Positions 1 to 64,000 of a stretch of DNA of 64,000 bases are shown here, piece after piece. Within the stretch, counting starts at the first letter, position 1; each line of letters begins with the position of its first letter. Position numbers and translations under genes: made by a program. Origin of the DNA: Alphaproteobacteria bacterium (GTDB lineage: Bacteria; Pseudomonadota; Alphaproteobacteria; GCA-2731375); contig CBDDPY010000002.1 of the NCBI GenBank assembly GCA_965232515.1, forward strand, positions 5,312,001 through 5,376,000, in the 5' to 3' direction. The notes under the pieces are model-generated. The model made no database searches. It had not been told where the DNA came from and worked only from the letters and a program-made list of their open reading frames with translations.

Positions 1-1429
1 CGACGCGATCCGGCTCAAGCTCGTTTTCCCACCATTTGTCGTTATCGACGCCACGGCTGCGCTCGTACTGCCGATCCGCCTCGTCGAAGTCGCGGTCCAT
101 GCGCTCCTGAACCTCCTGCGGTGCAGGTTCGCGCTTGAGCCCCATTTCGCGTTCACTCAGTTGCGCTGACTGCTGCATCAGCCGGTGGATCTTTTCTGTC
201 TTCTGATCATCGGACAGCAGCGGGTCTTTCTGGACCATCTCGAGATCACGTTCGATCTGGCGCCGCTCGGCGCTTATCGCGCGCTCGGAACGCCTTTCTT
301 CGATAGGTGCTTCGCGGATTTGCTCGGGTGGCTCGGTCCGAAGATATGGCTGTACACGGTCACCGTCCTGCTCATCGTCTCGATCGTCTCGTTGAGCATG
401 GTCGCTTCCCGGGGACACGGGGCGCCCGTCCCGATCCGGAACGGGCCGATTTTCCCGGTCCCAAAGGTCGAGTAGTTCTCGCTGATCGGTTTCTCCCAGG
501 CCGAGTCCCCGTTCCAGCTCTTCGCGATCTACCCGCGTGATCAAGTGCTCACGCTTGGCGTGCAGGGCTACCAGGTTTTGGTCCTGAGCACGGATGTCGT
601 CGAGTTTCTCCGGCTCACGTTTGCCGAGTTCGCTGATTTGACGCTGAGCTTCAACAAGCTCCTTGTAGTTGGTTTCCATAGCCTGAACCTCCTGCGAGCG
701 CTCGACCCTGCTGCCGGTGTCGATCTTGCGGTAGTCCACCTCGCGAACGTTACCCCACTTGCTGCGGTATCTGACGACTTTCGACTCGGGTTGCTTACCG
801 CGTGCGACCATTTCCCGGACACGCGGCCCCTGATGGACCTGAGGCGGCCGATCGATACCCTGTGCCTTCAGGGAACGATGATCGACCGATTTGGCGATGC
901 CTGCATTTTTCAGGGCGGCGTTAGTCAGCTCTTCCCATGCCCGGCGTGTGCTGGTGACGAACATATTGCTGTCGAGCGACCGATTTTTCTTCCCGAAAGC
1001 GTCTCCTTCGATCGGTCGCGTCGTGAGCAACATGTGACCATGAGGGTTGCCTTCCTCATCGTCGTGGATGTTGAAGTCGACAATCAGTCCCAGGGCCACG
1101 AACCGCTGGGCGAAGGCGCGGCCCAGCTCGATGTTCTGTTCGAGTGACATCTCTACCTGAAAAGCGAGTTGAACTTCCTTGCATAGCCTCGCGTCTTTAC
1201 GCTTCTCCGCTGCCTCTGCCCTGTTCCAGAGTTGCTCGCGATCATGTGCCCACAGGGGCGTGTCATCCGGCGTGATGATCTCACTATGGGTGACGTCCTG
1301 TTTTCGCGAGAAATCGGAATACTGCTTCTCGCGCTCGTTCCAGAGTTTTCGACTGCTGCGATACGCCGCTGCCGCGACCGCACTTTTGCCATCGCGCCTG
1401 CTGACGTTTTTTATGGTCAGGTGATACAT
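1..1429 (-). CDS. mobA: MobA/MobL (MOBQ) family relaxase, 3' end runs off the window
   Basis: Manual translation of the minus strand from ATG 1429 gives MYHLTIKNVSRRDGKSAVAAAAYRS (catalytic Tyr motif), LWNRAEAAEKRKDARL, IHDDEEGNPHGHMLLTTR (3H motif) and VDHRSLKAQGIDRPPQVHQGP. The frame stays open to base 1, which is probably why the ORF track omits it. Confidence 0.93.
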   Translation of the reverse strand, partial: MYHLTIKNVSRRDGKSAVAAAAYRSSRKLWNEREKQYSDFSRKQDVTHSEIITPDDTPLWAHDREQLWNRAEAAEKRKDARLCKEVQLAFQVEMSLEQNIELGRAFAQRFVALGLIVDFNIHDDEEGNPHGHMLLTTRPIEGDAFGKKNRSLDSNMFVTSTRRAWEELTNAALKNAGIAKSVDHRSLKAQGIDRPPQVHQGPRVREMVARGKQPESKVVRYRSKWGNVREVDYRKIDTGSRVERSQEVQAMETNYKELVEAQRQISELGKREPEKLDDIRAQDQNLVALHAKREHLITRVDREELERGLGLGETDQRELLDLWDRENRPVPDRDGRPVSPGSDHAQRDDRDDEQDGDRVQPYLRTEPPEQIREAPIEERRSERAISAERRQIERDLEMVQKDPLLSDDQKTEKIHRLMQQSAQLSEREMGLKREPAPQEVQERMDRDFDEADRQYERSRGVDNDKWWENELEPDRV

Positions 1430-1485
1430 CGCCGTTCTCGATCACCTACGTAGCTCACAGGTCGGACGGCAGGCAGGCTCGACGT

Positions 1486-1546
1486 GGTCCCCCTCACTTC
1501 GGGGGGACCCGGCGAGACTGCCGGGGTGCAGGGGGTATCCCCCTGC
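1486..1546. repeat. Two GC-rich hairpins between oriT and the relaxase gene (possible ssi or leader structures)
   Basis: GGTCCCCC(1486-1493)/GGGGGACC(1502-1509) and GCAGGGGG(1528-1535)-TAT-CCCCCTGC(1539-1546). Confidence 0.55.
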
Positions 1547-1595
1547 CGCACTTCCGCGTTCGTGGCGGCAGCTTCGCTGCACCGCGAACACGGCA

Positions 1596-1640
1596 GCGTC
1601 GCGTCAATGCGTACGCGTTGCGCGATGCGTAAGTGCGCCG
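1596..1640 (+). other. oriT/nic site, MOBQ (RSF1010/R1162-like)
   Basis: Imperfect inverted repeat directly followed by GTAAGTGCG|CC (1629-1639), matching the RSF1010-type nic core TAAGTGCG|CCCT, about 200 bp upstream of the relaxase. Confidence 0.8.
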
Positions 1641-1788
1641 TTCTTTTTGAATGTTACATCAACGGGATGGCGACGAGGACCGCCAGAAGCACCCGAGTCG
1701 GCGCCAGGCGGGATATCAAATGCTTAGCTGGCCCAGAAATACACAGTTTCTTACACATACACAAATACATTCGAAAATATATCAATAA

Positions 1789-1801
1789 TATCAAATAATT
1801 A
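1789..1801 (+). promoter_or_regulatory. IHF-consensus site in the att arm
   Basis: TATCAA-ATAA-TTA fits WATCAA-N4-TTR. It sits in an AT-rich stretch that also has TACACA repeats (1740-1770) resembling integrase arm sites. Confidence 0.45.
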
Positions 1802-1817
1802 CGATATACCCAACAAC

Positions 1818-1871
1818 ACTCAAAATCACGTTTCTCCGGAAGTGCCTGTTCGAGTCAGGCCGGGGGCACCA
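1818..1871 (+). pseudogene. 3' half of tRNA-Leu(CAA), serving as the att site (attR)
   Basis: Anticodon loop CTCAAAA, 3' stem TCACG, variable arm, T-arm GCCTG-TTCGAGT-CAGGC and acceptor strand CGGGGGC-A-CCA. The 5' half (D-arm and 5' acceptor strand) is absent. Confidence 0.88.
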
Positions 1872-1956
1872 CCCTTCGCTCTTCGAGCTTCGGGTGGCAG
1901 GCCACCAGAAGATAATTAGACGAAGGCGTGTCCTCCGAAGCCTTGGCGTAGGCGGG
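1872..1956. repeat. tRNA-adjacent palindromic repeat element of alphaproteobacterial type
   Basis: CCTTCGCTCTTCGAGCTTCGGGTGGCAGGCC...GAAGG...CCGAAGCCTTGGCGTAGGCGGG. Recognised by resemblance only. Confidence 0.35.
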
Positions 1957-2072
1957 CGTGGTCAATCTCGTTTTGCGGCAATTTCTGCAAAAAATCTCTC
2001 TTTACGGCAATTTAACACGGGTCTCCGACACTTCGCGGCAACCGAACACCGCCATCGGGCCTGGAGACCGGC

Positions 2073-2492
2073 ATGACACCCGAACAGATCGCGCATGTGC
2101 AGAACACCTTCAAAATGGTGCTGCCCATCAAGGAAACCGCCGCCAAGCTGTTCTATGACCGGCTGTTCGCGCTCGATCCCGATCTCAGGCCCATGTTCAA
2201 GGGCGATATGGCCGAGCAGGGCCGCAAGCTGATGACGGTGCTGGCGACGGCCGTCGGCAACCTGGAGAAGCTGGACGAGATCCTGCCGACCGTGCAGGCG
2301 CTGGGCGAGCAGCACGCCGAGTTCGGCGTCACGCCCGAGCACTACAATACGGTCGGCGAGGCGCTGATCTGGACGCTGGAGCAGGGGTTGACCGACGCGT
2401 TTACGAGCGAGGTCAAGGAGGCCTGGGTCGCCGTTTTCAGCGCGCTGTCCACCGTCATGCAGGATGCCGCCGCGAAAAAGGCGGCCGCATAG
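2073..2492 (+). CDS. Single-domain globin (bacterial hemoglobin-like)
   Basis: FYDRLF...LRPMF, QGRKL, proximal His in LGEQHAEFGV, HYNTVGEAL, AW; GGAG RBS. Confidence 0.92.
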   Translation: MTPEQIAHVQNTFKMVLPIKETAAKLFYDRLFALDPDLRPMFKGDMAEQGRKLMTVLATAVGNLEKLDEILPTVQALGEQHAEFGVTPEHYNTVGEALIWTLEQGLTDAFTSEVKEAWVAVFSALSTVMQDAAAKKAAA

Positions 2493-2885
2493 AAATCGCC
2501 GCCGTTCCGCATTCGCTTGCGGCGCCGCTGGCGGCATCGACGGTCTCGGCCGCTTTGGCGCGGGCCGCGCTGTCGCCGGCCAGTATCGCCGCGCTCCCGA
2601 CCCCACTGATCGGCCTTGGTCTCGCGCGGCGCGGCGTCCACAAGACATAGACACAGCCGAAAACACGCGTGATCACGGCGGCCCAACGGGTCGCCGTTTT
2701 TGGTCAAACCATTGATTTTGCGAAAACTTGTGATGCCAAGCGCGGTCTCACCCGTGGTTGCGGCATCCCCTAATTTTTCCCACGTTAAGCGATTATTTGC
2801 TCTCGCTGATCTAAGCTCGGCAACGTTCGGCGGTCGTCCGAACGCCGTTGCGGCACGCGCCGCGGACGACGATGAGGGGGTCATC

Positions 2886-3440
2886 GTGCAGGTAATCAGC
2901 GATCGGCAACAGACGCCGGCGGCCGATGCGCCGCAAGGCGAGGATCTGTCCAATTTGGAGATACTGGTGGTCGACGACAGCTACCACATGCGTCGGCTGC
3001 TTCGAACGCTGCTTCAGGTTTTGAAGGTCCGCAACGTCCACGAAGCCGAAAACGGCGCCGACGCGCTCGCGGCGCTCAGGTCGTCCCCTATCGACATCGT
3101 GCTGGCCGATTGCCAGATGCAGCCGGTCGATGGCATTCAGCTGGCGCAGAAAATCCGGCGCTCGGACAAGCTGCCGAATTCGGCCGTGCCGATCATCATG
3201 ATCTCCGGCCATTCCAGTCCCGAGCTCATTACCCAGGCGCGGGACGTCGGCGTGCATGAATTTCTGCTGAAGCCGGTCTCGGCGACATCGCTGCAGGAAC
3301 GTATCACGTCGGTATTGGCGCGGCCGCGTCCTTTCGTGCGCAGCGCCGGCTATGTCGGGCCCTGCCGGCGCCGGCGCGACCGCAATGCCTATGCCGGGCC
3401 GGAACGGCGCGGAACGTCCCGGACGGCGAAGTCCGACTAA
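2886..3440 (+). CDS. CheY-like response regulator with an Arg-rich c-di-GMP-binding tail (Cle type)
   Basis: REC motifs VVDD, LAD, SG, LKP. C-terminal YVGPCRRR and YAGPERR. GTG start chosen after GAGGGG. Confidence 0.85.
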   Translation: MQVISDRQQTPAADAPQGEDLSNLEILVVDDSYHMRRLLRTLLQVLKVRNVHEAENGADALAALRSSPIDIVLADCQMQPVDGIQLAQKIRRSDKLPNSAVPIIMISGHSSPELITQARDVGVHEFLLKPVSATSLQERITSVLARPRPFVRSAGYVGPCRRRRDRNAYAGPERRGTSRTAKSD

Positions 3441-3482
3441 CGGAACACGGTGTCGGTTGGGTCGTTCCGATCGGCGATCGGG

Positions 3483-4184
3483 TCAGCCGCCGTTCTGAGC
3501 GGCGGGGCCGTTCAGGCGCATCTTGATCTTACCGAGCAGGCTCTTGGTTTCGCCGTCGTCCTCGACCACCTGGTTGTAGTCGACCTGGTGCTGCGACCGC
3601 ATTGACGCCACCAGATTGGCGTCGGCGGCGTCCGGCGCGGGATTCTGGACCGGCGTGTCGGCGGGGACGGGGGCTGGCGTGGGCGCCGGATCGCTCACCG
3701 GCAGGGATTCGGCCGTGGCGGCGGGCACCGTCGCCGGCGGTTCGCTGGCGGGTACGTCCGGCGGCATCTGCGGTGCCGGCGGATCGGCCGGCGCGGCGCT
3801 GACCGACGCGGTTGCCGGCGTCGGCGGCGGGTTGGGCGCCTCGGCTTGCGGCGTCGGCGGGCTCTCCGGGCCGGCGGCTTGGGCCGGTGTCTCGGGGCCT
3901 GCCGGCGGCGCGTCCGCCGCGCCGCCGGCGCCCCCCGACAGCATGTCGACGTCGGCCTGCGAGATCGGCGAGTCCTCGTCGTGCTGCTCGATCAGGCGAA
4001 TCATCGTCTGCAGCCAATTCTTCATCAACTTGTTTTCGTCGATCAGCTTTTTGTTCTCGTCCTGCAGCCGCAACAGCTCCAGTTCGACGTCCTTGTTCTT
4101 GTCCTGGCGGCCGGAAAGCGCGGCGGTTGCCTGCGCCACGCGGCCTTCCAGATCCCGCATCTCGAGTTCACGAAGATCGACCAT
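3483..4184 (-). CDS. Hypothetical protein: N-terminal coiled coil plus long Pro/Ala-rich disordered region
   Basis: Heptad pattern ELLRLQDENKKLIDENKLMK followed by about 110 aa rich in P/A. Confidence 0.75.
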   Translation of the reverse strand: MVDLRELEMRDLEGRVAQATAALSGRQDKNKDVELELLRLQDENKKLIDENKLMKNWLQTMIRLIEQHDEDSPISQADVDMLSGGAGGAADAPPAGPETPAQAAGPESPPTPQAEAPNPPPTPATASVSAAPADPPAPQMPPDVPASEPPATVPAATAESLPVSDPAPTPAPVPADTPVQNPAPDAADANLVASMRSQHQVDYNQVVEDDGETKSLLGKIKMRLNGPAAQNGG

Positions 4185-4244
4185 TGCTGCCCTGTCGTCT
4201 GATGTGTCCGACCTGCCAATGCAGCAAACACTAGTGAAGATCGC

Positions 4245-4259
4245 TTAAGAGCCGGTAAA
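4245..4259. promoter_or_regulatory. CtrA-like box
   Basis: TTAA-GAGCCGG-TAAA (TTAA-N7-TTAA with one mismatch), 60 bp upstream of the coiled-coil gene. Confidence 0.35.
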
Positions 4260-4484
4260 ACGCGTGTCCTCGCGGGCGGGACGGGAAGACAAAAAATCCC
4301 CAGTTCTTGCCGGATTTTCGAATCTCGCCGCTGCCGGGGCTTGTGGCAATTTTGCGACCTGCGGGGTTGGGCGGACGGCGTCGGCCGCCGGTCGTTGCCG
4401 ACCGGGAAGCGTCGTCTGACCGCAAGGCAGGTCGATTGTGGTCGCGAATTGCGCTAGGATTGCGGCTCCGCCGACGGGCAACGG

Positions 4485-5816
4485 GTGATGACCCGACAAC
4501 GCGCGACAATAGCCGCCCACCGCTTCGGCATGGGCCCCCGTTCGGGCGACGTCGAGCGTATATCCGGCGACCCGAAAGGCTGGCTGGCCGGGCAAATCGA
4601 CACCGGGCCGGAGATGCCCTCGGCGTTTCGCGGCCTCGCGCCGTCGGGCGAGCATGCCGTCGCCTTTCTCGACGCCGTTTATGTCAGCGTCGCCGAGCTC
4701 GTGAGCAAGATCGGCGGCGAATTTCGTCAGGTCTACCGGCAGGAAGCAAAGGCGCGGATGACCGCGGCCATCGACAGCCCGCATCCTTTCCATGAGCGCC
4801 TGGTATGGTTTTGGGCCAACCACTTCACGGTCTCGGCCCGGCGCGCCATCGTCATCGGGCTGGCCGGCGGCTATGAGCGTGAGGCCATTCGCCCGCACGT
4901 GACCGGCAGGTTCGAGGATTTGTTGACCGCCGCGGTCTCGCATCCGGCGATGCTGCTCTATCTCGACAACGCCAACTCGGTGGGCGGCGGTTCTCGCCGC
5001 GGCGCCTATCTGGGCCGCGGCCTGAACGAGAACCTGGCCCGTGAAATCCTGGAGCTGCACACCGTCGGTGTCGATGCCGGCTATACCCAGGACGACGTCC
5101 GGGAACTGGCCAAGATCCTGACCGGCTGGACCTTCAGCGGCCGTTCGGGCTCGCCGCCGGGTGCCTTCGTCTTTACCGGCGGCAGCCATGAGCCCGGCAG
5201 CAAGACGTTGCTCGGCGAGCAGTATCTCGAAAACGGCGTCGAGGAGGGGCGGGCGGCGCTTCGGCGCTTGGCGAAACACCCGGCGACGGCAAGACATATC
5301 GCCGGCAAGATGGCCCGCCACTTCATTGCCGACGACCCGCCGGCCAGCGTTGTCAATCGGTTGGAGTCGGTGTTTCTGGAAACCGACGGCGATCTCAAGC
5401 AGCTCGCGCTGGCGCTGATCGAAATGCCCGAGGCCTGGGATCCGACATTGCGCAAGGTGAAATCGCCGCAGGAATATGTCGTCGCGGTGCTGCGGGCCGC
5501 CGGCGGCGACCACGATCCGGACGAGGTGCTGGCGACGCTGGAAAGTTTCGGCCACCTGCCGTTCATGGCGCCGTCGCCCGCCGGTTGGCCGGATTCGACG
5601 GACGCCTGGATCACGCCCGACGCGATGCTGCGGCGGGCCCGCTGGTGCGCCGAGGTGGCGCGCCGACATGCCGGGCGGATCGACGCCGGGACTGTCATGC
5701 GGGACGCCATCGGCCCGTTGGCCCAGGCGGCGACACGGCAGGCGGTCGAGCAGGCAGGCGACAATGAGGAGGCGCTTGCCTTGATGTTCGCCAGCCCGAC
5801 CTTTCAGCGGAGATAG
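4485..5816 (+). CDS. DUF1800 family protein
   Basis: ERLVWFWANHF, HPAMLLYLDN, NENLAREILELHTVG. Confidence 0.93.
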   Translation: MMTRQRATIAAHRFGMGPRSGDVERISGDPKGWLAGQIDTGPEMPSAFRGLAPSGEHAVAFLDAVYVSVAELVSKIGGEFRQVYRQEAKARMTAAIDSPHPFHERLVWFWANHFTVSARRAIVIGLAGGYEREAIRPHVTGRFEDLLTAAVSHPAMLLYLDNANSVGGGSRRGAYLGRGLNENLAREILELHTVGVDAGYTQDDVRELAKILTGWTFSGRSGSPPGAFVFTGGSHEPGSKTLLGEQYLENGVEEGRAALRRLAKHPATARHIAGKMARHFIADDPPASVVNRLESVFLETDGDLKQLALALIEMPEAWDPTLRKVKSPQEYVVAVLRAAGGDHDPDEVLATLESFGHLPFMAPSPAGWPDSTDAWITPDAMLRRARWCAEVARRHAGRIDAGTVMRDAIGPLAQAATRQAVEQAGDNEEALALMFASPTFQRR

Positions 5817-5819
5817 CGG

Positions 5820-7010
5820 ATGTTGTCACGGCGCCAGATCCTGATGACGGCCGCCTATGGCGGCACGTTGCTGACCGCATTGCCCTTGAACGCGGCCATC
5901 GCACCGGCGCCGACCGACCGGCGTCTGGTTGTCATCAACCTGCGCGGCGGCGTGGATGGCCTGGCGCTGGTGCCGGCGATCGGCGATCCGGCTTTCGAAG
6001 CCCTGCGCCGCGAGCTGTCGCCGCTGACCGACGACATCGTCGCGCTCGACGGCTATTTCGGCCTGCACGAAAAGCTGGCGCCGCTCGGCGCCTTCTGGCG
6101 CGAAAAGCAACTGGCGGTCGTTCACGCGGCCGCGACCGCGCACCGGGGCCGCTCCCACTTCGACGCCCAGGACGAACTCGAGACCGGGCTCGACCGCCCC
6201 GGCGCGACGACGGCCGGTTGGCTGAACCGCGCGCTCGGCTATTTCGACGTGGCCGCGCCGCGTCTCGGCCTGGCGGTCGGCTATGACAAGCCGCGGATCC
6301 TGTTGGGGCCCGTGCCGGTCGCGACCTGGGCGCCACGTCGACTGCCGGCCGCCGACGGCCAGTTCCTCGACAAGCTGTTGCAGGTCAGCCGGCACGACGC
6401 CGCGCTCGGCCAGGCGCTCGCCGACGGCATGGCGTTCGCCGCGGCGAACGATGAACGGCTGGGCGAGGACGCGCGCGTCGCCGGTCCGGCCAGCGGCGGC
6501 CGCGCCAGGATCAGGCAGTTGGCGCGGGCCGCCGGCAAACTGCTCTCGGCCGAGGCGGGCGGGCGCATCGCCGCCCTCGACATCGGCGGCTGGGACACGC
6601 ACGGTTTCCAGCATATCGCCCTGTCCTATCGCATGCCGTACCTCGCGGACGCGGTTCTGGCGCTGCGCGACGGCCTGGGCGATGCCTGGCGGCAATCGCT
6701 GATCCTGGTGGTCACGGAATTCGGCCGCACCGCCGGACCGAACGGCACGCAAGGCACCGACCACGGCACCGCCAGCGCGGCGTTGTTGATCGGCGGCGCC
6801 GTCGAGGGCGGCCGGATCGTCGCCGACTGGCCGGGGCTGCGCATCGACGATCTCCATGACGGTCGCGACCTGCGTCCGACCATGGATCTGCGTGCGCTGT
6901 TCAAGACCGTCCTGACGGCGCATCTCGGCATCGACCTGGCCTATGTCGATCGCCGTGTCTTTCCCGACCATGCCGGTATCCGGCCGCTCGACGGACTGGT
7001 GCGGACTTAA
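5820..7010 (+). CDS. DUF1501 family protein, Tat signal
   Basis: SRRQIL, LRGGVDGL, RSHFDAQ, GGWDTH, TEFGRT, GTDHG. Confidence 0.93.
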   Translation: MLSRRQILMTAAYGGTLLTALPLNAAIAPAPTDRRLVVINLRGGVDGLALVPAIGDPAFEALRRELSPLTDDIVALDGYFGLHEKLAPLGAFWREKQLAVVHAAATAHRGRSHFDAQDELETGLDRPGATTAGWLNRALGYFDVAAPRLGLAVGYDKPRILLGPVPVATWAPRRLPAADGQFLDKLLQVSRHDAALGQALADGMAFAAANDERLGEDARVAGPASGGRARIRQLARAAGKLLSAEAGGRIAALDIGGWDTHGFQHIALSYRMPYLADAVLALRDGLGDAWRQSLILVVTEFGRTAGPNGTQGTDHGTASAALLIGGAVEGGRIVADWPGLRIDDLHDGRDLRPTMDLRALFKTVLTAHLGIDLAYVDRRVFPDHAGIRPLDGLVRT

Positions 7011-7090
7011 GCATACGGCCCACAGCTGCATATTTTTCTCGCCGCGCGGGCGGCGTTGCCGGGCTAGACTGTGCGGCGACGGAGGCATGT

Positions 7091-8200
7091 GTGACGCGGA
7101 ACCTGATCATTCTCCCGGGCGAGGGCATCGGACCCGAGGTGATCCGCCAGGCTCGGCGCGTTATCGAATGGCTCGACGAGTATCGTGGGCTCGATATCGC
7201 TGTGCGCGAGGAAGCTTACGGGGTGGAGGCCTATCGCCGCCATGGCAGCGTCATCGCCGACGAGGTGCGGGCCGATCTGGCGACCGTCGACGCGGTGCTG
7301 TTCGGCGCCACCGGCGGCCCGGAATTCGAGGAAATCCCGCTCGAGGTGCGCCGCGCCGGCAGCCTGCTGGCGATCCGCCGCGAGATGCAGGTCTTCGCCA
7401 ATCTGCGGCCGATCGTCGGCTATGCCGAGCTGGCTGACGCGTCCGCATTGAAGGCCGACGTGGTCGCCGGCGTCGACCTGATCGTCGTGCGCGAGCTGAA
7501 CGGCGGCCTCTATTTCGGCGAGCCGCGCGGCATCGAGGATCTGCCCGAGGGCGGTCAACGCGGTTTCAACACGCTGACCTACGCGACCTGGGAGATCGAG
7601 CGCATCGCCAGGGCCGCGTTCGCGCTGGCGCAGGGCCGCGACGGCCGGCTCTGCTCGGTCGACAAGTCGAACGTGCTCGAGACCGGCCGGCTCTGGCGCG
7701 AGGTCGTGACGCGCGTCGGCGCCGAGGAATTTCCGGACGTCCGGCTCAGCCATATCCTGGTCGACAACTGCGCCATGCAGCTTGCGCGCGAGCCAAAGCA
7801 GTTCGACGTGCTGTTGGCCGACAACATGTTCGGCGACATCCTGTCCGACATTGGCGGCGCCGTCTCCGGCTCGCTCGGGATGCTGCCGTCGGCCTCGCTG
7901 GCGGCGCCCGACGCCGACGGCCGCCGCGCTGCGCTTTACGAACCGGTGCACGGCAGCGCGCCCGACATCGCCGGCCAGGGCATCGCCAATCCGCTGGGCG
8001 CTGTTCTGAGCGTCGCACTGATGCTGCGGCACTCGTTGGATCGCGAGGATGACGCGGCGCTGCTGGAACGGGCCGTGCGCAGGGCGCTGGGCAAGGGTGC
8101 GCGCACGCCCGATATCCGCGCGCCGAATCGGCCGGCCTTGTCGACCGAGGGTATGGGCGATGCGGTCGTCGCGGCGCTGGCGGAGGTCGCCTCGGGCTGA
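7091..8200 (+). CDS. leuB: 3-isopropylmalate dehydrogenase
   Basis: GEGIGPEV, NLRP, VRELNGGLYFG, DKSNVL, NMFGDILSD, EPVHGSAPDIAG. Confidence 0.88.
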   Translation: MTRNLIILPGEGIGPEVIRQARRVIEWLDEYRGLDIAVREEAYGVEAYRRHGSVIADEVRADLATVDAVLFGATGGPEFEEIPLEVRRAGSLLAIRREMQVFANLRPIVGYAELADASALKADVVAGVDLIVVRELNGGLYFGEPRGIEDLPEGGQRGFNTLTYATWEIERIARAAFALAQGRDGRLCSVDKSNVLETGRLWREVVTRVGAEEFPDVRLSHILVDNCAMQLAREPKQFDVLLADNMFGDILSDIGGAVSGSLGMLPSASLAAPDADGRRAALYEPVHGSAPDIAGQGIANPLGAVLSVALMLRHSLDREDDAALLERAVRRALGKGARTPDIRAPNRPALSTEGMGDAVVAALAEVASG

Positions 8201-8227
8201 TCGCGCCACGCGGAATCGGAGGAGACG

Positions 8228-9397
8228 TTGATGGACTACCGCGTGATTTCCGCCGACTGCCACGTCGATCTGATCTGGCTGCCGCCCGATCTCTTCACCG
8301 CCAACGCCACGGCGGCCATGAAGGACCGTATGCCGTTTGTGACCGACGGCGAGAAGGGGCCGGTCTGGGTCTCCCGTAACGGCGCCTATTTCGGCTTGCA
8401 GAACGGCATGGGCTCGGCCGGCCGCGAATACGTGCCCGGCCAGATCCATCGCTCGGACCGCATGGCCGAGCAGGGCCTTTATAACGACGGCAAAAAGGGC
8501 ATCCGGCGGCTCACCGATCCCGATCTCAGGATCAAGGACCAGGATCTCGACGGCATCCAGGCCGAGGTGCTCTACGGCATCCTCGGCGCGGCGCAACGCC
8601 TTGACGACCCGCCGGCCGCCGTCGAGATGATGCGGATCTACAACGAATGGCTGGCCGACTTCTGCGCCACCCACCCCGAGCGTTTCGCCGGCATCGCCTC
8701 GATCCCGGGCGACGACATGGACGCGGCCGTCGCCGAGATCGAGCGGGTCGCCAAGCGCGGCGTCGTGCGCGGGCTCGAAGTGCCCCTGCAGGCCGACATG
8801 GCGCCGCTCTACGACGAGCGCTGGCGGCCGCTCTGGCAAGCTGCGAACGCCACCGGCCTGCCCGTGCATTTCCACACGATCGGCGGCAAGCGGCCGAACC
8901 TCGAGGCCATGGAGCCGTTGCAGGCGCGCCGGGCCTTCGCGGTCTACATCACCGGCTTTCAACTCAACATGGCGTCCAAGCTGATGGAGGTCGTTTATGG
9001 CGGCGTGCTGGAAGCCTGTCCCGACCTCAAGGTCGTGATCGGCGAGAGCGGCATCGGCTGGATCCCTTACGTGCTCGAGCACATGGATCTGGAATGGGAA
9101 GATCAGTTCAAGGACCTGACGCTGACCATGAAGCCGTCGGACTACTGGCGCCGGCAATGCCTCGCCACCTATCAGAGCGATCCCGTCGGCATTCGGCTGA
9201 TCGACATCCTGGGCGAGGACAACGTCATGTGGGGTTCGGACTTTCCGCATCCCGACGGCGTTTGGCCCGACAGCCAGGACTTCATCGCGCGCGAGCTCGG
9301 CGGCGTGTCGCCCGCGATCCGGCGCAAGATCGTCTGTGACAACGCCGCCCGCCTCTATGGCTTTCGGACCGCCGCCGCCGATCGGTTGACCGCCTAA
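8228..9397 (+). CDS. Amidohydrolase_2 family protein
   Basis: ISADCH, YNEWLADFC, HFH, ESGIGWIP, MWGSDFPH. Confidence 0.9.
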   Translation: MMDYRVISADCHVDLIWLPPDLFTANATAAMKDRMPFVTDGEKGPVWVSRNGAYFGLQNGMGSAGREYVPGQIHRSDRMAEQGLYNDGKKGIRRLTDPDLRIKDQDLDGIQAEVLYGILGAAQRLDDPPAAVEMMRIYNEWLADFCATHPERFAGIASIPGDDMDAAVAEIERVAKRGVVRGLEVPLQADMAPLYDERWRPLWQAANATGLPVHFHTIGGKRPNLEAMEPLQARRAFAVYITGFQLNMASKLMEVVYGGVLEACPDLKVVIGESGIGWIPYVLEHMDLEWEDQFKDLTLTMKPSDYWRRQCLATYQSDPVGIRLIDILGEDNVMWGSDFPHPDGVWPDSQDFIARELGGVSPAIRRKIVCDNAARLYGFRTAAADRLTA

Positions 9398-9504
9398 AAC
9401 GGCTCTCTGTTGCCTTCGACGGCCGGCGCTGTGACGCGCCGACAGATCCTTGCCCGCGTTTGAACGCGCCATTGCCCTCGCCGATCGCCAATCTTCAAAC
9501 ATGG

Positions 9505-9519
9505 TTTAGGAGTTCTTAA
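9505..9519. promoter_or_regulatory. CtrA-like box upstream of the MotA/TolQ cassette
   Basis: Minus strand reads TTAA-GAACTCC-TAAACCAT. Two GANTC sites lie nearby (9537, 9558). Confidence 0.45.
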
Positions 9520-9613
9520 CCACTCCAGGCGACGATGATTCGTTTCTTAAGCGTAGCGAATCAATTTGGGGGGAAGAGGCGATGAGGACCTAGCGGAATG
9601 ATCGGAGCAAGTA

Positions 9614-10360
9614 ATGGGCATTGAACGCATGTCGGTTTTTTCGGGCGCAACGGGCGCTGTTGACTATGCCGGATTTTCCGGCGGCGCCTCGGATAAGTCC
9701 GATCAGTCCGCGACGGCGGCGTCATTGCTCGGCGATGCCCAGAAATTCTTGCTGCTGCTCCAGTTCATCGTCGTCAACCTGCCCGCGTTCGCGCTGCTCG
9801 CGGCGGCCTATCTGCAGGGCTGGATCGATGTCGTCATCGCCGCCGACGGCACCGGCCTCAGTGTCGGCATCTTCCTGGTGTTTCTGGGCGGCCTGGCGAT
9901 CTGCGCGCAGAAAATCTGGGCCGTCAGCGCCGAGTTGAACAACGTCGACCTCGCTCAGCCCAATCCGCTGTCCTGGGCGGCCCGCTATCTCGGCGAGGTC
10001 GCGAACCGCGAAGCCGGCAGCCGCGCCATTTCCGCTTCCGCCCTGCGCGTCAAGGTCTTCAACCGTATCGCCGTCGTCCGCCACGTCGCCAACAGCCTGG
10101 TGCTGCTTGGCCTGATCGGCACCGTGCTCGGCTTCATCATCGCGCTGTCCGGCGTCGACCCGTCGGTCGCCGGCAACGTCCAGGCCATCGCGCCGATGGT
10201 CACCGGCCTGATCGAGGGCATGTCGGTGGCGCTCTACACCACACTCGTCGGCGCCGTGCTGAACCTTTGGCTGATGGTGAACTACCACATGCTGGCCGGC
10301 GGCGCCGTCAAGCTGGTGACCCGCCTGATCGCGATCGGGGAAGCCAATGCACGGCATTGA
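9614..10360 (+). CDS. MotA/TolQ/ExbB proton channel family protein
   Basis: LLGLIGTVLGFI...GMSVALYTTLVG. Confidence 0.88.
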   Translation: MGIERMSVFSGATGAVDYAGFSGGASDKSDQSATAASLLGDAQKFLLLLQFIVVNLPAFALLAAAYLQGWIDVVIAADGTGLSVGIFLVFLGGLAICAQKIWAVSAELNNVDLAQPNPLSWAARYLGEVANREAGSRAISASALRVKVFNRIAVVRHVANSLVLLGLIGTVLGFIIALSGVDPSVAGNVQAIAPMVTGLIEGMSVALYTTLVGAVLNLWLMVNYHMLAGGAVKLVTRLIAIGEANARH

Positions 10361-10949
10361 TTTCGCCGAGGATGCCAACGACGACAGCACGGTCTTCCGC
10401 GATGTCATCATGCTGGCGCTGCTCGGCTTCGTCACCATCGTCATCCTGCTGCTGCCGCATATAAATCCGCCGACCGTCGCCGAGGCGACCACCGATCCGC
10501 CCGGCAATGTGCTGGTCGAGGTGCGCTGGCCGGACGAGTTCGACAGCGATGTCGACCTCTGGGTGCAGGCGCCGGGCGACCTGCCGGTCGGCTATTCCAA
10601 TACCGGCGGCGACGTCTTCAACCTGCTGCGCGACGATCTCGGCCACAGCAAGGACGTCACCAACGTCAACTACGAGGTCGCCTACAGCCGCGGTACGCCG
10701 GCCGGCGAATACACGGTCAACCTGCATCTCTACCGCAACAATGCCGGCCGCTTTCCGATTCCCGTCACCGTCCAGGTCAGCCTGAAGAACCGCAAGAAGG
10801 GCCCGCCGGCCAAGATCGCGCTCGAACAGGTCGAGATGCGGCGGATCGGCGAGGAGCAGACCATCGTGCGGTTCTCGCTCGACGACGAGGGCAATCTCGT
10901 GCCGGGCAGCGTCCATCATCTGCCGCGGGGCCTGCGCACGTCACGCTAG
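10347..10949 (+). CDS. Single-pass membrane protein, likely stator B-type partner
   Basis: N-terminal FRDVIMLALLGF (Asp before the TM helix), periplasmic beta domain with DVDLWV and LLRDDLG; overlaps the upstream gene. Confidence 0.7.
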   Translation: MHGIDFAEDANDDSTVFRDVIMLALLGFVTIVILLLPHINPPTVAEATTDPPGNVLVEVRWPDEFDSDVDLWVQAPGDLPVGYSNTGGDVFNLLRDDLGHSKDVTNVNYEVAYSRGTPAGEYTVNLHLYRNNAGRFPIPVTVQVSLKNRKKGPPAKIALEQVEMRRIGEEQTIVRFSLDDEGNLVPGSVHHLPRGLRTSR

Positions 10950-10981
10950 TCCGCGGCACGGCCAGATCCGGATAGAACGCC

Positions 10982-11461
10982 ATGGATAGCCAGATCTACC
11001 TGTTCGCCATCATGGTCCTGGTCGCGGCCGGTCTCGCCGGCATCACCATATGGTCGCGACGGCGCATCGCGGTCAAGCTGGTGGCCATCGGCCTGGCCGC
11101 GATCCTGATGGCGGCGTCCTATGTCAGCCTGGTCGAGCTGCTCGGCCGGCCCAAGCCGGTGGTCCTGGAATGGACGCAAGCCCATGTCGATCAGGCCGAG
11201 GTCCTGGCCGCCCGCCTGCACGAGGGCGAGGCGATCTACGTCTGGCTGCAGTTCCCGGACAACCCGCAGCCGCGCGCCTATGCCATGCCGTGGGACAAGG
11301 AGCAGGCCGAGGAACTGCAGCAGGCCCGCCGCAAGGCCGAGGCCGAGGGCGCGGCCTTGCAGATGCGCAATCCCTTCGTCGGCACCCGCGACCCGAACGA
11401 GCCGCTGTTCCACCCCGAGCCGCCGAAAGCCCTGCCGCCAAAGACCGCGTCCACGAACTAG
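10982..11461 (+). CDS. Hypothetical membrane protein (2 TM plus soluble domain)
   Basis: Two hydrophobic helices, LLGRPKP, EGEAIYVWL, PRAY, Pro-rich C-terminus. Confidence 0.75.
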   Translation: MDSQIYLFAIMVLVAAGLAGITIWSRRRIAVKLVAIGLAAILMAASYVSLVELLGRPKPVVLEWTQAHVDQAEVLAARLHEGEAIYVWLQFPDNPQPRAYAMPWDKEQAEELQQARRKAEAEGAALQMRNPFVGTRDPNEPLFHPEPPKALPPKTASTN

Positions 11462-11489
11462 CGCCGGCGTCCGGGCTCTCCGAGCCGAC

Positions 11490-12893
11490 CTAGAACCGCA
11501 CCACTGCCGAGACCGAGACGATGTCGACGTTGCTGTCGTAGCTGCCGCTGAGGTCGCCGCGGGCGAGATTGCCCTGGTCGGACGCCCGCAGATTGGTCGA
11601 CACGTCAGGCAGGAACAGATGCGTGTAGGCCGCGCTCAGGCTCAGCCAGTCCTTCACCTGATAACCGGCGCCGATCGAGATCCAGTAGCGGTCGGCCTCG
11701 GGGATGCGCGGCGTGCGCCGTTCGGCGTCTTTCACGGTGCCTTCGTCGAAGGCGATGCCGCCGCGCAAGGTCAGCGCCTCGGTCGGCCGGTAGGTGGCGC
11801 CCAGCGACAAGAACCAGGAGTCCTTCCAACTCTCGTCCGTGAAGCTCGGATCGTCGGCCGGATTGTCGAACTCGATGATCAGCGCGTCGAAGGCGCTCCA
11901 GCGCGTCCAGGCCGCCTCCGCCATCACCGACCACTGGTCGTTGATGTCGTGGTGGACACCGAACGAGAACGATTCCGGCGCCTCGAAGTCGGCCTTGACG
12001 CCGCCGTCGGCGAACTGGCCGGTCGCGGCGTTCAGCACGCTGCCGACATTGCCCAAATCGAAATCGACATCGTCGTCTTCCAGCGTGTGCTCGATGCGCG
12101 ACCGGTAGGCGATACCGAAGCGGGTCGCGTCGGAAAGCTCGTACAGCATGCCGAGATTGAAGCCGAAGCCGACATCGTGGCCGCGCAGCACCACCCGGCC
12201 GTCCTGCTGCACGTTGCCCGGCGACGGCGTGATGCCGGCGCCCGCCAGCACGGCGGCCAGGGTCGGCGAGCTCGCGGCGCCGAGCGCGGCGATGGTACCG
12301 AAGTCGACGGCGTTCGACAGCTTCACGTCGATATACTGGATCTGTGCGCCGACGCCGATCGACACGCCGTCGGCGACCTCATAGGCGGCGGCCGGGTTGA
12401 TGTTCACGGTGGTCGCGCGGGAATCGAGGGCATGATAGCGCCCGGCCCAGTCATCCTCGTAGTGCGTTTTCAAGCCGAACGGCGCGTTGACGCCGAGGCC
12501 GAGGTGCAGATCGTAGCGCGTCGCCCAGGTCAGATAGAGCGACGGCACGAAGGCGTCCTTGCCGATATCGCCGCCGCCGTCGTCGCCGGAGATCGGCGTG
12601 CCCAGCACGGTCGAGGCGCCTTCCAGATCGAACGTGGCCTTGGGAACGATCAGCGACAGCGACGTCGCCGCCTGCTTTCCCTCGTGCCGCGTCAGCCCGG
12701 CCGGATTGAAGAACATGTAGGAGATGTCGTCGGCGCCGGCCGTGGCGCCGGCAAAGGCGTTGCCTTGCGCCGTCGCCGACTGTTCCTTCAGCGCGAAACC
12801 GGCCGCGAACGCGGCCGGCGCGACAGCAAGCATCGCCAATCCTGCGGTCAGTGCAACCGCCGCTGACCGTGCTTCACCCATGGAACCGAGCAT
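11490..12893 (-). CDS. fadL: FadL/OmpP1 family outer-membrane transporter
   Basis: Signal peptide, AGFALKEQS, FFNPAGL, APFGL, RTPRIP, terminal Phe. Confidence 0.88.
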   Translation of the reverse strand: MLGSMGEARSAAVALTAGLAMLAVAPAAFAAGFALKEQSATAQGNAFAGATAGADDISYMFFNPAGLTRHEGKQAATSLSLIVPKATFDLEGASTVLGTPISGDDGGGDIGKDAFVPSLYLTWATRYDLHLGLGVNAPFGLKTHYEDDWAGRYHALDSRATTVNINPAAAYEVADGVSIGVGAQIQYIDVKLSNAVDFGTIAALGAASSPTLAAVLAGAGITPSPGNVQQDGRVVLRGHDVGFGFNLGMLYELSDATRFGIAYRSRIEHTLEDDDVDFDLGNVGSVLNAATGQFADGGVKADFEAPESFSFGVHHDINDQWSVMAEAAWTRWSAFDALIIEFDNPADDPSFTDESWKDSWFLSLGATYRPTEALTLRGGIAFDEGTVKDAERRTPRIPEADRYWISIGAGYQVKDWLSLSAAYTHLFLPDVSTNLRASDQGNLARGDLSGSYDSNVDIVSVSAVVRF

Positions 12894-13154
12894 GTGCTTT
12901 CCCCAGTTATTGTCCCCATCGCTCCCCCAACTCCGCGCCGGCGTAAACCCGCGGTAACGACACTGTCGTCGTTCTTTCACAATCCTGGGTGGTTGGTATA
13001 GTCCGGTCGGGCTGACGACCGTTCAAATTCTCGTGCGATATCCGACAGTCGCGGCCGCCGGACCGTTCCGGTTCCGCGCATCGGTCCGTCATGTTAGCTT
13101 CGCGGAAAAGCCCGAGACGCCGGCTATTCGACCGGCGCCGTGGGCGCGTAATTT

Positions 13155-14348
13155 GTGCAAGGGGCCCTCGACGTGGCGCTTTCCGGTATCCGTATCATCG
13201 ATCTCACGCGCATTCTGGCCGGGCCGTTCTGCTCCATGCTGCTGGCGGACATGGGCGCCGACGTGATCAAGGTCGAGTCACCCGGCAAGGGCGACCCGGT
13301 GCGCGGTCAGGGAGCCAAGAAAGACGGCCTCAGCTGGTACTACGCCCAGTTCAATCGCAACAAGAAGTCGATCACGCTCGACCTCTATACCGACGACGGC
13401 CGCGACGTGCTCGCCGATCTGCTGCGCGGCGCCGACGTCCTGATCGAGAACTACCGGCCCGGCGTGCTGGACAGGATGGGTTTCGACGAGGCCCGCCTGC
13501 GCGACCTAAACCCCGACCTGATCGTCACCAGCGTCAACGGCTATGGCAGCACGGGGCCTTATGTCGACCGGCCGTCCTTCGATTTCATTGCCCAGGCCAT
13601 GAGCGGTTTCATGAGCGTGAACGGCACCGCCGAGGGCGGCCCGCTCAGATCGGGACCGCCGATGAGCGATCTGGTCGCCGGCCTTTATGCCGCCTTCGGT
13701 ACGGCCTGTGCGCTCGCCGGTCGCGGCCGTGCCGGCGGGCAACGGGTGGAAGCGAGCCTCACCAACGGCCTGATCAGCATGCTGGCCTATCTCAGCGCCG
13801 ATTATTTCATCACCGGCCAGCCGCCGGCGCGCACCGGCAACGATCATCCCATCGTCGCGCCCTACGGGCTGTTCCACGCATCCGACGGCGATGTCGCCGT
13901 CGCGCCCAGCAACGACGCGTTCGTGCGCCGCTTCCTCGAGATGCTGGATCTCGAGCATCTGCTGGACGATCCGGATTTCGCCAGCAACGACCGGCGCATG
14001 GCGAACCGGGATCGCATCCATGCGCTGGTAAACGAGAAGATCGGCGGGCAGACCGTCGATCACTGGATCGAGGTGCTCAATAAGGCCGGCGTGCCCTGCG
14101 GCCGGGCGATGGGCCTGGACGAGGTGTTCGAAGATCCGCAGGTGCTGGCCCAGGACATGGTGATGGACGTGCCGCATCCGGGCCACGGCAATGTGCGGAT
14201 GACCGGCTTTCCGGTCAAGCTGAGCGGCACGCCCTGCCAGGTACGGCTGCCGGCGCCGGCGTTGGGCGCGCATACGGACGAGGTGTTGCGGGCGCTCGGC
14301 TACGTCGACGACCGCATCGCCGAATTGCGGCGGCAGGGAACGATCTAA
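13155..14348 (+). CDS. CaiB/BaiF (family III) CoA-transferase
   Basis: DLTRILAGPFC, GADVIKVE, NRNKKS, ENYRPG, FDFIAQAMSG. Confidence 0.93.
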   Translation: MQGALDVALSGIRIIDLTRILAGPFCSMLLADMGADVIKVESPGKGDPVRGQGAKKDGLSWYYAQFNRNKKSITLDLYTDDGRDVLADLLRGADVLIENYRPGVLDRMGFDEARLRDLNPDLIVTSVNGYGSTGPYVDRPSFDFIAQAMSGFMSVNGTAEGGPLRSGPPMSDLVAGLYAAFGTACALAGRGRAGGQRVEASLTNGLISMLAYLSADYFITGQPPARTGNDHPIVAPYGLFHASDGDVAVAPSNDAFVRRFLEMLDLEHLLDDPDFASNDRRMANRDRIHALVNEKIGGQTVDHWIEVLNKAGVPCGRAMGLDEVFEDPQVLAQDMVMDVPHPGHGNVRMTGFPVKLSGTPCQVRLPAPALGAHTDEVLRALGYVDDRIAELRRQGTI

Positions 14349-14352
14349 TCCG

Positions 14353-15945
14353 CTAGCCGCGTCGCGCTTCCAGCGGCGCGCGGGCGCCGCCGACCTGGGT
14401 CAGGGCGTAGCTGGGATCGTCGACCGTCGACAGGTCCACGACGCCGGATTCCTCGATGCCGAATTCGTTGCGCACCCGGTGCGCCGGCAGCACGACGGTC
14501 ACCGACGTGCCGTGACCGTACTCGCTGTCGACGCTGATCGTGCCGTCGTGGCGCTCGACGAAGTTCCGGCACAGGGCCAGCCCGAGCCCGGTGCCCTGCT
14601 GGTCCTTCCGCGTATCCGACGGGCCGGCCTGGACATAAGCGACGAAGATGCGCGACAGGTCCTCGCGTTTGATCCCGATGCCGGTGTCGCTGACGCGCAG
14701 CGCGAAATCACCCTCGTCGGTCAGTCCGCACTCGACCCGGACTTCGCCCTGGGCCGGGGTGAACTTGATGGCGTTCGAAATCAGGTTCAGCGCGATCTGC
14801 GAGATCATTCGGTCATCGGCATAGAGCAGCGTGCCGCGCGGCATCATGTCGTCGAGCTGCAGCCGGACATTGCCATGCTCGGCCTGGGCCTGCATCGAGC
14901 CGACCGCGTTCTCGATGGTCTCGGAGACATCGAATGTGGCTTCGTACAGCTCCAGACGGCCGGCCTCGGCCTTCGACAGGTCCAGCAGTTCGTTGATCAG
15001 GTTCAGCAGGTGCGCACCCGATCGGTGAATGAAGTCGACATACTCCACATACTTCAAATTGCCGACGGGCCCCAATGCCTCGGTCTGCATCATTTCCGCG
15101 AAACCCAGGATCGAGTTCAGCGGCGTGCGCAGTTCGTGGCTCATGTTGGCCAGGAACTGCGACTTCATCTCGTTCGCCTGCTCGGCTTGCTGCTTGGCCA
15201 GTTGCAATGCCTGCTCGGCTTCCTTGCGGGCGCTGATATCGCGCAGGGTCGCGAGATAGGCCGGCGCGTCTTCCCAGACGGTCCGCATGACCCGCATTTC
15301 GGCCGTCGTGCGCTGGCCGTCGTTCCGCATCAGGTTGATCTCGGTATTGTCGCCGCCTTCCAGGGGAATACCGAACCGGCTGCCGATCAGATGCACGATC
15401 GGCCGCTGCATCAGTTGTCCGGCGACATCGTTCGCGAAGCGGATGACCCCGTCTTCGTCGATCACCAGCATGGCGTCGGAGTTGCTGGCGATCAGGCTCT
15501 GGAACTGCTCCTTGACCGCCACGGCGTTGCGGCGCTCCCGGATCAGCTGGGTCGCCATGCCGTGACGCTCGACCGCCTGACGCAGGGTCCGCATCAGCGC
15601 CCGGCCGTCCAGCGTGCCCTTGACGACATATTCGACCGCGCCGGCGCGGATTGCCGCTTCGGCCGTCTCGGCGTCCTCGACGTCGGTCAGCACGATCAGC
15701 GGCGCGTCGGCGCTGCCGTGCAGCGCGGCGATGTCGCTGGCCAGGTCGGTCGCGTCGGCGATGAAGGGGTCGAGCAGAACGATGTCGACCTGATAGCGGG
15801 ACAGTATATCCACGGCCGACGAAATAGACACGACATGGAACAGCTCGTACGAACAGGGCCCGAACCTTGAAAAGCTGTTCCGGATCGTCTGCGCCGAATC
15901 CCGATTGGGATCGATCAGCAGAACGGTCAACGCAACGCGATGCAT
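14353..15945 (-). CDS. Hybrid histidine kinase REC-PAS-HisKA-HATPase, PleC/DivJ-like transmitter
   Basis: N-terminal REC, PAS, FLANMSHELRTPLNSILGFAEM, NLISNAIKFT, DTGIGI, GTGLGL. Confidence 0.92.
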   Translation of the reverse strand: MHRVALTVLLIDPNRDSAQTIRNSFSRFGPCSYELFHVVSISSAVDILSRYQVDIVLLDPFIADATDLASDIAALHGSADAPLIVLTDVEDAETAEAAIRAGAVEYVVKGTLDGRALMRTLRQAVERHGMATQLIRERRNAVAVKEQFQSLIASNSDAMLVIDEDGVIRFANDVAGQLMQRPIVHLIGSRFGIPLEGGDNTEINLMRNDGQRTTAEMRVMRTVWEDAPAYLATLRDISARKEAEQALQLAKQQAEQANEMKSQFLANMSHELRTPLNSILGFAEMMQTEALGPVGNLKYVEYVDFIHRSGAHLLNLINELLDLSKAEAGRLELYEATFDVSETIENAVGSMQAQAEHGNVRLQLDDMMPRGTLLYADDRMISQIALNLISNAIKFTPAQGEVRVECGLTDEGDFALRVSDTGIGIKREDLSRIFVAYVQAGPSDTRKDQQGTGLGLALCRNFVERHDGTISVDSEYGHGTSVTVVLPAHRVRNEFGIEESGVVDLSTVDDPSYALTQVGGARAPLEARRG

Positions 15946-15996
15946 TTTCCTTAACCTTTAACGACCGGCATCGATGTGAATATTGGCCGTCAATTG

Positions 15997-16040
15997 GTAA
16001 ACATGCCGTAAACCATGTTCAGCAACGGCTAATTAACCAT
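15997..16040. promoter_or_regulatory. CtrA-like sites upstream of the hybrid kinase
   Basis: TAAA-CATGCCG-TAAACCAT (15998-16016) and half-site TTAACCAT (16033-16040) in an AT-rich spacer. Confidence 0.4.
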
Positions 16041-16105
16041 AGCGGGGAAAAGGAAGAGGGTATTTCGTCTTTGCTGATCGGGCCCGGATCGACGCGGACT
16101 TAGGT

Positions 16106-17620
16106 TTACTCTTCGAACAGCTTCGCCAGGCGTTCCGCCTCGTCGGGCGCGACGTTGTGGGGATTGCCCGACAGGATGCCGACGACGTTTCGGAACTGGG
16201 CGCCGAGCGTCATGCCGGTCTTGTCGATCCGATACTCGCGGATGCTCTTTTCGTGCACCGAACCGCGCATCTTCAGAACGGTCAGGCCGCGCCGCATCTC
16301 GCCGAACATCTCGACGTAACGCAACAGCACGATGGAGTCCGTGATGGTCGAGATATGAGCCTCCGTCACCGACGTGCCGCCCAGCAACGTCGGTGTGGTC
16401 GACGTGACCATCGTGGCGATTTCCTTCTGCTTCACGAACGACGTCAAGCCGATGCAGAACTCGCGGAAACCTTTCTCGCTGGAGATCCGTTCCAACGCCG
16501 ACAGGCTGTCGACGGCGACGCGGTCCGGCCGGAACTCGTCGATCTGATCGCGGATGCTGATCAGATGGTCTTCCAGGCTCTGCATCTCGGGATAGACGCA
16601 GGACACACGCAGTGTGCCGTTCGCCTCCAGCGAGCCGAAGTCGTAACCCCAGCTCGCGGCATTGCGGGACAACTGGTCGTGGCTTTCTTCGAAGGCCAGG
16701 AACAGACATTTGTCGCCGGCCTGCGCGCCGGCGCCGATGAACTGCGTCGCCGACAGCGTCTTGCCGGTGCCCGTCGCGCCCGACACCAGGATCACCGAAT
16801 CCCGGAAGAAGCCGCCACCGCACATCTCGTCCAGCTTGTCGTTGCCCGACGTGACACGAATATTGGTCGAGCCCTGGGTCAGGCCGATGGCGGCCAACGG
16901 AATGACCTCGACGCCCTTATGCGGCACGACCGAGAACGGATACTCGCCCTTCGCATGCGTGGTGCCGCGGAACTTCAGGACTTCCAGCGTCCGGCGGCGC
17001 TTTTCGGCGTCCAGTGCATTGCGCAGGATGATGACGTTGTCGGCGACGAACTCCTCGACGCCGAAGCGGGCGATCTCGCCGTATTCGTCGGTGCGCTCGA
17101 CGGTCAGGACCGAGGTCACGCCCAGCTCGCGCAGCGAGGCGGTGATGCGCAACAGCTCGCGCCGGACCGTGGCCGCGTCACTGAATTCGGCGAACACCGC
17201 GCCCAATGAATCCAGCGTCACCCGCTTGGCGTTGGTCCGGCTGATCGCCGCTTCGACCCGGACCAGCAGACCGCCGAAATCGAAATCGCCGGTCAGGATC
17301 GGCTCGGCGCCGGGCGTGGGCGACGCGTCGATGAACGTCCACTTGCCTTCCTCTTCCCAGGTGGCGACGTCCCAGCCGAAGCCGCGCATGTTGCGGCGGA
17401 TTTCGGCAGCCGGTTCCTCGAAGGTGATGAACACGCCGGCTTCGTCGAACTGCTGGATCCCGGCCGCCAGAAAATGCGAGGCGAACACGGTCTTCGCGCT
17501 GCCCGAGGTACCGGCGACCAGGGTCGTCCGGGCCTCCGGCAGACCACCGAACGAAATATGGTCGAAGCCGGAAACGCCGGTATTGATCTTTGGAATCGAC
17601 TGATCGGCCTGGGTCATCAT
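16106..17620 (-). CDS. kaiC: Circadian clock ATPase KaiC (KaiC3-like, double domain)
   Basis: CI P-loop GTSGSAKT plus EE, CII P-loop GATGTGKT plus EE, phosphosites in HISTITD, KMRGS, RNVVGILSGNP tail. Confidence 0.97.
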   Translation of the reverse strand: MMTQADQSIPKINTGVSGFDHISFGGLPEARTTLVAGTSGSAKTVFASHFLAAGIQQFDEAGVFITFEEPAAEIRRNMRGFGWDVATWEEEGKWTFIDASPTPGAEPILTGDFDFGGLLVRVEAAISRTNAKRVTLDSLGAVFAEFSDAATVRRELLRITASLRELGVTSVLTVERTDEYGEIARFGVEEFVADNVIILRNALDAEKRRRTLEVLKFRGTTHAKGEYPFSVVPHKGVEVIPLAAIGLTQGSTNIRVTSGNDKLDEMCGGGFFRDSVILVSGATGTGKTLSATQFIGAGAQAGDKCLFLAFEESHDQLSRNAASWGYDFGSLEANGTLRVSCVYPEMQSLEDHLISIRDQIDEFRPDRVAVDSLSALERISSEKGFREFCIGLTSFVKQKEIATMVTSTTPTLLGGTSVTEAHISTITDSIVLLRYVEMFGEMRRGLTVLKMRGSVHEKSIREYRIDKTGMTLGAQFRNVVGILSGNPHNVAPDEAERLAKLFEE

Positions 17621-17929
17621 TTACGCGGTATCTCCGTTACTGCCATCCGGATTCAGATTCAGGCCGACCAGCACACGTTCCTTTTCCGTCAGGTCGCCGA
17701 TTATGGTGCGCATGGGCGGCGGCAATTCCTTGATCACCGTCGGCGTCGCCAGGATCCGGTCCTCCTCGGCCAGGTTCGGGTGCTCCAGCACGTCGATGAT
17801 CAACAGTTCGTATCGGTTATCCAGGGTGTCGCGGCAGATCTGCCGCAGTGTCGTGATCGCGTTCTCCGAGCGCTCGGTGCGTCCGGTAATGAACAGCTTC
17901 AAGACATACCGTTCCGTGTCGCTATTCAT
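17621..17929 (-). CDS. kaiB: Circadian clock protein KaiB (KaiB3-like)
   Basis: YVLKLFITG, IDVLEHPNLAEEDRILATPT, LPPP, IIGDL; stop codon abuts the kaiC ATG. Confidence 0.96.
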   Translation of the reverse strand: MNSDTERYVLKLFITGRTERSENAITTLRQICRDTLDNRYELLIIDVLEHPNLAEEDRILATPTVIKELPPPMRTIIGDLTEKERVLVGLNLNPDGSNGDTA

Positions 17930-18806
17930 GGCCGGACCCCCTTTCAACTGGATCTGCTGTGGGACCATGGCCGCGTCCCAGGGCGAAGACGCGATACTCG
18001 CCGGCGAGATATCCCATCATTTCGAGCAGGACAATCCGGCCCTCTGTCGACATCGCTTTGGCTTTGCGGCCGGTCATGTTTGCTGTCCGTGCCTTCATTG
18101 CAGACAAATGAATTTCGATGACGTCGCGGGGCGCGACCTTCAGGCGTCCCAGTCGCACGGCCAGCTGCTTCAAACGCGGCGGCACGTTCAGATCGGCCTG
18201 GGTGACGGTCTGGTTGACCGCGGCTTCCATCAGCTCGCCATACTCGTTGACAATGTCCGAAAACTGCAGCGGCGCCCCGTCCTGAAGCCGGGTGACCTGG
18301 AATGCCCGCGCCGACGTGCTGGCCAGCGGCGGCGCTGCCAGGCGCTCCAGCGATCCGCGTTCTCGGGCCTGCTGCGCTTCGTATTCCGCCGCTTCCAAAC
18401 GCATCAATATCTTGTGACGCTCCAACGCGTAGCGTACCGAGCGGCGTACCAGTTCCGGATTGAGATCGCCCTTGACCAGAAAGTCCTGCGCACCGACCTG
18501 GATCGCCTTCAGGCCAAGGTCGGCGTCATCGAGTCCCGTCAGCACGATGATCGGCACCGAAGGCGCCGCCGCGTACAGAGATTCCAATGTCGCCAGGCCT
18601 TCGGTATCGGGCAGGTTCAGATCGAGAATCGCCAGATCGACAGGCTCATTCTGGATCAGGCCGAGGCTGTCGCTCAGCGTCTCGGCCTCGCGAAAATCGA
18701 AACTGTCGCTCTCGACGTCTTTGAGCCGCTGGCGAAACAATGCACGCTCGGCGGCGTCGTCGTCGATCAGGAGGACGCTCTTCGGTTGCCGATGTGCAAG
18801 CTGCAC
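17922..18806 (-). CDS. kaiA3: Receiver domain fused to a KaiA-like C-terminal domain (KaiA3-like)
   Basis: Intact REC (IDDD, ILD, LT, VK) plus helical C-domain LGRLKVAPRDVIEIH...EGRIVLLEMMGYLAGEYR; directly upstream of and overlapping kaiB. Confidence 0.8.
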   Translation of the reverse strand: MQLAHRQPKSVLLIDDDAAERALFRQRLKDVESDSFDFREAETLSDSLGLIQNEPVDLAILDLNLPDTEGLATLESLYAAAPSVPIIVLTGLDDADLGLKAIQVGAQDFLVKGDLNPELVRRSVRYALERHKILMRLEAAEYEAQQARERGSLERLAAPPLASTSARAFQVTRLQDGAPLQFSDIVNEYGELMEAAVNQTVTQADLNVPPRLKQLAVRLGRLKVAPRDVIEIHLSAMKARTANMTGRKAKAMSTEGRIVLLEMMGYLAGEYRVFALGRGHGPTADPVERGSGHE

Positions 18807-18977
18807 GGATTGACCTCGAAACCGCCCGCGCGACCCCCTCGGACGGATAATGCCTCAATATTCCACTTAGTCGAGGAAAATCCTGAAATAATTCGGTAAT
18901 TTAGAACCTTCTTATACTATTCGCTTGGCGTCGGTTTGCAGACAAGCCGAGTAAAAGCGCGCGAGTTATTCACGCTA

Positions 18978-20054
18978 TTAGTCGGCGCGACGGCGCAACG
19001 TAAAGAAGAACGTGCTGCCGCCAAGCTCGTTCGCCGCCACCCAGATCGTGCCGCCATGTTCGTTAACGATTTTCTTGCAAAGCGCGAGGCCGATGCCCGT
19101 GCCCTCGCCTTCGCCACGCGGCCGCGTGCGCTGAAACATGCGGAAAATCCGCTCTCTATGCCGTTCCTCGACGCCAATGCCGTTGTCCGCGACCGAGAAC
19201 AGCCAGTCGTCGTCCTTGGTCTCGGCGGCGACATGAATGCGGGGCGTTTCCGCGCCGCGATAGGCGATCGCATTGCCGATCAGATTCTGAAACACCCGCA
19301 TGATCTGCGGTCCACTGCAGGTGATTTCCGGCAGTGGGTCCTGGCTGATGGCGGCCCCGCTTTCGTTGATTGCGGCGTTGAGATTTTCCAGCGCCGTCGC
19401 CAGCAAATTGTCGGCCTGGAACGTCTCGAACGGCTCGGGCCGCGCACCGATTCGCGCATACGACAGCAGATCGTCCATCAGATTCGCCATCCGGTCCGCC
19501 GTCGTGTCGACATGCTCGAGCAGTTCGCCGGCGTCGGCGTCGCCGGATTTGTCGTTGCGAAGGCGCAGCAGATCGATGAAGGCCTTGATGTTCTTCAGCG
19601 GCGCCTTCAAGTCGTGCGAGGCGACATAAGCGAACTGTTCGAGTTCGCGGTTCGAATGTTCCAGCGATTTGCGCTGCGTGATGTCGTTTTGAATGCCGAC
19701 GAAGGCCGTCAATTCGCCGCCGGCATCGAACACCGGCGTGATCACCACATCGTTCCAGAACGGCCGGCCGTCCTTGCGATAGTTCAGAATCTCGGCGCGC
19801 ACGCTTTCTTGCGCAGCGATCGCGTCGCGGATGCGGGTAACCGTCGCCGGATCCGTGTCCGGGCCCTGCAGGAACCGGCAGTTCGCACCCAGACAATCGT
19901 CGGCGCCGTAGCCCGTCAGGCTGGTGAAGGCGGGATTGACGAAAACGAGCGGATTGTCGGGCAGCGACGGATCGCTGATCGAAACGCCCGACAGCGTGGC
20001 TTCGACCGCCGCCTCGAAGCTGAGGCGGAGTTCCGGTCGTGCGCGATTAGGCAT
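18978..20054 (-). CDS. LOV-domain blue-light sensor histidine kinase
   Basis: DNPLVFVN, GANCRFLQ (photoactive Cys), NYRKDG, FWN, FVGIQNDIT; H-box FAYVASHDLKAPL; N, G1 and G2 boxes. Confidence 0.95.
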   Translation of the reverse strand: MPNRARPELRLSFEAAVEATLSGVSISDPSLPDNPLVFVNPAFTSLTGYGADDCLGANCRFLQGPDTDPATVTRIRDAIAAQESVRAEILNYRKDGRPFWNDVVITPVFDAGGELTAFVGIQNDITQRKSLEHSNRELEQFAYVASHDLKAPLKNIKAFIDLLRLRNDKSGDADAGELLEHVDTTADRMANLMDDLLSYARIGARPEPFETFQADNLLATALENLNAAINESGAAISQDPLPEITCSGPQIMRVFQNLIGNAIAYRGAETPRIHVAAETKDDDWLFSVADNGIGVEERHRERIFRMFQRTRPRGEGEGTGIGLALCKKIVNEHGGTIWVAANELGGSTFFFTLRRRAD

Positions 20055-20080
20055 TCTGTGTCCTCAAAATTCCGATCTGC

Positions 20081-20566
20081 CTAGATCAGTTGAAACTGTC
20101 CGGTCGCCTTGAAACGCAGATAGGCCTCGATGCTGCGGACCATGTTCGGCAACGTCTCGGGCAACGCGGTCGGCGCGAACCAATCGAGCGCCAGGGTTTC
20201 GTCATCGCCGCTGAGTTCGCCGGAAAATGCGGTCGCGTAGAACATCAGGACATGGGCGTGCAGCCGGTGGCCGTTCGGATAGGTGAAACGTTCGAATTGC
20301 GGTTCGCTGCCATGGCCGAACGGCCGCGGCGCGACGACGTCCAGGCCGGTTTCCTCGCGGGTTTCCCGCACGATGGTCTGCAGCACGGAATCGCCGTCTT
20401 CGGCATTGCCGCCAGGCAGTCCCCAAACGCCGAAATCTGCCCGCTTCTGCAACAGGATTCGGCCGTCATCACGCTCAATGACAATACGGGCGCCAGGCAC
20501 CAGCAGCAGCCGATTGCCGACAACATCGCGTAATCGTCCGAGATAGCTCTCCGCGAATCCAGTCAT
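20081..20566 (-). CDS. NUDIX hydrolase
   Basis: GNAEDGDSVLQTIVRETREETGL Nudix box. Confidence 0.9.
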   Translation of the reverse strand: MTGFAESYLGRLRDVVGNRLLLVPGARIVIERDDGRILLQKRADFGVWGLPGGNAEDGDSVLQTIVRETREETGLDVVAPRPFGHGSEPQFERFTYPNGHRLHAHVLMFYATAFSGELSGDDETLALDWFAPTALPETLPNMVRSIEAYLRFKATGQFQLI

Positions 20567-20708
20567 GCCACCGTCCAGGCGATTTCGCCGGCCGTACTGC
20601 CTTTGTTGATGCCGATCAACGCGCGATTCGGGGGTGAAGTTAGCCTGCCAAGCGCCGACGGCCAACGGTTCCGTTGGTCAGAACGTGTGGCAAAGCGGAG
20701 GGCCCGAG

Positions 20709-21002
20709 ATGCGACTGTCTGGAATTGTCAGGGCTTTGCCTGCCCTTGCGACAGCCTTGATGCTCATCGCCGGTCAGGCTGCCGCGCAGGCCGACTGGCG
20801 CGCGCATCTGGAATGGCAGATGGCCGATCAGCACGAATGCGAGGTTGCCTTCCTGACCGGTGTGCTCGAGCAGGAGGTCAACGGCAAGCCCGTCGTCTTC
20901 GCGCGCGTGCACTGCGCCGATCAGCGCAGCTTCGACGTCTCGCGCACCGACGCGTTCACCGACTTCAAGGTCACCGCCTGCAAGAAGGAGCGGACCTGCT
21001 AG
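20709..21002 (+). CDS. Small secreted protein with 4 Cys
   Basis: GGAG RBS, signal peptide ending AAA-Q, four Cys in the mature part. Confidence 0.75.
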   Translation: MRLSGIVRALPALATALMLIAGQAAAQADWRAHLEWQMADQHECEVAFLTGVLEQEVNGKPVVFARVHCADQRSFDVSRTDAFTDFKVTACKKERTC

Positions 21003-21032
21003 GGCGCCTTCTGATTCCGCGAAGCGCGAAGG

Positions 21033-21117
21033 GCTCGACCCGTCCCGCTCCCCCACCCGACCACCCACGGAAGTATGCTTGATGGGTGGTCGGGTGGGGG
21101 AGCGGGACGGGTCGAGC
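21033..21117. repeat. Perfect 35-bp inverted repeat (REP-like) between convergent genes
   Basis: GCTCGACCCGTCCCGCTCCCCCACCCGACCACCCA (21033-21067), 15-nt loop, exact reverse complement at 21083-21117. Confidence 0.92.
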
Positions 21118-21146
21118 ATCGGCCGTAAGGCCGACACTGTCAGACC

Positions 21147-22322
21147 TTATCCCCGCGCCAGGCGCCGGGCGATCGACCAGCGGTGGGTCTCGTTCGAGCC
21201 GTCGTAGATGCGGAAGCCGCGGATGTCGCGGAAGATGCGCTCGACCTCGGTGTCGCGTGTCATGCCGAGGCCGCCCAGGAGCTGCAACGACCGGTCGACG
21301 ACGCGGTAGACGGCTTCGGAACAGACCACCTTGGCCATGCTGGATTCGCGGCCGCCGCGCCGGCCCTGGTCCAGCACCCAGGCCGTGTGCCAGATCGCGA
21401 GGCGCGCCGTCTGCAGGTCCATCTCGTTGTCGGCCAGCTGGAAGCTGGCGCCCTGATGCTCGATCAGCCGGTTGCCGAAGACCTCGCGCTTCGACGCATA
21501 GTCCGTAGCGATGTCGTGTGCCCGCGTCGCCGCGCCCAGCCAGCGCATGCAGTGCGTCAGCCGCGCCGGCGCCAGCCGCACTTGCGCATAGCGGAAGCCG
21601 TGGCCGATCTCGCCCAGCACCGAGTCCGGCGTTACCCTGAGGTCGTTGAAGTTCAGCACCGCGTGGCCGCCGGTGAAGCTGGAATCGAGCGTGTCCAGTG
21701 TGCGCTCGATCTCGATCGCCGGGTCGTCCATGGGCCAGAGGAACATCGACGCGCCGAGATCGTTGCCGCCGGCATCCACGGTGCGCGCCATGATGATGGC
21801 GAAGGCCGCGCCCTCGGCTCCGGTGATCAGCCACTTCTGGCCGCTGATGACGTATTCGTTGCCGTCCTGGCGGGCCGTGGTCAGCAGCGCGCTCGGGTCC
21901 GAGCCGGCGCCCGGCATCGGCTCGGTCATGGCGAAGCAGGACCGGGTCTCGCCGGTCGCCAGCGGCTTCAGGTAGCGCTCCTTCTGATCGTCGCGCGCGA
22001 CCTCGTCCAGCAGGTGCATGTTGCCCTCGTCGGGCGCGGCGATGTTCAGCGCCACCGGCCCCAGCATGGAATAGCCCGCCGCCTCGAACAGCACCGCCTT
22101 GGTGCGGTGGTCATGGCCGAGACCGCCCCATTCCGGGCTCACATGCGAGGACAGCAGGCCCTCGGCCCTGCCCAGCGCCACCAATTCGGCGCGCAGGTCG
22201 TCGGTCGGCCCGTGCGGCGTGCGCCGCGGATCGTTCTCGAACGGAATGATCTTCTCCCGCACGAAGGCGGCGGTGCGCGCCTGCAGGTCTTCCTGTTCGG
22301 GCGTCAACGCGAAATCGATCAT
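21147..22322 (-). CDS. Acyl-CoA dehydrogenase
   Basis: APDEGNM, FAMTEP, GSD, GQKWLITGA, RIYDGSNETH. Confidence 0.93.
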   Translation of the reverse strand: MIDFALTPEQEDLQARTAAFVREKIIPFENDPRRTPHGPTDDLRAELVALGRAEGLLSSHVSPEWGGLGHDHRTKAVLFEAAGYSMLGPVALNIAAPDEGNMHLLDEVARDDQKERYLKPLATGETRSCFAMTEPMPGAGSDPSALLTTARQDGNEYVISGQKWLITGAEGAAFAIIMARTVDAGGNDLGASMFLWPMDDPAIEIERTLDTLDSSFTGGHAVLNFNDLRVTPDSVLGEIGHGFRYAQVRLAPARLTHCMRWLGAATRAHDIATDYASKREVFGNRLIEHQGASFQLADNEMDLQTARLAIWHTAWVLDQGRRGGRESSMAKVVCSEAVYRVVDRSLQLLGGLGMTRDTEVERIFRDIRGFRIYDGSNETHRWSIARRLARG

Positions 22323-22359
22323 GCACACTCTCTCTTCATTGAATTGTCGACGGGTAGTG

Positions 22360-23505
22360 TCAGCGCAGGCCGCGGGCGAAATCCCGGATGTCGTTGACCA
22401 GCAGGTCCGGCTGCTCCATGGCGGCGAAGTGGCCGCCGTGCCGCATCTCGGTCCAGCGCTCGACATTGTACGCCTTCTCGGCGTAGGAGCGCGGCGGCCA
22501 GAAGATCAGATCTTTTGGGAACTGCGCGATGCCGACCGGCGCCTCGACGCGCTCGCCCGGCGGCAGCGCGTTGCTCTCGTGGCCATAGCCGTAATACATC
22601 CAGGTGCTGGTGTTGAAGGTCCGGGTGACCAGATAGATCATCACGTTGGTCAGCAACTGGTCCATGGAATAGACCGATTGCAGGTCGTCCCCGTCGATGT
22701 CGGACCAGCCGTGGAACTTCTCGACGATCCAGGCGGCGACGCCGACGGGGCTGTCCATCAGCGCATAGGACAGTGTCTGCGGCTTGGTCGACTGCATGCG
22801 GAAATAGCCGCCCTCGACCGAAAAGATCTCGCGCGACTGTTTGGCCCAGGCGATCTCCGCCTCCGTCTCCGGCCGCGCGCCGCCCGGGCGCAGGCCGTTC
22901 ATGTTCAGGTGGATCGCCTGGCAGGCCGGCGTGTGGTCGAAGCCGAGCCAGCTCGTGATCACGCTGCCCCAGTCGCCGCCCTGGGCCATATAGCCGTCGT
23001 AGCCCAGCACCTGGTTCATCAGCGCCGCGAAATAGGCCGCCGTCTTGCGCGGCCCGATCGGCCTGTCCGGCTTGGACGAGAATCCATAACCCGGCAGCGA
23101 CGGCACGATCACATCGAAGGCGTCGGCCGCGTTGCCGCCATGGCGTTCGGGATGCGCCAGCGGTCCGATGATCTCCTGGAACTCCCAGACCGAGCCCGGC
23201 CAGCCGTGGCTGATGATCAGCGGCACCGGGTTCGGGCCGCTGCCGCGCTCGTGGATGTAGTGGATGTCCAGGCTGTTGATCTGAACAATGAAATGCGGCC
23301 AGGCATTCATCGCCGCCTCGTGCACCCGCCAGTCGTATTCTTCGACCCAATAGGCGCAGAGCTCGCGCATATAGTCGAGGTTGGCGCCATAGCCCCAGCC
23401 GCCGTCATCAGGCATCTCGTGCCAGTCGTAGTCGGCCACCCGCTGCCGGATGCGCTCCAGCGTCGCGTCCGGAATGTCGATCGTGAACGAAAACGGCGTC
23501 GTCAT
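22360..23505 (-). CDS. Epoxide hydrolase (EHN / microsomal type)
   Basis: HGWPGS, PSLPGYGFS, QGGDWG, GGHFAAMEQP. Confidence 0.93.
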   Translation of the reverse strand: MTTPFSFTIDIPDATLERIRQRVADYDWHEMPDDGGWGYGANLDYMRELCAYWVEEYDWRVHEAAMNAWPHFIVQINSLDIHYIHERGSGPNPVPLIISHGWPGSVWEFQEIIGPLAHPERHGGNAADAFDVIVPSLPGYGFSSKPDRPIGPRKTAAYFAALMNQVLGYDGYMAQGGDWGSVITSWLGFDHTPACQAIHLNMNGLRPGGARPETEAEIAWAKQSREIFSVEGGYFRMQSTKPQTLSYALMDSPVGVAAWIVEKFHGWSDIDGDDLQSVYSMDQLLTNVMIYLVTRTFNTSTWMYYGYGHESNALPPGERVEAPVGIAQFPKDLIFWPPRSYAEKAYNVERWTEMRHGGHFAAMEQPDLLVNDIRDFARGLR

Positions 23506-23704
23506 GCCGCCATGATAACGGCTAAGCGGCCAAACGTCCGACCGTTTCCGAACGTGACGAGGTGGTTCGCCATAGAACAAACGTCGTCATGCTGGCGAAG
23601 GCCAGCATCCAGCGGCTTCTCCATTCGTTCAGACGTTGACCATGTGGATCCTGGCCTTCGCCAGGATGACCAAGAGGTAAAGGTTTTTCGCGATGCGCTT
23701 TTTG

Positions 23705-24502
23705 TTACTCCGCGGCATCCGTTTCGCGCGCCAACGCCAGCAAACAATCGTCTCCCAGCAGCTCGAGCGGCGTGAAGTCCTGGTTGGCGTAGTAGTCGGG
23801 CCGGGTCGGTTTGCGGATCGCGTTGTCGACGCGGTTGCAGGTCAGATAGACGATGTGCCGCGTCCATGGCGAGATGTTCGGCGCCGAGGCGTGCGCCAGG
23901 CAGCCATGGAAGAATACGCCCGAGCCCGAAGGTCCCTTCGGCGCGACGATGCCGTTGGTCTCGGCCAGGCGCGATACGTCTTCCGGGGACAATGTCAGCA
24001 GCGGCGTCGCGCCGGGCAGCGGCTCGGCCTCGGCAGCCATGCGGCCGTCGCGATGCGAGCCGGGGATGAAGCAGATCGGCCCGTTGAACTCCGTCACCTC
24101 GTCCATGAACAGCGCGAAGTTCATGGCCCTCGGTTCCGGCATGCCGTCATGCGCGTGCCAGGAGGCGAAGTCCTGGTGCCAGGGAAAGTCGAGCTTGCCG
24201 AACGGCTCCTTGGGGATGACCTTGTACTGGTGCGCGTAGACCGGGCCGCCCAGGATCTGCAGTGCCGGTTCCAGCAGCCGGGGATGCGACAGCAGGCGGC
24301 GGAACGGTTCGCTGTAGCGCTCCATGGCGAGGCAGGCGCGCACCTCGCCGTCGTCGGCGCGCAATACCTCCGGCCGTTGCATGCCCCAGATCCGCGGCAT
24401 GTCGCCCATCAGCACCGCGATTTCCGCGGCCGAGAACAGCTCGGGCAGGAACAGATAGCCGTCGCGTTCGAATGCGGCCACCTGGCCGTCGGTCAGTTGC
24501 AT
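23705..24502 (-). CDS. Phytanoyl-CoA dioxygenase family (EctD-like) Fe/2OG oxygenase
   Basis: WHQD, NGP, IPGSH, HAS facial triad. Confidence 0.9.
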   Translation of the reverse strand: MQLTDGQVAAFERDGYLFLPELFSAAEIAVLMGDMPRIWGMQRPEVLRADDGEVRACLAMERYSEPFRRLLSHPRLLEPALQILGGPVYAHQYKVIPKEPFGKLDFPWHQDFASWHAHDGMPEPRAMNFALFMDEVTEFNGPICFIPGSHRDGRMAAEAEPLPGATPLLTLSPEDVSRLAETNGIVAPKGPSGSGVFFHGCLAHASAPNISPWTRHIVYLTCNRVDNAIRKPTRPDYYANQDFTPLELLGDDCLLALARETDAAE

Positions 24503-24512
24503 CTCCGGTTCC

Positions 24513-25328
24513 TCACATGTCTGCCGTTTCGATCACGCGTTCGACGACGGCTTGCAAGGCCATGCCGGCCTCGGCGCCGATCGCGTGACCGGTTTCGTTC
24601 ACGTGACTGACGATACCGTCGTCCCAGGCCGAGCGCGCATCGCCGATACGCGCCGTCTCGGCCGAGACCGTGGCGGCGATCATCGGGTACTGGTCCAGCA
24701 GCTTCAGCCGTCGAATGCCGGCGTCGTCCTTGCCGACGCCGGCGTCGTTGAAGGTGACGGCCAGCAGGCCGTTCGGGATCGCCGTGTCGGCCTTGCCGCC
24801 GAGCAGCGCGCCGTGCGAGCCGGTAATGACGATGGCGCCGGCGTCGCCCGGCGTGATCAACGAGGCGGAATCGCAGCCGATCACGCGCGGTTCGCCCGGC
24901 GCCTCGCGCAGCACGAAGCGCGCCTCGTCGTAGGCCGGCGCCGCGCCGCGCCAGACCGGCGCTCGCAGCAAGGCCCCGGCGCAGGTCATCGCCGCCTGGC
25001 CCGGCCGGCAGCCGAGCGCCGTCGCCGCCTCGTTCACATGGCTGATGCGGCCGTGTTCGGCCATGTCGCCGGCATTGGCGATGCAGCCGGTCGCGGCGTC
25101 GACGGTCGCCGCCGGCAGGCCGAGGCCCTGCAGATAGGCGAGCCCCCCAATGCCGGCCTCGTCCTTGCCCACCGAGGCGTCGTTCAGGATCACCGCCCGC
25201 ACGCCGGCCTTGGCGGCGCAATAGGCGGCATAGACGCCGCCATGGCTGGCGCCGATCAGCACCACATCGCGGTGGCTCTCGTCCAGCTTGGTGACCGTGT
25301 CGATCAGCTTGATCTCAGGCTGCGCCAT
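24513..25328 (-). CDS. Conserved hypothetical protein made of two homologous halves
   Basis: SHG...NDA.VGKD.AGI...AATV...SHVNE occurs twice. Confidence 0.8.
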   Translation of the reverse strand: MAQPEIKLIDTVTKLDESHRDVVLIGASHGGVYAAYCAAKAGVRAVILNDASVGKDEAGIGGLAYLQGLGLPAATVDAATGCIANAGDMAEHGRISHVNEAATALGCRPGQAAMTCAGALLRAPVWRGAAPAYDEARFVLREAPGEPRVIGCDSASLITPGDAGAIVITGSHGALLGGKADTAIPNGLLAVTFNDAGVGKDDAGIRRLKLLDQYPMIAATVSAETARIGDARSAWDDGIVSHVNETGHAIGAEAGMALQAVVERVIETADM

Positions 25329-25434
25329 GGCGCCCGACACCTCCCATGGCCATTCTGCGCGGTCATGGCCGGCCTGGCAATTTTGTCGGTCGGCGATGCC
25401 GATGCCGGCCGGACCGGGTCGGGGATCGTCGGCG

Positions 25435-26502
25435 CTACTTCTGCGCTTCCATGTATAGCGAGACCTTGGCGACCGAATTGCGGTCGAAGTAGGTGATGTC
25501 CCGCATCACCGGGCACCGGCTCTGACCGATGCCGGACCGCTCGACCCGGCTGAAACCGGTATCGTGCAGGGCTTGCGTCAGTTTGTCCGCCGTCCACCAG
25601 GTCACATTGTTGTTCGGACTGCGTTCGATCAGATCGAGGTCGATCTCGCAACAGAGCGCATCGAGGATGTCCGGCAACGGCCGGCCGCTCCGACAGAGCG
25701 CGTCGATCTCCGCGTCGGTCGGTTTTGTCGTCTTTGCAAACGTGGCTGCCTGGTAGCGGTGGCCGGCCACGTGACCGATGAACTTCTGTGCGATTGTCGG
25801 CCCCTCGCCAACGGGATGCCAGCTGAAGAAGCTCTCGTCGCCGTCAAGATAGGCATTGAGCATCCGCTCGGCATCGATGCAGACGAGGCGGAAGAAGCCG
25901 CCTGGCTTAAGGCAGCGGAAGACGTCGCCAAGAAAGAACCGGATATCGTCCTCGGGCAGCAGGTTGATCACATGCGAGCAATAGAATGCCTCGGCCCGAT
26001 CGTCCGGCAGCGATAGCGGCCGGCGCTGCAGAATGTCGTATTCGATATCGACGTTGTCGAAGTCGTACGCGTCGGTGGTCTTTTCGACATTGGTCCAGCG
26101 GCGATGTCGGAAATCGCCCGGTCCGACGTTGTAGAACCGCTTTTCGACCAACACGTCGCGCGGATAAAGCTGTTCGTACAGCGCGTCGTAGTCGATCTTG
26201 CCGTTCTCGGGTGGATTCCGGGCGTCGATCTGCGCCTGTTCCAACGCCCTCCTCAGCTTCTCGATCTCAAGATCCCGCTGGACCACGGTTTCGCGCAGCA
26301 TGGACAGCAGGTCCTGAAAGGCATCCTCGTGTCGCCCGATCATGGCGTGGCTGAGGGCGTTGCCGATGCGGGCGCCGACGTCGTCGGGATCGTCGGCCAG
26401 GATCCGTTGATAGGCGGCGATGGCGTCGGCTCCGCGACCGTCCATCTGCGCCGCCATCGCCTCGGTCAGCAGATCCCGTTCCGTCGCACGTTTTGGCTGC
26501 AT
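25435..26502 (-). CDS. TPR plus class I SAM methyltransferase-like protein
   Basis: TPR AIAAYQRILADDPDD, coiled coil, YNVGPG, YCSHVINLL, FRCLKPGG; start uncertain. Confidence 0.78.
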   Translation of the reverse strand: MQPKRATERDLLTEAMAAQMDGRGADAIAAYQRILADDPDDVGARIGNALSHAMIGRHEDAFQDLLSMLRETVVQRDLEIEKLRRALEQAQIDARNPPENGKIDYDALYEQLYPRDVLVEKRFYNVGPGDFRHRRWTNVEKTTDAYDFDNVDIEYDILQRRPLSLPDDRAEAFYCSHVINLLPEDDIRFFLGDVFRCLKPGGFFRLVCIDAERMLNAYLDGDESFFSWHPVGEGPTIAQKFIGHVAGHRYQAATFAKTTKPTDAEIDALCRSGRPLPDILDALCCEIDLDLIERSPNNNVTWWTADKLTQALHDTGFSRVERSGIGQSRCPVMRDITYFDRNSVAKVSLYMEAQK

Positions 26503-26645
26503 CTTGGATCCCGACGATTGTTGAGCCGCCACAAAGGCGCCCGAATTGAACTACTCGGCTTCAATACGCCGATCATTCGGGGTTATGGTTTAAAAGTCGT
26601 AACCGAGCTGTTGCCTGAGACGACAGCGAAGCGGGAGGTTGTCGC

Positions 26646-27425
26646 GTGCCCATAAACGCCGTGCCGGGGTCGGATGCCCGGGCCAAGTATTCAGACGACG
26701 AATGGCGGGTGCGGGTCGATCTCGCGGCCTGCTACCGGCTGGTTCAGCACTACGGCCTCAGTGACCTGATCTACAACCACATCACCGCTGCCGTGCCCGG
26801 CGCCGACGGCCGGGTGCTGATCAATCCCTACGGCCTGCGCTACGACGAGGTCACGGCATCGAACCTGATCCGCATCGATCTCGCCGGCAACATCCTCGAA
26901 GAGACGCCGCACGAGATAAACCCGGCCGGCTATGTCATCCATTCCGCCGTGCACGCGGCGCGCTCGGACGTAAAATGCGTGCTGCACACCCACAGCCGCG
27001 CCGGCTGCGCGGTATCGGCCATGAAGCGCGGCCTGCTGCCGCTCGACCAGCAATCCATGCAGTTCTACAACCGCGTCGCCTATCACGATTTCAACGGCTT
27101 CGCCCTCGACGACGACGAAAAGAAGCTGCTGGTCGCGAACCTCGGCGACAAGCGGGCGATGATCCTGCGCAACCACGGCCTGCTGGTGGCGGCCGGCTCG
27201 GTATCTGAGGCCTTCCGGCTGATCTTCTACCTCGAGCGCGCCTGCCAGCTGCAGCTCGATGTGCTGCAAACCGGTGAGGAACTGCATTTGCCGGGGCACG
27301 AGATCTGCGAGCACACGGCCCGGCAATGGGAGAGCGGCGCCGCCGGCATCGGCATCGGCGAGACCCGCGAATGGCCGGCGCTGATGCGCATGCTGGAAGT
27401 CGACGATCCGTCGTTCATGACGTAG
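26646..27425 (+). CDS. Class II aldolase/adducin family protein
   Basis: IYNHIT, IHSAVH, LHTH, LRNHG. Confidence 0.93.
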   Translation: MPINAVPGSDARAKYSDDEWRVRVDLAACYRLVQHYGLSDLIYNHITAAVPGADGRVLINPYGLRYDEVTASNLIRIDLAGNILEETPHEINPAGYVIHSAVHAARSDVKCVLHTHSRAGCAVSAMKRGLLPLDQQSMQFYNRVAYHDFNGFALDDDEKKLLVANLGDKRAMILRNHGLLVAAGSVSEAFRLIFYLERACQLQLDVLQTGEELHLPGHEICEHTARQWESGAAGIGIGETREWPALMRMLEVDDPSFMT

Positions 27426-27573
27426 AAAGACCTGGAAACGTCACACGGGGAAACTACTATCGATTGTTAGGTTTCTGCATTTTCGCGATTCGATGCGGAA
27501 GTACTGGCGTGATGGCTGCGGTCAAGACGGCCACACGAGGGACCGGGACGGCAACGGGAGACGGGGTGAGGGC

Positions 27574-27969
27574 ATGCGTCTATTCAATCGCAACAAGCTG
27601 CAGGTGATTTTCCTGGTGCCGGTGGCGGTGGCCATGTCGGACAGCGACGGCTGTTCCAGCACGCCGCCGGCCGAGCCGCTGACGGCAACGCAGATCTCCG
27701 ACGTTCTGACCGGCAACACGGTCACCGACCCGGACCAGACGTCGTTCGCGCTTGTGCTGGCGGACGGCAGTCTGCGCGGCCGCGATACGCCGAACGGCGG
27801 CACGGTTGGCCAGTGGCGGGTCAGCGACAACGGCGTGCTCTGCGCCACCTGGACCGACGTTCAGGGCGGTCAGGAGAACTGCGATGTCGTCCGCTTTACC
27901 GGCGACAAGCAATACAGCTGGGGCGGCCGCGTGTTCATGGTGGTCGAAGGCAATCCGCAAAACCTCTAG
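27574..27969 (+). CDS. Small exported hypothetical protein, possible lipoprotein
   Basis: Hydrophobic N-terminus then DGC; LTGNTV, GQWRV..NGVLCATW, second Cys. Confidence 0.65.
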   Translation: MRLFNRNKLQVIFLVPVAVAMSDSDGCSSTPPAEPLTATQISDVLTGNTVTDPDQTSFALVLADGSLRGRDTPNGGTVGQWRVSDNGVLCATWTDVQGGQENCDVVRFTGDKQYSWGGRVFMVVEGNPQNL

Positions 27970-28071
27970 ACGGTCGCGTCGGGTGGCCAATATGTCTTTG
28001 CAGATGCGGATGCCGCCGGCACGGTCGCTGACGCGCATCCGTGAATATCTACGTTTGGGGAAGTCGGAGCC

Positions 28072-29175
28072 ATGACGAAATCGTTTGTCGCCGCGGTGGG
28101 CGCGATGCTGGCGGCCAGCCTGGCCTTGAGCGCCTGTCAGGAGGAACAGGCCGCCGAGGCGCCGGAGGTGGTGCGGCCGGTCAAGGCGATCAAGATCGGC
28201 GATGCCAGCGTCCTGCAGGAGCGCTGGTTTCCCGGCCGGGCTCAGGCGGCGCGGGAAGTGGAGCTGTCGTTCCGCGTCGCCGGGCCGCTGATCGAATTCC
28301 CCATCAACGTCGGCGACCGGGTCGAGGAGGGCGCTGTCCTCGCCAGGATCGACCCGGCCACGTTCAAGGCCGAGGTCGACCGCATCGCCGCCAACGTCAA
28401 CCGCGCCCAGGCGTCGCTGCAGAATGCGAAGCTGCAGCTCCAGCGCCAGGAGACGCTTTACCAGAAGGGCCACGTCGCCAAGGCCGCGCTGGACCGGTAT
28501 ATCGCCGCGGAGGGCGAAAACAGCGCCGAGGTCCGCTCGCAACAGGCCAACCTGCAACGCGCCCGGCTCGACCTCGGCTACACCACCATCACCGCGCCGT
28601 TCGCCGGCGTGGTCGTCGCCACCTACGTTGAGAACTTCGAGGAAGTGCGCGAGAAGCAGCGCATCCTGCGCCTGCTCGACCCGGCGCAAATCGAAATGGT
28701 CGTCAACATTCCGGAAAGCATGATTTCGCTCGCGCCGCAGGTAGAGGAGGTGGTCGTCATCTTCGACGCTTTTCCGGACGTCGAGATCACCGGCACGATC
28801 AAGGAGATCGGCGCCGAAGCCTCCGAAGCCACGCGCACCTATCCCGTGACGCTGGCCATGGAGCAGCCCGACGGCATCGAGATCCTGCCCGGCATGGCCG
28901 GACGGTCGACCAGCAGGACCGTGATCGGACCCGACAGGAACGGGCTCGAGGTCGAGGTGCCGGTTTCGGCGACCTTCGGCGGCGCCGACGGCGCCTCCAT
29001 GGTCTGGGTGATCGACGAAAGCACCATGCAGGTGGCGCAACGCGCCGTCACGACGGGCAGTCTGACCAACCAGGGCATCCTGGTGACGGACGGACTCGAA
29101 TCCGGCGAATGGGTTGTCACGGCCGGCGTCAACTCGCTGAAGGAAGGCCAGAAGATCCGAATCCTCGAGAACTAG
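28072..29175 (+). CDS. RND efflux periplasmic adaptor (MFP)
   Basis: Lipobox LSAC, LSFRVAG, ITAPFAGVV, TRTYPV. Confidence 0.93.
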   Translation: MTKSFVAAVGAMLAASLALSACQEEQAAEAPEVVRPVKAIKIGDASVLQERWFPGRAQAAREVELSFRVAGPLIEFPINVGDRVEEGAVLARIDPATFKAEVDRIAANVNRAQASLQNAKLQLQRQETLYQKGHVAKAALDRYIAAEGENSAEVRSQQANLQRARLDLGYTTITAPFAGVVVATYVENFEEVREKQRILRLLDPAQIEMVVNIPESMISLAPQVEEVVVIFDAFPDVEITGTIKEIGAEASEATRTYPVTLAMEQPDGIEILPGMAGRSTSRTVIGPDRNGLEVEVPVSATFGGADGASMVWVIDESTMQVAQRAVTTGSLTNQGILVTDGLESGEWVVTAGVNSLKEGQKIRILEN

Positions 29176-29189
29176 TGTAGGAGCCGGTC

Positions 29190-32100
29190 ATGCAGGCAAT
29201 CGTCGCCTTCGCGCTCACCAAGCGCACCGTCACATATTTCGCGACCGTCCTGCTCTTCATCGGCGGCATCGCGTCCTACTTCACCCTCGGTCAGCTCGAA
29301 GATCCGGAATTCACCATCAAATCGGCGGTGATTTCGACCGCCTATCCCGGCGCCAGCCCGCAGGAGGTCGAGCTCGAGGTGACCGACCGGATCGAGCTGG
29401 CGATCCAGGAAATGCCGCAGATCGACTACATCGAGTCGCTGTCGCGCGCCGGCCTCTCGATCATTCAGGTCAACATTCGTCCCAGCTTCGTCTCCGAGGA
29501 AATGCCGCAGATCTGGGACGAGCTCAGGCGCAAGATCCGCGATGTCGAGGGCTCGCTGCCGCCCGGCGCCGGCCGGCCGGACGTGGCCGACGACTTCGGC
29601 GATGTCTTCGGCTTTCAGCTCGCCGTCACCGGCGACGGCTTCAGCTATGCCGAGCTCGAGCGCTACGCCAAGGACCTGAAACGCGAGCTCAGTCTCGTCA
29701 AAGGTGTCGCCCGTGTCGATCTCTGGGGCGCCCAGCAGAAGGTGATCTATCTCGACGTCGCCGAAACCCAGCTCACCCAGCTCGGCATCAGCGACCAGAG
29801 CATCGAATCGACGCTGCAGATCCAGAACATGGTGGTCGACGCCGGCAGCGTCGATTTGCTTGACCGGCGGCTGCGCATCGCGCCGACGGGCGCGTTCGAG
29901 ACGCCCGAGGATATCGGCAACCTGACGATCCAGCCGAGCCTGACCGACAGCCTGCAGATCCTGCGCGAGGAAGACACGCCCAGCGTATCGGGAGAACTGA
30001 TCCGGATCCGCGATATCGGCACCGTGATCCAGGGCTATGCCGATCCGCCCAACACCATGATGCGCTACAACGGCCTGCCGGCGATCGGCGTGTCGATCAC
30101 CAACACCAAGGGCGTCAATATCGTCGAGCTCGGCACGGCGATCGACGCACGCCTCGCCGAGCTCACATCGGCGCTGCCGGTTGGCATCGAGGCCCATCGC
30201 GTGCACTGGCAGTCGGACATCGTCGACGCGGCCGTGATGAACTTCCTGATCTCGTTCCTCGAGGCCGTCGCCATCGTCCTGGTCCTGATCGCCCTGTTCA
30301 TGGGCTGGCGCATGGGCGTGATCATCGGCACCTCGCTGGTGGTGACGATCCTGGCCAGCTTCATGCTCATGGCGCTGTTCGAGATCGACCTGCAGCGCAT
30401 GTCGCTCGGCGCGCTGGTCATCGCGCTCGGCATGATGGTCGACAATTCGATCGTCGTCGCCGACGGCATATCCGTGCGGCTGCAGAAGGGCATGAGCCGC
30501 ATGCAGGCGGCGATCGAGGCCGCCGCCCAGCCCTCCATGCCGCTGTTGGGCGCGACCGTGATCGCGGTCATGGCCTTCTTCCCGATTTTCGCGTCCGAGG
30601 AGGACGCCGGCGAGTACTGCGCCACGTTGTTCAGCGTCGTCGCCATCTCGCTGCTGACCAGTTGGATCATCTCGATGACGCTGACGCCGTTGCAGTGCAT
30701 CGACATGCTGCCCGATCCGAAGCAGGGCGAGGGCGCCGATGACCCCTATGGCGGCCGCTTCTTCGGCGTCTTTCGCGGCCTGCTCGAGCGTTGCATCCGC
30801 GGCCGCTGGCTGACCATCGCCAGCATGGTCGGGCTCCTGGTCCTGGCCGGCTTCAGCTTCCAGCGGGTCGAGCAGCTGTTCTTCCCGGAATCCTCCATGA
30901 CCAAGTTCATGATCGACTATTGGGGACCGGAAGGCTCGCGCATCGAGCAGACCGCGGCCGCCGTGCGCCAGGCCGAGGAAAAGATCATGGCCGACGAGCG
31001 GGTCACCGGCGTCGCCTCTTACATCGGCGCCGGCCCGCCGCGCTTCTACCTGCCGGTCGAGCCGGAGAAGCCCTATGCCTCCTACGCGCAGCTCGTTGTC
31101 AACGTGAAGGACTATCGCGACATTCCCGACATCATCCGGGAATGGACGCCGTTGTTCGCCGAAAACTTCCCCGATGCCGTGGTGCCGCTCCGGCAGTTCG
31201 GTGTCGGTCCCGCCTTCACCTGGAAGTTCGACGTGCGCGTGATCGGGCCGGGCGATGCCAGGCCCGAGACGCTGCGCGCCATCGCCACCGACCTGCGCGG
31301 TCTGGTCGAGGCCGACCCGCTGACGGCCTACACCCGCACGGACTGGCGGCAACAGGTGCTCAAGGTCGTGCCCGAATACAGCCAGGAGCGCGGCCGCTGG
31401 GCCGGCGTGACGCGTGAAGACATCGCGCGCGCCACCAAGCGCGCCTTCGACGGCCGGCAGATCGCGCTCTACCGCGAGGACGACGACCTGATCCCGATCG
31501 TCCTGCGCAACATCGAGGACGAACGCCGGAATGTCGGCGGCCTCGACGTGATCGACGTCCAACCCGCGCTGTCGACCGACCCGGTGCCGCTGTCGCAGGT
31601 GACGCAGGTCATCGATACCCAGTGGGAAGAGCCGCTGATCTGGCGCCGCGACCGGCGGCGCACCATCAAGGTCCAGGGCAACCCCGTTCTCGGCGAAACC
31701 CTGCCGACGATGCAGCAGTCGATCGCCGGCGACCTGCAGGGTTACCAGCTGCCTGCCGGTTATAGCTGGGAATGGGGCGGCGAGCACGAGTCGTCGCGTG
31801 ATGCCCAGGCCTCGCTGATCCCGGGGATCATCCCTGCCGCCGTCGTCATGCTGTTCATCATGGTGGCGCTGTTCAACGACTTCCGGCCGCCGCTGGTGAT
31901 CGTGCTGACGATCCCGCTCGCCTTCATCGGCATAACGTTTGGCCTGTTGGCGACGGGCGCCGCCTTCGGCTTCCTGGCCCTGCTGGGCGCGATGTCGCTC
32001 GCCGGGATGATGATCAAGAACGCGATCGTGCTATTGGACGAGATCAACATCCAGATGGCGGAGGGGCTCAGCCGCTACGACGCCACGATCATGGCGGCCG

Positions 32101-32315
32101 TCTCGCGCCTGCGGCCGGTGGCGCTCGCCGCCGCCACCACGGTGCTCGGCGTGGTGCCGCTGATCCAGGACCCCTTCTTCGTCGGTCTTGCGGTGACCAT
32201 CATGGCGGGCCTCGCCTTCGGCACCGTGCTCACCATGCTGGTCGTGCCGACGCTCTACGCCACGATCTACGGCCTCGCGGCGGCGAAACTGGTCCCGGCC
32301 GCCGCCCCGGCGTGA
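29190..32315 (+). CDS. RND efflux permease (AcrB/AcrD/AcrF family)
   Basis: 1041 aa, YPGASP, GMMVDNSIVV, IKNAIVL, RLRPV. Confidence 0.95.
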   Translation: MQAIVAFALTKRTVTYFATVLLFIGGIASYFTLGQLEDPEFTIKSAVISTAYPGASPQEVELEVTDRIELAIQEMPQIDYIESLSRAGLSIIQVNIRPSFVSEEMPQIWDELRRKIRDVEGSLPPGAGRPDVADDFGDVFGFQLAVTGDGFSYAELERYAKDLKRELSLVKGVARVDLWGAQQKVIYLDVAETQLTQLGISDQSIESTLQIQNMVVDAGSVDLLDRRLRIAPTGAFETPEDIGNLTIQPSLTDSLQILREEDTPSVSGELIRIRDIGTVIQGYADPPNTMMRYNGLPAIGVSITNTKGVNIVELGTAIDARLAELTSALPVGIEAHRVHWQSDIVDAAVMNFLISFLEAVAIVLVLIALFMGWRMGVIIGTSLVVTILASFMLMALFEIDLQRMSLGALVIALGMMVDNSIVVADGISVRLQKGMSRMQAAIEAAAQPSMPLLGATVIAVMAFFPIFASEEDAGEYCATLFSVVAISLLTSWIISMTLTPLQCIDMLPDPKQGEGADDPYGGRFFGVFRGLLERCIRGRWLTIASMVGLLVLAGFSFQRVEQLFFPESSMTKFMIDYWGPEGSRIEQTAAAVRQAEEKIMADERVTGVASYIGAGPPRFYLPVEPEKPYASYAQLVVNVKDYRDIPDIIREWTPLFAENFPDAVVPLRQFGVGPAFTWKFDVRVIGPGDARPETLRAIATDLRGLVEADPLTAYTRTDWRQQVLKVVPEYSQERGRWAGVTREDIARATKRAFDGRQIALYREDDDLIPIVLRNIEDERRNVGGLDVIDVQPALSTDPVPLSQVTQVIDTQWEEPLIWRRDRRRTIKVQGNPVLGETLPTMQQSIAGDLQGYQLPAGYSWEWGGEHESSRDAQASLIPGIIPAAVVMLFIMVALFNDFRPPLVIVLTIPLAFIGITFGLLATGAAFGFLALLGAMSLAGMMIKNAIVLLDEINIQMAEGLSRYDATIMAAVSRLRPVALAAATTVLGVVPLIQDPFFVGLAVTIMAGLAFGTVLTMLVVPTLYATIYGLAAAKLVPAAAPA

Positions 32316-32325
32316 CGAGTCGAGG

Positions 32326-32943
32326 CTAGCTCCGGGTCGCGACGACGGCGGCGGCGCCGGTCATGACGACGGCGCTGCCGCGGTTGACGGCGCGCAGCGC
32401 CCTGGGCGTGGTCAGCAGGCGGCGGGCGCGGCTGGCGCCGGTCATATAGGCTGCCAGCACGCCGATATAGACCACGACCAGCAGCACGGAGAGCTGCAGG
32501 AAAGTGCCCATGTCGACGCCGGTCACGTCGATGATGTTCGGCAGCAGTGCCAGGTAGAACAGCATGGTCTTGGCGTTCGCCAGCGCCATCACCAGGCCGC
32601 TGCTGATATCGCCCAAACGCCAGGTCCGGCCGGCGGGCGCGTGACCGTCGCCCGCTGCGACCGGCGCGGTCCAAAGCTTGTAGGCGAGATAGACCAAATA
32701 AGCCGCGCCGGCCCATTTCAGCGCGACCATGATGTCGTGCATCCAGGTCGCCACCGCTGCGATGCCGAACACGGCGCAGGCTAGCCAGACCACGTCGCCA
32801 ATCACCAGCCCGACGGCGAAGGCCAGGTTGCGGGCGCGGCCTTGCGCCAGCACGCGCGCCACCAGCGCCACCATCGACGGTCCCGGCGTTGCGATCGCCA
32901 CCGCCAACGCCGCCGCAAAGACCAGAACCGACCAGACTTCCAT
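32326..32943 (-). CDS. LysE/RhtB family exporter
   Basis: TPGP, GAAYLVYLA, NAKTMLFY. Confidence 0.9.
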   Translation of the reverse strand: MEVWSVLVFAAALAVAIATPGPSMVALVARVLAQGRARNLAFAVGLVIGDVVWLACAVFGIAAVATWMHDIMVALKWAGAAYLVYLAYKLWTAPVAAGDGHAPAGRTWRLGDISSGLVMALANAKTMLFYLALLPNIIDVTGVDMGTFLQLSVLLVVVYIGVLAAYMTGASRARRLLTTPRALRAVNRGSAVVMTGAAAVVATRS

Positions 32944-33014
32944 CACGCCTTTCCCCTCACGTCCGGTCGGAGCTTCGCCCGAGTGCGCCTCGTTGTCCAT
33001 GTCTGTGTCGGTTT

Positions 33015-33102
33015 CTGGATTGCCGGGTCAAGCCCGGCAAAGACGAAATTGGCTATGACTTAAACCAAATTCGTCATGCCCGGACTTGATCCGGGCATCC
33101 AG
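33015..33102. repeat. REP-like palindrome doublet
   Basis: CTGGATTGCCGGGTCAAGCCCGGCAAAGACG and CGTCATGCCCGGACTTGATCCGGGCATCCAG. Confidence 0.85.
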
Positions 33103-33109
33103 GGATGCA

Positions 33110-33895
33110 TCAGTGGTCTGCGAGCAATCGGCCCAGGCCGTCGATACGGTCGTCGAGCCCCAGCGTGCGGAGCGCGTGCCAGAGCGTCGCTTGGTTCGAG
33201 GTGACCACGGGCAGGCCGAAGCGGGCTTCCAGATCGGCGATCTGCGGCAGCACGGGCAGGTCGGTGCAGCTGATGAACAGGCCGTCGCAGGCATCCGCCG
33301 CGACAACGCGCGCCGCCAGATCCTTGATCACGTCGGCCGGCACGCGGCAGAGATAGCGGTATTCGTCCGGCGTTTCGCCGATGCCCAGACCCTCGACCGC
33401 CGTCACCGTGAAGCCGTGGCCCTCGAAATAATGCCGTTCGTGATCGTTCAACGCCTGGACGTAAGGCGTCGCCACGGCGAGCCGCTGGATGCCCAGCGCC
33501 CGCAGCGCCGCCAGGATCGCGCCCGTCGTGGTGATCGCCGGCTTAGCGGCGCGGTCCGCCATGTGCCGGCACAGAGCCGTTTCGTCGATCAGCATCGAGC
33601 CGGCCGTGCAGGCATAGATCAACAGGCTCGGATCGGCCGGCGTCAGCATGTCGACGGCGCGGTCGATGTCGGCATGGACCGCGTCCTCGAATCCCGGTGC
33701 CGCGGCGTCGAGATGCAAGGGCGTGCGCATGGTGTGCACGGTCACGCCGGCCGGCGCGAGCCGCGCGAACTCGGCCTCGTTCGTGGTGTTGCTGGGCGGT
33801 ACGATCAGGCCCAGACGCGCCCGCGCGCCATAGATTCGGAACCAGTCGGCCCAGGCCAATATCCGCGGGTTGGCCTCGGCCGTCGTGTCGACCAT
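33110..33895 (-). CDS. Asp/Glu racemase / maleate isomerase family protein
   Basis: GLIVPPSN, YACTAGS, ATPY, ISCTDL, TSNQA. Confidence 0.9.
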   Translation of the reverse strand: MVDTTAEANPRILAWADWFRIYGARARLGLIVPPSNTTNEAEFARLAPAGVTVHTMRTPLHLDAAAPGFEDAVHADIDRAVDMLTPADPSLLIYACTAGSMLIDETALCRHMADRAAKPAITTTGAILAALRALGIQRLAVATPYVQALNDHERHYFEGHGFTVTAVEGLGIGETPDEYRYLCRVPADVIKDLAARVVAADACDGLFISCTDLPVLPQIADLEARFGLPVVTSNQATLWHALRTLGLDDRIDGLGRLLADH

Positions 33896-33899
33896 CTTG

Positions 33900-35108
33900 T
33901 CAATCCGGCTCCACGGCCATCGATCGCTCGACCGCGTCGATCATCGCGCTCTTGCGCGCGAACGGCACCAGAAGCGCCGGATCGCCGGCGATCTGCTGCA
34001 TCCGCTCCATATGCGCGCGGCGCTTGGCCGGGTCCGTCTCCTCGATTGCCTGCTTGTTGCTGTGCGTATGCTCCTGCACGTATTCGGTGGCGATGGCCTG
34101 GCGCTGGATGCTGTAGTGGTCCAGCATCCGGTCGGCGTCGGCGCCGTGCCGCAGGATGCGCTCCAGCTTTTGCGCCAGGTTCACCGCGTCGTGGATGCCG
34201 CCGTTCATGCCCATGCCGCCCAGCGGGTTGTTGATATGCGCGGAATCGCCGGCCAGCGCCACACGGCCAACGCGATAGGTCGCGGCGACGCGCTGATGCA
34301 CGCGGTAGAGCGTGCGATGGGCGATTTGGTAGTCGCCGTCCCTGGCGGCGATGCCCTGCAGGCGCCGCTGCAGCGTTTCGTCCGACAGCGCGTCCGCTTC
34401 GGTCGCGTCCGCCGCCACCGGCAGCAGCACCCGCCACAGGTCCGGCACCCGCAGCAGAACGAACCATTCGTCCGGATCGGCCACGTAGTTCACGTAGGCG
34501 AGACCGTCGAAATCCCCGGCGAAGTCGTGCGGCGTGCTGGCGACCAGCCACTGGTCGGGATAGGTGAAGCCCTCGAAGCCGATGCCCAGCGACGTGCGGA
34601 CCACGCTGGAGGCGCCGTCGGCGGCGATCAGATAGTCGCCGGCATGCGTTTCCTCGCCGTCCGGCCCGCGCACCGTGACGCGCACGCCGTCGTCATCCTG
34701 TCTGATGCCGGTGACCGGTCGTGCGAATTGCACCTCGACTTCGGATCTCTCCTGCAAAGCTTCGACGGCGATGCCCGTCAGCTTGAACTGCTCGCATTGC
34801 AGCCGGAAGGGATGGTCGGTCAGGTCCGAGAGGCAGCCGAGGTCGAAGGTGGCGTAGTCGCCGCCGCGGCGGTCGCGGAACTGATAGGTCGGCGCCTTCA
34901 GGCCCATCGCCAGCAGCCGCTCGGTCAGGCCCAGCGGCGCCAGCATGTCGAGCGTCGGCGGATGGAAGGTCGAGGCCCGGAGGTCGAGCGGCAAGTCCGC
35001 CTCGGCCTCGAAAACGGTGACCCGGATACCGGCCCGGGCCAGGATCAGCGCCGCGACGCAGCCGGCCGGCCCGGCCCCGGCGATCAAGACATGGGGTTCG
35101 TTACGCAT
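33900..35108 (-). CDS. FAD-dependent monooxygenase
   Basis: GAGPAG, ADGASS, GDSAH..NPLGGMGMNGGIHDA. Confidence 0.92.
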   Translation of the reverse strand: MRNEPHVLIAGAGPAGCVAALILARAGIRVTVFEAEADLPLDLRASTFHPPTLDMLAPLGLTERLLAMGLKAPTYQFRDRRGGDYATFDLGCLSDLTDHPFRLQCEQFKLTGIAVEALQERSEVEVQFARPVTGIRQDDDGVRVTVRGPDGEETHAGDYLIAADGASSVVRTSLGIGFEGFTYPDQWLVASTPHDFAGDFDGLAYVNYVADPDEWFVLLRVPDLWRVLLPVAADATEADALSDETLQRRLQGIAARDGDYQIAHRTLYRVHQRVAATYRVGRVALAGDSAHINNPLGGMGMNGGIHDAVNLAQKLERILRHGADADRMLDHYSIQRQAIATEYVQEHTHSNKQAIEETDPAKRRAHMERMQQIAGDPALLVPFARKSAMIDAVERSMAVEPD

Positions 35109-35222
35109 TACCGTGTTCCACCACTCGCAGTGGATGTCGTATACAATCGCGCGATGAGTGACAAGCGGGGCAACGGGGCCGGGCCGCAAAACCGGCCCCG
35201 AGCAAAACTGTGGAGGCAGAGT

Positions 35223-36173
35223 ATGAAGCGTAGAACCATGATCATTGCCGGCCTGCTGACGGCGGCGATGGCCGGCGAGGCCGTGGCCCAGACCGTCGGG
35301 CTCGGCTCGACCACGCGGGGCGGCACCAGTCAGATCGGCCGCTCGATCGCGGCCGTGATTTCCGAGCATTCCGGCATGCAGATGCGGCCGCAAGAACTGG
35401 CCAACACGGCCGACTACATGCCGCTGGTGAATGCCGGCGAGCTCGAGTTCGGCATTTCCAACGTGGTTCAGCTCTACTACGCCTTCAACGGCACCGGCAT
35501 GTCGGAAGGCCGGCCGAACAAGGATCTGCGGCTCGCCGCCGTGCTGATGCCGTTCCGGGCCGGCTTCATCGTGCCGAAGGATTCAGCCATCCAGTCCGTC
35601 GCCGACCTGCGCGGCAAGAATGTGCCGATGTTCAAGAAAGGCGCGCTCGGCGACCACGTGGTCCGCGCCTACCTGGCGAACGCCGGCATGACCGTCGATG
35701 ACGTGAAGGGCGTGCCGGTGCCGAATTTCCCGCGCATGTGGGACAGCTTCAAACAGGGCTCGACCGACGTGACCGTCGTGGTGGTCGGCTCGGGCCAGAA
35801 CCGCGAGCTCGACAAGACCTTGGGCGGCGTGCGTTTCCTGTCCTTCGATCCGGCCGCCGACAAGCTCGCGGCCATGCAGGAATGGCTGCCGCAGATGTAT
35901 CTGCTGCCGGTCGAGCCCAGCCCCAAGATCCCCGGCGTCATGGCGACGACCAACGTGATGACCTACGACTACACGTTCTTCGCCCATAAGGACGTCTCGG
36001 ACGAGACGGTCTACGAAGCCGTGAAAACGCTCTACGAGCAGGAGGCCCCGCTCAAGGCCTCGGGCCCGTTCTGGACCGGCTTCACGCCCGGTCGCATGGC
36101 GAACGACGTGAACGTGCCGTTCCACGAAGGCGCCATCAAGTTCTACAAGGACGCCGGCATCTGGAAGCAGTAG
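35223..36173 (+). CDS. TAXI-family TRAP substrate-binding protein
   Basis: Signal peptide, SVADLRGK, PFHEGAIKFYKD. Confidence 0.92.
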   Translation: MKRRTMIIAGLLTAAMAGEAVAQTVGLGSTTRGGTSQIGRSIAAVISEHSGMQMRPQELANTADYMPLVNAGELEFGISNVVQLYYAFNGTGMSEGRPNKDLRLAAVLMPFRAGFIVPKDSAIQSVADLRGKNVPMFKKGALGDHVVRAYLANAGMTVDDVKGVPVPNFPRMWDSFKQGSTDVTVVVVGSGQNRELDKTLGGVRFLSFDPAADKLAAMQEWLPQMYLLPVEPSPKIPGVMATTNVMTYDYTFFAHKDVSDETVYEAVKTLYEQEAPLKASGPFWTGFTPGRMANDVNVPFHEGAIKFYKDAGIWKQ

Positions 36174-36207
36174 GGGTGCAGCGGCACCCCGCGAAACCCA
36201 GCCCTTT

Positions 36208-36292
36208 CGTCATTGCCGGGCTTGACCCGGCAATCCAGGACTGCGGCCTCCAATGGGCGCCCTGGATGCCCGGATCAAGTCCGGGCATGACG
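36208..36292. repeat. REP-like palindrome doublet (same two units as at 33015)
   Basis: CGTCATTGCCGGGCTTGACCCGGCAATCCAG and CTGGATGCCCGGATCAAGTCCGGGCATGACG. Confidence 0.85.
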
Positions 36293-36334
36293 ATGTGGGC
36301 TGGATGTCCAGCGGCCATCTAGGCCACCCCGCGC

Positions 36335-38269
36335 ATGACCCTCGCCGACCGCCACCCATCCGGACCGGCGCCGTCCGGCCCGCTCGCCCGCGTGGCCGAG
36401 CCGGGCATGGCGGGGCTGCTGACGCTGCTCACGATCTTCTGGGCGTCCGGGCTGCCGCTGTGGATCGGCGTGCGGGTCTATGCCGAGCAGATCCTGATCT
36501 CGGTGCTTTGCCTGGCGATGGCGCTCTGCTTCCTTGCCCGCCCGGCCAATCGGGGCGCCGGGCGGCCCAGCGTGCCCTGGTACGACAAGGCGCTCGCCGG
36601 CATCGCCATCCTGTTCGGCATCTACCTCACCTGGCGTTTCCCGGTCCTGGCCGACGAGGTGTTCTACCGCCCGGTTGAGGCCATGATCGTCTCCGCCGTC
36701 GGCCTCGTCCTGCTGCTTGAAGCGCTGCGCCGCGGCGTCGGCTACAGCCTGATCGTCGTGCTCGGTCTGGTCTGTCTCTACGCGCTGTTCTCGGATCAGC
36801 TCGAGGGACCGCTGCAAAGCCGCGCCGTATCGCCCAAGCGCCTGCTCACGTTCATGGTGCTCGACAGCGCGGCATTGGCCGGCGCGGCGCTCTATATCGC
36901 CGTCGCCGTGGTGCTGCCCTTCGTTCTGCTGGCGAAGCTGCTGCTGGCGACCGGCGGCTCGGCGTTCTTCTCCGACGTCTCCTCGGCGCTGCTCGGCCGT
37001 TCGCGCGGCGGTTCGGCCAAGATCGCCATCGTCGCCTCCGGCCTGTTCGGCTCGATCTCCGGCAGCGCCGTCTCCAACGTCGCCTCGACCGGCGGTATCA
37101 CCATCCCGCTGATGAAGCAGGGCGGCTACCGCGCCAGGACGGCGGCGGCCATCGAGGCCGCGGCGTCGACCGGCGGCCAGTTGATGCCGCCGATCATGGG
37201 CGCGGCCGCGTTCCTGCTGGCCGAGAACCTGCAGGTGCCCTATCGCGAGGTCATCCTCGCCGCCCTGATCCCGGCCATTCTCTACTATCTCAGTCTGTTC
37301 CTGTTCGCCGATCTGGAAGCGGCGCGCTCGGGCATCGCGCCGGTCGACGCCGAGCGGATCCCGCCGCTCGGCCGCACGCTGGCCCGCGGCTGGTTCATTC
37401 TGCTGCCCTTCGCGATCCTGATCGTCAGCCTGTTCCAGTTCGGCCTGCCGCCGGAAACCGCGGCGCTGATCGCCGCCGCCTCGCTGGCCATCGTGTCGCT
37501 ATTTCGCACCTATGGCGGCGACCGCCTGCGCCCCGCCGACTATGTGCAGGTGCTGGTCGATACCGGCCGCTCGGCCATCGACATCGTCTTGATCTGTGCC
37601 GTCGCCGGCATCGTCATCGGCCTGTTCTCGCTGTCGGGTCTCAGCTTCGGCCTGTCGTTTTTCCTGGTGCTGCTGGGCAAGACCAGCCTTTGGCTGCTGC
37701 TGGCCGTGACGGCCGTGGTTTGTATCCTGCTCGGCATGGGCATGCCGACGGTCGGCGTCTATCTGCTGCTGTCGACGCTCGCCGCGCCGCCGCTGATCGA
37801 GCTCGGCCTGCTGCCGATGGCTGCGCATCTGTTCGTGCTCTATTTCGGCATGATGTCGATGATCACGCCGCCGGTCGCCATCGCCGCCTTCGTCGCCGCC
37901 AACATGGCCCAGGCCGAGCCCATGCGCACGGGCGTCGAGGCCGTGCGCGTCGCCTGGCCGGCTTACGTGGTGCCGTTCCTGTTCGCCACGGCGCCGGCCC
38001 TGATCCTGGCCGACGACTGGATCCATGTGGTGATCGCCGCCGGCACGGCCGGGCTTGGCGTCTATGCCGTCACCATGGCCATCGTCGGCTATGCCGCGGC
38101 GGCGCTCGGGCCGATGGCGCGCGCCGGGTTCGCCGTGGCCGGCATCGCCCTGCTGCTGCCGCACTCGCTGTTCGACGGCGCCGCCATCGTCACCGCCGCC
38201 GGCTTGGCCGCCGCCGCGGCGCTCTGGTTGCACGCGCGCAGCCGCGCGGCCGTGTCGCGCTCGGCCTGA
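36335..38269 (+). CDS. TRAP transporter fused permease (4TM/12TM)
   Basis: SGSAVSNV, ASTGGQLMPPIMGAAAF, LGMGMPT, ITPPVA. Confidence 0.94.
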   Translation: MTLADRHPSGPAPSGPLARVAEPGMAGLLTLLTIFWASGLPLWIGVRVYAEQILISVLCLAMALCFLARPANRGAGRPSVPWYDKALAGIAILFGIYLTWRFPVLADEVFYRPVEAMIVSAVGLVLLLEALRRGVGYSLIVVLGLVCLYALFSDQLEGPLQSRAVSPKRLLTFMVLDSAALAGAALYIAVAVVLPFVLLAKLLLATGGSAFFSDVSSALLGRSRGGSAKIAIVASGLFGSISGSAVSNVASTGGITIPLMKQGGYRARTAAAIEAAASTGGQLMPPIMGAAAFLLAENLQVPYREVILAALIPAILYYLSLFLFADLEAARSGIAPVDAERIPPLGRTLARGWFILLPFAILIVSLFQFGLPPETAALIAAASLAIVSLFRTYGGDRLRPADYVQVLVDTGRSAIDIVLICAVAGIVIGLFSLSGLSFGLSFFLVLLGKTSLWLLLAVTAVVCILLGMGMPTVGVYLLLSTLAAPPLIELGLLPMAAHLFVLYFGMMSMITPPVAIAAFVAANMAQAEPMRTGVEAVRVAWPAYVVPFLFATAPALILADDWIHVVIAAGTAGLGVYAVTMAIVGYAAAALGPMARAGFAVAGIALLLPHSLFDGAAIVTAAGLAAAAALWLHARSRAAVSRSA

Positions 38270-38283
38270 CAGGCGCCGGGCAT

Positions 38284-38826
38284 TCAGCTCGCGAAGCGGG
38301 CGTTCGCTTCGGCGAAGGTGCGGCGGGCCTTCTCCACGTCGAACGGCGCTTCTGTCAGCGTTTCCGGACACCATTCGCTGCGGCCGGGGGCGAAGAAGTC
38401 GCCGCCATAGACATGCAGCGCCGCCGTCATGCGCGGGATCGGGTTGGTGACGGAATGAACCACATCCCGGCCAAGCGCGGCCACGTCGCCACTGCCCAGG
38501 TTCTTGGCACCGGCGGCCTCGATCGAGTCTCCGGTGCGGCGCCAGAAAATGTTGTCCTCGCGTCCGGAATAGATGCCGATCACCGCCCACATGTTGTGAT
38601 TGTGCGGCATCAGCGTCATCAACGGCGCCCAGGCGAAATTCAGGATCGTCAGGTCGGGTCCGTTGTAGAGCGGCACGAAGCCGGCCGCCTCTGGTTCGCC
38701 GAGTGCTGAAATGACGGCGGCCGGATCGGACACCGCCCGCGTCACCACCTCGCGCATGGCGCAGTGGCTGTCATCCTCGGCGCGGGCCTCCCGACAATCC
38801 ACGATAAAGCGTTCTATATCGAACAT
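38284..38826 (-). CDS. Cysteine dioxygenase-like cupin
   Basis: PHNH..WAVIG, HSV, ALHVYGG. Confidence 0.85.
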   Translation of the reverse strand: MFDIERFIVDCREARAEDDSHCAMREVVTRAVSDPAAVISALGEPEAAGFVPLYNGPDLTILNFAWAPLMTLMPHNHNMWAVIGIYSGREDNIFWRRTGDSIEAAGAKNLGSGDVAALGRDVVHSVTNPIPRMTAALHVYGGDFFAPGRSEWCPETLTEAPFDVEKARRTFAEANARFAS

Positions 38827-38906
38827 GGCTTGACTGCCTTTTCGTTGAGCAGGACACGGCAGGGACGCCCGAGTCAAGTCGGACCGGACGTCCCGCCATT
38901 CAGCGG

Positions 38907-39482
38907 TTACGAAATCTCGACGGTCAGTTCGGCCTCGATCACGACCGGCCGCGAGAGGTTGAAATAGTTCGGCGAGGTCCTGATCACCGTCTCGTGGATT
39001 TCCTGGAACTGCGCCGGCGTGCCGTCGCCCTTGATGCGCACGACATAGCGGATTTTCTCGTAACCGGGCTTGACCGCATCGTCGATGCCCAGGAAGCCGC
39101 GCAGGTCGAGCGCGCCCGTGGTTTCGATCTCCAGCTTCTCCAGCATGATGCCGCGCATGGCGGCGCCGGCGACATAGCCCACCGTGATGCAGGCATTGAG
39201 CGCCGTCATCAGCATCTCCTGCGGGTTCGGCGCGGTGTTGGCGCCCAGCAGCTCCTGCGGCTCGTCGACGATGACGTTGAAGTGGCGCGGGATCTTCTCG
39301 CCGCCGATCGTGTAGTAGTCGATCGTGCTTTCACTGCGGGTCTGGCCCTGCCAGGTCGTGTTCACCTTGAACGAGACGATGCCCTTGGACGGATCCTGCT
39401 CGATCTCGCGGATGACGTCGGTGAGTGCGTCGACGTCGATGCCGTTCACCCGGGTGCCAGCGGTATTCTCTGCGACAGACAT
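38907..39482 (-). CDS. OsmC family protein
   Basis: DEPQELLG.NTAPNPQE, LNAC, DLRGFLG, TSP (single Cys). Confidence 0.9.
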   Translation of the reverse strand: MSVAENTAGTRVNGIDVDALTDVIREIEQDPSKGIVSFKVNTTWQGQTRSESTIDYYTIGGEKIPRHFNVIVDEPQELLGANTAPNPQEMLMTALNACITVGYVAGAAMRGIMLEKLEIETTGALDLRGFLGIDDAVKPGYEKIRYVVRIKGDGTPAQFQEIHETVIRTSPNYFNLSRPVVIEAELTVEIS

Positions 39483-39524
39483 GGTCTTCTCCTCGGAGCT
39501 TGGGGTTTGGGTTCCGGTCGGCGG

Positions 39525-40436
39525 TTAGCAGAAGGTCGGCGAGATCTGCTCGATCCGCGCCCGTGCGGCCGGGCTGAGATCGCCCAGCGTCGCCAGGAAG
39601 TTCCGATGCGTCATGCCGGAGCCGAGAAAGGTCCAGCGCAGCGCCTGTCGCTGCACGTCCACGAACCGGCTGCGCTCACTGTCGGTCAGGCGCCGTCCCG
39701 TGGCCCGGGCCAGCGCGTCGAGGTCGAGCGCCACCTGCTGCGTCAGGCCGCTGTCCAGCAGGCGGCTGATTTCGACATATTCGTCGACCGCCTGATCGAT
39801 CTCGTCCGCGCCGCAGGTCTCGGCCAGCGCCGCGATTATCAACGTGTCCAGTCGGGCGTGCTGCGCCTCTTCCATCCAGTGGTGCTTGAGCAGACTGGCG
39901 AACCGCGGATCGAGGGTCTCGTTGTCCTTGACGCTCTCGACATAGTGGCCTTGCGTCATCCATTCGATGTGCAGGATCGTCAGCGCCACCGCCAGCGGAT
40001 GATGCGACAGCACCGCCCGCGCGATCTCCCGCGGCGGCCCGATGACATCGCAGTGCGCGCCGAAGCCGTCCGTGAACGCGACCCGGAACCGGCGGAACAG
40101 GTCGATATGCTTGGCTTCCTCGCTGGCGAAATGCAGGAAGGCGCGGATCCGGCTACTGTCGCCGTGCAGGTGCGGGCGGGCGTGATCCAGCACGAAGGGC
40201 AGGATGAACTCTTCGACCATGCCGAAGGTGTAGAGGTAGCCGTGACCACGGATCTGATTCAGCGTCAGCTTTTCCGCCGCCGTCAGGAAATCGAGCGGCT
40301 CGACCCGGGCCAGCGGCTCCGGCAGGAACGGCTTGCCGAAGTCGAGACGCCTGTCGCCGCCGATGATGTCCTCGACGCGCCAGTGAATGCGCTCGGATGC
40401 GGCGAGCGCGCTGTCGTAGGAATAGGGCAGATCCAT
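39525..40436 (-). CDS. Ferritin-like diiron protein (AurF-like)
   Basis: VEEFI, EEAKH, IEW..Q.HY, EEAQH: two EExxH-type motifs. Confidence 0.8.
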   Translation of the reverse strand: MDLPYSYDSALAASERIHWRVEDIIGGDRRLDFGKPFLPEPLARVEPLDFLTAAEKLTLNQIRGHGYLYTFGMVEEFILPFVLDHARPHLHGDSSRIRAFLHFASEEAKHIDLFRRFRVAFTDGFGAHCDVIGPPREIARAVLSHHPLAVALTILHIEWMTQGHYVESVKDNETLDPRFASLLKHHWMEEAQHARLDTLIIAALAETCGADEIDQAVDEYVEISRLLDSGLTQQVALDLDALARATGRRLTDSERSRFVDVQRQALRWTFLGSGMTHRNFLATLGDLSPAARARIEQISPTFC

Positions 40437-40517
40437 GGTGTGTCTCCTTGCCGGCGCCCGCGCGGCGGCCGCCGGCCGTCGTTGAAACCGTTGCGTCGGG
40501 CGCGACGGAACGCGGAC

Positions 40518-40787
40518 TCAGTCGAGGCTAAGGTGACGGTGGTCGCGGCTGGTGCCGTGGGCCACGGATAGGATCTCGGCCCGGTTCAGGCCGATGTCGC
40601 GTAGCTGCCAGTCGCTCAACGCCCGCAGGGCGTCGACGGTTTGTCGCCGCTCTCGCTGCCGTTTTGCCGCCGCGAGCAGGCCTCCGACGGTATCGAGAAG
40701 GTGCTCCAGCGCGTAGAGCGCCGGCAGGTGGGTACGAAACAGAATGGCCGCCGCATGGGACGGCCCGAATGTCGGTTGGCAAGCCAT
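40518..40787 (-). CDS. DUF1127 small protein
   Basis: RQRERRQ...LRALSDWQLRDIGLNR. Confidence 0.88.
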   Translation of the reverse strand: MACQPTFGPSHAAAILFRTHLPALYALEHLLDTVGGLLAAAKRQRERRQTVDALRALSDWQLRDIGLNRAEILSVAHGTSRDHRHLSLD

Positions 40788-40835
40788 GATTGTCGCTCCC
40801 GTATCGCATGCCGGCCGCTTGCCGGCGGCCTAGAC

Positions 40836-40911
40836 ATGGAACCGCGCTGTGGGAATTTGCGTTGGAACCAGCGTGGAATTTGCGGCGCGGAAGCGTTGGA
40901 ATCGCTGGAGA
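40836..40911 (+). promoter_or_regulatory. Tandem direct repeats (GT(T)GGAA core), candidate operator array
   Basis: GGAA cores at 40838, 40852, 40864, 40875, 40889 and 40898, mostly in the context GCGT(T)GGAA(C/T), within the divergent intergenic region. Confidence 0.6.
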
Positions 40912-40992
40912 ACGGCTGTTTCAACGTGAGCATCGCCTATTTATGGGGCGACGCAGCCCGTTCCTGGGTTGGGCGCGAGACGGGGCCGAGTA

Positions 40993-43900
40993 GTGTTAAA
41001 CTTGCGGTTTTTGGGCGAAATGGAGGTGGCGCAGGACGGCGTGTCGGTGTCTTTGCCGCCGTCGAAGAAGACGCGCGCGCTGCTGGCCTATCTGGCCGTG
41101 ACCGGACGGTCGCACCGCCGCGACCGTCTATGTGGTCTGCTTTGGGACATTCCCGACGATCCGCGCGGCGCCTTGCGCTGGAGTTTGAGCAAGCTGCGCG
41201 CGCTGGTCGACGACGGCGATCTGCGCCGCATTGCCGCCGACCGCGAGAGCGTGTCCTTCCAGGCCGATGCCGTCGAGATCGACGTCTTGAACGTGCGCCG
41301 CCGGCTTGGGCACGGCGTGGACACTATTCCGACCGACGAGTTGACGGCGCTGGCGACCGCGTTCCGGGGCCCCTTCCTGGAAGGCCTCGATCTGCCGGCG
41401 TGTCCCGATTTCCAGGCCTGGTGCGTCGCCCAACGCGAGGACGCGGTGCGCCTGCGGACCCGGCTGCTGGCGGCGCTGGTCGACCGTCTGGCGGAAGCGC
41501 CCGAGGAAGCGCTGGTTCACGCCCGTTCCTGGGTCGAGACCGATCCGCTGAGCCGGCCGGCGCACGGCGCCCTGTTGCGGCTGTTGATCGCGACGGGCCG
41601 CCGCATGGAGGCCGAACGGCAATACGACGCCGGCTGCCGGCTGCTGCGGGAGCTGGCCGATGACGCCGCGGACGAACTGAGCGCCGTGTGGCGGGACCTG
41701 GTGGCGTGCGCGGCGTCGGATGCCGTCGCGGCGTCGACCGCCGAGGGCGCCGCGCCGCTCGCCGCGGCCCGGTCCGAGACCTTGGTCGGGCGTCTGCGCG
41801 AACGGGCGCGGATCTTGGCGGCGCTCGACGAGACGGCGGGTCAGCGCATCGGCCGCGTTCTCCTGTTGTCGGGCGAGCCGGGCGTCGGCAAGACGCGGCT
41901 GCTGGCGGCGCTGATGGCGGCGGCGCGGCAGCGCGACGGCACCGTGCTCGACGGCTGCGCCTACGAGGCCGAAAGCGGCCGGCCCTACGGTCCCTGGATC
42001 GACGCGATCCGCCGCCTGCCGAAGAGCTATGTCGGCGAGACGCTGGGCGGCGACCTGGGTCTGCTGATGCCGGAATTCGGACAGAACGGCCAGGCCGAAC
42101 ACAGCCGCGACCGACTGTTCGGCGCCGTCGCCGAGGTGGTCGCGGCACGCGCCCACAGTGCACCGCCCGTGCTGCTCGTCTTCGACGACATACATTGGTG
42201 CGACGAGGCGTCGGCGGCGCTGTTGCACTACGTGGCGCGGCTGAATCGGCACCGGCCGGTCTTGACCGCGCTGGCGGCCCGCGACGGCGAGCTGCCCGAC
42301 AACGCGCCGGTGCAGCGGGTCTTGCGCGGCCTGCGCCACGACGGTCTGCTCGACGAGATCGCGCTTGGGCCGATGACGGCCGAGGAGACGGCGGAGCTGG
42401 TGCGGACGCTCGATCCGGCCGCCGATGTGGCTCGGGTCTATGCCGAAAGCGGTGGCAACCCGCTGTTCGCGCTCGAGGTCGCGCGGCATGCGCCGCTGCG
42501 GCGCGACGACCTGCCGCGCTCGCTGTCCGAGATCGTGCGCGACCGGATTCAAGGTCTGCCGGCGGAAGCCGGCGACGTGCTGCGCTGGGCCGCCGTGCTG
42601 GGCCAGGCCTTCAGCGTGCGGCGGTTGAGCGCGCTTTGCCCGCTCGACGTCGATGCGCTGATGCAGGCGCTCGAGACGCTGGAGCGGCATGCCCTGCTGA
42701 CCGGGGTCGATGCTGGGCGGCGGCCGGGCGGCGCTTACGCCTTCGCCCACGACCTGGTGCGCCGCGGCGTCTATACCGGGCTGTCGGAGCCACGCCGCCG
42801 GCTGATGCATTGGCGCGTCGCCGAGGCGCTGTCCGCCGCTTCCGAGACCGACGAGGCGGTCGCGGCCGAGATCGCGCACCATGCCGGATTGGCCGGCGAG
42901 GACGCGACGGCCGCGCGCGCCTGCATCGCCGCCGGCCGGCGCTGTTTGCGCCTGTTCGCCAACGGTGAGGCCTATGCGCTGGCGCGGCGCGGCATGCGCT
43001 ATGCGCGTCGGGTTGGTGAGCCCGACAGCGTCCAGCTGTTGCTGGAGCTGAACGACGTCAGCCTGACCGCGCGTCGGACCACACAGATCGAGGATACGGC
43101 GCGGCGCATCGAACGGCTGGCCGAGCAGGCCCTCGACCATGGCAGCGTCGAGCATGCCCGGCTCGGCTTTCACATGGTCTCGACCCTGCGCTGGGAGGGC
43201 GGCGACTGGACCGGCGCCGAACAGCACACCCGGCGCGCCGCCATGATCGGTCGCTCCGGCGATCCCGCGGAGCAGGTGGTGGCGATGGCCGAGACGGCGC
43301 GCTGCCTCGCCATGCTGGAGCGCGATCTCGATCAGGCCGAGGCGCTGCTGCTGGAAGCCGACGCGCTGGCCGGCCGGGCCGGCGTCGAGCCGCCGTCGAT
43401 CCCGTGCGCCCGGGGCATGCTGCGTCTGCACCAGGGTAAGCTGGGCGAGGCCGCCGAAGTGCTGTCCGACGCCCGCGCCCAGGCCCGTCGGGACGGCGAC
43501 CGCTTCGCCGAGTTCCAGGCCATGGAACAGCTCGTGATGCTGGAACTGCAGCGGCCGGACTATGCCGCCGCTGGCCTGCTTGGCGCGGACCTCGTCGCCA
43601 TCGGCGAAAAGCTGCGCGACGGCAGCGAGGCCCCGTTCGCCCATGCCCTGACCGCGCTTGCCCGTTATGGTGAGGGCTGTGCGGACGCGCTGGCCGATCT
43701 CGAAACCGCGCTCGAAGCCCTCAAACTGGCCGACGCCAAGCACCGGCTCGCCTTCGCGCTGACCCGCGCCGCCGGTATCGATTTGTCCCATGGCCGCGCC
43801 GAAGCCGCCCGCGACCGGGCCGCCGAAGCGCTGCGAATTGCCCGCTTGCTGGAGCGGCCGAGCGAGATCGCGCTCGCCCTGGTAACCTCGGCCCGCGCCG

Positions 43901-44043
43901 CCGTTGTGTTGGACGACACCGAGAGGTTTCGGCACGATGCAGCGGCCTTGCACCGGACGGCGCTGCGCGGCGTCTCGGTGCATGTGCGCCGGGCCGCCGA
44001 AGCTCTGCTGAGCGATGCCGGCGGAGGTTTGTGGACGAGGTGA
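40993..44043 (+). CDS. SARP/BTAD-type regulator with AAA ATPase and TPR-like domains
   Basis: wHTH ALLAYLA...LRWSLSKLR, BTAD, P-loop GEPGVGKT, Walker B VFDDIHW, GGNPLF, FAHDLVR. Confidence 0.9.
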   Translation: MLNLRFLGEMEVAQDGVSVSLPPSKKTRALLAYLAVTGRSHRRDRLCGLLWDIPDDPRGALRWSLSKLRALVDDGDLRRIAADRESVSFQADAVEIDVLNVRRRLGHGVDTIPTDELTALATAFRGPFLEGLDLPACPDFQAWCVAQREDAVRLRTRLLAALVDRLAEAPEEALVHARSWVETDPLSRPAHGALLRLLIATGRRMEAERQYDAGCRLLRELADDAADELSAVWRDLVACAASDAVAASTAEGAAPLAAARSETLVGRLRERARILAALDETAGQRIGRVLLLSGEPGVGKTRLLAALMAAARQRDGTVLDGCAYEAESGRPYGPWIDAIRRLPKSYVGETLGGDLGLLMPEFGQNGQAEHSRDRLFGAVAEVVAARAHSAPPVLLVFDDIHWCDEASAALLHYVARLNRHRPVLTALAARDGELPDNAPVQRVLRGLRHDGLLDEIALGPMTAEETAELVRTLDPAADVARVYAESGGNPLFALEVARHAPLRRDDLPRSLSEIVRDRIQGLPAEAGDVLRWAAVLGQAFSVRRLSALCPLDVDALMQALETLERHALLTGVDAGRRPGGAYAFAHDLVRRGVYTGLSEPRRRLMHWRVAEALSAASETDEAVAAEIAHHAGLAGEDATAARACIAAGRRCLRLFANGEAYALARRGMRYARRVGEPDSVQLLLELNDVSLTARRTTQIEDTARRIERLAEQALDHGSVEHARLGFHMVSTLRWEGGDWTGAEQHTRRAAMIGRSGDPAEQVVAMAETARCLAMLERDLDQAEALLLEADALAGRAGVEPPSIPCARGMLRLHQGKLGEAAEVLSDARAQARRDGDRFAEFQAMEQLVMLELQRPDYAAAGLLGADLVAIGEKLRDGSEAPFAHALTALARYGEGCADALADLETALEALKLADAKHRLAFALTRAAGIDLSHGRAEAARDRAAEALRIARLLERPSEIALALVTSARAAVVLDDTERFRHDAAALHRTALRGVSVHVRRAAEALLSDAGGGLWTR

Positions 44044-44048
44044 CAAGC

Positions 44049-44960
44049 ATGCCCGAAGCCGAACGCCAACATATCGCGGTTCGCCGCCTGCACCCGTTGT
44101 TCGCCGCCGAGGTCACGGGCGTCGATCTCACGGCGCCGCCCACCGATGCGGTCTTCGCCGAGATCGCCGCGGCCTTCGATGAACATTCGGTGCTGGTGTT
44201 TCCCGGTCAGCGGCTCGACGACAAGCAGCAACTGGCCTTCGCACGCCGCTTCGGCGACCTCGAGGTGCTGCAGAAGGGCGCCATCGGTGAGCGCACGCTG
44301 CTGGCGGGCATCAGCAACGTCGATCCCGAGACCGACGAGATCATTCCGGCCGACGATCCGCGTCTGTTGCGGCAGTACAGCAACGAGCTCTGGCATACCG
44401 ACAGCTCGTTCAAGCGCGTTTCGGCCAGGGCCTCGCTGCTGCACGCCCGAGAGGTGCCGCCGGCGGGCGGCGACACGTCGTTCGCCTGCATGCGCGCCGC
44501 CTGGGACGCGCTGCCGGCAGCGAAGCAACAGCTGTGCAAGGCGTTGGTCGCCGAGCACAGCTTCGCCTACAGCCGCGGGCTGACCGTGAAGGAGGACTTC
44601 CTGACGCCGGAACAGAAGGCCGAGGTGCCGCCCGTGCCGCAGGCTCTTGTCGTCGCCAACGCCCGCAACGGCCGCAAGGCGCTCTACGTCGCCAGCCACG
44701 CCTCGCACATTCTGGGCTGGCCGCGCGCGCGGGGCCGGGCGCTGCTCGACGAGCTGACGGCGCACGCGACCCGGCCCGAGTTCGTCTACACGCACCGCTG
44801 GCGGCAATGGGACCTGGTGATGTGGGACAACCGCGCCACCATGCATCGCGGCAGCGCCTACGACTACCGCCGCCACCGCCGCGTCATGGTCCGCGCCACC
44901 GTCTCCGGCGACGTGGCCACCGTCAGCGCCGACGTGGCGGCGCGCGTGGCGGCAAGCTAA
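44049..44960 (+). CDS. TauD/TfdA family 2OG dioxygenase
   Basis: WHTDSS, WDNRATMHR; start could be GTG 44031 or 44040. Confidence 0.92.
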   Translation: MPEAERQHIAVRRLHPLFAAEVTGVDLTAPPTDAVFAEIAAAFDEHSVLVFPGQRLDDKQQLAFARRFGDLEVLQKGAIGERTLLAGISNVDPETDEIIPADDPRLLRQYSNELWHTDSSFKRVSARASLLHAREVPPAGGDTSFACMRAAWDALPAAKQQLCKALVAEHSFAYSRGLTVKEDFLTPEQKAEVPPVPQALVVANARNGRKALYVASHASHILGWPRARGRALLDELTAHATRPEFVYTHRWRQWDLVMWDNRATMHRGSAYDYRRHRRVMVRATVSGDVATVSADVAARVAAS

Positions 44961-44971
44961 CGGAGGGATCG

Positions 44972-45517
44972 ATGTCCCTGGTGATCGTTGAACGGGAGTT
45001 TCCCGAGCCCGAGCTGTTCGAGGCGATCGACGCGAAGGGCGATAAGGCCGCTTGGTGCTATCAGCTCTATGGCATTCGCTACGACGGCGGCTACTTCGCG
45101 GCCGACAGTCGGAGCATGATCTGCACCTACGAGGCGCCCGATGCCGAGTCCGTTCGCGCGGTACAGCGCCGCTTTGATATGCCGGTGTCGCGGGTCTGGT
45201 CGGCGACGTTCCATCAAGCGACCGATCTTGCCGCCGCCGACGCCGATGCCGTGGCCACGACCGATGTCGTCGTCGAACGCAGCTTCGAGAGCGCCATCGA
45301 CATCGACGCCTTGCAATCGCGGGAGCATGCTGGCCAATGGTGTCTCGACCTGCACCGCGTGCGCTTCGGGCACACCTATCTGGCGCTCGATTGCAAGCGC
45401 ATGCTCTGCCTCTACCGCGCCCCGGACGCCGAATCCGTCCGCACCGCCCAACGCCAGCTCGACATGCCCGTCGACCGCGTCTGGAGCGCCCAGCGCCAGG
45501 AGCCGGTGCCGTGCTAA
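44972..45517 (+). CDS. Tandem DUF4242-like (SCO4226-like) domain protein
   Basis: VER.F...WC......C.Y.APDAESVR..QR..DMPV.RVWSA occurs twice; GGAGG RBS. Confidence 0.82.
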   Translation: MSLVIVEREFPEPELFEAIDAKGDKAAWCYQLYGIRYDGGYFAADSRSMICTYEAPDAESVRAVQRRFDMPVSRVWSATFHQATDLAAADADAVATTDVVVERSFESAIDIDALQSREHAGQWCLDLHRVRFGHTYLALDCKRMLCLYRAPDAESVRTAQRQLDMPVDRVWSAQRQEPVPC

Positions 45518-45993
45518 CGCCCGCGCGCGTCCGGCAGCGGGGGCAGGCGGCGCGGGACCGGCGATGACTGGATGATCGAGGTGTTGGTCATCGCATAGGG
45601 AATGATGGCGTCGATCAGCGTTTCCAGATCCTCGACCGAACGCACATGCGCCCGCGCGATGAAACAATCCTCGCCGGTGACCCGATCGCATTCGACGATC
45701 TCGGTCCGCGCGTTTAGCACCTCGGCCACCTTCTTGAGCTGGCCCGGGATCGGCCGAATCCGCAGATAGGCGGCGAGCGCTAGGCCCAGCGCCCTCGGAT
45801 CGATCTCCGCCGCGTAGCCCCGGATCACGCCGGCCTCCTCCAGCCGCCGCACCCGCTCCGCCACGCTCGGCGCCGACAGCCCGACAAGGCGCGCCAGCTC
45901 GGCCATGCTTATGCGCGCGTCCCGGGTCAGCGCCTCCAGAATGGCGGTATCCGTCGCGTCCAGCGGGCCGTTTTCGTATCGAAGGCGTTTCAT
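45514..45993 (-). CDS. Lrp/AsnC family regulator
   Basis: DARISMAELARLVGLSAPSVAERVRRLEEAGVI, RVTGEDC. Confidence 0.93.
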   Translation of the reverse strand: MKRLRYENGPLDATDTAILEALTRDARISMAELARLVGLSAPSVAERVRRLEEAGVIRGYAAEIDPRALGLALAAYLRIRPIPGQLKKVAEVLNARTEIVECDRVTGEDCFIARAHVRSVEDLETLIDAIIPYAMTNTSIIQSSPVPRRLPPLPDARGR

Positions 45994-46081
45994 TGAAATA
46001 GCTTTCATATCGTAGGGAAATTGGAAATTATCTGTTCGTTCATTTATATCCAAATGCCGTAGCGCCTTTCAATATTCCGGC

Positions 46082-46951
46082 GTGTCGAGTTCGGAAAAAA
46101 TCTTCACCAGGGCCGCGGCGGCGGTGCCGCCCCATCTCTGGTTCGGCGTCAGCGCGGTGTTCCACTATCTCGGCCCGGCTTTCGCCGTGCTGCTGTTCCC
46201 GGCGGTGGGCGTGCTCGGCGTCGCCTGGTTGCGCATCGCGTCCGCTGCCGTGCTGTTCGCGCCCTGGACCCGGCCCTGGCGCACGATCGCCGCTGCGGAC
46301 GGCCGGACGCGGTGGTTGCTGCTGGGGCTCGGGCTCTGCCTGGCGGTGATGAACTGCGCCTTCTATCTGGCGCTCGACCGGCTGCCGATAAGTCTGGTCG
46401 CCGCGATTGAGTTCGTCGGCACCATCGCCGTCGCCCTTTACGGCCTGCGCACGGGGCGCAACCTCGCGGCGCTGGCGCTCGCCGTTATCGGCGTGTTCAT
46501 CCTGATCGACGTCACCTGGTCGAGCGACCCGCTGGGCCTGTTCTGGGCCTTCCTCAACGGCGCGCTGTTCGTCGGCTACATCGCGCTCGGCCATCGCATC
46601 GCCCAAGGCGGCGCCGGCGGCGGCGTGGAACGTCTGGGCGCGGCCATGGCCGTCGCCTTCCTGTTCGTGCTGCCGGTCGGGCTGGCCGAAGCGCTCGCCG
46701 CGTTCACCGCCCCGATGCTGCTGCTGGCCGGCATCGGCGTCGGTATCTGCTCGTCGGTGATCCCCTATATCTGCGACCAGCTCGCCATGTCGCGCCTGCC
46801 GCGGGCCAGCTTCGCCCTGCTGCTGGCACTACTGCCCGCGACCGCCACCATCATCGGCGTCATCGTGCTGGCTCAGATCCCCAGCGCCACCGACATCCTC
46901 GGCATCCTCATGGTCATGGCCGGCGTCGCCCTGCACAAGCCGGCCGGCTAA
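46082..46951 (+). CDS. EamA/RhtA-like transporter
   Basis: About 10 TM, FYLALDRLP, IEFVG, SSVIPY. Confidence 0.9.
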   Translation: MSSSEKIFTRAAAAVPPHLWFGVSAVFHYLGPAFAVLLFPAVGVLGVAWLRIASAAVLFAPWTRPWRTIAAADGRTRWLLLGLGLCLAVMNCAFYLALDRLPISLVAAIEFVGTIAVALYGLRTGRNLAALALAVIGVFILIDVTWSSDPLGLFWAFLNGALFVGYIALGHRIAQGGAGGGVERLGAAMAVAFLFVLPVGLAEALAAFTAPMLLLAGIGVGICSSVIPYICDQLAMSRLPRASFALLLALLPATATIIGVIVLAQIPSATDILGILMVMAGVALHKPAG

Positions 46952-47265
46952 CGGTCATCGTCGAACACGTCATCGAGCCGCTCCTCGATATCGCGGGGCA
47001 GCGCGCGGTGCGAGTCAGGATCGTGATCGTCGCCGTCACGGACCCGACGGGCGCTGCGGAAGATCAGCAGAAATCCCAGCCCCATGACGATCAGGCCCGG
47101 CGCCTCCGGCGGCACCGTCCAGCCGGCCAGTTCGATGACGAGAACCCCGTCGCTACCGAGGATGATCAGCAGCACGCCCGCCAGGAAGAGCGTCAGGCCG
47201 CCAACGGCGTAAGCGAACCTGACCAGCCCGGAGCGTTGCTTCGGCGCATCTTTGTCGTCAGCCAT
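46948..47265 (-). CDS. Small 2-TM hypothetical protein
   Basis: GGGGGA RBS, two hydrophobic helices, acidic tail. Confidence 0.6.
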   Translation of the reverse strand: MADDKDAPKQRSGLVRFAYAVGGLTLFLAGVLLIILGSDGVLVIELAGWTVPPEAPGLIVMGLGFLLIFRSARRVRDGDDHDPDSHRALPRDIEERLDDVFDDDR

Positions 47266-47412
47266 CCGAAGTCCCCCTGTGCCTGTCATCCGTTGCCCGA
47301 TCGTACCGGTACCAACGACATGACAGCAGTGAACAGGATAACATCCGCCGGTCCGTATTGTGTTTCCCGCGCCGTCAGGCGGCGCGGTCGCGTCTTTTCG
47401 GGGGTCATCTGT

Positions 47413-48285
47413 ATGTCGAGCCGCGGTCACCGGCTTTCGTTTACGCGCTCGCGCACGCTGCTCGGTGTCGGCCTGATGGTCTTCGCCATGCTGATCGTGC
47501 CGCTGGCCGACGGCCTGGCGAAGTATCTGAGCGCGTCCCATTCGCCCGTCTTCCTCAGTTGGGCGCGCTATGCCGCCGGCACGGTGTTCGTGCTGCCGGT
47601 TCTGATCTTCGCGCGCGGCGGTCTGCGCCTGACGCCGGCGCAACTACCGTCCCAGATCCTCCGCACCGTATTCCTGGCCGCCGCCATGACGCTTTACTTC
47701 ATGGCCATTGCCCGGGTGCCGCTCGCCGACGCGCTCGGCGCCTATTTCGTCGCGCCCATCGTCGCCACCGTTCTGGCCGTGCTGGTGCTGCGCGAGCGGC
47801 TGACGCGGCGCAAGGCCGTCGCCGTCGGCCTCGGCTTCGTCGGCGCGCTGCTGGTGGTCCGGCCAAGCGGGGTAATGGATGTCGGCATGGCCTACGCGCT
47901 TGCCGCCGGCCTACTGATGGCGGGTTATCTCGTCGCCACGCGCATGGCGGCGACGACAAGCTCGCCCTTCGTGACGCTGCTCATCCAGTATCTGCTGGGC
48001 ACGCTGCTGCTCACGCCGTTCGCGGTCGTTGCTTGGCGGACGCCGGCGGCCGAGGCGCTGTGGCTGATCCTCGGCATGGGTCTTTTCTCGGCGGTCAGCC
48101 ACCTGGCCTCGATCTACGCCTTTCGCTTCGCCCAGGCCTCGACGCTATCGCCGCTCGTCTATGTCGAGCTGATCTCGGCGACGATCTTCGGCTTCTTGGT
48201 GTTCGGCGATTTCCCGTCCGTGCTGACCTGGGCCGGCATCGCCGTCATTGTGCTCGGCGGTCTCAGCCTGATCGAACGGCGCTAA
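47413..48285 (+). CDS. DMT/EamA family transporter
   Basis: About 10 TM, LRERL, LLVVRP, ASTLSPLVY, FGDFP. Confidence 0.9.
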   Translation: MSSRGHRLSFTRSRTLLGVGLMVFAMLIVPLADGLAKYLSASHSPVFLSWARYAAGTVFVLPVLIFARGGLRLTPAQLPSQILRTVFLAAAMTLYFMAIARVPLADALGAYFVAPIVATVLAVLVLRERLTRRKAVAVGLGFVGALLVVRPSGVMDVGMAYALAAGLLMAGYLVATRMAATTSSPFVTLLIQYLLGTLLLTPFAVVAWRTPAAEALWLILGMGLFSAVSHLASIYAFRFAQASTLSPLVYVELISATIFGFLVFGDFPSVLTWAGIAVIVLGGLSLIERR

Positions 48286-48866
48286 CTGGCGCCGCCGTCG
48301 CTCTCGAGCGCGGCGCCCGTGCGCGCGACGCAGTCCGGGCAGATGCCGTGCGAGATCCGCGGCGTTAAGGGCCCGGCGAACAGGCCCAGCTGACGCACGG
48401 CGACATCGACCTCGACCCAGCCGCGCTCCGGCAGCTCGATCCGGTTGCACCACGAGCAGGCCTTGACGATCTCGTCCGAGCGCGGGGCGGCCGGATCCAG
48501 CAGCGCCACATACGCGCCGGCATGTTCGCGCACGATGGCGGTGTTGATCTCCAGGCCATGGCCGTCGGCCGACCGCACCGACATCTCGAGATCGCGTCGG
48601 ATCCGCGGGCTGTTGCAACGGAACGGCAGCACCGCCTCGGCTTCGCGCGCGCGAACACGATTGAAGATCATGCGTGACAAGGCGACGGTCTCCTGATCGG
48701 CGATGAACCCCCACAGCGACCGACCCAGAACGGCGTCCGGCGTCAGATGCGGCGCGCCGTTGCGCCGCGCGAAGGCCAGCCAATTGTCGCTTACCGCGAC
48801 GATGCGGTCGGCGGCATCGATCCGATACCGCAGCACCGCGCCGTTCCGGTCGGTCATGCCGCGCAT
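48282..48866 (-). CDS. Stand-alone PAS-like domain plus C-terminal Cys4 zinc-ribbon-like motif
   Basis: RID..DRIVAVS.NW..FA..N, VLGRSLWGFI, FRCNSP; CSWC...SHGICPDC. Confidence 0.75.
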   Translation of the reverse strand: MRGMTDRNGAVLRYRIDAADRIVAVSDNWLAFARRNGAPHLTPDAVLGRSLWGFIADQETVALSRMIFNRVRAREAEAVLPFRCNSPRIRRDLEMSVRSADGHGLEINTAIVREHAGAYVALLDPAAPRSDEIVKACSWCNRIELPERGWVEVDVAVRQLGLFAGPLTPRISHGICPDCVARTGAALESDGGAS

Positions 48867-48902
48867 CGTCCGTCGATGTTCGGGCAACCGCGTTGATGTC
48901 GC

Positions 48903-49427
48903 TCAATTACCGCCGACGCGGGCCAGTCGGTCGAGGTCATCCCAAGCCATGCGGATGCCTTCGATCAGCCGGCCGCCGACCGGTTTGCGCGTGCGCGCCG
49001 CCGCGCGGCCGTTCAGGCGTTCATAGAAACGCACCGCGCCGCTGTTCTCGGCGAAGACCCAGAGGGCGGCGCTATGGAACCCCAGTTGCGGCAACCGCCG
49101 CGCGGCCTCCGCCAATAGTCGCTGGCCGATTCCGCCGCCACGGCGGTCGGGATCGACATGCAAATTGTCGATGTAACCGGTGTTGGGATCGTCCGCGTCG
49201 GGCCAAACCGCGATGAAGCCGATGATGGCGTCCTGCTGCTCGGCGACGAGGATCAGGCCGTCCGAATGGTCCCGCGCGAACACGCCACGCCAGTGGTCCG
49301 CCGTCTCCTCCGCCAGCGCGCCGTCCATGTAAGCGTCGTCGACGATGCCGCGATAGGCGCTGCGCCAGCTCCTGACATGCAGATCGGCAATCGCCGCCGC
49401 ATCGGTCACGTTTGCGTCACGTATCAC
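48903..49427 (-). CDS. GNAT acetyltransferase
   Basis: LHVDPDRRGGGIG, N.GAVRFYERL. Confidence 0.92.
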   Translation of the reverse strand: MIRDANVTDAAAIADLHVRSWRSAYRGIVDDAYMDGALAEETADHWRGVFARDHSDGLILVAEQQDAIIGFIAVWPDADDPNTGYIDNLHVDPDRRGGGIGQRLLAEAARRLPQLGFHSAALWVFAENSGAVRFYERLNGRAAARTRKPVGGRLIEGIRMAWDDLDRLARVGGN

Positions 49428-49531
49428 CTGTTACTCCGTACTGCCGACAACACTGATGAGGCAGCTACGGAACCTAGTGGGGACCCGGCGTCCTGGTCGA
49501 GCGGTTTTTGCCGGCGGCCGCTGCCCTTAGC

Positions 49532-50686
49532 TCACCATTGGTTGTCCATGGGGAACTTGAGCACCCCATAGGGCGGCGATTTCGGCCGCTCGACGATGAT
49601 CTCCGTACCCGACAGGCTGTCCAGGAAGGCGACGACGTCGTCGATCTCGGCGTCCGTCAGGCCGAGCGGCTTGATCTTGTCGGACTTGGTGCCGAACGGC
49701 TCGTCCTCGCCGCCCTTGTTGTAGAATTCGACCACCTCGTGCAGGTCGAAGAACACGCCGTTGTGCATATAGGGCACGGTATAGGCGAGGTAGCGCAGCG
49801 GCGGCGTGCGGAACTTGCCGATGTCGGCGATGTCCTTGGTCGCGCGGAAACGGCCCGGATCGCGGTCGAGATGCAGGTAGGCCGCTTCCTCGTGCCCGGA
49901 CGAGCGCATGCGTTCGCGGAACGCGATCTGGCGCTGGGCATTTTCGGTGAAGGCGGGATTGGTGGGCAGGCCGATATTGTGGAAGTCCTGATCGGTCAGC
50001 AACGGTCCGCCATGGCAGGCGATGCAGCCGGCCTTGCCCTCGAACAGCGCTTTGCCGCGCAGCGCCGCTTCCGACATGGCGTCCGCCTCGCCGCGCATAT
50101 GGCGGTCGAACGGGCTGTCGTCCGAGATGACGGTGCGCTCATACGCCGCGATCGAGGCCAGCGCCTGGTCATAGTTCGGCGCGGCGTCCCAGACCTCCCG
50201 GAACAGGCGGACATATTCCGGGACCTGCTTCATGCGCTCCTCGGCCAGCACCTTCTTCAGGTTGCCGGCGAGCGCGCCCGAGATCGCCGAATGCGCCTGC
50301 GCCTCCATCGTCGACGCCGACGAGGTCCAGAACCAACCCTTGGTCAGATAGCCCGAGTTCACCACGGTCTGCGAGTTGCGCCAGTGCATGGTGCCGGGAT
50401 AGCCGCGGCCGAGGTCGTTGCCGTCACCCCAGCCGAGCTTCGGATCATGGCAGTCGACGCAACCGATCGACCCGTCGCCCGAGAGACGCGCGTCGAAGAA
50501 CAGGTGCTTGCCAAGGGCTATGTTCGCCTCGGTCATCGGGTTGTCCACGGGGATGGGCATGGGCGGCAGTGCGGCCAGCGGTTCGGGGCCCGCGTTGTCG
50601 GCGGCGGCGAACCGGGTGACGGCCAGCGCCGCCAGCGCGGCGAGCGCGATCGCGCCGAACAGGCTGTTGCGAAGACGTCGGGTCAT
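49532..50686 (-). CDS. Diheme cytochrome c peroxidase superfamily protein (MauG/IdrP-like)
   Basis: Signal peptide, LGKHLFFDARLS, CVDCH, CIACH, KFRTPPLR, PYMHNG...EFY. Confidence 0.92.
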   Translation of the reverse strand: MTRRLRNSLFGAIALAALAALAVTRFAAADNAGPEPLAALPPMPIPVDNPMTEANIALGKHLFFDARLSGDGSIGCVDCHDPKLGWGDGNDLGRGYPGTMHWRNSQTVVNSGYLTKGWFWTSSASTMEAQAHSAISGALAGNLKKVLAEERMKQVPEYVRLFREVWDAAPNYDQALASIAAYERTVISDDSPFDRHMRGEADAMSEAALRGKALFEGKAGCIACHGGPLLTDQDFHNIGLPTNPAFTENAQRQIAFRERMRSSGHEEAAYLHLDRDPGRFRATKDIADIGKFRTPPLRYLAYTVPYMHNGVFFDLHEVVEFYNKGGEDEPFGTKSDKIKPLGLTDAEIDDVVAFLDSLSGTEIIVERPKSPPYGVLKFPMDNQW

Positions 50687-50697
50687 GGGCGCGCTCC

Positions 50698-51459
50698 TCA
50701 CGCTTTCATGTCGAGGGACAGCTCGTGGGTCTCGCCGGCGGCGAACGTGACCTCGCGCGTGACTTCGCCGAGCAGCGGATGCCACATCACGAGCTCGTAG
50801 CTGCCGGGCGGTATGTCGCCGATATCGAAGCGGCCGTCGGCGCCCGTTGCGGCGAGATAGGGGTGGCTGGCGGTGTAGATCCAGGCCGACATCCAGTTAT
50901 GGGCGTCGCAGTCGATCTCGACCACCGTGCCCCGGCGCATCTTGAGGGTCGCCACGTCGGTCTGCCCCGCCGCCGGTTGCGCGATGTTGAACATCGTGCG
51001 CCGGGCCCGGCCGATCTGCTCGTAGGCGTGGATGTTGTGCAGCAGCGGATCGTGATTGACGACCGTGAGATCGGCGCCCTTCGCCGCGACCTGCACGAAC
51101 GGCTGGAACAGACAGGCCTTCTGATCGATCTTCGGCGTGGTCATGCCCGCGTCCCAGGGCTTGCCGGCGGCGACCTCGCGCAGGCCGACGACGCCGTCTT
51201 TCAGCGCGCCGTCATCCGTCACAGTCAGCGGATTCGGATTGACGTCGCCGACGCCGCATATGTGGGAGTCCTTCGAGATCAGCACGGCGTCCTCGGCCGG
51301 CGGCTCGCCCGTAAAGCGCAGGACGCCCGTGAGACGCGCGCCATCTTTCACGTCGGCTTCGGTATAGGCATTGCCGAGGCGCGGCAATCCAACGGCGCCG
51401 AGGGCGACAACAGCACCGCCGGCGAGGATCGCCCGGCGCCGGGTAAACGACTTGATCAC
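50698..51459 (-). CDS. Tat-exported cupredoxin-like protein with carboxypeptidase-regulatory-like domain
   Basis: TRRRAIL Tat motif, LHNIH and CDAHNWM; GTG start overlaps the upstream TGA. Confidence 0.8.
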   Translation of the reverse strand: MIKSFTRRRAILAGGAVVALGAVGLPRLGNAYTEADVKDGARLTGVLRFTGEPPAEDAVLISKDSHICGVGDVNPNPLTVTDDGALKDGVVGLREVAAGKPWDAGMTTPKIDQKACLFQPFVQVAAKGADLTVVNHDPLLHNIHAYEQIGRARRTMFNIAQPAAGQTDVATLKMRRGTVVEIDCDAHNWMSAWIYTASHPYLAATGADGRFDIGDIPPGSYELVMWHPLLGEVTREVTFAAGETHELSLDMKA

Positions 51460-52211
51460 TGCTTTTCCTCCTGCGAAGCATCCGCTTCGGTTCTGAGCGA
51501 CAAGAGATATTCGGTCAGCGCCCACAACTCGTCGTGGGAGGCCCGTCCCGCGTAGGACGGCATCGGTGAGCCGTCGAGCCCGGTATAGAAGCGCGTCCAG
51601 ATTTCTTCCGGGGAATCGCCGCCCTTGTAGCTGCCGCTCACCAGGCTGGCGGCGAAGGTGCGGCGCCGGTCGTCGCCCTTCATCGTCAACGAGGAGGGGC
51701 CGTCGCCATGGCCCGTTTCGCCGTGGCAGGCGGCGCACTGCAGTCGCTCATAGACCTCACGGCCGAGCGCGATGTCGGCGGTTTCCGGCCGCGGCGGCAC
51801 CGTGACCGGCGTGCCTTCCACATCCATCCAGGCAAACGTGCGCACGACCTCGACCAGCGCCCAGCGATCCTTCTCCGACAGGGCCGCGAAGCTTGGCATC
51901 TGCGCGCCGTTCGAGCCGGCAAGGCCGTGCGTGATCGTGTCGAACAGGTCCCGCGCGGTCGGGAACTGGCCGGTCGGCGTCGAGCGGATCTTGAACACGC
52001 CGAGCGTCAGGTTGCGCGGCCGCTGGGCCAGATACATGGCGCCGGGTCCGTTGCCGTCGCCCTCGACGCCGTGACAGACGGCGCACTCCCGGGCATAGAG
52101 CTCCTGGCCGTGCGCCAGCAGGTCCGGATCGGGCGCGGTATATTGCGCCGCCGCCGGTCCGGCGAGCGCCGCCAAGGCGGCGCCAACCAACAGAATGGAT
52201 GCACGCTTCAT
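51456..52211 (-). CDS. Diheme c-type cytochrome
   Basis: Sec signal, CAVCH, CAACH, MPSF and MPSY axial Met motifs. Confidence 0.92.
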   Translation of the reverse strand: MKRASILLVGAALAALAGPAAAQYTAPDPDLLAHGQELYARECAVCHGVEGDGNGPGAMYLAQRPRNLTLGVFKIRSTPTGQFPTARDLFDTITHGLAGSNGAQMPSFAALSEKDRWALVEVVRTFAWMDVEGTPVTVPPRPETADIALGREVYERLQCAACHGETGHGDGPSSLTMKGDDRRRTFAASLVSGSYKGGDSPEEIWTRFYTGLDGSPMPSYAGRASHDELWALTEYLLSLRTEADASQEEKQ

Positions 52212-52224
52212 GGCGGGCCTCCCG

Positions 52225-54837
52225 TCAACCGATGCTGCGTGGAATGAAGGACATGGCGGCATCGACGCTCTTCAGCGGCGTCTCGCCGGCCTTCTCGACC
52301 CGGCCCTTGCCAATCTTGTAGTTGTAGACGGCCGACACCGGATCGGTGACGGCCGAGACGACGGTGTTCGAGTTCTGGCCGGGATAGAACGCATAGGTGT
52401 AGGTGACGCCCGGCGCCACTTCGTCGGTCGGATAGGCGACCAGCGACAGCACGCCCTTGCTCGTGCGCCCGAGCTGGTCGACCACGGCGTCGTTAGTGAC
52501 GTGCACCAGGTCGCCGGCCTCAATCCCGCGGGCCTCGGCGTCGGCGTGGTTGATGAACAGCCAGTTCATCGGCCAGCGCTCGCGGATATAGGGCTTGCGC
52601 AGGTCGTCGTACATGGTCTGCCAGATGTGGTTGATCCGGCCGTTCATGACCCAGAGCTCGTCGCCCCGGGGTTTGAACTTCTCGAAGATCGGCTCGGCGA
52701 TGCGCCAGTCGCCGCGCATGAAGATCGCCCTGCCCGACTTCGTCTTGTACTTGGTGACGTTCCAGTTGTGGTTTTCGGGATCGGTGATCGTCTTGTCGTG
52801 CAGCCGGATCGTGCCGACCAGCTTGCCGTCGACCAGGCGGGCCGGAAGCTGGATGCCCGTGGTCGACAGCGCGCGCAGCTGCTCGTGGGCGGAGAGCCCA
52901 TTGGCGCGGGCGAACGCGATCAGCTTGGTATAGTCGTAATGGCCGCCCTTCGACCGCGCGGCGGCCTCTTCGAAGACTTCGTTGCCGTCCCGCCAGGCAA
53001 AGCCCTCGTAACCCATCTTGGTGGCGATCTGACCGACGATCCACCAGTCCGGCTTCGCGGAGCCGGGCGGATCGTAGAACTTGGAATAGATCCGCAGTCG
53101 CCGCTCGCCCTGCGCCCGGGTCAGGTCGGTCTCGCCCCAGGTGGCGGCCGGCAGGACCAGGTCGACATATTCGGTCAGGTCGTTCGGATAGATCTCCTGC
53201 ACCGCCAGCGCCATGCCGCCGGCATCCATCCGCGCCTTCAGCCGGGCGATGATCTCGTCGCGGTCCAGGCTGTCGACCTGGATCTCATGGCCGCGCGTCA
53301 GACCGTGGATCTTCTCCCGCAACGCCTGGCCCGAGGCCATCGACGTCACCCAGGTATGGCCGATGACATGGCAATAGCGGAGATTGCCTTCCATGGCGTG
53401 CCGGTCGAAATGTAGCGGCAGCTTCTCGCCGGTTTTCTCGCCGGTGATCGGATCGACGAAGACGTCGGTCGACTTCTTTATCGGATAGCCGGCGCCTTTC
53501 ATCATGCCGCGTTGATGGCCGCCGAGACGGCCCAGGATGCGGCCCGGCCGGCCCGAGGCGCCGTTGATCAGCGCCAGCGCCGAATACGAGCTGGTGTTGG
53601 GGAAATTGAACGACCAGTAATTGCCCTTCTCGAGAAAGAACGACGCCTTCGGCCGCAGCTTGCCGCGCGGCTTCGCCAGCATCTCCGCCGCCAGCTTCAG
53701 CTTCCCGGCCGGCACGCCGGTAATCCCGGCGGCCTTTTCCAGCGTGTAGGCGTCGTCCGCCAGGACGAACGCCTTGTAGTCCGCGAACGGGCCGCCATAG
53801 CGCTTGCGGCGCCACGAGGTCTCCTTCGCCATGTCGTCCTCGGACACCGTGTATTCGGCGATGAATTCGCGGTCCTCCCAGCCCTGTTCCAGGATGTAGC
53901 GGGCGATGGCGTTGTTCAAAACGCTGTCGGTGCCGGGCGTCAGCTGCAGGTGCAGGCCGCCCGAGCGCTTGGCATAGGCCGCCGTCGGGCTCTTGCGCGG
54001 ATTGACCTGGATGATCTTCGCGCCGCCCGGCGCCATCCATTCGGTGAACAGGATGGTGTGGTTCTCATACGGGTCCGAGCCCGAGATCATGATGACGTCG
54101 GCATCCGTCACGTCCGGATAGCCGTATGAGAAGCCGTCGACGCCCGCGTCATCGACGCCGGTGGCGTCGTTTGCCGCGGTGTTCTTGTCGTGCTCGGCGC
54201 CGGCCGGCGTGCCGATGGCGCCGTAGGCCCATTTGGTCAGGGCGTAGGTGTTCTCCCAGAACTGGTACGAGTAGTACTTGATGCCCCAGGCCTGCTCGCC
54301 CCAGGTGTCGATGGCGTAGCGGCCGAGCTCGGCCGCGATCGTCGTCGCGTCCTCCCAGGAAATCGCGTGCAGCATGCCGCGCGACCGGACCATCGGCGTT
54401 TGCAGGCGTTCGGCCGTCGGGCGTTTCGGGTTGTAGGGCTTGAGGCCGAGCGTGCCGCCCCGGACCGAGTGGTTGCCCTTGCGGTTCACCGCCGTTTCGC
54501 CGTCCGGCACGATGACGACGTGGTGCGGCTCGCCCTTGTACTGCACGATATTGTGCATGTTCGGGCTGATCCACTTGCCCGACAGCGGCCCCGTCGGGAA
54601 CTGTTCTTTGAAAGCATTTTCGTCCGGTTTCGCGCCGCCCTCGGCGTGATACGGCCAGCGGTAGACCTTGTAGGCGCAGCCGACGATGCAGTACTCGCAG
54701 GCCGTCGGCAGGACGTCGGCATTCGCCGGCGGGACCGGCACCTCGTCCACGGGCACGTCGTAGGTGCCGGTGTCGAGCGACGGCGTTCGCGCCGCCAGCA
54801 GGAACTCGCGGCGTGATTTGTCGGAGCGGTCGGTCAT
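52225..54837 (-). CDS. DMSO-reductase family molybdoenzyme large subunit, AioA/IdrA clade
   Basis: CEYCIVGC...NHSVRGG [3Fe-4S] motif, EKGNYW, GRLGGHQRG, DLVLPAA, GERRLR.Y.KFYDPPG..KPDW, NGRIN..WQT; start after GGGAGG. Confidence 0.93.
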   Translation of the reverse strand: MTDRSDKSRREFLLAARTPSLDTGTYDVPVDEVPVPPANADVLPTACEYCIVGCAYKVYRWPYHAEGGAKPDENAFKEQFPTGPLSGKWISPNMHNIVQYKGEPHHVVIVPDGETAVNRKGNHSVRGGTLGLKPYNPKRPTAERLQTPMVRSRGMLHAISWEDATTIAAELGRYAIDTWGEQAWGIKYYSYQFWENTYALTKWAYGAIGTPAGAEHDKNTAANDATGVDDAGVDGFSYGYPDVTDADVIMISGSDPYENHTILFTEWMAPGGAKIIQVNPRKSPTAAYAKRSGGLHLQLTPGTDSVLNNAIARYILEQGWEDREFIAEYTVSEDDMAKETSWRRKRYGGPFADYKAFVLADDAYTLEKAAGITGVPAGKLKLAAEMLAKPRGKLRPKASFFLEKGNYWSFNFPNTSSYSALALINGASGRPGRILGRLGGHQRGMMKGAGYPIKKSTDVFVDPITGEKTGEKLPLHFDRHAMEGNLRYCHVIGHTWVTSMASGQALREKIHGLTRGHEIQVDSLDRDEIIARLKARMDAGGMALAVQEIYPNDLTEYVDLVLPAATWGETDLTRAQGERRLRIYSKFYDPPGSAKPDWWIVGQIATKMGYEGFAWRDGNEVFEEAAARSKGGHYDYTKLIAFARANGLSAHEQLRALSTTGIQLPARLVDGKLVGTIRLHDKTITDPENHNWNVTKYKTKSGRAIFMRGDWRIAEPIFEKFKPRGDELWVMNGRINHIWQTMYDDLRKPYIRERWPMNWLFINHADAEARGIEAGDLVHVTNDAVVDQLGRTSKGVLSLVAYPTDEVAPGVTYTYAFYPGQNSNTVVSAVTDPVSAVYNYKIGKGRVEKAGETPLKSVDAAMSFIPRSIG

Positions 54838-54848
54838 TGTCGCCTCCC

Positions 54849-55445
54849 TCAACCGCGCATCAGCCGCCGGCCTGCGCCGGCCGGCTCCCGAGCGCCGTCG
54901 GCGAAGGCGCCGCCTTCCAGATTGTTGCGCTGGCCGTAGATCAGCCCGATCACGCCGATCGCGACGATGTCGTCGCCGTCCAGCCGCAGGACGATCTGGG
55001 GCAGGTTCTGCGTCGCCTGGGCATGGACGGGAATGCCGCCCTTGGTCAGATCGAAGACCGAGAAGTGCATCGGACACGGCCCCAGTGCCTTGGTGTCGTG
55101 CCGATAGCGCCCGCGCAGCGGACCGCCCATATGCGGACAGAGCGTCGAATAGGCGACGATGTCGCGAGCGGGGCCGACGCCACGGCGCGCCTCCGTGCCC
55201 AGCTTCACCAACAGGTTCGGCTGCTGCTTCAGGGGATAGGCGAAGGCGACCGGCTCGCCCTCGGCCAGCTCGGAAGCTTTCGCGATACGCAGCTCGGGAT
55301 AAATATCTCGGCTGAGGTCGGCCGCGCCGGTGGCCGCCTCGACGATATCGGCCGGCGCGAATGTCGTCGCCAGGGCGCCGCCGGCCACGCCTTTCAATGC
55401 CAGCCTGCGGCCGAAGCAGTAGTCCGATTTCGATTGGTCCGTCAT
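54849..55445 (-). CDS. Rieske [2Fe-2S] small subunit, AioB/IdrB-like, Tat signal
   Basis: GRRLALK, GVGP..DIVAYSTLCPHMG, CPMHFSVFD, ATQNLPQI, GLIYG. Confidence 0.93.
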   Translation of the reverse strand: MTDQSKSDYCFGRRLALKGVAGGALATTFAPADIVEAATGAADLSRDIYPELRIAKASELAEGEPVAFAYPLKQQPNLLVKLGTEARRGVGPARDIVAYSTLCPHMGGPLRGRYRHDTKALGPCPMHFSVFDLTKGGIPVHAQATQNLPQIVLRLDGDDIVAIGVIGLIYGQRNNLEGGAFADGAREPAGAGRRLMRG

Positions 55446-55603
55446 GACGCATCCCTCGTTCGTTTGGGTGCCGGTTCGGGGTCGTCGTCCGTTCCGCGCG
55501 CCCGCGATTGCTTCGGCCGAAGGGCCCTGATGCTGCCTAGAACGGCGCCTTATCGGGATGGGTTCGTGACTTTTGTTAACCATGTTCGCCGGCAACGAAG
55601 TCG

Positions 55604-55629
55604 TGAACTCATCGCCGGTCGGGCGCGTT
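55604..55629 (+). promoter_or_regulatory. Candidate ECF-dependent autoregulatory promoter
   Basis: TGAAC-N17-CGTT about 100 bp upstream of the ECF sigma gene. Confidence 0.5.
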
Positions 55630-55726
55630 ATATGTTGCTGGAAACCGTTTCCCGACCGTCGCGCCCACCGGCTGAATCCGGCGTTTTTGGCGCGGCGGTT
55701 TCGTGCGCTGAAAGACGTTTTCGCCA

Positions 55727-56344
55727 ATGCTGGGTTTCACCGAGGCACGCCGCCGAAAGAAGTTCGAAGCGATGACGAAACCGCATCTCGATGCCCTTTA
55801 CCGGACCGCCCGGCGCATGACCGGTCACGCGCAGACGGCCGAGGACGTGGTGCAGGAAACCTGCCTGAAGGCCTATCGCGGTCTCGACGGATTTCAGGCC
55901 GGCACCAATTACGGCGCCTGGTTGTTCCGCATCCTGACCAACACTTGCATCGACTGGCGGCGGCGTCGCGGTATCGGCGAGACCGTCGACCTGCACGCGC
56001 TGCCCGACGCCATGCTGGGCGGCGATGTCGGCTCGGCGACGCAGGACCGGCGCGAGCCCGATCCCGAGGCGCACCTGATGGTGGCGGAGTTCCGCCGCGA
56101 CGTCATGGGCGCCATCGACCGCTTGTCGCCGGAGTTGCGGATGGTCGTGCTGCTGGCCGTGTTCGAGGAGTACAGCTACGCCGAGATCGCCGAGGCCGTC
56201 GATTGCCCGATCGGCACCGTGCGCTCGCGGCTGAACCGCGGCCGCCAGCAACTGCAGGCCGAGCTTTCGGCCTATCGTACCGTCGAGTTGGTCCCGGTAT
56301 CGCCCGACCGGGCGGCCAGGGGCGGAGGCTGTGGCGAGCCATGA
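55727..56344 (+). CDS. ECF RNA polymerase sigma factor
   Basis: AEDVVQET, AWLFRIL.N, SYAEIA...IGTVRSRLNRGR. Confidence 0.95.
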   Translation: MLGFTEARRRKKFEAMTKPHLDALYRTARRMTGHAQTAEDVVQETCLKAYRGLDGFQAGTNYGAWLFRILTNTCIDWRRRRGIGETVDLHALPDAMLGGDVGSATQDRREPDPEAHLMVAEFRRDVMGAIDRLSPELRMVVLLAVFEEYSYAEIAEAVDCPIGTVRSRLNRGRQQLQAELSAYRTVELVPVSPDRAARGGGCGEP

Positions 56345-57288
56345 GCAAGATGACCTGCGAGCAGGTGCGGCAGCGCCTTTTCGACTACCTCGACGGCATC
56401 GGCGAAGCCGGCGAACGCACCGCGATCGCCGCGCATCTCGACGGTTGTCCGGCCTGCACCGCCGAGCTGCGCGCGACCGGCGGGATGGAGAAACGCATGC
56501 GACAGGCACTCGCCGGCGACCGCGCGCCGGACGGCCTTTGGGACCGGGTGATGGCGTCCATCGACGCGGACGACGGGGCCAAGCCGCGCGGCTGGCGCAC
56601 CGGCTGGCCGGCGATGGCCGTGGCGGCGGCGGTCGCCGCCCTGCTGATCGCCGTCGTCGGCCTGATCTCGCTGCCGGGGCAGCAGACGGTGCAGCCGACG
56701 GCGCTGGTGGTCGAGCCGGTGAACGACTTCATCACCTATCGCCTGAGCGGCCGGCCGCTCGACGTCGAAAGCGCCGATCCGGCGGCGCTGGCGCAATGGT
56801 TCAGCGGCAAGACCGAGGCCGGCGTGCCGCGCGATATCCCGGCCCCGGCCGGCTTCCGGCTGGTCGGCAGCCGCCTCTGCTATTTCCTCAACCGCCGGCT
56901 TGCGGCTCTGATGTATCAGTCCGAGGCCGGCTTGCTGTCGCTCTACGTCATGTCCGACCACGACATCGTCATGCCGGAAGCGCGCTTCGACGCCGCCGTC
57001 GGCCGTGCGCTGTCGAGCCATCGCGTCAACGACCACAACAGCCTGATCTGGCGCAACGACGGCCGGGTCTACGTGCTGGTCTCCGACCTGCCCAAACCCG
57101 ACATGCGCCGCTTTCTCGAAGGCATGCAGGCGGCGATGCGGGACGCGCCGGCGGGTTATCCCCGGGTCATGACGACGATGGTGGTCAGCACGACCGGCGT
57201 CAGCGCCAGCGCCGGGATGATCAATCCGGCGAAGCCGAAGCAGGCGGCGGCGAAAATCCACCCCATCACGCCGTTGGCGATGAAATAG
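56341..57288 (+). CDS. Zinc-finger (HxxxCxxC) transmembrane anti-sigma factor
   Basis: TCEQ...HLDGCPAC, one TM, periplasmic domain; ATGA overlap with the sigma gene. Confidence 0.88.
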   Translation: MSKMTCEQVRQRLFDYLDGIGEAGERTAIAAHLDGCPACTAELRATGGMEKRMRQALAGDRAPDGLWDRVMASIDADDGAKPRGWRTGWPAMAVAAAVAALLIAVVGLISLPGQQTVQPTALVVEPVNDFITYRLSGRPLDVESADPAALAQWFSGKTEAGVPRDIPAPAGFRLVGSRLCYFLNRRLAALMYQSEAGLLSLYVMSDHDIVMPEARFDAAVGRALSSHRVNDHNSLIWRNDGRVYVLVSDLPKPDMRRFLEGMQAAMRDAPAGYPRVMTTMVVSTTGVSASAGMINPAKPKQAAAKIHPITPLAMK

Positions 57289-57410
57289 TACTTCGCGTCC
57301 GGCGGACCGAGCAGGGCGTCGCGGAGGAACCAGCCCAGCACTGGGATCCGGCACAGCCATAAAATGGCCGCCGGCGGCCGTGCGCGATCCTCCGCCACGT
57401 CCGCCGCCAT
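57156..57410 (-). CDS. Small membrane protein
   Basis: RIPVLGWFLRDA..GP..AKYYF, two TM; starts 1 nt after the PCuAC stop. Confidence 0.7.
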   Translation of the reverse strand: MAADVAEDRARPPAAILWLCRIPVLGWFLRDALLGPPDAKYYFIANGVMGWIFAAACFGFAGLIIPALALTPVVLTTIVVMTRG

Positions 57411-57411
57411 G

Positions 57412-57936
57412 TCAGTTGGTCTTGTGCTTACCGTGCGACATGCCGTGCCCGGAATGGTCCATCTTACCGCCGCCCGAACCGCGCGCGCCGACCGGCTCGA
57501 CGTCGAACTCGAGATCGATCGATCCCGCTTTCTCGAAGGTCAGCGTCGCGGTCACCGGATCGCCTTCGACCAGCGGCGCTTTCAGCTGCATGAACATCAC
57601 GTGATAGCTGCCGGGCTTCAGCTCGACGGTCTCGCCGGGCGGAATCTCCAGGCCGGCGGGCAGGCGGCGCATGCGCATCACGCCGTCTTTCATGGCCATC
57701 TCGTGGATCTCGATCTTGCCGGCGAAATCGGCCGCGCCGGCGACCAGCCGGTCGGTCTCGCTGCCCATGTTCTTGATGGTCATGTAGCCGCCCCCGACCT
57801 TGGCGCCGCCGGGCGTCGCCCGCGTCCAGGGATGATCGATCGCCAGCGAACCGATCTTGTAGTCGTGCGCCATCGCGGTCGTGACAAACGCCGAGAGGCT
57901 AAGGGTCAAAGCGGTAAGGATGCGGATATAGGTCAT
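57412..57936 (-). CDS. Periplasmic copper chaperone PCu(A)C
   Basis: EIHEM......MRM...LKPGSYHVMF motif, His/Met-rich tail. Confidence 0.94.
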   Translation of the reverse strand: MTYIRILTALTLSLSAFVTTAMAHDYKIGSLAIDHPWTRATPGGAKVGGGYMTIKNMGSETDRLVAGAADFAGKIEIHEMAMKDGVMRMRRLPAGLEIPPGETVELKPGSYHVMFMQLKAPLVEGDPVTATLTFEKAGSIDLEFDVEPVGARGSGGGKMDHSGHGMSHGKHKTN

Positions 57937-58002
57937 TGCTCACTCCAATCGTCTGATCGACAGGCCAGGGCCGTCCGCGTCGGCCGCGGCGGCGTCGTCT
58001 TG

Positions 58003-58389
58003 TCAGATGGCGTGATTGGAGGGTGGCGCGCGGGCTTCGGCCGTGCTGGTGGCGAGGCGGCCGGCCAGAACGACGCCCGCGGCGGGCGCCAGGACGATCT
58101 GACGGAAGCTCGGCGCCGGCATGGCGGGCAGGGCCACCGGCCCAAGACCGGGCGCCGCGGTCAGCCGGCAGGCCTCGCACTCGGGGTTGTCGATGTCGCT
58201 ATGGCCGCCGGTCAGACCGTTTTGGGTACAAAGGACCGGCGTCGTGCCGTCGGGCAGGGTGAAGGCGCTCAGGTCCGGCGCGGCCTGCGCCGGCCGCGGC
58301 TGATGCCCGGCGACCAGCAGCAGGCTCGCCAGCGCGTAGAGCGCGCTGACCGCCAGCCGGATTTGTCTGTTGCGACACCGTCTCAACAT
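58003..58389 (-). CDS. DUF2946 (CruR/CutF-like) leader protein
   Basis: Signal-like N-terminus, CEAC, C-terminal ARAPP. Confidence 0.85.
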   Translation of the reverse strand: MLRRCRNRQIRLAVSALYALASLLLVAGHQPRPAQAAPDLSAFTLPDGTTPVLCTQNGLTGGHSDIDNPECEACRLTAAPGLGPVALPAMPAPSFRQIVLAPAAGVVLAGRLATSTAEARAPPSNHAI

Positions 58390-58463
58390 GGGCGCAGCAT
58401 GCCACGTCCGGCGCACAGGTCAAAGATGGTCCGGCCGCTGCGGCATCAGGCCGCACGAAGATC

Positions 58464-59157
<694 letters not shown>

Positions 59158-59165
<8 letters not shown>

Positions 59166-59904
59166 GACCGCTCTCCGGCGCCCGCATGCGCTCGGCCGCG
59201 CCATGGCCCAGATAGGCCTCGATCACCCGCGGGTCGGCGGCGATCTCGGCCGGCGCGCCCTCGGCGATCAGTACGCCGTCGTTCAGCACATAGGTGTAGT
59301 CCGACAGGTTCATCACCGCCTGCATGACATGTTCGATCAGGAAGATGGTGATGCCGCCGGCGCGGATGTCCTTGATCAGCGCGACGATGTCGTCGATCTC
59401 GGTCGGGTTCAGTCCGGCCATGACCTCGTCCAGCAGCAGCAGTTGCGGCTCGGTGGCGAGCGCCCGGGCCAGCTCCAGCCGCTTGCGGCCGGCGACCGTC
59501 AGGCCGTCGGCCGGCTGCTCGGCCTGCGCCGCCATGCCGACGCGGTCCAGCACGGCGCGGGCGCGGTCTGCCGCCTCGCGCCGGTCCGCCGTGCGGTGAT
59601 AGGCGCCGACCATGACATTCTCCAGCGTCGTCAGGCCGGCGAACGGCTGGGTGATCTGGAACGTGCGCACCATGCCGCGGGCGCAGATCCGGTGCGGCTT
59701 CAGGCCGACGATGTCCTGGTCCTGGAAGCGCACGCTGCCCGCGTCCGGTGTCAGGAAGCCGGCGACCATGGCGAATAGCGTCGTTTTGCCGGCGCCGTTC
59801 GGCCCGATCAGCGAGACGATCCGGCCCGCGTCCACGTTGAGGTCGACATTGCTGACGGCGGCAAGACCGCCGAAGGATTTCGACAGGCCGCGAACGTCAA
59901 GCAT
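59158..59904 (-). CDS. ABC ATPase (LivG-like)
   Basis: GPNGAGKT, LLDEVMAGL, EAYLG. Confidence 0.95.
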
Positions 59905-60859
59905 CCTCGGCCTCTTTCGGCCGCGGCCGGCCCTTGAACAGGCCGATCAGGCCGTTCGGCAGATAGCCGATGATGATGATCAGGATGATGCCGTAGACGA
60001 TCAGGCTCAGGCCCGGCGTCTCGATATAGTGCCGCGTCACCTCGTTGACGCCGTGCAGCACGAACGCGCCGATCAGCGGACCGAACACCGTGCCCATGCC
60101 GCCGACGATCGTCACCAGCAGCATCTCCACCGAGGTCGCCACGCCATAGGCGATGGGCGGATCTATATAGAGGAACTTCTGGGCATAGAAGGTGCCGCCG
60201 ACGCCGCCCATGGCGCCCGAGATCATGATCGCGTACATCTTGCAGCGGAAGGCGTTCACGCCCAGGGCTTCGGCCGCGTCCTCGTTCTCGCGGATGGCTT
60301 TCAGATAGGCGCCGAAGCGCGAGCGTTCGAGCCACCATGCGATGGCGAGCGAGATGACCGTCAGCGCCAGGGCGATGTAGTAGTAGCCGGCCGGGTCCTG
60401 GAACTGCAGGCGTGCCAGGCTGGGCTCGTTCTCGATGAAGATGCCGATGCCGCCGCCGGTGAACTCGACCGAGTTGGCCAACACCTTGAAGACTTCCGCG
60501 AACGCCAACGTGATCAGCGCGAAGTAAGACCCACGCAGACCGTATCTGAAGCTGAGAAAACCGACGAAGGCGCCGACCGCGGCGCCGGCGAACAGCGCCG
60601 CGATCATGCCGATCCAGGCGTCGATGCCGAAGGTCATCAGCAGGATCGACGAGGTATAGGCGCCGGTGCCGAAGAACACGACGCTGCCGAACGAGAACTG
60701 CCCGGCATAGCCGCCCAGGATGTTCCAGGACTGGCCCAGGAAGGCGCTTAACAGGATCAGCGTCAGGACGTCGATCACGAAGCGGTCGGCGATCAGCAGC
60801 GGCGCCGCCAGCGCCAGCAGGGCGAGCGCCAGGAGGAACAGGAGGCTGCGCACCGGCAC
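59897..60859 (-). CDS. ABC permease (LivM-like)
   Basis: GYAGQFSFG, AIRENEDAAEALG, GGMGT. Confidence 0.93.
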   Translation of the reverse strand: MPVRSLLFLLALALLALAAPLLIADRFVIDVLTLILLSAFLGQSWNILGGYAGQFSFGSVVFFGTGAYTSSILLMTFGIDAWIGMIAALFAGAAVGAFVGFLSFRYGLRGSYFALITLAFAEVFKVLANSVEFTGGGIGIFIENEPSLARLQFQDPAGYYYIALALTVISLAIAWWLERSRFGAYLKAIRENEDAAEALGVNAFRCKMYAIMISGAMGGVGGTFYAQKFLYIDPPIAYGVATSVEMLLVTIVGGMGTVFGPLIGAFVLHGVNEVTRHYIETPGLSLIVYGIILIIIIGYLPNGLIGLFKGRPRPKEAEDA

Positions 60860-60863
60860 GGCG

Positions 60864-61736
60864 TCAGGCCCTGGCGCCGAACAGGCCCGTCGGCCGGAAC
60901 AGCAGGATCAGAATGAAGATCAGCGAGATGCCGATCTGACCCAGGCTCTCGCCCAGATACAGCCCGCCGACGGATTCCGTGATGCCGATAATGAAGCCGC
61001 CGACCAGCGCGCCGACGAAACTGCCCATGCCGCCCAGCACGACGATGGTGAAGGCGATGATGACGAAGACGTTGCCGGTCGTTGGATCGACATAGAACGA
61101 CGGCAGCAGCAGGCAGCCGGCCGCGCCCAGGCAGGCGATGCCGATGCCGTAGCTCAGCGCGAAGACATGCTCGACATTGATGCCGACCAGGCGCGCGCCC
61201 TGCCGCTCCTTGGCGACGGCCCGGATCGCCTTGCCCATGTCGGTCTTCGCCATCAGCAGCCACAGCAGCAGGCAGATCGCCAGCGAGGCGAAGAACGAGA
61301 TCACCTTGGGCAGCGCCAGGAACACGAAGCCCAGGTCGAGCGACTCGTAGGCGTACGGTACGTCAATCGTCTGCTGGTCGGCGCTGAACAGGAACAGCGC
61401 GCCGTTCTCGAACACGATCGCCAGGCCCAGCGTGATCAGCAGGATATTCTGGTCCCGTCCGTGCGCCAGCTTGCCGATGCCCCAGCGATAGAGCGCATAG
61501 CCGAACAGGAAACTGCCCGGCACGACGATGATCAGGGAAACGTAAGGATCGATCCCGGCCAGGCTGAACAGATAGAAAGTGGCGTAGAGCGCCAGCATCA
61601 ACAGCGCGCCGTGCGCGAAGTTGATGATGTGGAGCACGCCGTAGATCAGTGTCAGCCCCAGCGCCACCAGCGCATAGATCGCCCCGAACATCAGCCCGTT
61701 GACGATGGCCGCCGGCATCATGGTCATCGACAGCAT
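60864..61736 (-). CDS. ABC permease (LivH-like)
   Basis: INFAHG, GKAIRAV, LGGMGS, RPTGLFG. Confidence 0.93.
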   Translation of the reverse strand: MLSMTMMPAAIVNGLMFGAIYALVALGLTLIYGVLHIINFAHGALLMLALYATFYLFSLAGIDPYVSLIIVVPGSFLFGYALYRWGIGKLAHGRDQNILLITLGLAIVFENGALFLFSADQQTIDVPYAYESLDLGFVFLALPKVISFFASLAICLLLWLLMAKTDMGKAIRAVAKERQGARLVGINVEHVFALSYGIGIACLGAAGCLLLPSFYVDPTTGNVFVIIAFTIVVLGGMGSFVGALVGGFIIGITESVGGLYLGESLGQIGISLIFILILLFRPTGLFGARA

Positions 61737-61752
61737 CGCGCCGCCTTCACGC

Positions 61753-61798
61753 AAAAAACGCCTCCTTCTCCCCTCGGCTTGTCGAGGGGAGAAGGAGG
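61753..61798 (-). terminator. Intra-operon hairpin with T-tract between binding-protein and permease genes
   Basis: 16-bp perfect stem CCTCCTTCTCCCCTCG/CGAGGGGAGAAGGAGG followed on the minus strand by TTTTTT. Confidence 0.65.
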
Positions 61799-61832
61799 TT
61801 TCGTTGTTGAGATGGAGCTACCCCGAACCCGT

Positions 61833-63077
61833 TCAGGCCTGCGGCCGCGGGAACACCGGCTTGGCCGTGGCGAACTCGGTCGGATAGATGATGTCGACGT
61901 CGCCCTTCAGCGCCTGGATCGAGACGGCGCGCGAGCCCGTGTTCTGGCCGTTGACGAACTTGGTCGGGCCGTACGGCATGATCAGCGGATCGAGCGTGCT
62001 GGTCTCCAGCGCCGCGATCACCGCGTCCTTGTCGGTCGAGCCCGCCCGCTCGAAGGCGTCGTGCAGCAGTCGGATCGAGTTGTAGGCCAGATAGATCTCG
62101 AAGGTGAAGAACTTGCCGTCGGCCTCGACGCGCTTGCGCATGTCCTGGGCCACGCTGGACTTCGGATTGTACCAGTGGTTGACGTCGATCATGTATTCGG
62201 CGACGTCGGGCAGGTCGTTGATGAACTTGAAGTTGAAGCCGCCGCCCAGCACCGAATAGCTGGCCGCGAACTCGATCCGCTGTTGCTTCAGCGTGCGCGC
62301 CAGCAGGACATACTCGCCGGGATAGTTGATCGGCATCACCACGTCGGGCTTCATCGACTTGATGCGCAGCGCGATGTTGTCGAAGTTGCGGGTCGGGTTG
62401 GCGTGCTTGATGGTGTCCAGCACCTCCAGGCCCTGTTCCGGCAGCAGCGTCTGCATCAGCTTCGCGGTGCCGCTGCCGTATTCCGATTCCTCGTGGATCA
62501 CCACGACGGTCTTCGCCGGCGAGCCGGCCGCCTTGTTGATCTGGCCCAGATTGACGGCGGCGTCGTTGGCGATGCGGCCATAGCCGTCGGCCATGCGGAA
62601 CACGTTCTTCAGGCCGCGCCCGACCAGGCGGTCGGAGACGCCGATGTCGATCGAGAAGGGGATGTTGTATTTCGCCGCGGCCGCGGTCGCCGCCAGCCCG
62701 ACCGAGCTTTGATAGCAGCCGGAGAAGGCGTGCACGCCGGCCTCGTTCATCTTCTCGACCTCGGCGGCGCCGATCTGCGGCTTCGCCTGCGAATCGCCCA
62801 GCACGGCTTCCAGCTTCGCCCCGTTCATGGACTTGACGCCGCCGGCGGCGTTGATGTCGTTGATCGCCATCTGACAGCCATAGCGGCACTGCGCGCCGGG
62901 GAAGGCGAGGAAGCCGGTGACCGGATGGATCAGGCCGATCTTGACGCTGTGGCCGTCGGCCCGGGCGACATGCGGAAAGCCGAGGCTGCCGGCCGCCGCC
63001 AGTGCACTTGCGCCGGCCACGAACCGCCGCCGCGAGACGGGCGTTTGTTTGACAGGCTTGCGCGTGTTCTTGCTCAT
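61833..63077 (-). CDS. ABC substrate-binding protein (LivJ/K-like), Tat signal
   Basis: SRRRFV Tat motif, KIGLIHPVTG, INAAGG. Confidence 0.93.
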   Translation of the reverse strand: MSKNTRKPVKQTPVSRRRFVAGASALAAAGSLGFPHVARADGHSVKIGLIHPVTGFLAFPGAQCRYGCQMAINDINAAGGVKSMNGAKLEAVLGDSQAKPQIGAAEVEKMNEAGVHAFSGCYQSSVGLAATAAAAKYNIPFSIDIGVSDRLVGRGLKNVFRMADGYGRIANDAAVNLGQINKAAGSPAKTVVVIHEESEYGSGTAKLMQTLLPEQGLEVLDTIKHANPTRNFDNIALRIKSMKPDVVMPINYPGEYVLLARTLKQQRIEFAASYSVLGGGFNFKFINDLPDVAEYMIDVNHWYNPKSSVAQDMRKRVEADGKFFTFEIYLAYNSIRLLHDAFERAGSTDKDAVIAALETSTLDPLIMPYGPTKFVNGQNTGSRAVSIQALKGDVDIIYPTEFATAKPVFPRPQA

Positions 63078-63175
63078 CGTTGTTCCTCCCTGAGGTCGGT
63101 TATCTGTCGAACGGCGCCCGACTCGCCCTGACTATAGGCCAGCGCCGGATCGGTTCAAAACGGGTTGGGCGGCGC

Positions 63176-64000
63176 TCACTCCGCCGCCGGCAGCCGGGCG
63201 CCGGCGTCCTGGCGGGCGCGGAAGCGGCCGACCGAATGGGCGTGCGCGGCCTGCGCCTTCGCGCTCATCTCGTGATCCAGACGCTGCTCCATCTCGAATG
63301 CCCCCGGCGTCGCCTGGCCGCGCACCAGCAGCGCCGTCGCCCGAGGCTCGCCGTATTGCCGGACGCTCGCCGGGATGTAGCTGATGCCCAGGCCGATGCG
63401 CCGGTCCGGGCCGTCATTGCCGCGCGAGCAATGCACCAGGTTCGTGTGATGCAGCGACATCTCGCCGGCCTTCAGTTCCATCGGCACGCCGGTCTCGTCG
63501 TCGAAGCGGTCCGGGATGCCCTGACCGCGCTTGATCATGTTCCATTGCCCAAGGTCGTCCTCGTGCTCGAACTCGCCCCATTTGTGGCTGCCCGGCAGCA
63601 CGTGCACGCAGCCGCTTTCGACGTTGGCGTCCGACAGCGCCACCCAGGCCGTGACATGCAGCGCCGGCTCCAGGAAGAAATATTTGCCGTCCTGGTGCCA
63701 GCGCACGTAGGCCGGCGTGCCCGGCTCCTTGATCCAGGTGGTCGTGTGGTAGACCAGGATGTCCTCGCCGATCACGTCCTCGACCGCGTCCAGTATGGCC
63801 GGGTGATGCACCAGCGCATCGGCCCATTCGAACAGCAGGTAGGATTTCGACTTTTCCGGGAAGTCCAGCGGATGGCCGATCGCGGCCTCGTGGCGCTCCA
63901 GTTCGGCGCGATAGCGCGCGACCTCGTCCGGCGACAGCACCGGGATCGGCGAATAATAACCCTGCTCCTGATACTGACGGACGGCGTCGGCGGACAACAC
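63176..64000 (-). CDS. Phytanoyl-CoA dioxygenase family protein (start at or beyond the window edge)
   Basis: WHQD, LPGSH, VHCS.GN...RRIG. Confidence 0.9.
   Translation of the reverse strand: MLSADAVRQYQEQGYYSPIPVLSPDEVARYRAELERHEAAIGHPLDFPEKSKSYLLFEWADALVHHPAILDAVEDVIGEDILVYHTTTWIKEPGTPAYVRWHQDGKYFFLEPALHVTAWVALSDANVESGCVHVLPGSHKWGEFEHEDDLGQWNMIKRGQGIPDRFDDETGVPMELKAGEMSLHHTNLVHCSRGNDGPDRRIGLGISYIPASVRQYGEPRATALLVRGQATPGAFEMEQRLDHEMSAKAQAAHAHSVGRFRARQDAGARLPAAE

Follow-up and report, generated by a model that had tools for sequence, protein, structure and literature searches.

Can light reach a Kai oscillator directly, through phosphorylation of its KaiA component by a photoreceptor kinase? 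In cyanobacterial clocks light acts on the Kai oscillator indirectly via the quinone redox state, as described in the available text of two articles (PMC11372060, PMC13421787); the receiver of canonical KaiA is a pseudo-receiver that lacks the Asp residue, and the protein senses oxidized quinones (PMC11372060). The KaiA3-KaiB3-KaiC3 system of Synechocystis sp. PCC 6803 contains a chimeric KaiA homolog, KaiA3 (Sll0485; Koebler et al. 2024, PMC11372060). The available text of the same article reports KaiA3 orthologs outside cyanobacteria, including Rhodospirillum and Bradyrhizobium, and a conserved phospho-Asp in KaiA3, for which input from an unidentified cognate kinase was suggested; this was repeated in a July 2026 review (PMC13421787). 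We have analyzed a stretch of alphaproteobacterial DNA of 64,000 nucleotides, referred to as the window, in which a gene coding for a KaiA3-type protein follows a gene coding for a LOV histidine kinase. The original prediction was that the KaiA3-type receiver is a candidate for direct light input from this kinase.

Organization of the kai locus

On the minus strand of the window, genes encoding a NUDIX hydrolase, a LOV-HisKA kinase, a KaiA3-type protein composed of a receiver and a KaiA-like domain, KaiB, KaiC, and a REC-PAS kinase follow one another in this order (Table 1). The open reading frames of the LOV kinase and the KaiA3-type protein were found at the predicted coordinates and with the predicted lengths. 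The LOV kinase had also been described as lacking a separate single-domain response regulator beside it, and this description is correct: the flanking genes code for the NUDIX hydrolase upstream and for the REC-KaiA-like protein downstream. The further claim that no other obvious partner exists had to be given up, because the REC-PAS-HisKA kinase of the cluster carries a second receiver at its N-terminus, with D59, Thr, and Lys kept.

Table 1. Location of genes, domains, and the intergenic spacer of the kai locus in the window.
Feature	Position	Strand	Basis
NUDIX hydrolase gene	20081..20665	(-)	Pfam NUDIX, E 3.4e-20
LOV-HisKA-HATPase_c sensor histidine kinase, 358 aa	18978..20054	(-)	ORF translation, Pfam, NCBIfam
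LOV domain, residues 14-127 of the kinase	19674..20015	(-)	PAS_9 E 3.3e-22; NCBIfam YtvA_fam E 1e-44
Kinase core HisKA + HATPase_c, residues 138-355 ("class L")	18990..19643	(-)	Pfam
AT-rich spacer between LOV kinase and kaiA3, 171 nt	18807..18977	(-)	
KaiA3-type protein, 294 aa	17922..18806	(-)	Pfam, family alignment, AF2 model
Receiver domain, residues 11-113	18468..18776	(-)	Pfam Response_reg E 1.1e-20
KaiA-like C-terminal domain, residues ~171-277	17976..18296	(-)	Family profile vs PDB, Foldseek, VIA-align
kaiB, 115 aa	17621..17968	(-)	Pfam KaiB E 1.1e-25; NCBIfam KaiB E 1.3e-29
kaiC, 504 aa	16106..17620	(-)	NCBIfam KaiC, 694 bits
REC-PAS-HisKA-HATPase_c kinase, 530 aa	14353..15945	(-)	Pfam

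The KaiC protein contains the phosphosite pair S424/T425, a HISTITD motif, and a C-terminal tail of the KaiA-binding type, and it has no long extension of the Rhodobacter type. It matched the solved KaiC 8zn5 with 674 bits, with HISTITD and the tail both aligned, whereas the Rhodobacter-type structures 8db3/8dba were matched only at E 6e-90. In the genome of the host (96% complete), neither reaction-centre genes nor a phytochrome PHY domain were found; hence, a redox cue derived from photosynthesis, as in cyanobacteria, is unlikely in this organism.

The KaiA3-type protein

In this protein, a receiver is followed by a long alpha5/linker helix (residues 117-157) and then by a C-terminal helical bundle that is KaiA-like; the AF2 model of the protein reached a pLDDT of 86.3. 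The motifs LLIDDD (D15-D17), ILDLNLPD (D62), VLTG (T90), and FLVKG (K112) were identified in the receiver. The acidic pocket (D15/D16), the phospho-Asp, the Thr, and the Lys are all present, as had been predicted, and they are family-conserved: D16, D62, T90, and K112 are kept in at least 90% of 33 aligned family members. Judging from these residues, the receiver looks competent for phosphorylation.

Searches with the full-length profile and with the full-length model returned receiver domains only; the C-terminal domain was cut out for searches of the PDB. As a single sequence it gave nothing meaningful in the PDB (one match, E 0.15). The profile of the C-domain family matched KaiA C-domains first (1v2z/1q6a, E 3.5e-4), with eight KaiA sequences listed; the match is weak though top-ranked, and the family motifs D-V-I-x-I-H and E-x-R-L-x-L-x-x-M-G-x-L-x-x-Y-R align with KaiA helices. 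In Foldseek, each of the top six matches of the C-domain was KaiA. With VIA-align KaiA accounted for the top eight chains (Z 10.8-11.8; 90-101 residues aligned with an rmsd of 2.4-4.0), followed by RsbR-N with Z 10.0 and 9.1; since in the case of helical bundles a Z lower than about 13 cannot settle the matter, the KaiA-like assignment rests jointly on sequence, fold, and context. The four-helix C-terminal fold of Synechococcus elongatus KaiA (PDB 1r8j, 4g86, 5c5e) was matched with Z 11.0-11.8; the protein described here differs from it in keeping the DD, D, T, and K residues, and sequence identity is only about 15-17%.

For the whole protein Response_reg was the only Pfam match listed, and the C-terminal 145 aa matched RsbU_N only (E 0.044); the Pfam KaiA model was found neither with the whole protein nor with these 145 aa at E up to 10. 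The absence of this match and the presence of D62 with its active-site set instead of a pseudo-receiver set the protein apart from canonical KaiA. A word-based search with the C-domain region yielded six close relatives only, and the profile family also takes in a kaiB-linked gene of a cyanobacterial MAG (L040). The predicted KaiA3-like identity is supported by a C-domain that is of KaiA type by profile and fold by kaiB and kaiC located directly downstream on the same strand, and by the KaiA-binding type of the KaiC tail. With such a C-domain, the locus is therefore assigned to a KaiA3-type clock.

The LOV kinase

The kinase is soluble, carries no fused receiver, and contains PAS_9, HisKA, and HATPase_c domains according to Pfam. 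Its LOV domain matched solved LOV chains with 136 bits (E 4e-39), with GxNCRFLQG, NYRKDG, FWN, and GIQND all aligned; by sequence, the neighbor of the KaiA3-type gene is a bona fide LOV kinase. The motif GANCRFLQG is of the photoactive type, with C59 as its Cys, and the phospho-His of the H-box (VASHDLKAPL) is H147. With the adduct-forming Cys motif and the pocket residues of a flavin-binding-type LOV domain, the sensor is predicted to be photoactive.

Two models of complete LOV kinases matched in part. The NCBIfam model of blue-light-activated histidine kinases, NF052306, scored 136 bits against a cut-off of 450 with the LOV part alone aligned, and PRK13557 (hybrid LOV kinase) scored 195 bits against a cut-off of 631 with the alignment confined to the LOV and HisKA part. 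The core of the kinase is of the bacteriophytochrome type. In a tree of kinase cores this class L separates from the class of REC-kinases; at least 7413 database proteins match it at E ≤ 1e-30.

Kinases upstream of kaiA3 in other genomes

A survey of related loci built on a six-sequence alignment comprised 112 loci, most of them with the order kaiA3-kaiB-kaiC, and 51 clusters could be assessed for an upstream kinase. A same-strand upstream kinase was found in 16 of the 31 clusters with an Asp-bearing REC, leaving 15 intact-REC clusters without one; it was found in one of five clusters with a REC devoid of the Asp and in four of 15 with non-REC N-termini. Thus, a kinase upstream of kaiA3 is recurrent. 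Kinases of class L, equipped with varied sensors, were located upstream in 11/31 Asp-bearing clusters as compared to 1/20 of the others. Loci with this arrangement come from several phyla, and the gap between kinase and kaiA3 is often ≤70 nt. Fisher tests resulted in P = 0.083 when any kinase was counted and P = 0.017 when class L was counted, values which overstate the case because related sequences are not independent. One class-L kinase (L055) heads its array though the KaiA3 receiver has lost the Asp.

The five-gene order led by a LOV kinase was also present in a second species of the genus (G024), where the adjacency is kept at 88% protein identity. A member of another family of the class (G141) showed the order PAS-kinase, kaiA3, kaiB, kaiC, REC-PAS-kinase. 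Furthermore, P0124, a LOV kinase with 78% identity, and P0007, a KaiA3-like protein with 56% identity, were each recovered from one Logan contig with a length of 14,927 nt and, for this reason, are probably encoded on the same contig.

The photoactive Cys motif was found in 2/112 loci, both belonging to one genus. Other kai-linked LOV-like PAS domains read NPRILK, TPRLLK etc. and have no Cys, and LOV input as a general feature of these clusters was rejected. A Cys-bearing LOV domain (47% identical) is fused directly to a KaiA3 C-domain, behind a degenerate receiver, in the protein P0303. The existence of this natural LOV-KaiA3C fusion, although in one unrelated protein, agrees with the idea of direct light input.

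A quick tree with many unresolved forks was calculated for the kaiA3-adjacent kinases. They were scattered in it, with 11 label changes over 15 rows, and the assumption of one ancient orthologous clade was discarded. The association of kinase and kaiA3 may reflect repeated recruitment or may partly be due to chance.

A candidate route for light input

What was observed by sequence and fold comprises the identities of the domains, the intactness of catalytic and acceptor residues, and the gene order with its recurrence. Light input through the KaiA3 receiver, fed by the LOV kinase, is a reading of these sequences to which we give an even chance of being correct; all transfer and conformational steps of the following route are ones that we infer. 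Two histidine kinases would frame a post-translational timer composed of KaiA3, KaiB, and KaiC. Blue light would cause the LOV domain of the upstream kinase to form an adduct between the flavin and Cys59, and the adduct would change autophosphorylation at His147. From His147 the phosphoryl group would then move to the KaiA3 receiver, with Asp62 as the acceptor; the REC of the downstream REC-PAS kinase might be a further recipient. Upon phosphorylation, the receiver would re-set the dimer via the long alpha5/linker helix, and engagement of the KaiC C-terminal tail by the KaiA-like C-terminal dimer would be altered. This would change autophosphorylation of KaiC at S424/T425, with KaiB acting as the antagonist, and the downstream REC-PAS kinase would serve as the clock read-out.

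The downstream REC-PAS kinase

The REC-PAS kinase is a conserved companion located 3' of kaiC; G024, G141, G031, and many further loci share an orthologous arrangement. In the tree, its core falls among those of the REC-kinase class, and it is the probable output kinase of the clock. No KaiB-like domain was detected in the kinases of the window; in the surveyed locus L043, a KaiB-like-PAS-kinase fusion is encoded.

The REC of this kinase belongs to the same subfamily as the KaiA3 REC. The host genome moreover contains three paralogous modules consisting of a class-L kinase, a single REC, and a REC-kinase (REC-HisKA-HATPase), and the REC-kinase receivers of these modules are the best three genome matches to the KaiA3 REC. 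Because of the shared REC subfamily and the layout of the paralogous modules, the downstream receiver is an equally natural target, and the LOV kinase may act on it instead. Light would then gate the output kinase in a two-tier cascade, and the KaiA3 receiver would have another donor. In accordance with such a cascade, all three paralogs of the kinase core head modules of this kind, and the kai cluster carries the same two kinase classes at its ends. However, KaiA3 holds the position directly after the kinase, and the downstream receiver, with its D59, Thr, and Lys retained, has a degenerate acidic pocket (DPN as compared to DD) and a weak Pfam score (E 3.2e-7). Furthermore, the L079 group and L063 show the order kinase-(REC)-kaiA3-kaiB-kaiC, and the roughly 3 kb following kaiC contain no REC-kinase; in the L079 group no same-strand receiver other than KaiA3 lies near the kinase, and in L063 a small single-domain REC lies between kinase and KaiA3. 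We regard signaling to the downstream receiver in place of KaiA3 as unlikely.

The REC-PAS kinase, or a kinase encoded at an unlinked site, might also phosphorylate the KaiA3 receiver itself, the former in a feedback or clock-internal loop; the LOV kinase would be irrelevant. Of the two kinases, the REC-PAS kinase accompanies the cluster more constantly, being found 3' of kaiC also in many loci without an upstream kinase (e.g., L049, L050, L080, and L093). In G031 the KaiA3-like gene is directly followed by a REC-PAS kinase gene, and kaiC was not found in this genome, which is 78% complete. This assignment would, however, leave the enrichment of class L upstream of Asp-bearing KaiA3 unexplained. 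Moreover, a clock-internal kinase is not required, since KaiA3, KaiB3, and KaiC3 of Synechocystis oscillate in vitro without a kinase, according to the available text of PMC11372060. We consider phosphorylation of KaiA3 by one of these other kinases quite improbable.

The spacer between the LOV kinase and kaiA3

The LOV kinase gene is separated by 26 nt from the NUDIX gene on the same strand and by 171 nt from kaiA3. A weak hairpin follows the stop codon of the kinase gene within the spacer and is not kept in G024; the approximately 95 nt nearest to kaiA3 are conserved in this sister species. Being AT-rich and holding a conserved block next to kaiA3, the spacer suggests a separate promoter for this gene. 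A promoter and terminator scan returned no promoter-like sites and five terminator-like sites as compared to a mean of 5.6 in shuffled sequences; with terminator-like sites not above shuffles, it was dropped as informative evidence.

RNA evidence came from one library, stored as contigs, of a strain 95-99% alike, and it shows neither transcript ends nor strand. The contig covering 19049-20471 crosses the junction of NUDIX and LOV kinase genes, which are possibly co-transcribed; this is weak evidence because a contig over two genes does not prove a single transcript. Another contig bridges kaiA3 and kaiB, none of those listed bridges the spacer, and RNA depth dropped to its minimum in the spacer and at the 5' end of kaiA3. 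Three raw-read RNA runs had no reads on the stretch and hence provided no test of transcription.

These data bear on the assumption that the adjacency is incidental, with the LOV kinase belonging to the NUDIX gene and serving an unlinked regulator and the kai genes forming a separate unit. The unequal distances, the hairpin, the promoter-like block before kaiA3, and the distribution of the RNA contigs fit such a division, as do the confinement of the LOV form to one lineage and the very large size of the kinase family. Yet the adjacency is found again in the sister species and, with identities of 56-78%, probably also in a more remote relative; class-L kinases recur upstream of kaiA3, often closely; and separate promoters are compatible with a cognate pair. 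Incidental adjacency appears rather improbable to us.

Discussion

Bacterial LOV histidine kinases other than the one described here include LovK of Caulobacter, which acts with LovR, and LOV-HK of Pseudomonas syringae. Known partners of such kinases are general stress or adhesion regulators. Brucella LOV-HK (PDB 6ph3/3t50) resembles the kinase of this locus in its LOV domain (128-133 bits), its Cys-bearing motif, and the fusion to a histidine kinase. The kinase reported here differs from it and from similar proteins by a HisKA core of the bacteriophytochrome type, by having no fused receiver, and by its neighbor, a clock activator.

In the cyanobacterial clock, input and output are handled by the kinases CikA and SasA. 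CikA, which contains a pseudo-receiver, acts via KaiB-KaiC binding and RpaA rather than by phosphorylation of KaiA. Like these, the kinases found here are histidine kinases tied to a Kai oscillator, genetically and functionally in the case of CikA and SasA, and the REC-PAS kinase probably has an output role.

The closest described clock is that of Synechocystis. Its KaiA3 also combines a phospho-Asp receiver with a KaiA-like C-terminal bundle and is encoded directly upstream of kaiB and kaiC, and its KaiC3, which likewise has no long C-terminal extension, carries S423/T424 where S424/T425 are found here. The terms LOV and PAS do not occur in the available text of PMC11372060; here, a LOV kinase is encoded immediately upstream. 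The hosts also differ in that no reaction-centre genes were found in the one studied here. In Rhodospirillum rubrum, a PAS histidine kinase (Rru_A3296) is encoded ahead of a cluster with the kaiA3 ortholog Rru_A3293, and the authors suggested that it feeds an environmental signal, redox or oxygen, to the clock (Geron et al. 2024, PMC10931921, available text). Both alphaproteobacterial kaiA3-kaiB-kaiC clusters are thus led by a PAS-domain histidine kinase, but in R. rubrum this kinase is described as PAS-containing only, with no occurrence of LOV in that text, and by locus tags it is not the immediate neighbor of kaiA3. Among the articles covered by a literature search for LOV together with kai genes and for KaiA3, none links a LOV kinase to kaiA3.

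The phospho-Asp of KaiA3 and the idea of a kinase acting on it have already been published; new here is a candidate kinase for the signal input of a KaiA3-type clock. Beyond this, we tentatively propose, as a view that could well prove wrong, that KaiA3-type proteins may be modular zeitgeber adaptors in which a constant KaiA-like output domain is combined with interchangeable inputs, either a REC to which a sensor kinase signals or, in cis, PAS, GAF, MASE3, MEDS, or LOV domains. In the present host, the input would be blue light via His-Asp transfer from the LOV kinase to KaiA3.

The locus provides a small, soluble kinase-receiver pair with a candidate light switch, and the question is tractable with four purified proteins. 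The survey adds two leads: one core kinase class that recurs upstream of kaiA3 and a natural LOV-KaiA3 fusion. If true, light input through the KaiA3 receiver would be the first pathway that leads directly from photoreceptor to Kai oscillator, and the kinase class missing so far for KaiA3 would be identified. Should the link hold, it could furnish a light-controllable KaiA for synthetic clocks, and it would show how non-photosynthetic bacteria could entrain a Kai timer.

Organization of the kai gene cluster

The kai cluster and its neighbors comprise six consecutive minus-strand genes in the window. The reading frames of kaiA3, kaiB, and kaiC overlap or abut, and gaps of 26 nt, 171 nt, and 160 nt separate the NUDIX hydrolase gene from the LOV kinase gene, the latter from kaiA3, and kaiC from the REC-PAS kinase gene, respectively. 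The 171-nt spacer is AT-rich; the segment directly 5' of kaiA3 is conserved between the window and the sister species G024 about as well as coding sequence and may be a promoter or leader. Conservation between the two species does not extend to the part next to the LOV kinase stop codon, and a weak hairpin 3' of this codon is not kept in G024. The RNA contigs came from a library of a strain 95-99% alike, and from them a joint transcript can be neither proven nor excluded. One contig spans the NUDIX and LOV kinase genes and another kaiA3 and kaiB; depth is minimal over the spacer, and none of the contigs listed crosses it.

Positions of the genes and loci discussed (window coordinates unless a genome, G, or surveyed locus, L, is named; G000, source genome)
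Feature	Position	Strand	Remarks
NUDIX hydrolase	20665-20081	minus	
LOV kinase	20054-18978	minus	358 aa; PAS_9/LOV, HisKA, HATPase_c
Conserved segment 5' of kaiA3	18807-18900		~95 nt
KaiA3-like protein	18806-17922	minus	294 aa; sole Pfam match: receiver, residues 11-113
KaiB	17968-17621	minus	
KaiC	17620-16106	minus	NCBIfam KaiC, 694 bits
REC-PAS-HisKA-HATPase_c kinase	15945-14353	minus	530 aa
Paralogous module, L072	G000:C2 ~4637285-4641880		multi-PAS class-L kinase, REC, REC-kinase
Paralogous module, L073	G000:C2 ~3512085-3516195		same order
Paralogous module, L074	G000:C2 ~1839633-1843723		same order
LOV-GGDEF protein	G000:C2 1019097-1020200 (L068 901-2004)		GRSCRLLQG
CHASE5-PAS-PAS-kinase-REC hybrid	G000:C2 3609109-3611721 (L157 1610-4222)		GHNPRILQG
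KaiA3-like gene and REC-PAS kinase, G031	L032 6612-9158		
Kinase P0241	L102 1460-3841		
KaiB-like/PAS/kinase protein	L043 9447-11660		
C-domain architecture example	L053 5765-7378		
C-domain architecture example	L039 6885-8501		

Identity of the KaiA3-like protein and the LOV kinase

Pfam gave no KaiA assignment for the 294-aa protein or its C-terminal part, and full-length PDB searches returned receiver domains only. The C-terminal 145 residues were excised from 26 family members and aligned. The resulting profile had KaiA C-terminal domains as its top PDB matches (1v2z and 1q6a, E 3.5e-4; 5jwr, E 1.5e-3) and five more KaiA sequences at E 0.02-0.08, with only apolipoprotein A-I noise between them; KaiA helices were paired with the family blocks D-V-I-x-I-H and E-x-R-L-x-L-x-x-M-G-x-L-x-x-Y-R. 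For the AlphaFold model of the C-domain (pLDDT 86.3, pTM 0.73), KaiA accounted for the best six Foldseek matches (E 0.045-0.3, probability 0.99-1.0) and the best eight VIA-align matches (Z 10.8-11.8, helical bundles requiring about 13 or more for a decisive call; rmsd 2.4-4.0 over 90-101 residues), followed by RsbR-N and stressosome domains (Z 10.0 and 9.1). The window KaiC matched solved KaiC with 674 bits, phosphosite (HISTITD) and KaiA-binding tail being aligned, whereas it was distant (E 6e-90) from the KaiA-independent Rhodobacter-type KaiC. Because sequence, fold, and kaiB/kaiC context agree despite the low Z-scores, we filed the protein as a putative KaiA3-type chimera of the kind described by Koebler et al. 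2024 (PMC11372060), in support of the KaiA3-like label of the original prediction.

Both halves of the observation behind that prediction, a phosphorylatable-type receiver and an adjoining LOV kinase, proved real. The receiver contains D15-D17 (LLIDDD), D62 (ILDLNLPD), T90 (VLTG), and K112 (FLVKG); across 33 aligned full-length relatives, D16, D62, T90, and K112 are each kept in 90% or more of the sequences. The LOV kinase carries C59 in GANCRFLQG and H147 in the H-box, and its residues 1-135 matched solved LOV domains (136 bits, E 4e-39) with the flavin-pocket motifs aligned. The source genome (96% complete) has no reaction-centre or PHY domain. It encodes one more Cys-bearing LOV protein, a LOV-GGDEF, and a LOV-like hybrid kinase without the Cys.

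Possible targets of the LOV kinase

The source genome contains three further kinases with the bacteriophytochrome-type HisKA and HATPase_c core of the LOV kinase (class L; E 4e-66, 3e-45, and 7e-41), each heading a module whose next genes encode a single-domain REC and a REC-HisKA-HATPase kinase, in this order. The genome's three best matches to the KaiA3 receiver are the receivers of these REC-kinases, i.e., kinases with an N-terminal receiver; NtrC-type regulators come next. In a FastTree of receivers, read for topology only, most KaiA3 receivers fell among the N-terminal receivers of REC-(PAS)-kinases, and single-domain receivers were separate. Judged by these sequences, the kai cluster resembles a module of this type in which KaiA3, KaiB, and KaiC stand between the two kinases. 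Through this resemblance, KaiA3-type receivers as a family are linked to class-L kinases; by the same token, the downstream REC-PAS kinase receiver, which retains D59, T, and K, becomes an equally natural target of the LOV kinase, so the idea that this kinase has no other obvious partner had to be given up. Nevertheless, we consider action of the LOV kinase on the downstream receiver alone unlikely: the acidic pocket of this receiver is degenerate, and the L079 group of surveyed loci and L063 have no REC-kinase within ~3 kb 3' of kaiC, which favors KaiA3 as a genuine target. Phosphorylation of KaiA3 by the LOV kinase, solely or together with the other receiver, we regard as an evenly balanced proposition.

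Kinases upstream of kaiA3

Full-length relatives were found in only 3 of 33 genomes of the source genome's own order, and the C-domain in 4 of 401 genomes sampled from the class. G024 has the identical five-gene order (protein identity 88-97%). In G031 (78% complete) a KaiA3-like gene is directly followed by a REC-PAS kinase, kaiB and kaiC being absent there; the window KaiC as query found no kaiC in this genome. The order in G141, from another family, is PAS-kinase (GREPGSILQG, without Cys), kaiA3, kaiB, kaiC, REC-PAS-kinase, and in genome G033 TM-PAS-kinase, single REC, kaiA3, kaiB, kaiC.

Two scans of the collection contributed another 27 and 80 loci, spread over many phyla. With home-made profiles, 112 C-domain-bearing loci were mapped and grouped into 91 clusters at 85% identity; 40 clusters with <1500 nt upstream were left out and 51 assessed. 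A same-strand kinase lay upstream in 16 of the 31 clusters with an N-terminal receiver and phospho-Asp (11 class L, counting the window and G024 separately, three of the other class in Planctomycetota, and two REC-kinases), in one of five with a receiver lacking the Asp (class L), and in 4 of 15 with a non-receiver N-terminus (three class H, one REC-kinase). By Fisher tests, p was 0.083 when all kinases were counted and 0.017 when only class L was; these are trends only, since related sequences are not independent. Beside this recurrence of class-L kinases, a merely incidental adjacency of LOV kinase and kaiA3 seems improbable to us.

Sensors on the upstream kinases varied (LOV, PAS_9, TM-PAS, PAS_4, GAF-GAF, multi-PAS, HAMP-PAS, CBS). 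Among kai-linked LOV-like PAS domains, the photoactive Cys motif was found only in the window and G024; it also occurs in the close database relatives P0122-P0124. P0124 (core identity 78%) probably lies on one 14,927-nt contig with the KaiA3-like P0007 (56% identical). The bacteriophytochrome-type core family is very large (7413 or more members at E <= 1e-30), and a quick IQ-TREE run dispersed the kinases next to kaiA3 among database members (11 label changes in 15 rows, many open forks); hence a single ancient KaiA3 kinase is not shown. That KaiA3 is served by a different kinase seems improbable to us. For the kaiA3-orthologue cluster of R. rubrum, Geron et al. 2024 (PMC10931921) describe a PAS histidine kinase ahead and speculate on redox input.

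Further layouts were observed. At L102, on a metagenome contig of 1.3 Mb, the kinase upstream of kaiA3 combines a membrane region with two GAF domains and carries an A-C-H-E-H stretch. In the Planctomycetota loci L047, L061, L062, L064, and L066, kinase, KaiA3-like gene, and kaiC follow each other with no kaiB in between; their receivers read NDD...D...S...Q, the conserved Lys being substituted. A histidine kinase directly follows the KaiA3-like gene, in place of kaiB/kaiC, in the Chloroflexota-type loci L058, L065, and L138. Just 3' of kaiC, L043 (non-cyanobacterial MAG) encodes a KaiB-like N-terminus with PAS and kinase core, a SasA-like layout.

Fusions of the KaiA3 output domain

A search of 1.84 billion proteins with the C-domain profile yielded 1916 cluster representatives, of which 1608 matched at E <= 1e-10. 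Among the best 147 of the 1916, the domain was always C-terminal; 42 of these were long members with REC plus PAS and/or GAF (20), PAS and/or GAF without REC (21), or MEDS (1). Modules ahead of the KaiA-like domain comprised REC, REC-PAS, REC-GAF-PAS, PAS, GAF, MEDS, and, in Desulfobacteraceae, the membrane module MASE3 (examples are L053, L039, and P0348). In P0303 (407 aa), one protein from one Logan contig of 8594 nt, a degenerate receiver without phospho-Asp comes first, then a Cys-bearing LOV domain (GRNCRFLQ; 47% identity to the window LOV), and last the KaiA3 domain. Blue-light sensing is thus predicted in cis with the KaiA3 output domain at least once, in this one protein, and the fusion makes the in-trans arrangement in the window more plausible.

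Proposed light input into KaiA3

In the full-length KaiA3 model (pLDDT 86.3), receiver helix alpha5 extends into the KaiA-like bundle, forming a helix of 40 residues; the closest solved structures are receiver-plus-helix proteins, e.g., a dual-sensor kinase, NtrC1, and DgcR. From this continuous helix and these neighbors we infer that D62 phosphorylation would re-set the KaiA3 dimer and thereby alter the grip of the KaiA-like domain on the KaiC tail. The proposed light input is retained in part: KaiA3-type receiver, LOV kinase, and recurrent class-L kinase speak for it, but KaiA3 as sole partner is rivaled by the downstream receiver.

According to Koebler et al. 2024 (PMC11372060), most KaiA3 orthologues keep the phospho-Asp. 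LOV is mentioned in neither PMC11372060 nor PMC10931921, and full-text literature searches turned up no publication that connects kai genes with a LOV kinase. The KaiA3-KaiB-KaiC clock module itself is of an already known kind; new are, as leads, a candidate input in the form of the LOV kinase, class-L kinases that recur ahead of kaiA3, and the fusion of LOV with KaiA3. The signal for KaiA3 is still to be identified, as stated in a July 2026 review (PMC13421787); with these leads, this question on KaiA3 input, stated openly in the literature, becomes directly testable.

Follow-up and report, generated by a model that had tools for sequence, protein, structure and literature searches.

An operon from a sister lineage of the iodate reductases with its own predicted cytochrome, blue-copper protein and sigma switch

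The window (the whole 64,000-nucleotide stretch of DNA analysed here) carries a five-gene molybdoenzyme operon that appears, from its sequences, to represent a sister lineage of the iodate reductases (Idr) with its own cytochrome, blue-copper protein and sigma switch. As judged by phylogeny and gene context, the large subunit is neither an arsenite oxidase (AioA) nor a canonical IdrA. Tentatively, the operon may be read as encoding an Idr-like enzyme that reduces iodate or a related oxyanion, with regulation of the stress type. An interpretation made from the sequence alone (the sequence-only reading) had left the choice between a variant iodate reductase and a new oxyanion/halogen redox system; that either/or fits everything that could be computed and is supported in part.

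The operon and its conserved module

The five-gene operon described in the sequence-only reading was recovered gene for gene on the minus strand, from 55445 to 49532, with coordinates and translations checked. Its genes, a divergent sigma/anti-sigma pair and the promoter-like motifs between them are listed below.

54849..55445, minus strand: Rieske [2Fe-2S] small subunit, AioB/IdrB homologue, with Tat leader GRRLALKG (Pfam Rieske)
52225..54837, minus strand: Mo-bisPGD/[3Fe-4S] large subunit, 870 aa (Pfam Rieske_3 (3Fe-4S), Molybdopterin and Molydop_binding; TIGR02693)
51456..52211, minus strand: periplasmic, CcoP-like dihaem cytochrome c (Sec-type leader, two CxxCH, two cytochrome c domains)
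50698..51459, minus strand: predicted type 1 (blue) copper cupredoxin (ligand alignment, AlphaFold and Foldseek)
49532..50686, minus strand: dihaem cytochrome c peroxidase, IdrP1 orthologue (Pfam CCP_MauG, 130 bits, and a cytochrome c domain)
55541..55565, minus strand: ECF-type promoter-like motif GAAC-N17-CGTT, about 95 nt 5' of the Rieske start codon
55605..55629, plus strand: ECF-type promoter-like motif GAAC-N17-CGTT, about 95 nt 5' of the sigma start codon
55727..56344, plus strand: ECF sigma factor (SigH/SigE-like), divergent from the operon (Pfam Sigma70_r2 and Sigma70_r4_2)
56341..57288, plus strand: membrane anti-sigma factor with a zinc-binding (ZAS) domain (Pfam zf-HC2)

The operon is tightly packed, with gaps calculated from the coordinates of 11, 13, -4 (an ATGA overlap) and 11 nt in operon order. 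A scan inside it for sigma-70 promoters and terminators returned two promoter-like and four terminator-like sites, not above the level in shuffled sequences. Contigs 95-99% identical to the region occur in two RNA-seq libraries at a depth of about 5, with the flanking genes covered as evenly as the operon; these contigs carry neither strand nor level information and do not show the condition or the transcription of the operon. Two polyA libraries gave 0 reads. The Rieske subunit scores 136.5 bits with NCBIfam TIGR02694, its cluster motifs (CPHMGGPL...CPMHFSVFD) align with those of IdrB and AioB, and in alignments spanning 129-138 residues it shares 47-52% identity with the IdrB proteins of canonical loci. 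A whole-genome search found a single gene of the large-subunit Mo family in the source genome.

Neither aioXSR-type nor ars genes were found among the 49 other ORFs of the window that were scanned with Pfam, as the sequence-only reading had observed, and no neighbouring gene, among the Pfam-scanned window ORFs or in the context of the related locus L005, points to another substrate. The neighbours GNAT, EamA, PCuAC, ORF137 and ORF201 have no counterpart in the other related loci. ABC1 has weak ABC-ATPase matches only, in five loci and at varying positions (L002, L004, L006, L008, L014). None of these neighbours is counted in the module.

The gene set is no accident of the source genome: it is conserved, and its seven genes travel together as a module. 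A synteny survey, proposed earlier as a check, found it kept across related loci: the cytochrome and cupredoxin genes lie on the 3' side in 14/14, with the cytochrome c gene 3' of the Mo subunit in all 14 whose DNA reaches there, the peroxidase gene is present in 12/14, and the ECF sigma/zinc anti-sigma pair stands 5' of the Rieske gene in 12 of the 14. In L005 the peroxidase gene is replaced by genes for a Cox11-like protein, COX1 (cbb3-type oxidase) and a FixO-cytochrome c fusion.

Phylogenetic position and active site of the large subunit

Phylogenetic reconstruction from 57 rows reveals a window clade and a canonical Idr clade, each supported at 100/100, whose union is supported at 97/94, with AioA outside at 100/100; two quick trees repeat this topology. 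The AioA clade is represented by Bosea, Thermus HB8, the aioA-type protein of genome G043 and four representatives. The canonical clade holds all the idrP2-idrP1-idrB-idrA loci examined, and the only validated IdrA that anchors it is that of Azonexus hydrophilus NCP973, the Pseudomonas SCT and Denitromonas IR-12 sequences having been left out; the accessible part of PMC13455634 describes NCP973 as an isolated iodate respirer. The window protein is sister to the clade of validated IdrA/idrABP1P2 loci rather than a member of it. The tree that the sequence-only reading had called for therefore places the large subunit outside both AioA and canonical IdrA. Neither of the findings that would have spoken against that reading, nesting within AioA or a canonical IdrA with a second idrP elsewhere, was obtained, the genome having no idrP-type gene besides that of the operon. 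Membership in a sister lineage of the iodate reductases makes iodate, or an oxyanion like it, the probable substrate.

The window clade is discrete: 43 protein clusters show 58-91% identity, below which the values fall straight to 54% or less. Few species genomes carry it (nine related loci and the window locus in a scan of the genome collection), and its hosts, by record titles, are marine and groundwater Proteobacteria. One carrier, Pelagibius sp. Alg239-R121 (record title; 88% identical), is cultured. Literature searches on iodate reductase with cupredoxin gave no match, those on idrA/idrB/idrP1 gave none on the variant among the matches listed, and those on aioA-like/idrA-like genes gave none relevant to the variant, the last two as judged by title and abstract; searches combining Pelagibius or Kiloniellaceae with iodate or arsenite oxidase gave none that was relevant. 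The supplementary texts of PMC8692401 and PMC13455634 do not mention Pelagibius, Kiloniell-, Rhodovibrion- or Minwuia. These negatives span text, not figures or PDFs, and the clade could stand unnamed in a published tree.

The large subunit shares 43.3% of its residues with IdrA of A. hydrophilus NCP973 and 28-30% with the AioA proteins of Bosea and Thermus. Its cofactor motif is C47-x2-C50-x3-C54 with S123 following 69 residues on, and HDKNTAAND at 216 and EKGNYW at 403 align with HNRPAYNSE and EKG[IL]IW of AioA, all as first noticed in the unaided sequence. The accessible part of PMC10448176 gives eight second-sphere residues for NT-26 AioA (D169, H199, R201, E207, K413, R447, H451 and E453). 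Four of these eight are kept in the window protein (H199 as H216, K413 as K404, R447 as R437 and H451 as H441) and four are changed; R201 to K218 and E207 to D224 are conservative replacements, whereas D169 to S190 and E453 to R443 are not. The arginine that replaces the glutamate at the mouth of the funnel (E453 to R) would suit an anionic substrate.

The motifs HDK..D, EKGNYW and GGHQ[RC]G, which include seven of the eight second-sphere positions, are identical in the canonical Idr rows of a 60-row alignment that covers all clades, the column of D169 being left out of this comparison. One archaeal subclade of the non-AioA superclade has HH and EKG[VL]YW in place of these motifs. Since they are common to the wider non-AioA superclade, the motifs do not discriminate within it. 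Other residues do set the window clade apart: at 37 positions it has a fixed residue, shared by at least 95% of its 51 rows, that occurs in no more than 5% of 22 canonical rows. At N259, Q576, S658 and L799 IdrA and AioA mostly agree and the window clade deviates; at F410 it departs from IdrA, and AioA varies. The large subunit of the window clade also has a conserved twin-arginine-like N-terminal extension.

Annotation pipelines name the large subunit "arsenate reductase (azurin)/arsenite oxidase", and HMM surveys would count it as idrA or aioA. This automatic label, which would make it a true oxidase of arsenite (or antimonite), is hardly credible. Its 428.9 bits with TIGR02693, the NCBI AioA model, do exceed the cutoff of 359.05, but the validated Azonexus IdrA scores 425.6 and a second IdrA-type protein 439, while two AioA score 1284.9 and 1467.7, a level that the large subunit does not reach. 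Relatives are named "arsenite oxidase large subunit" in their source records, and the [3Fe-4S]/Mo-bisPGD and Tat-Rieske architecture is the same; set against this are the position outside the AioA clade, the retention of just four of the eight AioA second-sphere residues listed in the accessible text, the absence of aioXSR/ars genes from the Pfam-scanned ORFs of the window, and the presence in G043 of an aioBA-type pair apart from the operon.

Electron carriers, peroxidase and the sigma switch

The product of 50698..51459, which the sequence-only reading had called cupredoxin-like, is confirmed by alignment and structural modelling as a type 1 copper cupredoxin, with copper binding predicted. 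Its His, Cys, His and Met ligands (H141, C184, H187 and M190) are invariant in an alignment of 11 homologues, its copper loop is amicyanin-like (C-x2-H-x2-M), and its AlphaFold model (pLDDT 84.7) matches amicyanin, plastocyanin and pseudoazurin in Foldseek (63 matches, E <= 0.001). Pfam recognises only a C-terminal CarboxypepD_reg. The protein also has flanking beta-sandwich parts and a twin-arginine-like leader, TRRRAIL. Homologues 35-38% identical to it lie downstream of canonical idrP2P1BA in four of the five relatives' loci inspected, and the same family accompanies Idr-type clusters at L010/L048 and L015. The heme-copper electron chain earlier ascribed to the operon is not unique to the variant, given the cupredoxin homologues beside canonical idr.

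The operon contains one dihaem peroxidase, as previously noted, and it is of IdrP1 type. In the peroxidase tree, which mirrors that of the Mo subunit, it falls inside the idrB-adjacent clade (99*); P1 is taken as the idrB-adjacent peroxidase from consecutive accessions (PMC10149662). In place of an adjacent IdrP1 and IdrP2 pair there is the IdrP1 type alone, with no IdrP2-type copy present; the only other dihaem peroxidase of the genome is encoded 2.2 Mb from it and shares 28% identity.

A second paralogue, 44-46% identical, occurs in three of ten genomes carrying the operon. In G042 and G043, the two whose contexts were compared, it is a canonical idrP2P1BA cluster; in G046 it is 45% identical. 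G043 has its aioBA-type pair in addition. The presence of the operon and canonical idr in the same genome argues against simple redundancy with iodate respiration.

These observations bear on the direction of electron flow. An oxidase working in the Aio direction would pass electrons from a reduced periplasmic substrate through the dihaem cytochrome c and cupredoxin to the peroxidase (H2O2) or to a cbb3-type oxidase. Transfer from a cupredoxin or cytochrome c to a cytochrome c peroxidase is a standard bacterial route, and it favours such an oxidase. So does L005, where an oxidase replaces the peroxidase, both being cytochrome-c-oxidising terminal enzymes, as do the canonical idr clusters that G042 and G043 carry besides the operon, the further paralogue in G046 and the fixed residues of the window clade. 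The family already holds both catalytic directions, Aio and Idr, according to the accessible part of PMC8692401. We consider this oxidase rather unlikely, however: the second-sphere residues and the peroxidase are of Idr type, the adjacency to an oxidase is found in one of 14 loci, canonical reductase clusters carry the same cupredoxin family, and no neighbouring gene indicates a candidate substrate.

Very improbable is an Idr reaction run in reverse, in which iodide or hypoiodite (or another very high-potential donor) would be oxidised towards iodate. Electrons would travel via the private cupredoxin and cytochrome c to H2O2 (through the IdrP1-type peroxidase) or to oxygen (through the cbb3-type oxidase, as in L005), and an ECF/zinc anti-sigma pair that senses oxidants would induce expression. 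Only the canonical idr in the same genomes, the clade-specific residues and the one oxidase adjacency support it; the amicyanin-like copper loop shows no sign of the unusually high potential needed. If it were true, the clade would be a candidate for the biological formation of iodate in sea water.

The sequence-only reading does not mention the ECF sigma/anti-sigma pair; of the conserved features apart from the gene set, none is more distinctive. The sigma factor scores 139.7 bits with NCBIfam PRK12533 and 128.1 bits with TIGR02947, and the anti-sigma factor 41.8 bits with antisig_RsrA, all below cutoff. The start codon of the anti-sigma gene overlaps the sigma stop codon (ATGA), and its product has a cytoplasmic ZAS domain, one predicted transmembrane helix and a conserved periplasmic domain. 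The zinc ligands C6, H32, C36 and C39 are invariant in the alignment and have the RsrA-like spacing C-x25-H-x3-C-x2-C. The periplasmic part has a weak Foldseek match to RseB/MucB (E 5.8e-4 over about 95 columns, from a model with mean pLDDT 68.8), and the protein atlas offers generic zf-HC2 clusters only for this protein.

ECF-type motifs stand on both strands of the divergent intergenic region of the window, and of the 13 upstream regions examined 10 contain a motif of this class, where shuffled sequences gave 0.19 on average and 3 at most. The motif at 55605..55629 closely resembles those upstream of the sigma genes of L002 and L004 (GAACTC-N14-CGTTATAGG), and its place 5' of the sigma gene suggests that autoregulation is likely.

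Control of this kind could also serve a reductase of some other, non-halogen oxyanion or of a stress-oxidised biomolecule, induced through the ECF sigma for envelope repair or detoxification. The RsrA-like zinc ligands, the weak RseB/MucB-like periplasmic fold, the clade-specific fixed residues and the canonical idr in the same genomes would agree with such an enzyme. It is unlikely, given that the operon belongs to a sister of the iodate reductases with the same second-sphere set, that the IdrP1 orthologue is kept in 12/14 loci, and that no neighbour gene points to another substrate.

The preferred reading, a reductase of iodate or a related oxyanion, would work as follows. A Tat-exported periplasmic heterodimer would join the Mo-bisPGD and [3Fe-4S] subunit to the Rieske [2Fe-2S] subunit. 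The dihaem cytochrome c and the blue-copper protein would hand respiratory-chain electrons to the Rieske subunit, from which they would pass via the [3Fe-4S] cluster to molybdenum, where an anionic high-potential oxyanion would be reduced by oxygen-atom abstraction. Iodate, or a halogen oxyanion of similar chemistry, would be the likeliest substrate. The IdrP1-type peroxidase may draw on the same carriers and remove peroxide or an oxidant by-product. The dedicated ECF sigma would drive expression from GAAC-N16-17-CGT[TC] promoters and be held by the membrane-spanning zinc anti-sigma factor; such control suggests an inducible periplasmic stress or auxiliary electron-sink module and not a classical anaerobic respiratory operon. 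Several features count against the preferred reading: canonical idr co-occurs in genomes bearing the operon, the clade has its own residues where IdrA and AioA mostly agree, there is no IdrP2 and two of 14 loci lack even the one peroxidase, the Cox11-like and cbb3-type genes of L005 read more naturally as an electron-accepting end, and ECF control differs from the sigma-54/two-component control beside canonical idr (PMC10149662).

If the enzyme reduces iodate, estimates of iodate-reducing potential for the ocean and for groundwater leave out a lineage with quite different regulation, of the ECF stress type and not respiratory. If it does something else, it would add a third function to a family known for two, in a defined and expressible five-gene system with Pelagibius sp. 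Alg239-R121 as its cultured carrier.

Comparison with known systems

Among characterised systems, IdrABP1P2 of Pseudomonas sp. SCT, Denitromonas iodatirespirans IR-12, Azoarcus sp. DN11 and NCP973 shares with the window operon a Tat-Rieske small subunit, an IdrP1-type dihaem peroxidase, and a Mo-bisPGD/[3Fe-4S] large subunit with the CX2CX3CX~70S motif (as given in PMC10149662), the motifs HDK..D, EKGNYW and GGHQRG, and an equal score on the AioA HMM. The window system differs in forming a separate sister clade at 41-47% identity, in the lack of IdrP2, in a peroxidase gene placed downstream where the idr peroxidases are upstream, in the dihaem cytochrome c and cupredoxin genes inside the operon, and in the twin-arginine-like N-terminal extension of the large subunit. 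Its putative control by an ECF sigma/anti-sigma pair also sets it apart from idr loci, which have sigma-54/two-component genes adjacent (PMC10149662).

AioAB of Pseudorhizobium banfieldiae NT-26 and Alcaligenes faecalis resembles the window system in architecture, in cofactor motifs, in export by the Rieske Tat signal and in the use of a soluble cytochrome c or a cupredoxin (azurin) as redox partner, and it is the best solved-structure match (PDB 4aay, 1g8k; 283 bits over residues 30-856). The window protein is, however, about 30% identical to AioA, has four of the eight second-sphere residues of the accessible list changed, and lies outside the AioA clade, in a window lacking aioXSR or ars context. 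The aio locus of Bosea, in contrast, includes a PhnD-type binding protein, a kinase, a sigma-54 regulator and arsJ.

The uncharacterised Nitrospirales-type cluster (L010, L048) has the order CCP, Rieske, Mo subunit, cupredoxin, CCP. As in the window operon, a cupredoxin of the same family and then a peroxidase follow the Mo subunit, and an IdrP1-type peroxidase is present. Unlike the window operon, where the dihaem cytochrome c intervenes, this cluster has no cytochrome c between Mo subunit and cupredoxin, and it has two peroxidases. In the trees its Mo subunit groups with canonical Idr and apart from the window clade, and no homologue of the sigma/anti-sigma pair was found at L010/L048.

The regulatory pair itself recalls two known types. 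As in SigR-RsrA type pairs, the sigma factor scores best on SigH/SigE-type models and the anti-sigma factor has the spacing C-x25-H-x3-C-x2-C; the periplasmic domain has a weak fold match to RseB/MucB of the RseA-RseB/MucA-MucB systems, which sense envelope stress. Unlike either type, the window anti-sigma factor combines the ZAS and periplasmic domains in one membrane protein.

The operon and its conservation

Five ORFs on the minus strand span 55445-49532, spaced by 11, 13, -4 and 11 nt. Their domains are those expected of the tightly packed Rieske, molybdenum, cytochrome, cupredoxin and peroxidase operon described by the sequence-only reading. In gene order they are:

55445-54849, minus strand: Rieske subunit, 198 aa, with a twin-arginine leader; matches Pfam Rieske and NCBIfam TIGR02694 (136.5 bits)
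54837-52225, minus strand: Mo subunit, 870 aa; matches Pfam Rieske_3 (3Fe-4S), Molybdopterin and Molydop_binding
third gene, minus strand: dihaem cytochrome c, 251 aa, Sec-type
fourth gene, minus strand, ATG at 51459: predicted cupredoxin, 253 aa counted from that ATG; Pfam gives only a weak C-terminal CarboxypepD_reg match
fifth gene, minus strand: dihaem cytochrome c peroxidase, 384 aa; matches Pfam CCP_MauG (130 bits)

The Mo subunit has the motif C47-x2-C50-x3-C54 plus S123. In the fourth protein H141, C184, H187 and M190 are invariant among eleven homologues (alignment A1), and its AlphaFold model (pLDDT 84.7) matches amicyanin, plastocyanin and pseudoazurin in the PDB (63 matches at E ≤ 0.001). 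These features identify it as a predicted type-1 copper protein with a short C-x2-H-x2-M loop and extra flanking beta-sandwich parts.

Sixteen other loci carry a large subunit of the window clade, 60-91% identical by best-segment tblastn; nine are from species genomes (L001-L009), among them L002 from a cultured strain, and seven from metagenomes (L043-L047, L051, L055). Where the DNA reaches far enough (14 loci, the window counted), the cytochrome and cupredoxin genes follow the Mo subunit in all 14, the peroxidase gene lies downstream in 12 (the exceptions are L005 and L008), and 12 have genes for an ECF sigma factor and a zf-HC2 anti-sigma factor on the upstream side (not found in L001 and L009). 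These two regulatory genes point the same way as the operon in the other loci and the opposite way in the window. No further gene around the module in the window recurs in the other loci examined. In L008 the position of the peroxidase is taken by molybdate-transporter-like genes and moaA. The operon is real, conserved and mis-annotated, and is a variant within the Aio/Idr family. No description of the window clade was found in searchable text; published figures and PDF supplements lie outside that search, so the clade may appear there unlabelled.

In one locus (L009, 9348-13603, a Rhodospirillales MAG) the Mo gene is broken into four pieces: it contains in-frame stops, and some 1.9 kb of additional DNA separates residues ~435 and ~502. 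The cupredoxin and peroxidase genes are frameshifted too; this is either a decaying copy or the result of assembly errors. Just beyond the window's anti-sigma gene is a PCu(A)C copper chaperone gene (57412-57936, minus strand) with no homologue found in the other related loci; L005 instead has a Cox11-like copper chaperone directly after the cupredoxin. Contigs 95-99% identical to all of 48900-58500 occur in two RNA-seq libraries labelled as another organism, which points to a close relative of the window's bacterium in those two samples.

Elsewhere in the window, Pfam identifies KaiB (17621-17968) and KaiC (16106-17620) on the minus strand, adjoining a hybrid histidine kinase (14353-15945) and a PAS histidine kinase (18978-20054). 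Its domains mark 14353-20054 (minus strand) as a clock-like KaiBC module, here in an alphaproteobacterial genome. At 40969-44960 (plus strand) a gene for a 1024-aa BTAD/AAA_16 (SARP/LuxR-like) regulator extends into the beginning of a gene for a TauD-family dioxygenase.

The Mo subunit beside arsenite oxidase and iodate reductase

Among solved structures the Mo subunit best matches AioA, the arsenite oxidase large subunit, from NT-26 and A. faecalis, with scores of only 263-283 bits, and identity to annotated plasmid AioA genes is 28-31% (tblastn). The NCBI AioA equivalog model TIGR02693 gives it 428.9 bits, which exceeds the cutoff of 359.05 and accounts for the arsenite-oxidase names that its relatives bear in databases. 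The same model gives 1284.9 bits for AioA of Bosea, 1467.7 bits for that of Thermus HB8, and 425.6 and 439 bits for the IdrA-type proteins of Azonexus hydrophilus NCP973 and Sedimenticola. HDKNTAAND (position 216) and EKGNYW (position 403), which the sequence-only reading had set against HNRPAYNSE and EKGIIW of AioA, are both present and align to AioA HNRPAYNSE and EKG[IL]IW. Eight second-sphere residues are highly conserved across AioA according to PMC10448176. In a residue-numbered alignment the Mo subunit keeps four of them (H199, K413, R447, H451), two are changed conservatively (R201 to K218, E207 to D224, AioA to window), and two are changed in kind (D169 to S190, E453 to R443).

In the trees AioA is separated from the window clade at 100/100. 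Score level, identity, second-sphere changes and tree position together set the Mo subunit apart from AioA, and a true arsenite oxidase is a highly improbable reading of the module. The sequence-only reading had seen no aioXSR or ars genes, and indeed none was found among the 49 other window ORFs scanned, in contrast to the Bosea AioBA locus, where an aioXSR-like trio and arsJ lie alongside.

Three trees were calculated: a quick LG+G4 tree of 82 rows, a quick PMSF tree of 57 rows and a careful PMSF tree of the same size with bootstraps. The AioBA loci of Bosea and Thermus HB8 served as Aio anchors, and the further rows are collection loci and proteins. The Idr anchor is the locus of A. hydrophilus NCP973, described in PMC13455634 as an isolated iodate respirer; the same paper expressed idrABP1P2 in E. 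coli. The anchor locus encodes two peroxidases, a Rieske subunit and a large subunit, and upstream of these lie genes for a kinase and a sigma-54 regulator. All three trees, which do not include the validated IdrA of Pseudomonas SCT, Denitromonas IR-12 and expressed marine MAGs, agree on the placement of the Mo subunit. The window clade (10 rows, support 100/100) is sister (97/94) to a 25-row clade (100/100) that takes in all loci having two peroxidases upstream of the Rieske gene, Azonexus among them, and also holds a Nitrospirales-type subclade. Identity of the window Mo subunit to canonical Idr members is 41-47%. In the protein database the window clade comprises 43 clusters at 58-91% identity, the next level being 54% or less, and at this level of comparison it is discrete. 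This placement, sister to the canonical Idr clade and outside AioA, fits the proposal of a variant iodate reductase. Judged from these trees and identities, the Mo subunit is close to iodate reductase and outside its canonical clade.

Motifs spanning seven of the eight second-sphere positions (HDK..D, EKGNYW, GGHQRG) are identical to those of canonical Idr rows, the Azonexus variant of the last being GGHQCG. They are common to a wider non-AioA superclade, bar one archaeal subclade, and so do not discriminate inside it. That archaeal subclade (P0090, P0125 and neighbours, with Thermoplasmata and Nitrososphaerales among the source names) has HHAPA for HDK and EKG[VL]YW for EKGNYW.

Thirty-seven alignment positions have a residue shared by at least 95% of the 51 window-clade rows and by no more than 5% of the 22 canonical rows. 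At N259, Q576, S658 and L799 the window clade differs and canonical Idr and AioA mostly agree; F410 behaves likewise, though AioA varies there. Four of the 37 lie in an N-terminal twin-arginine-like extension not found in other clades. This conserved extension (residues 1-25; 54763-54837, minus strand) reads SRREFL.AARTPS.D and lacks a hydrophobic core; R10, R17, P19 and D22 are constant across the 51 window-clade rows, at positions where IdrA and AioA rows mostly have gaps. The extension is possibly a relic of a Tat or chaperone-binding motif. At the C-terminus, the Rieske subunits of this clade are extended by about 20 residues (window 54849-54914, minus strand), with MRG as the final residues in four; IdrB and AioB have no such extension.

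Peroxidase, cupredoxin and the direction of electron flow

A 36-row peroxidase tree splits the canonical pair into idrB-adjacent and distal clades, and the window-type peroxidases (99*) lie inside the former. The idrB-adjacent enzyme is IdrP1, as follows from consecutive accessions for Azoarcus DN11 (PMC10149662). The window's genome has no IdrP2 copy and no other peroxidase of the idrB-adjacent type; one further dihaem peroxidase, 28% identical, is located elsewhere. Tree and genome search therefore bear out the single peroxidase in place of a P1P2 pair, and make it IdrP1-type.

The cupredoxin is less distinctive. Genes for homologues come after that for the Mo subunit in L015 and in two Nitrospirales-type loci, L010 and L048. 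Among 24 genomes of the same family searched, none has a window-type Mo subunit and ten have a 44-46% homologue. Five relatives' loci were fetched, four from those ten genomes and one of another family, and all are CCP-CCP-Rieske-Mo clusters (CCP, dihaem peroxidase). These clusters are followed by a HEAT-repeat protein of about 750 aa (the repeat confirmed with Pfam in L035, L036 and L038) and, in four of the five loci (L036-L039), some 2.5 kb downstream, by a cupredoxin homologue (35-38%). Next to the L038 homologue come a membrane protein of about 720 aa resembling Cyt_bd_oxida_I and cytochromes c. L010 has a similar bd-like protein plus a plastocyanin-like gene. By homology, the cupredoxin is not private to the window variant.

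Tentatively, the window-type operon is best read as encoding an Idr-like reductase. Electrons would be drawn from the cytochrome c pool and relayed by the dihaem cytochrome, the cupredoxin or both to the Rieske centre, then to the [3Fe-4S] cluster and finally to Mo, which would take oxygen from iodate or a related halate. With the same carriers as donors, the IdrP1-type peroxidase would clear peroxide or an oxidant by-product, a role proposed for Idr in PMC8692401 and PMC10149662. A reductase of a non-halogen substrate is rather improbable.

The main rival is reverse flow, in which the enzyme oxidises a substrate and a peroxidase or oxidase is the electron sink. It draws on L005, a groundwater MAG in which a Cox11-like gene, a COX1 gene and a fusion of FixO with a dihaem cytochrome c (14281-19044), together a cbb3-type oxidase, occupy the peroxidase position; the cytochrome part of the fusion is 39% identical to the window's dihaem cytochrome. 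It also draws on co-occurrence with canonical idr: three of the ten genomes carrying the window-type operon (G000, G041-G049) have an additional 44-46% paralogue (G042, G043, G046), which in G042 and G043 is a canonical CCP-CCP-Rieske-Mo cluster, and G043 has an aioBA-type pair besides. Along with the clade-specific residues of the Mo subunit and the genes that stand in for the peroxidase in L005 and L008, this co-occurrence hints at a function of its own for the window-type operon. The Idr-type active site and the Idr-type peroxidase, however, argue against it, and we regard reverse flow as unlikely.

Regulation

For the sigma factor, SigH/SigE-type models give the highest scores, though none reaches its cutoff. 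In the anti-sigma factor C6, H32, C36 and C39 are invariant (alignment A2), a spacing that matches the zinc ligands of RsrA-type factors. A membrane helix is predicted, followed by a periplasmic domain with invariant residues of its own, including C180 (alignment A2). The AlphaFold model is of moderate quality (mean pLDDT 68.8, periplasmic part 77-92), and its periplasmic part gives weak matches to RseB/MucB (E 5.8e-4, ~95 columns).

Of 11 other loci, 8 have the motif GAAC-N16-17-CGT[TC] ahead of the sigma gene. The window has two copies, one per strand, within the 281-nt divergent intergenic region:

55605-55629, plus strand: ECF-type promoter-like motif ahead of the sigma gene
55541-55565, minus strand: ECF-type promoter-like motif ahead of the Rieske gene

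In total 10 of 13 regions have the motif, as against a mean of 0.19 and a maximum of 3 in 1000 shuffles, and the background in the same loci is 0.03 per 250 nt. A longer pattern was defined post hoc from the sites seen, which makes its chance figure circular. The motif positions suggest that transcription of both the sigma gene and the enzyme operon depends on this sigma factor. In the Idr-like reductase model the ECF/anti-sigma pair would turn the module on upon a periplasmic or thiol-oxidising signal. Canonical idr loci differ in this respect, having a sensor kinase and a sigma-54 regulator adjacent (PMC10149662), whereas the window-type operon is accompanied by an ECF sigma factor and its anti-sigma factor.
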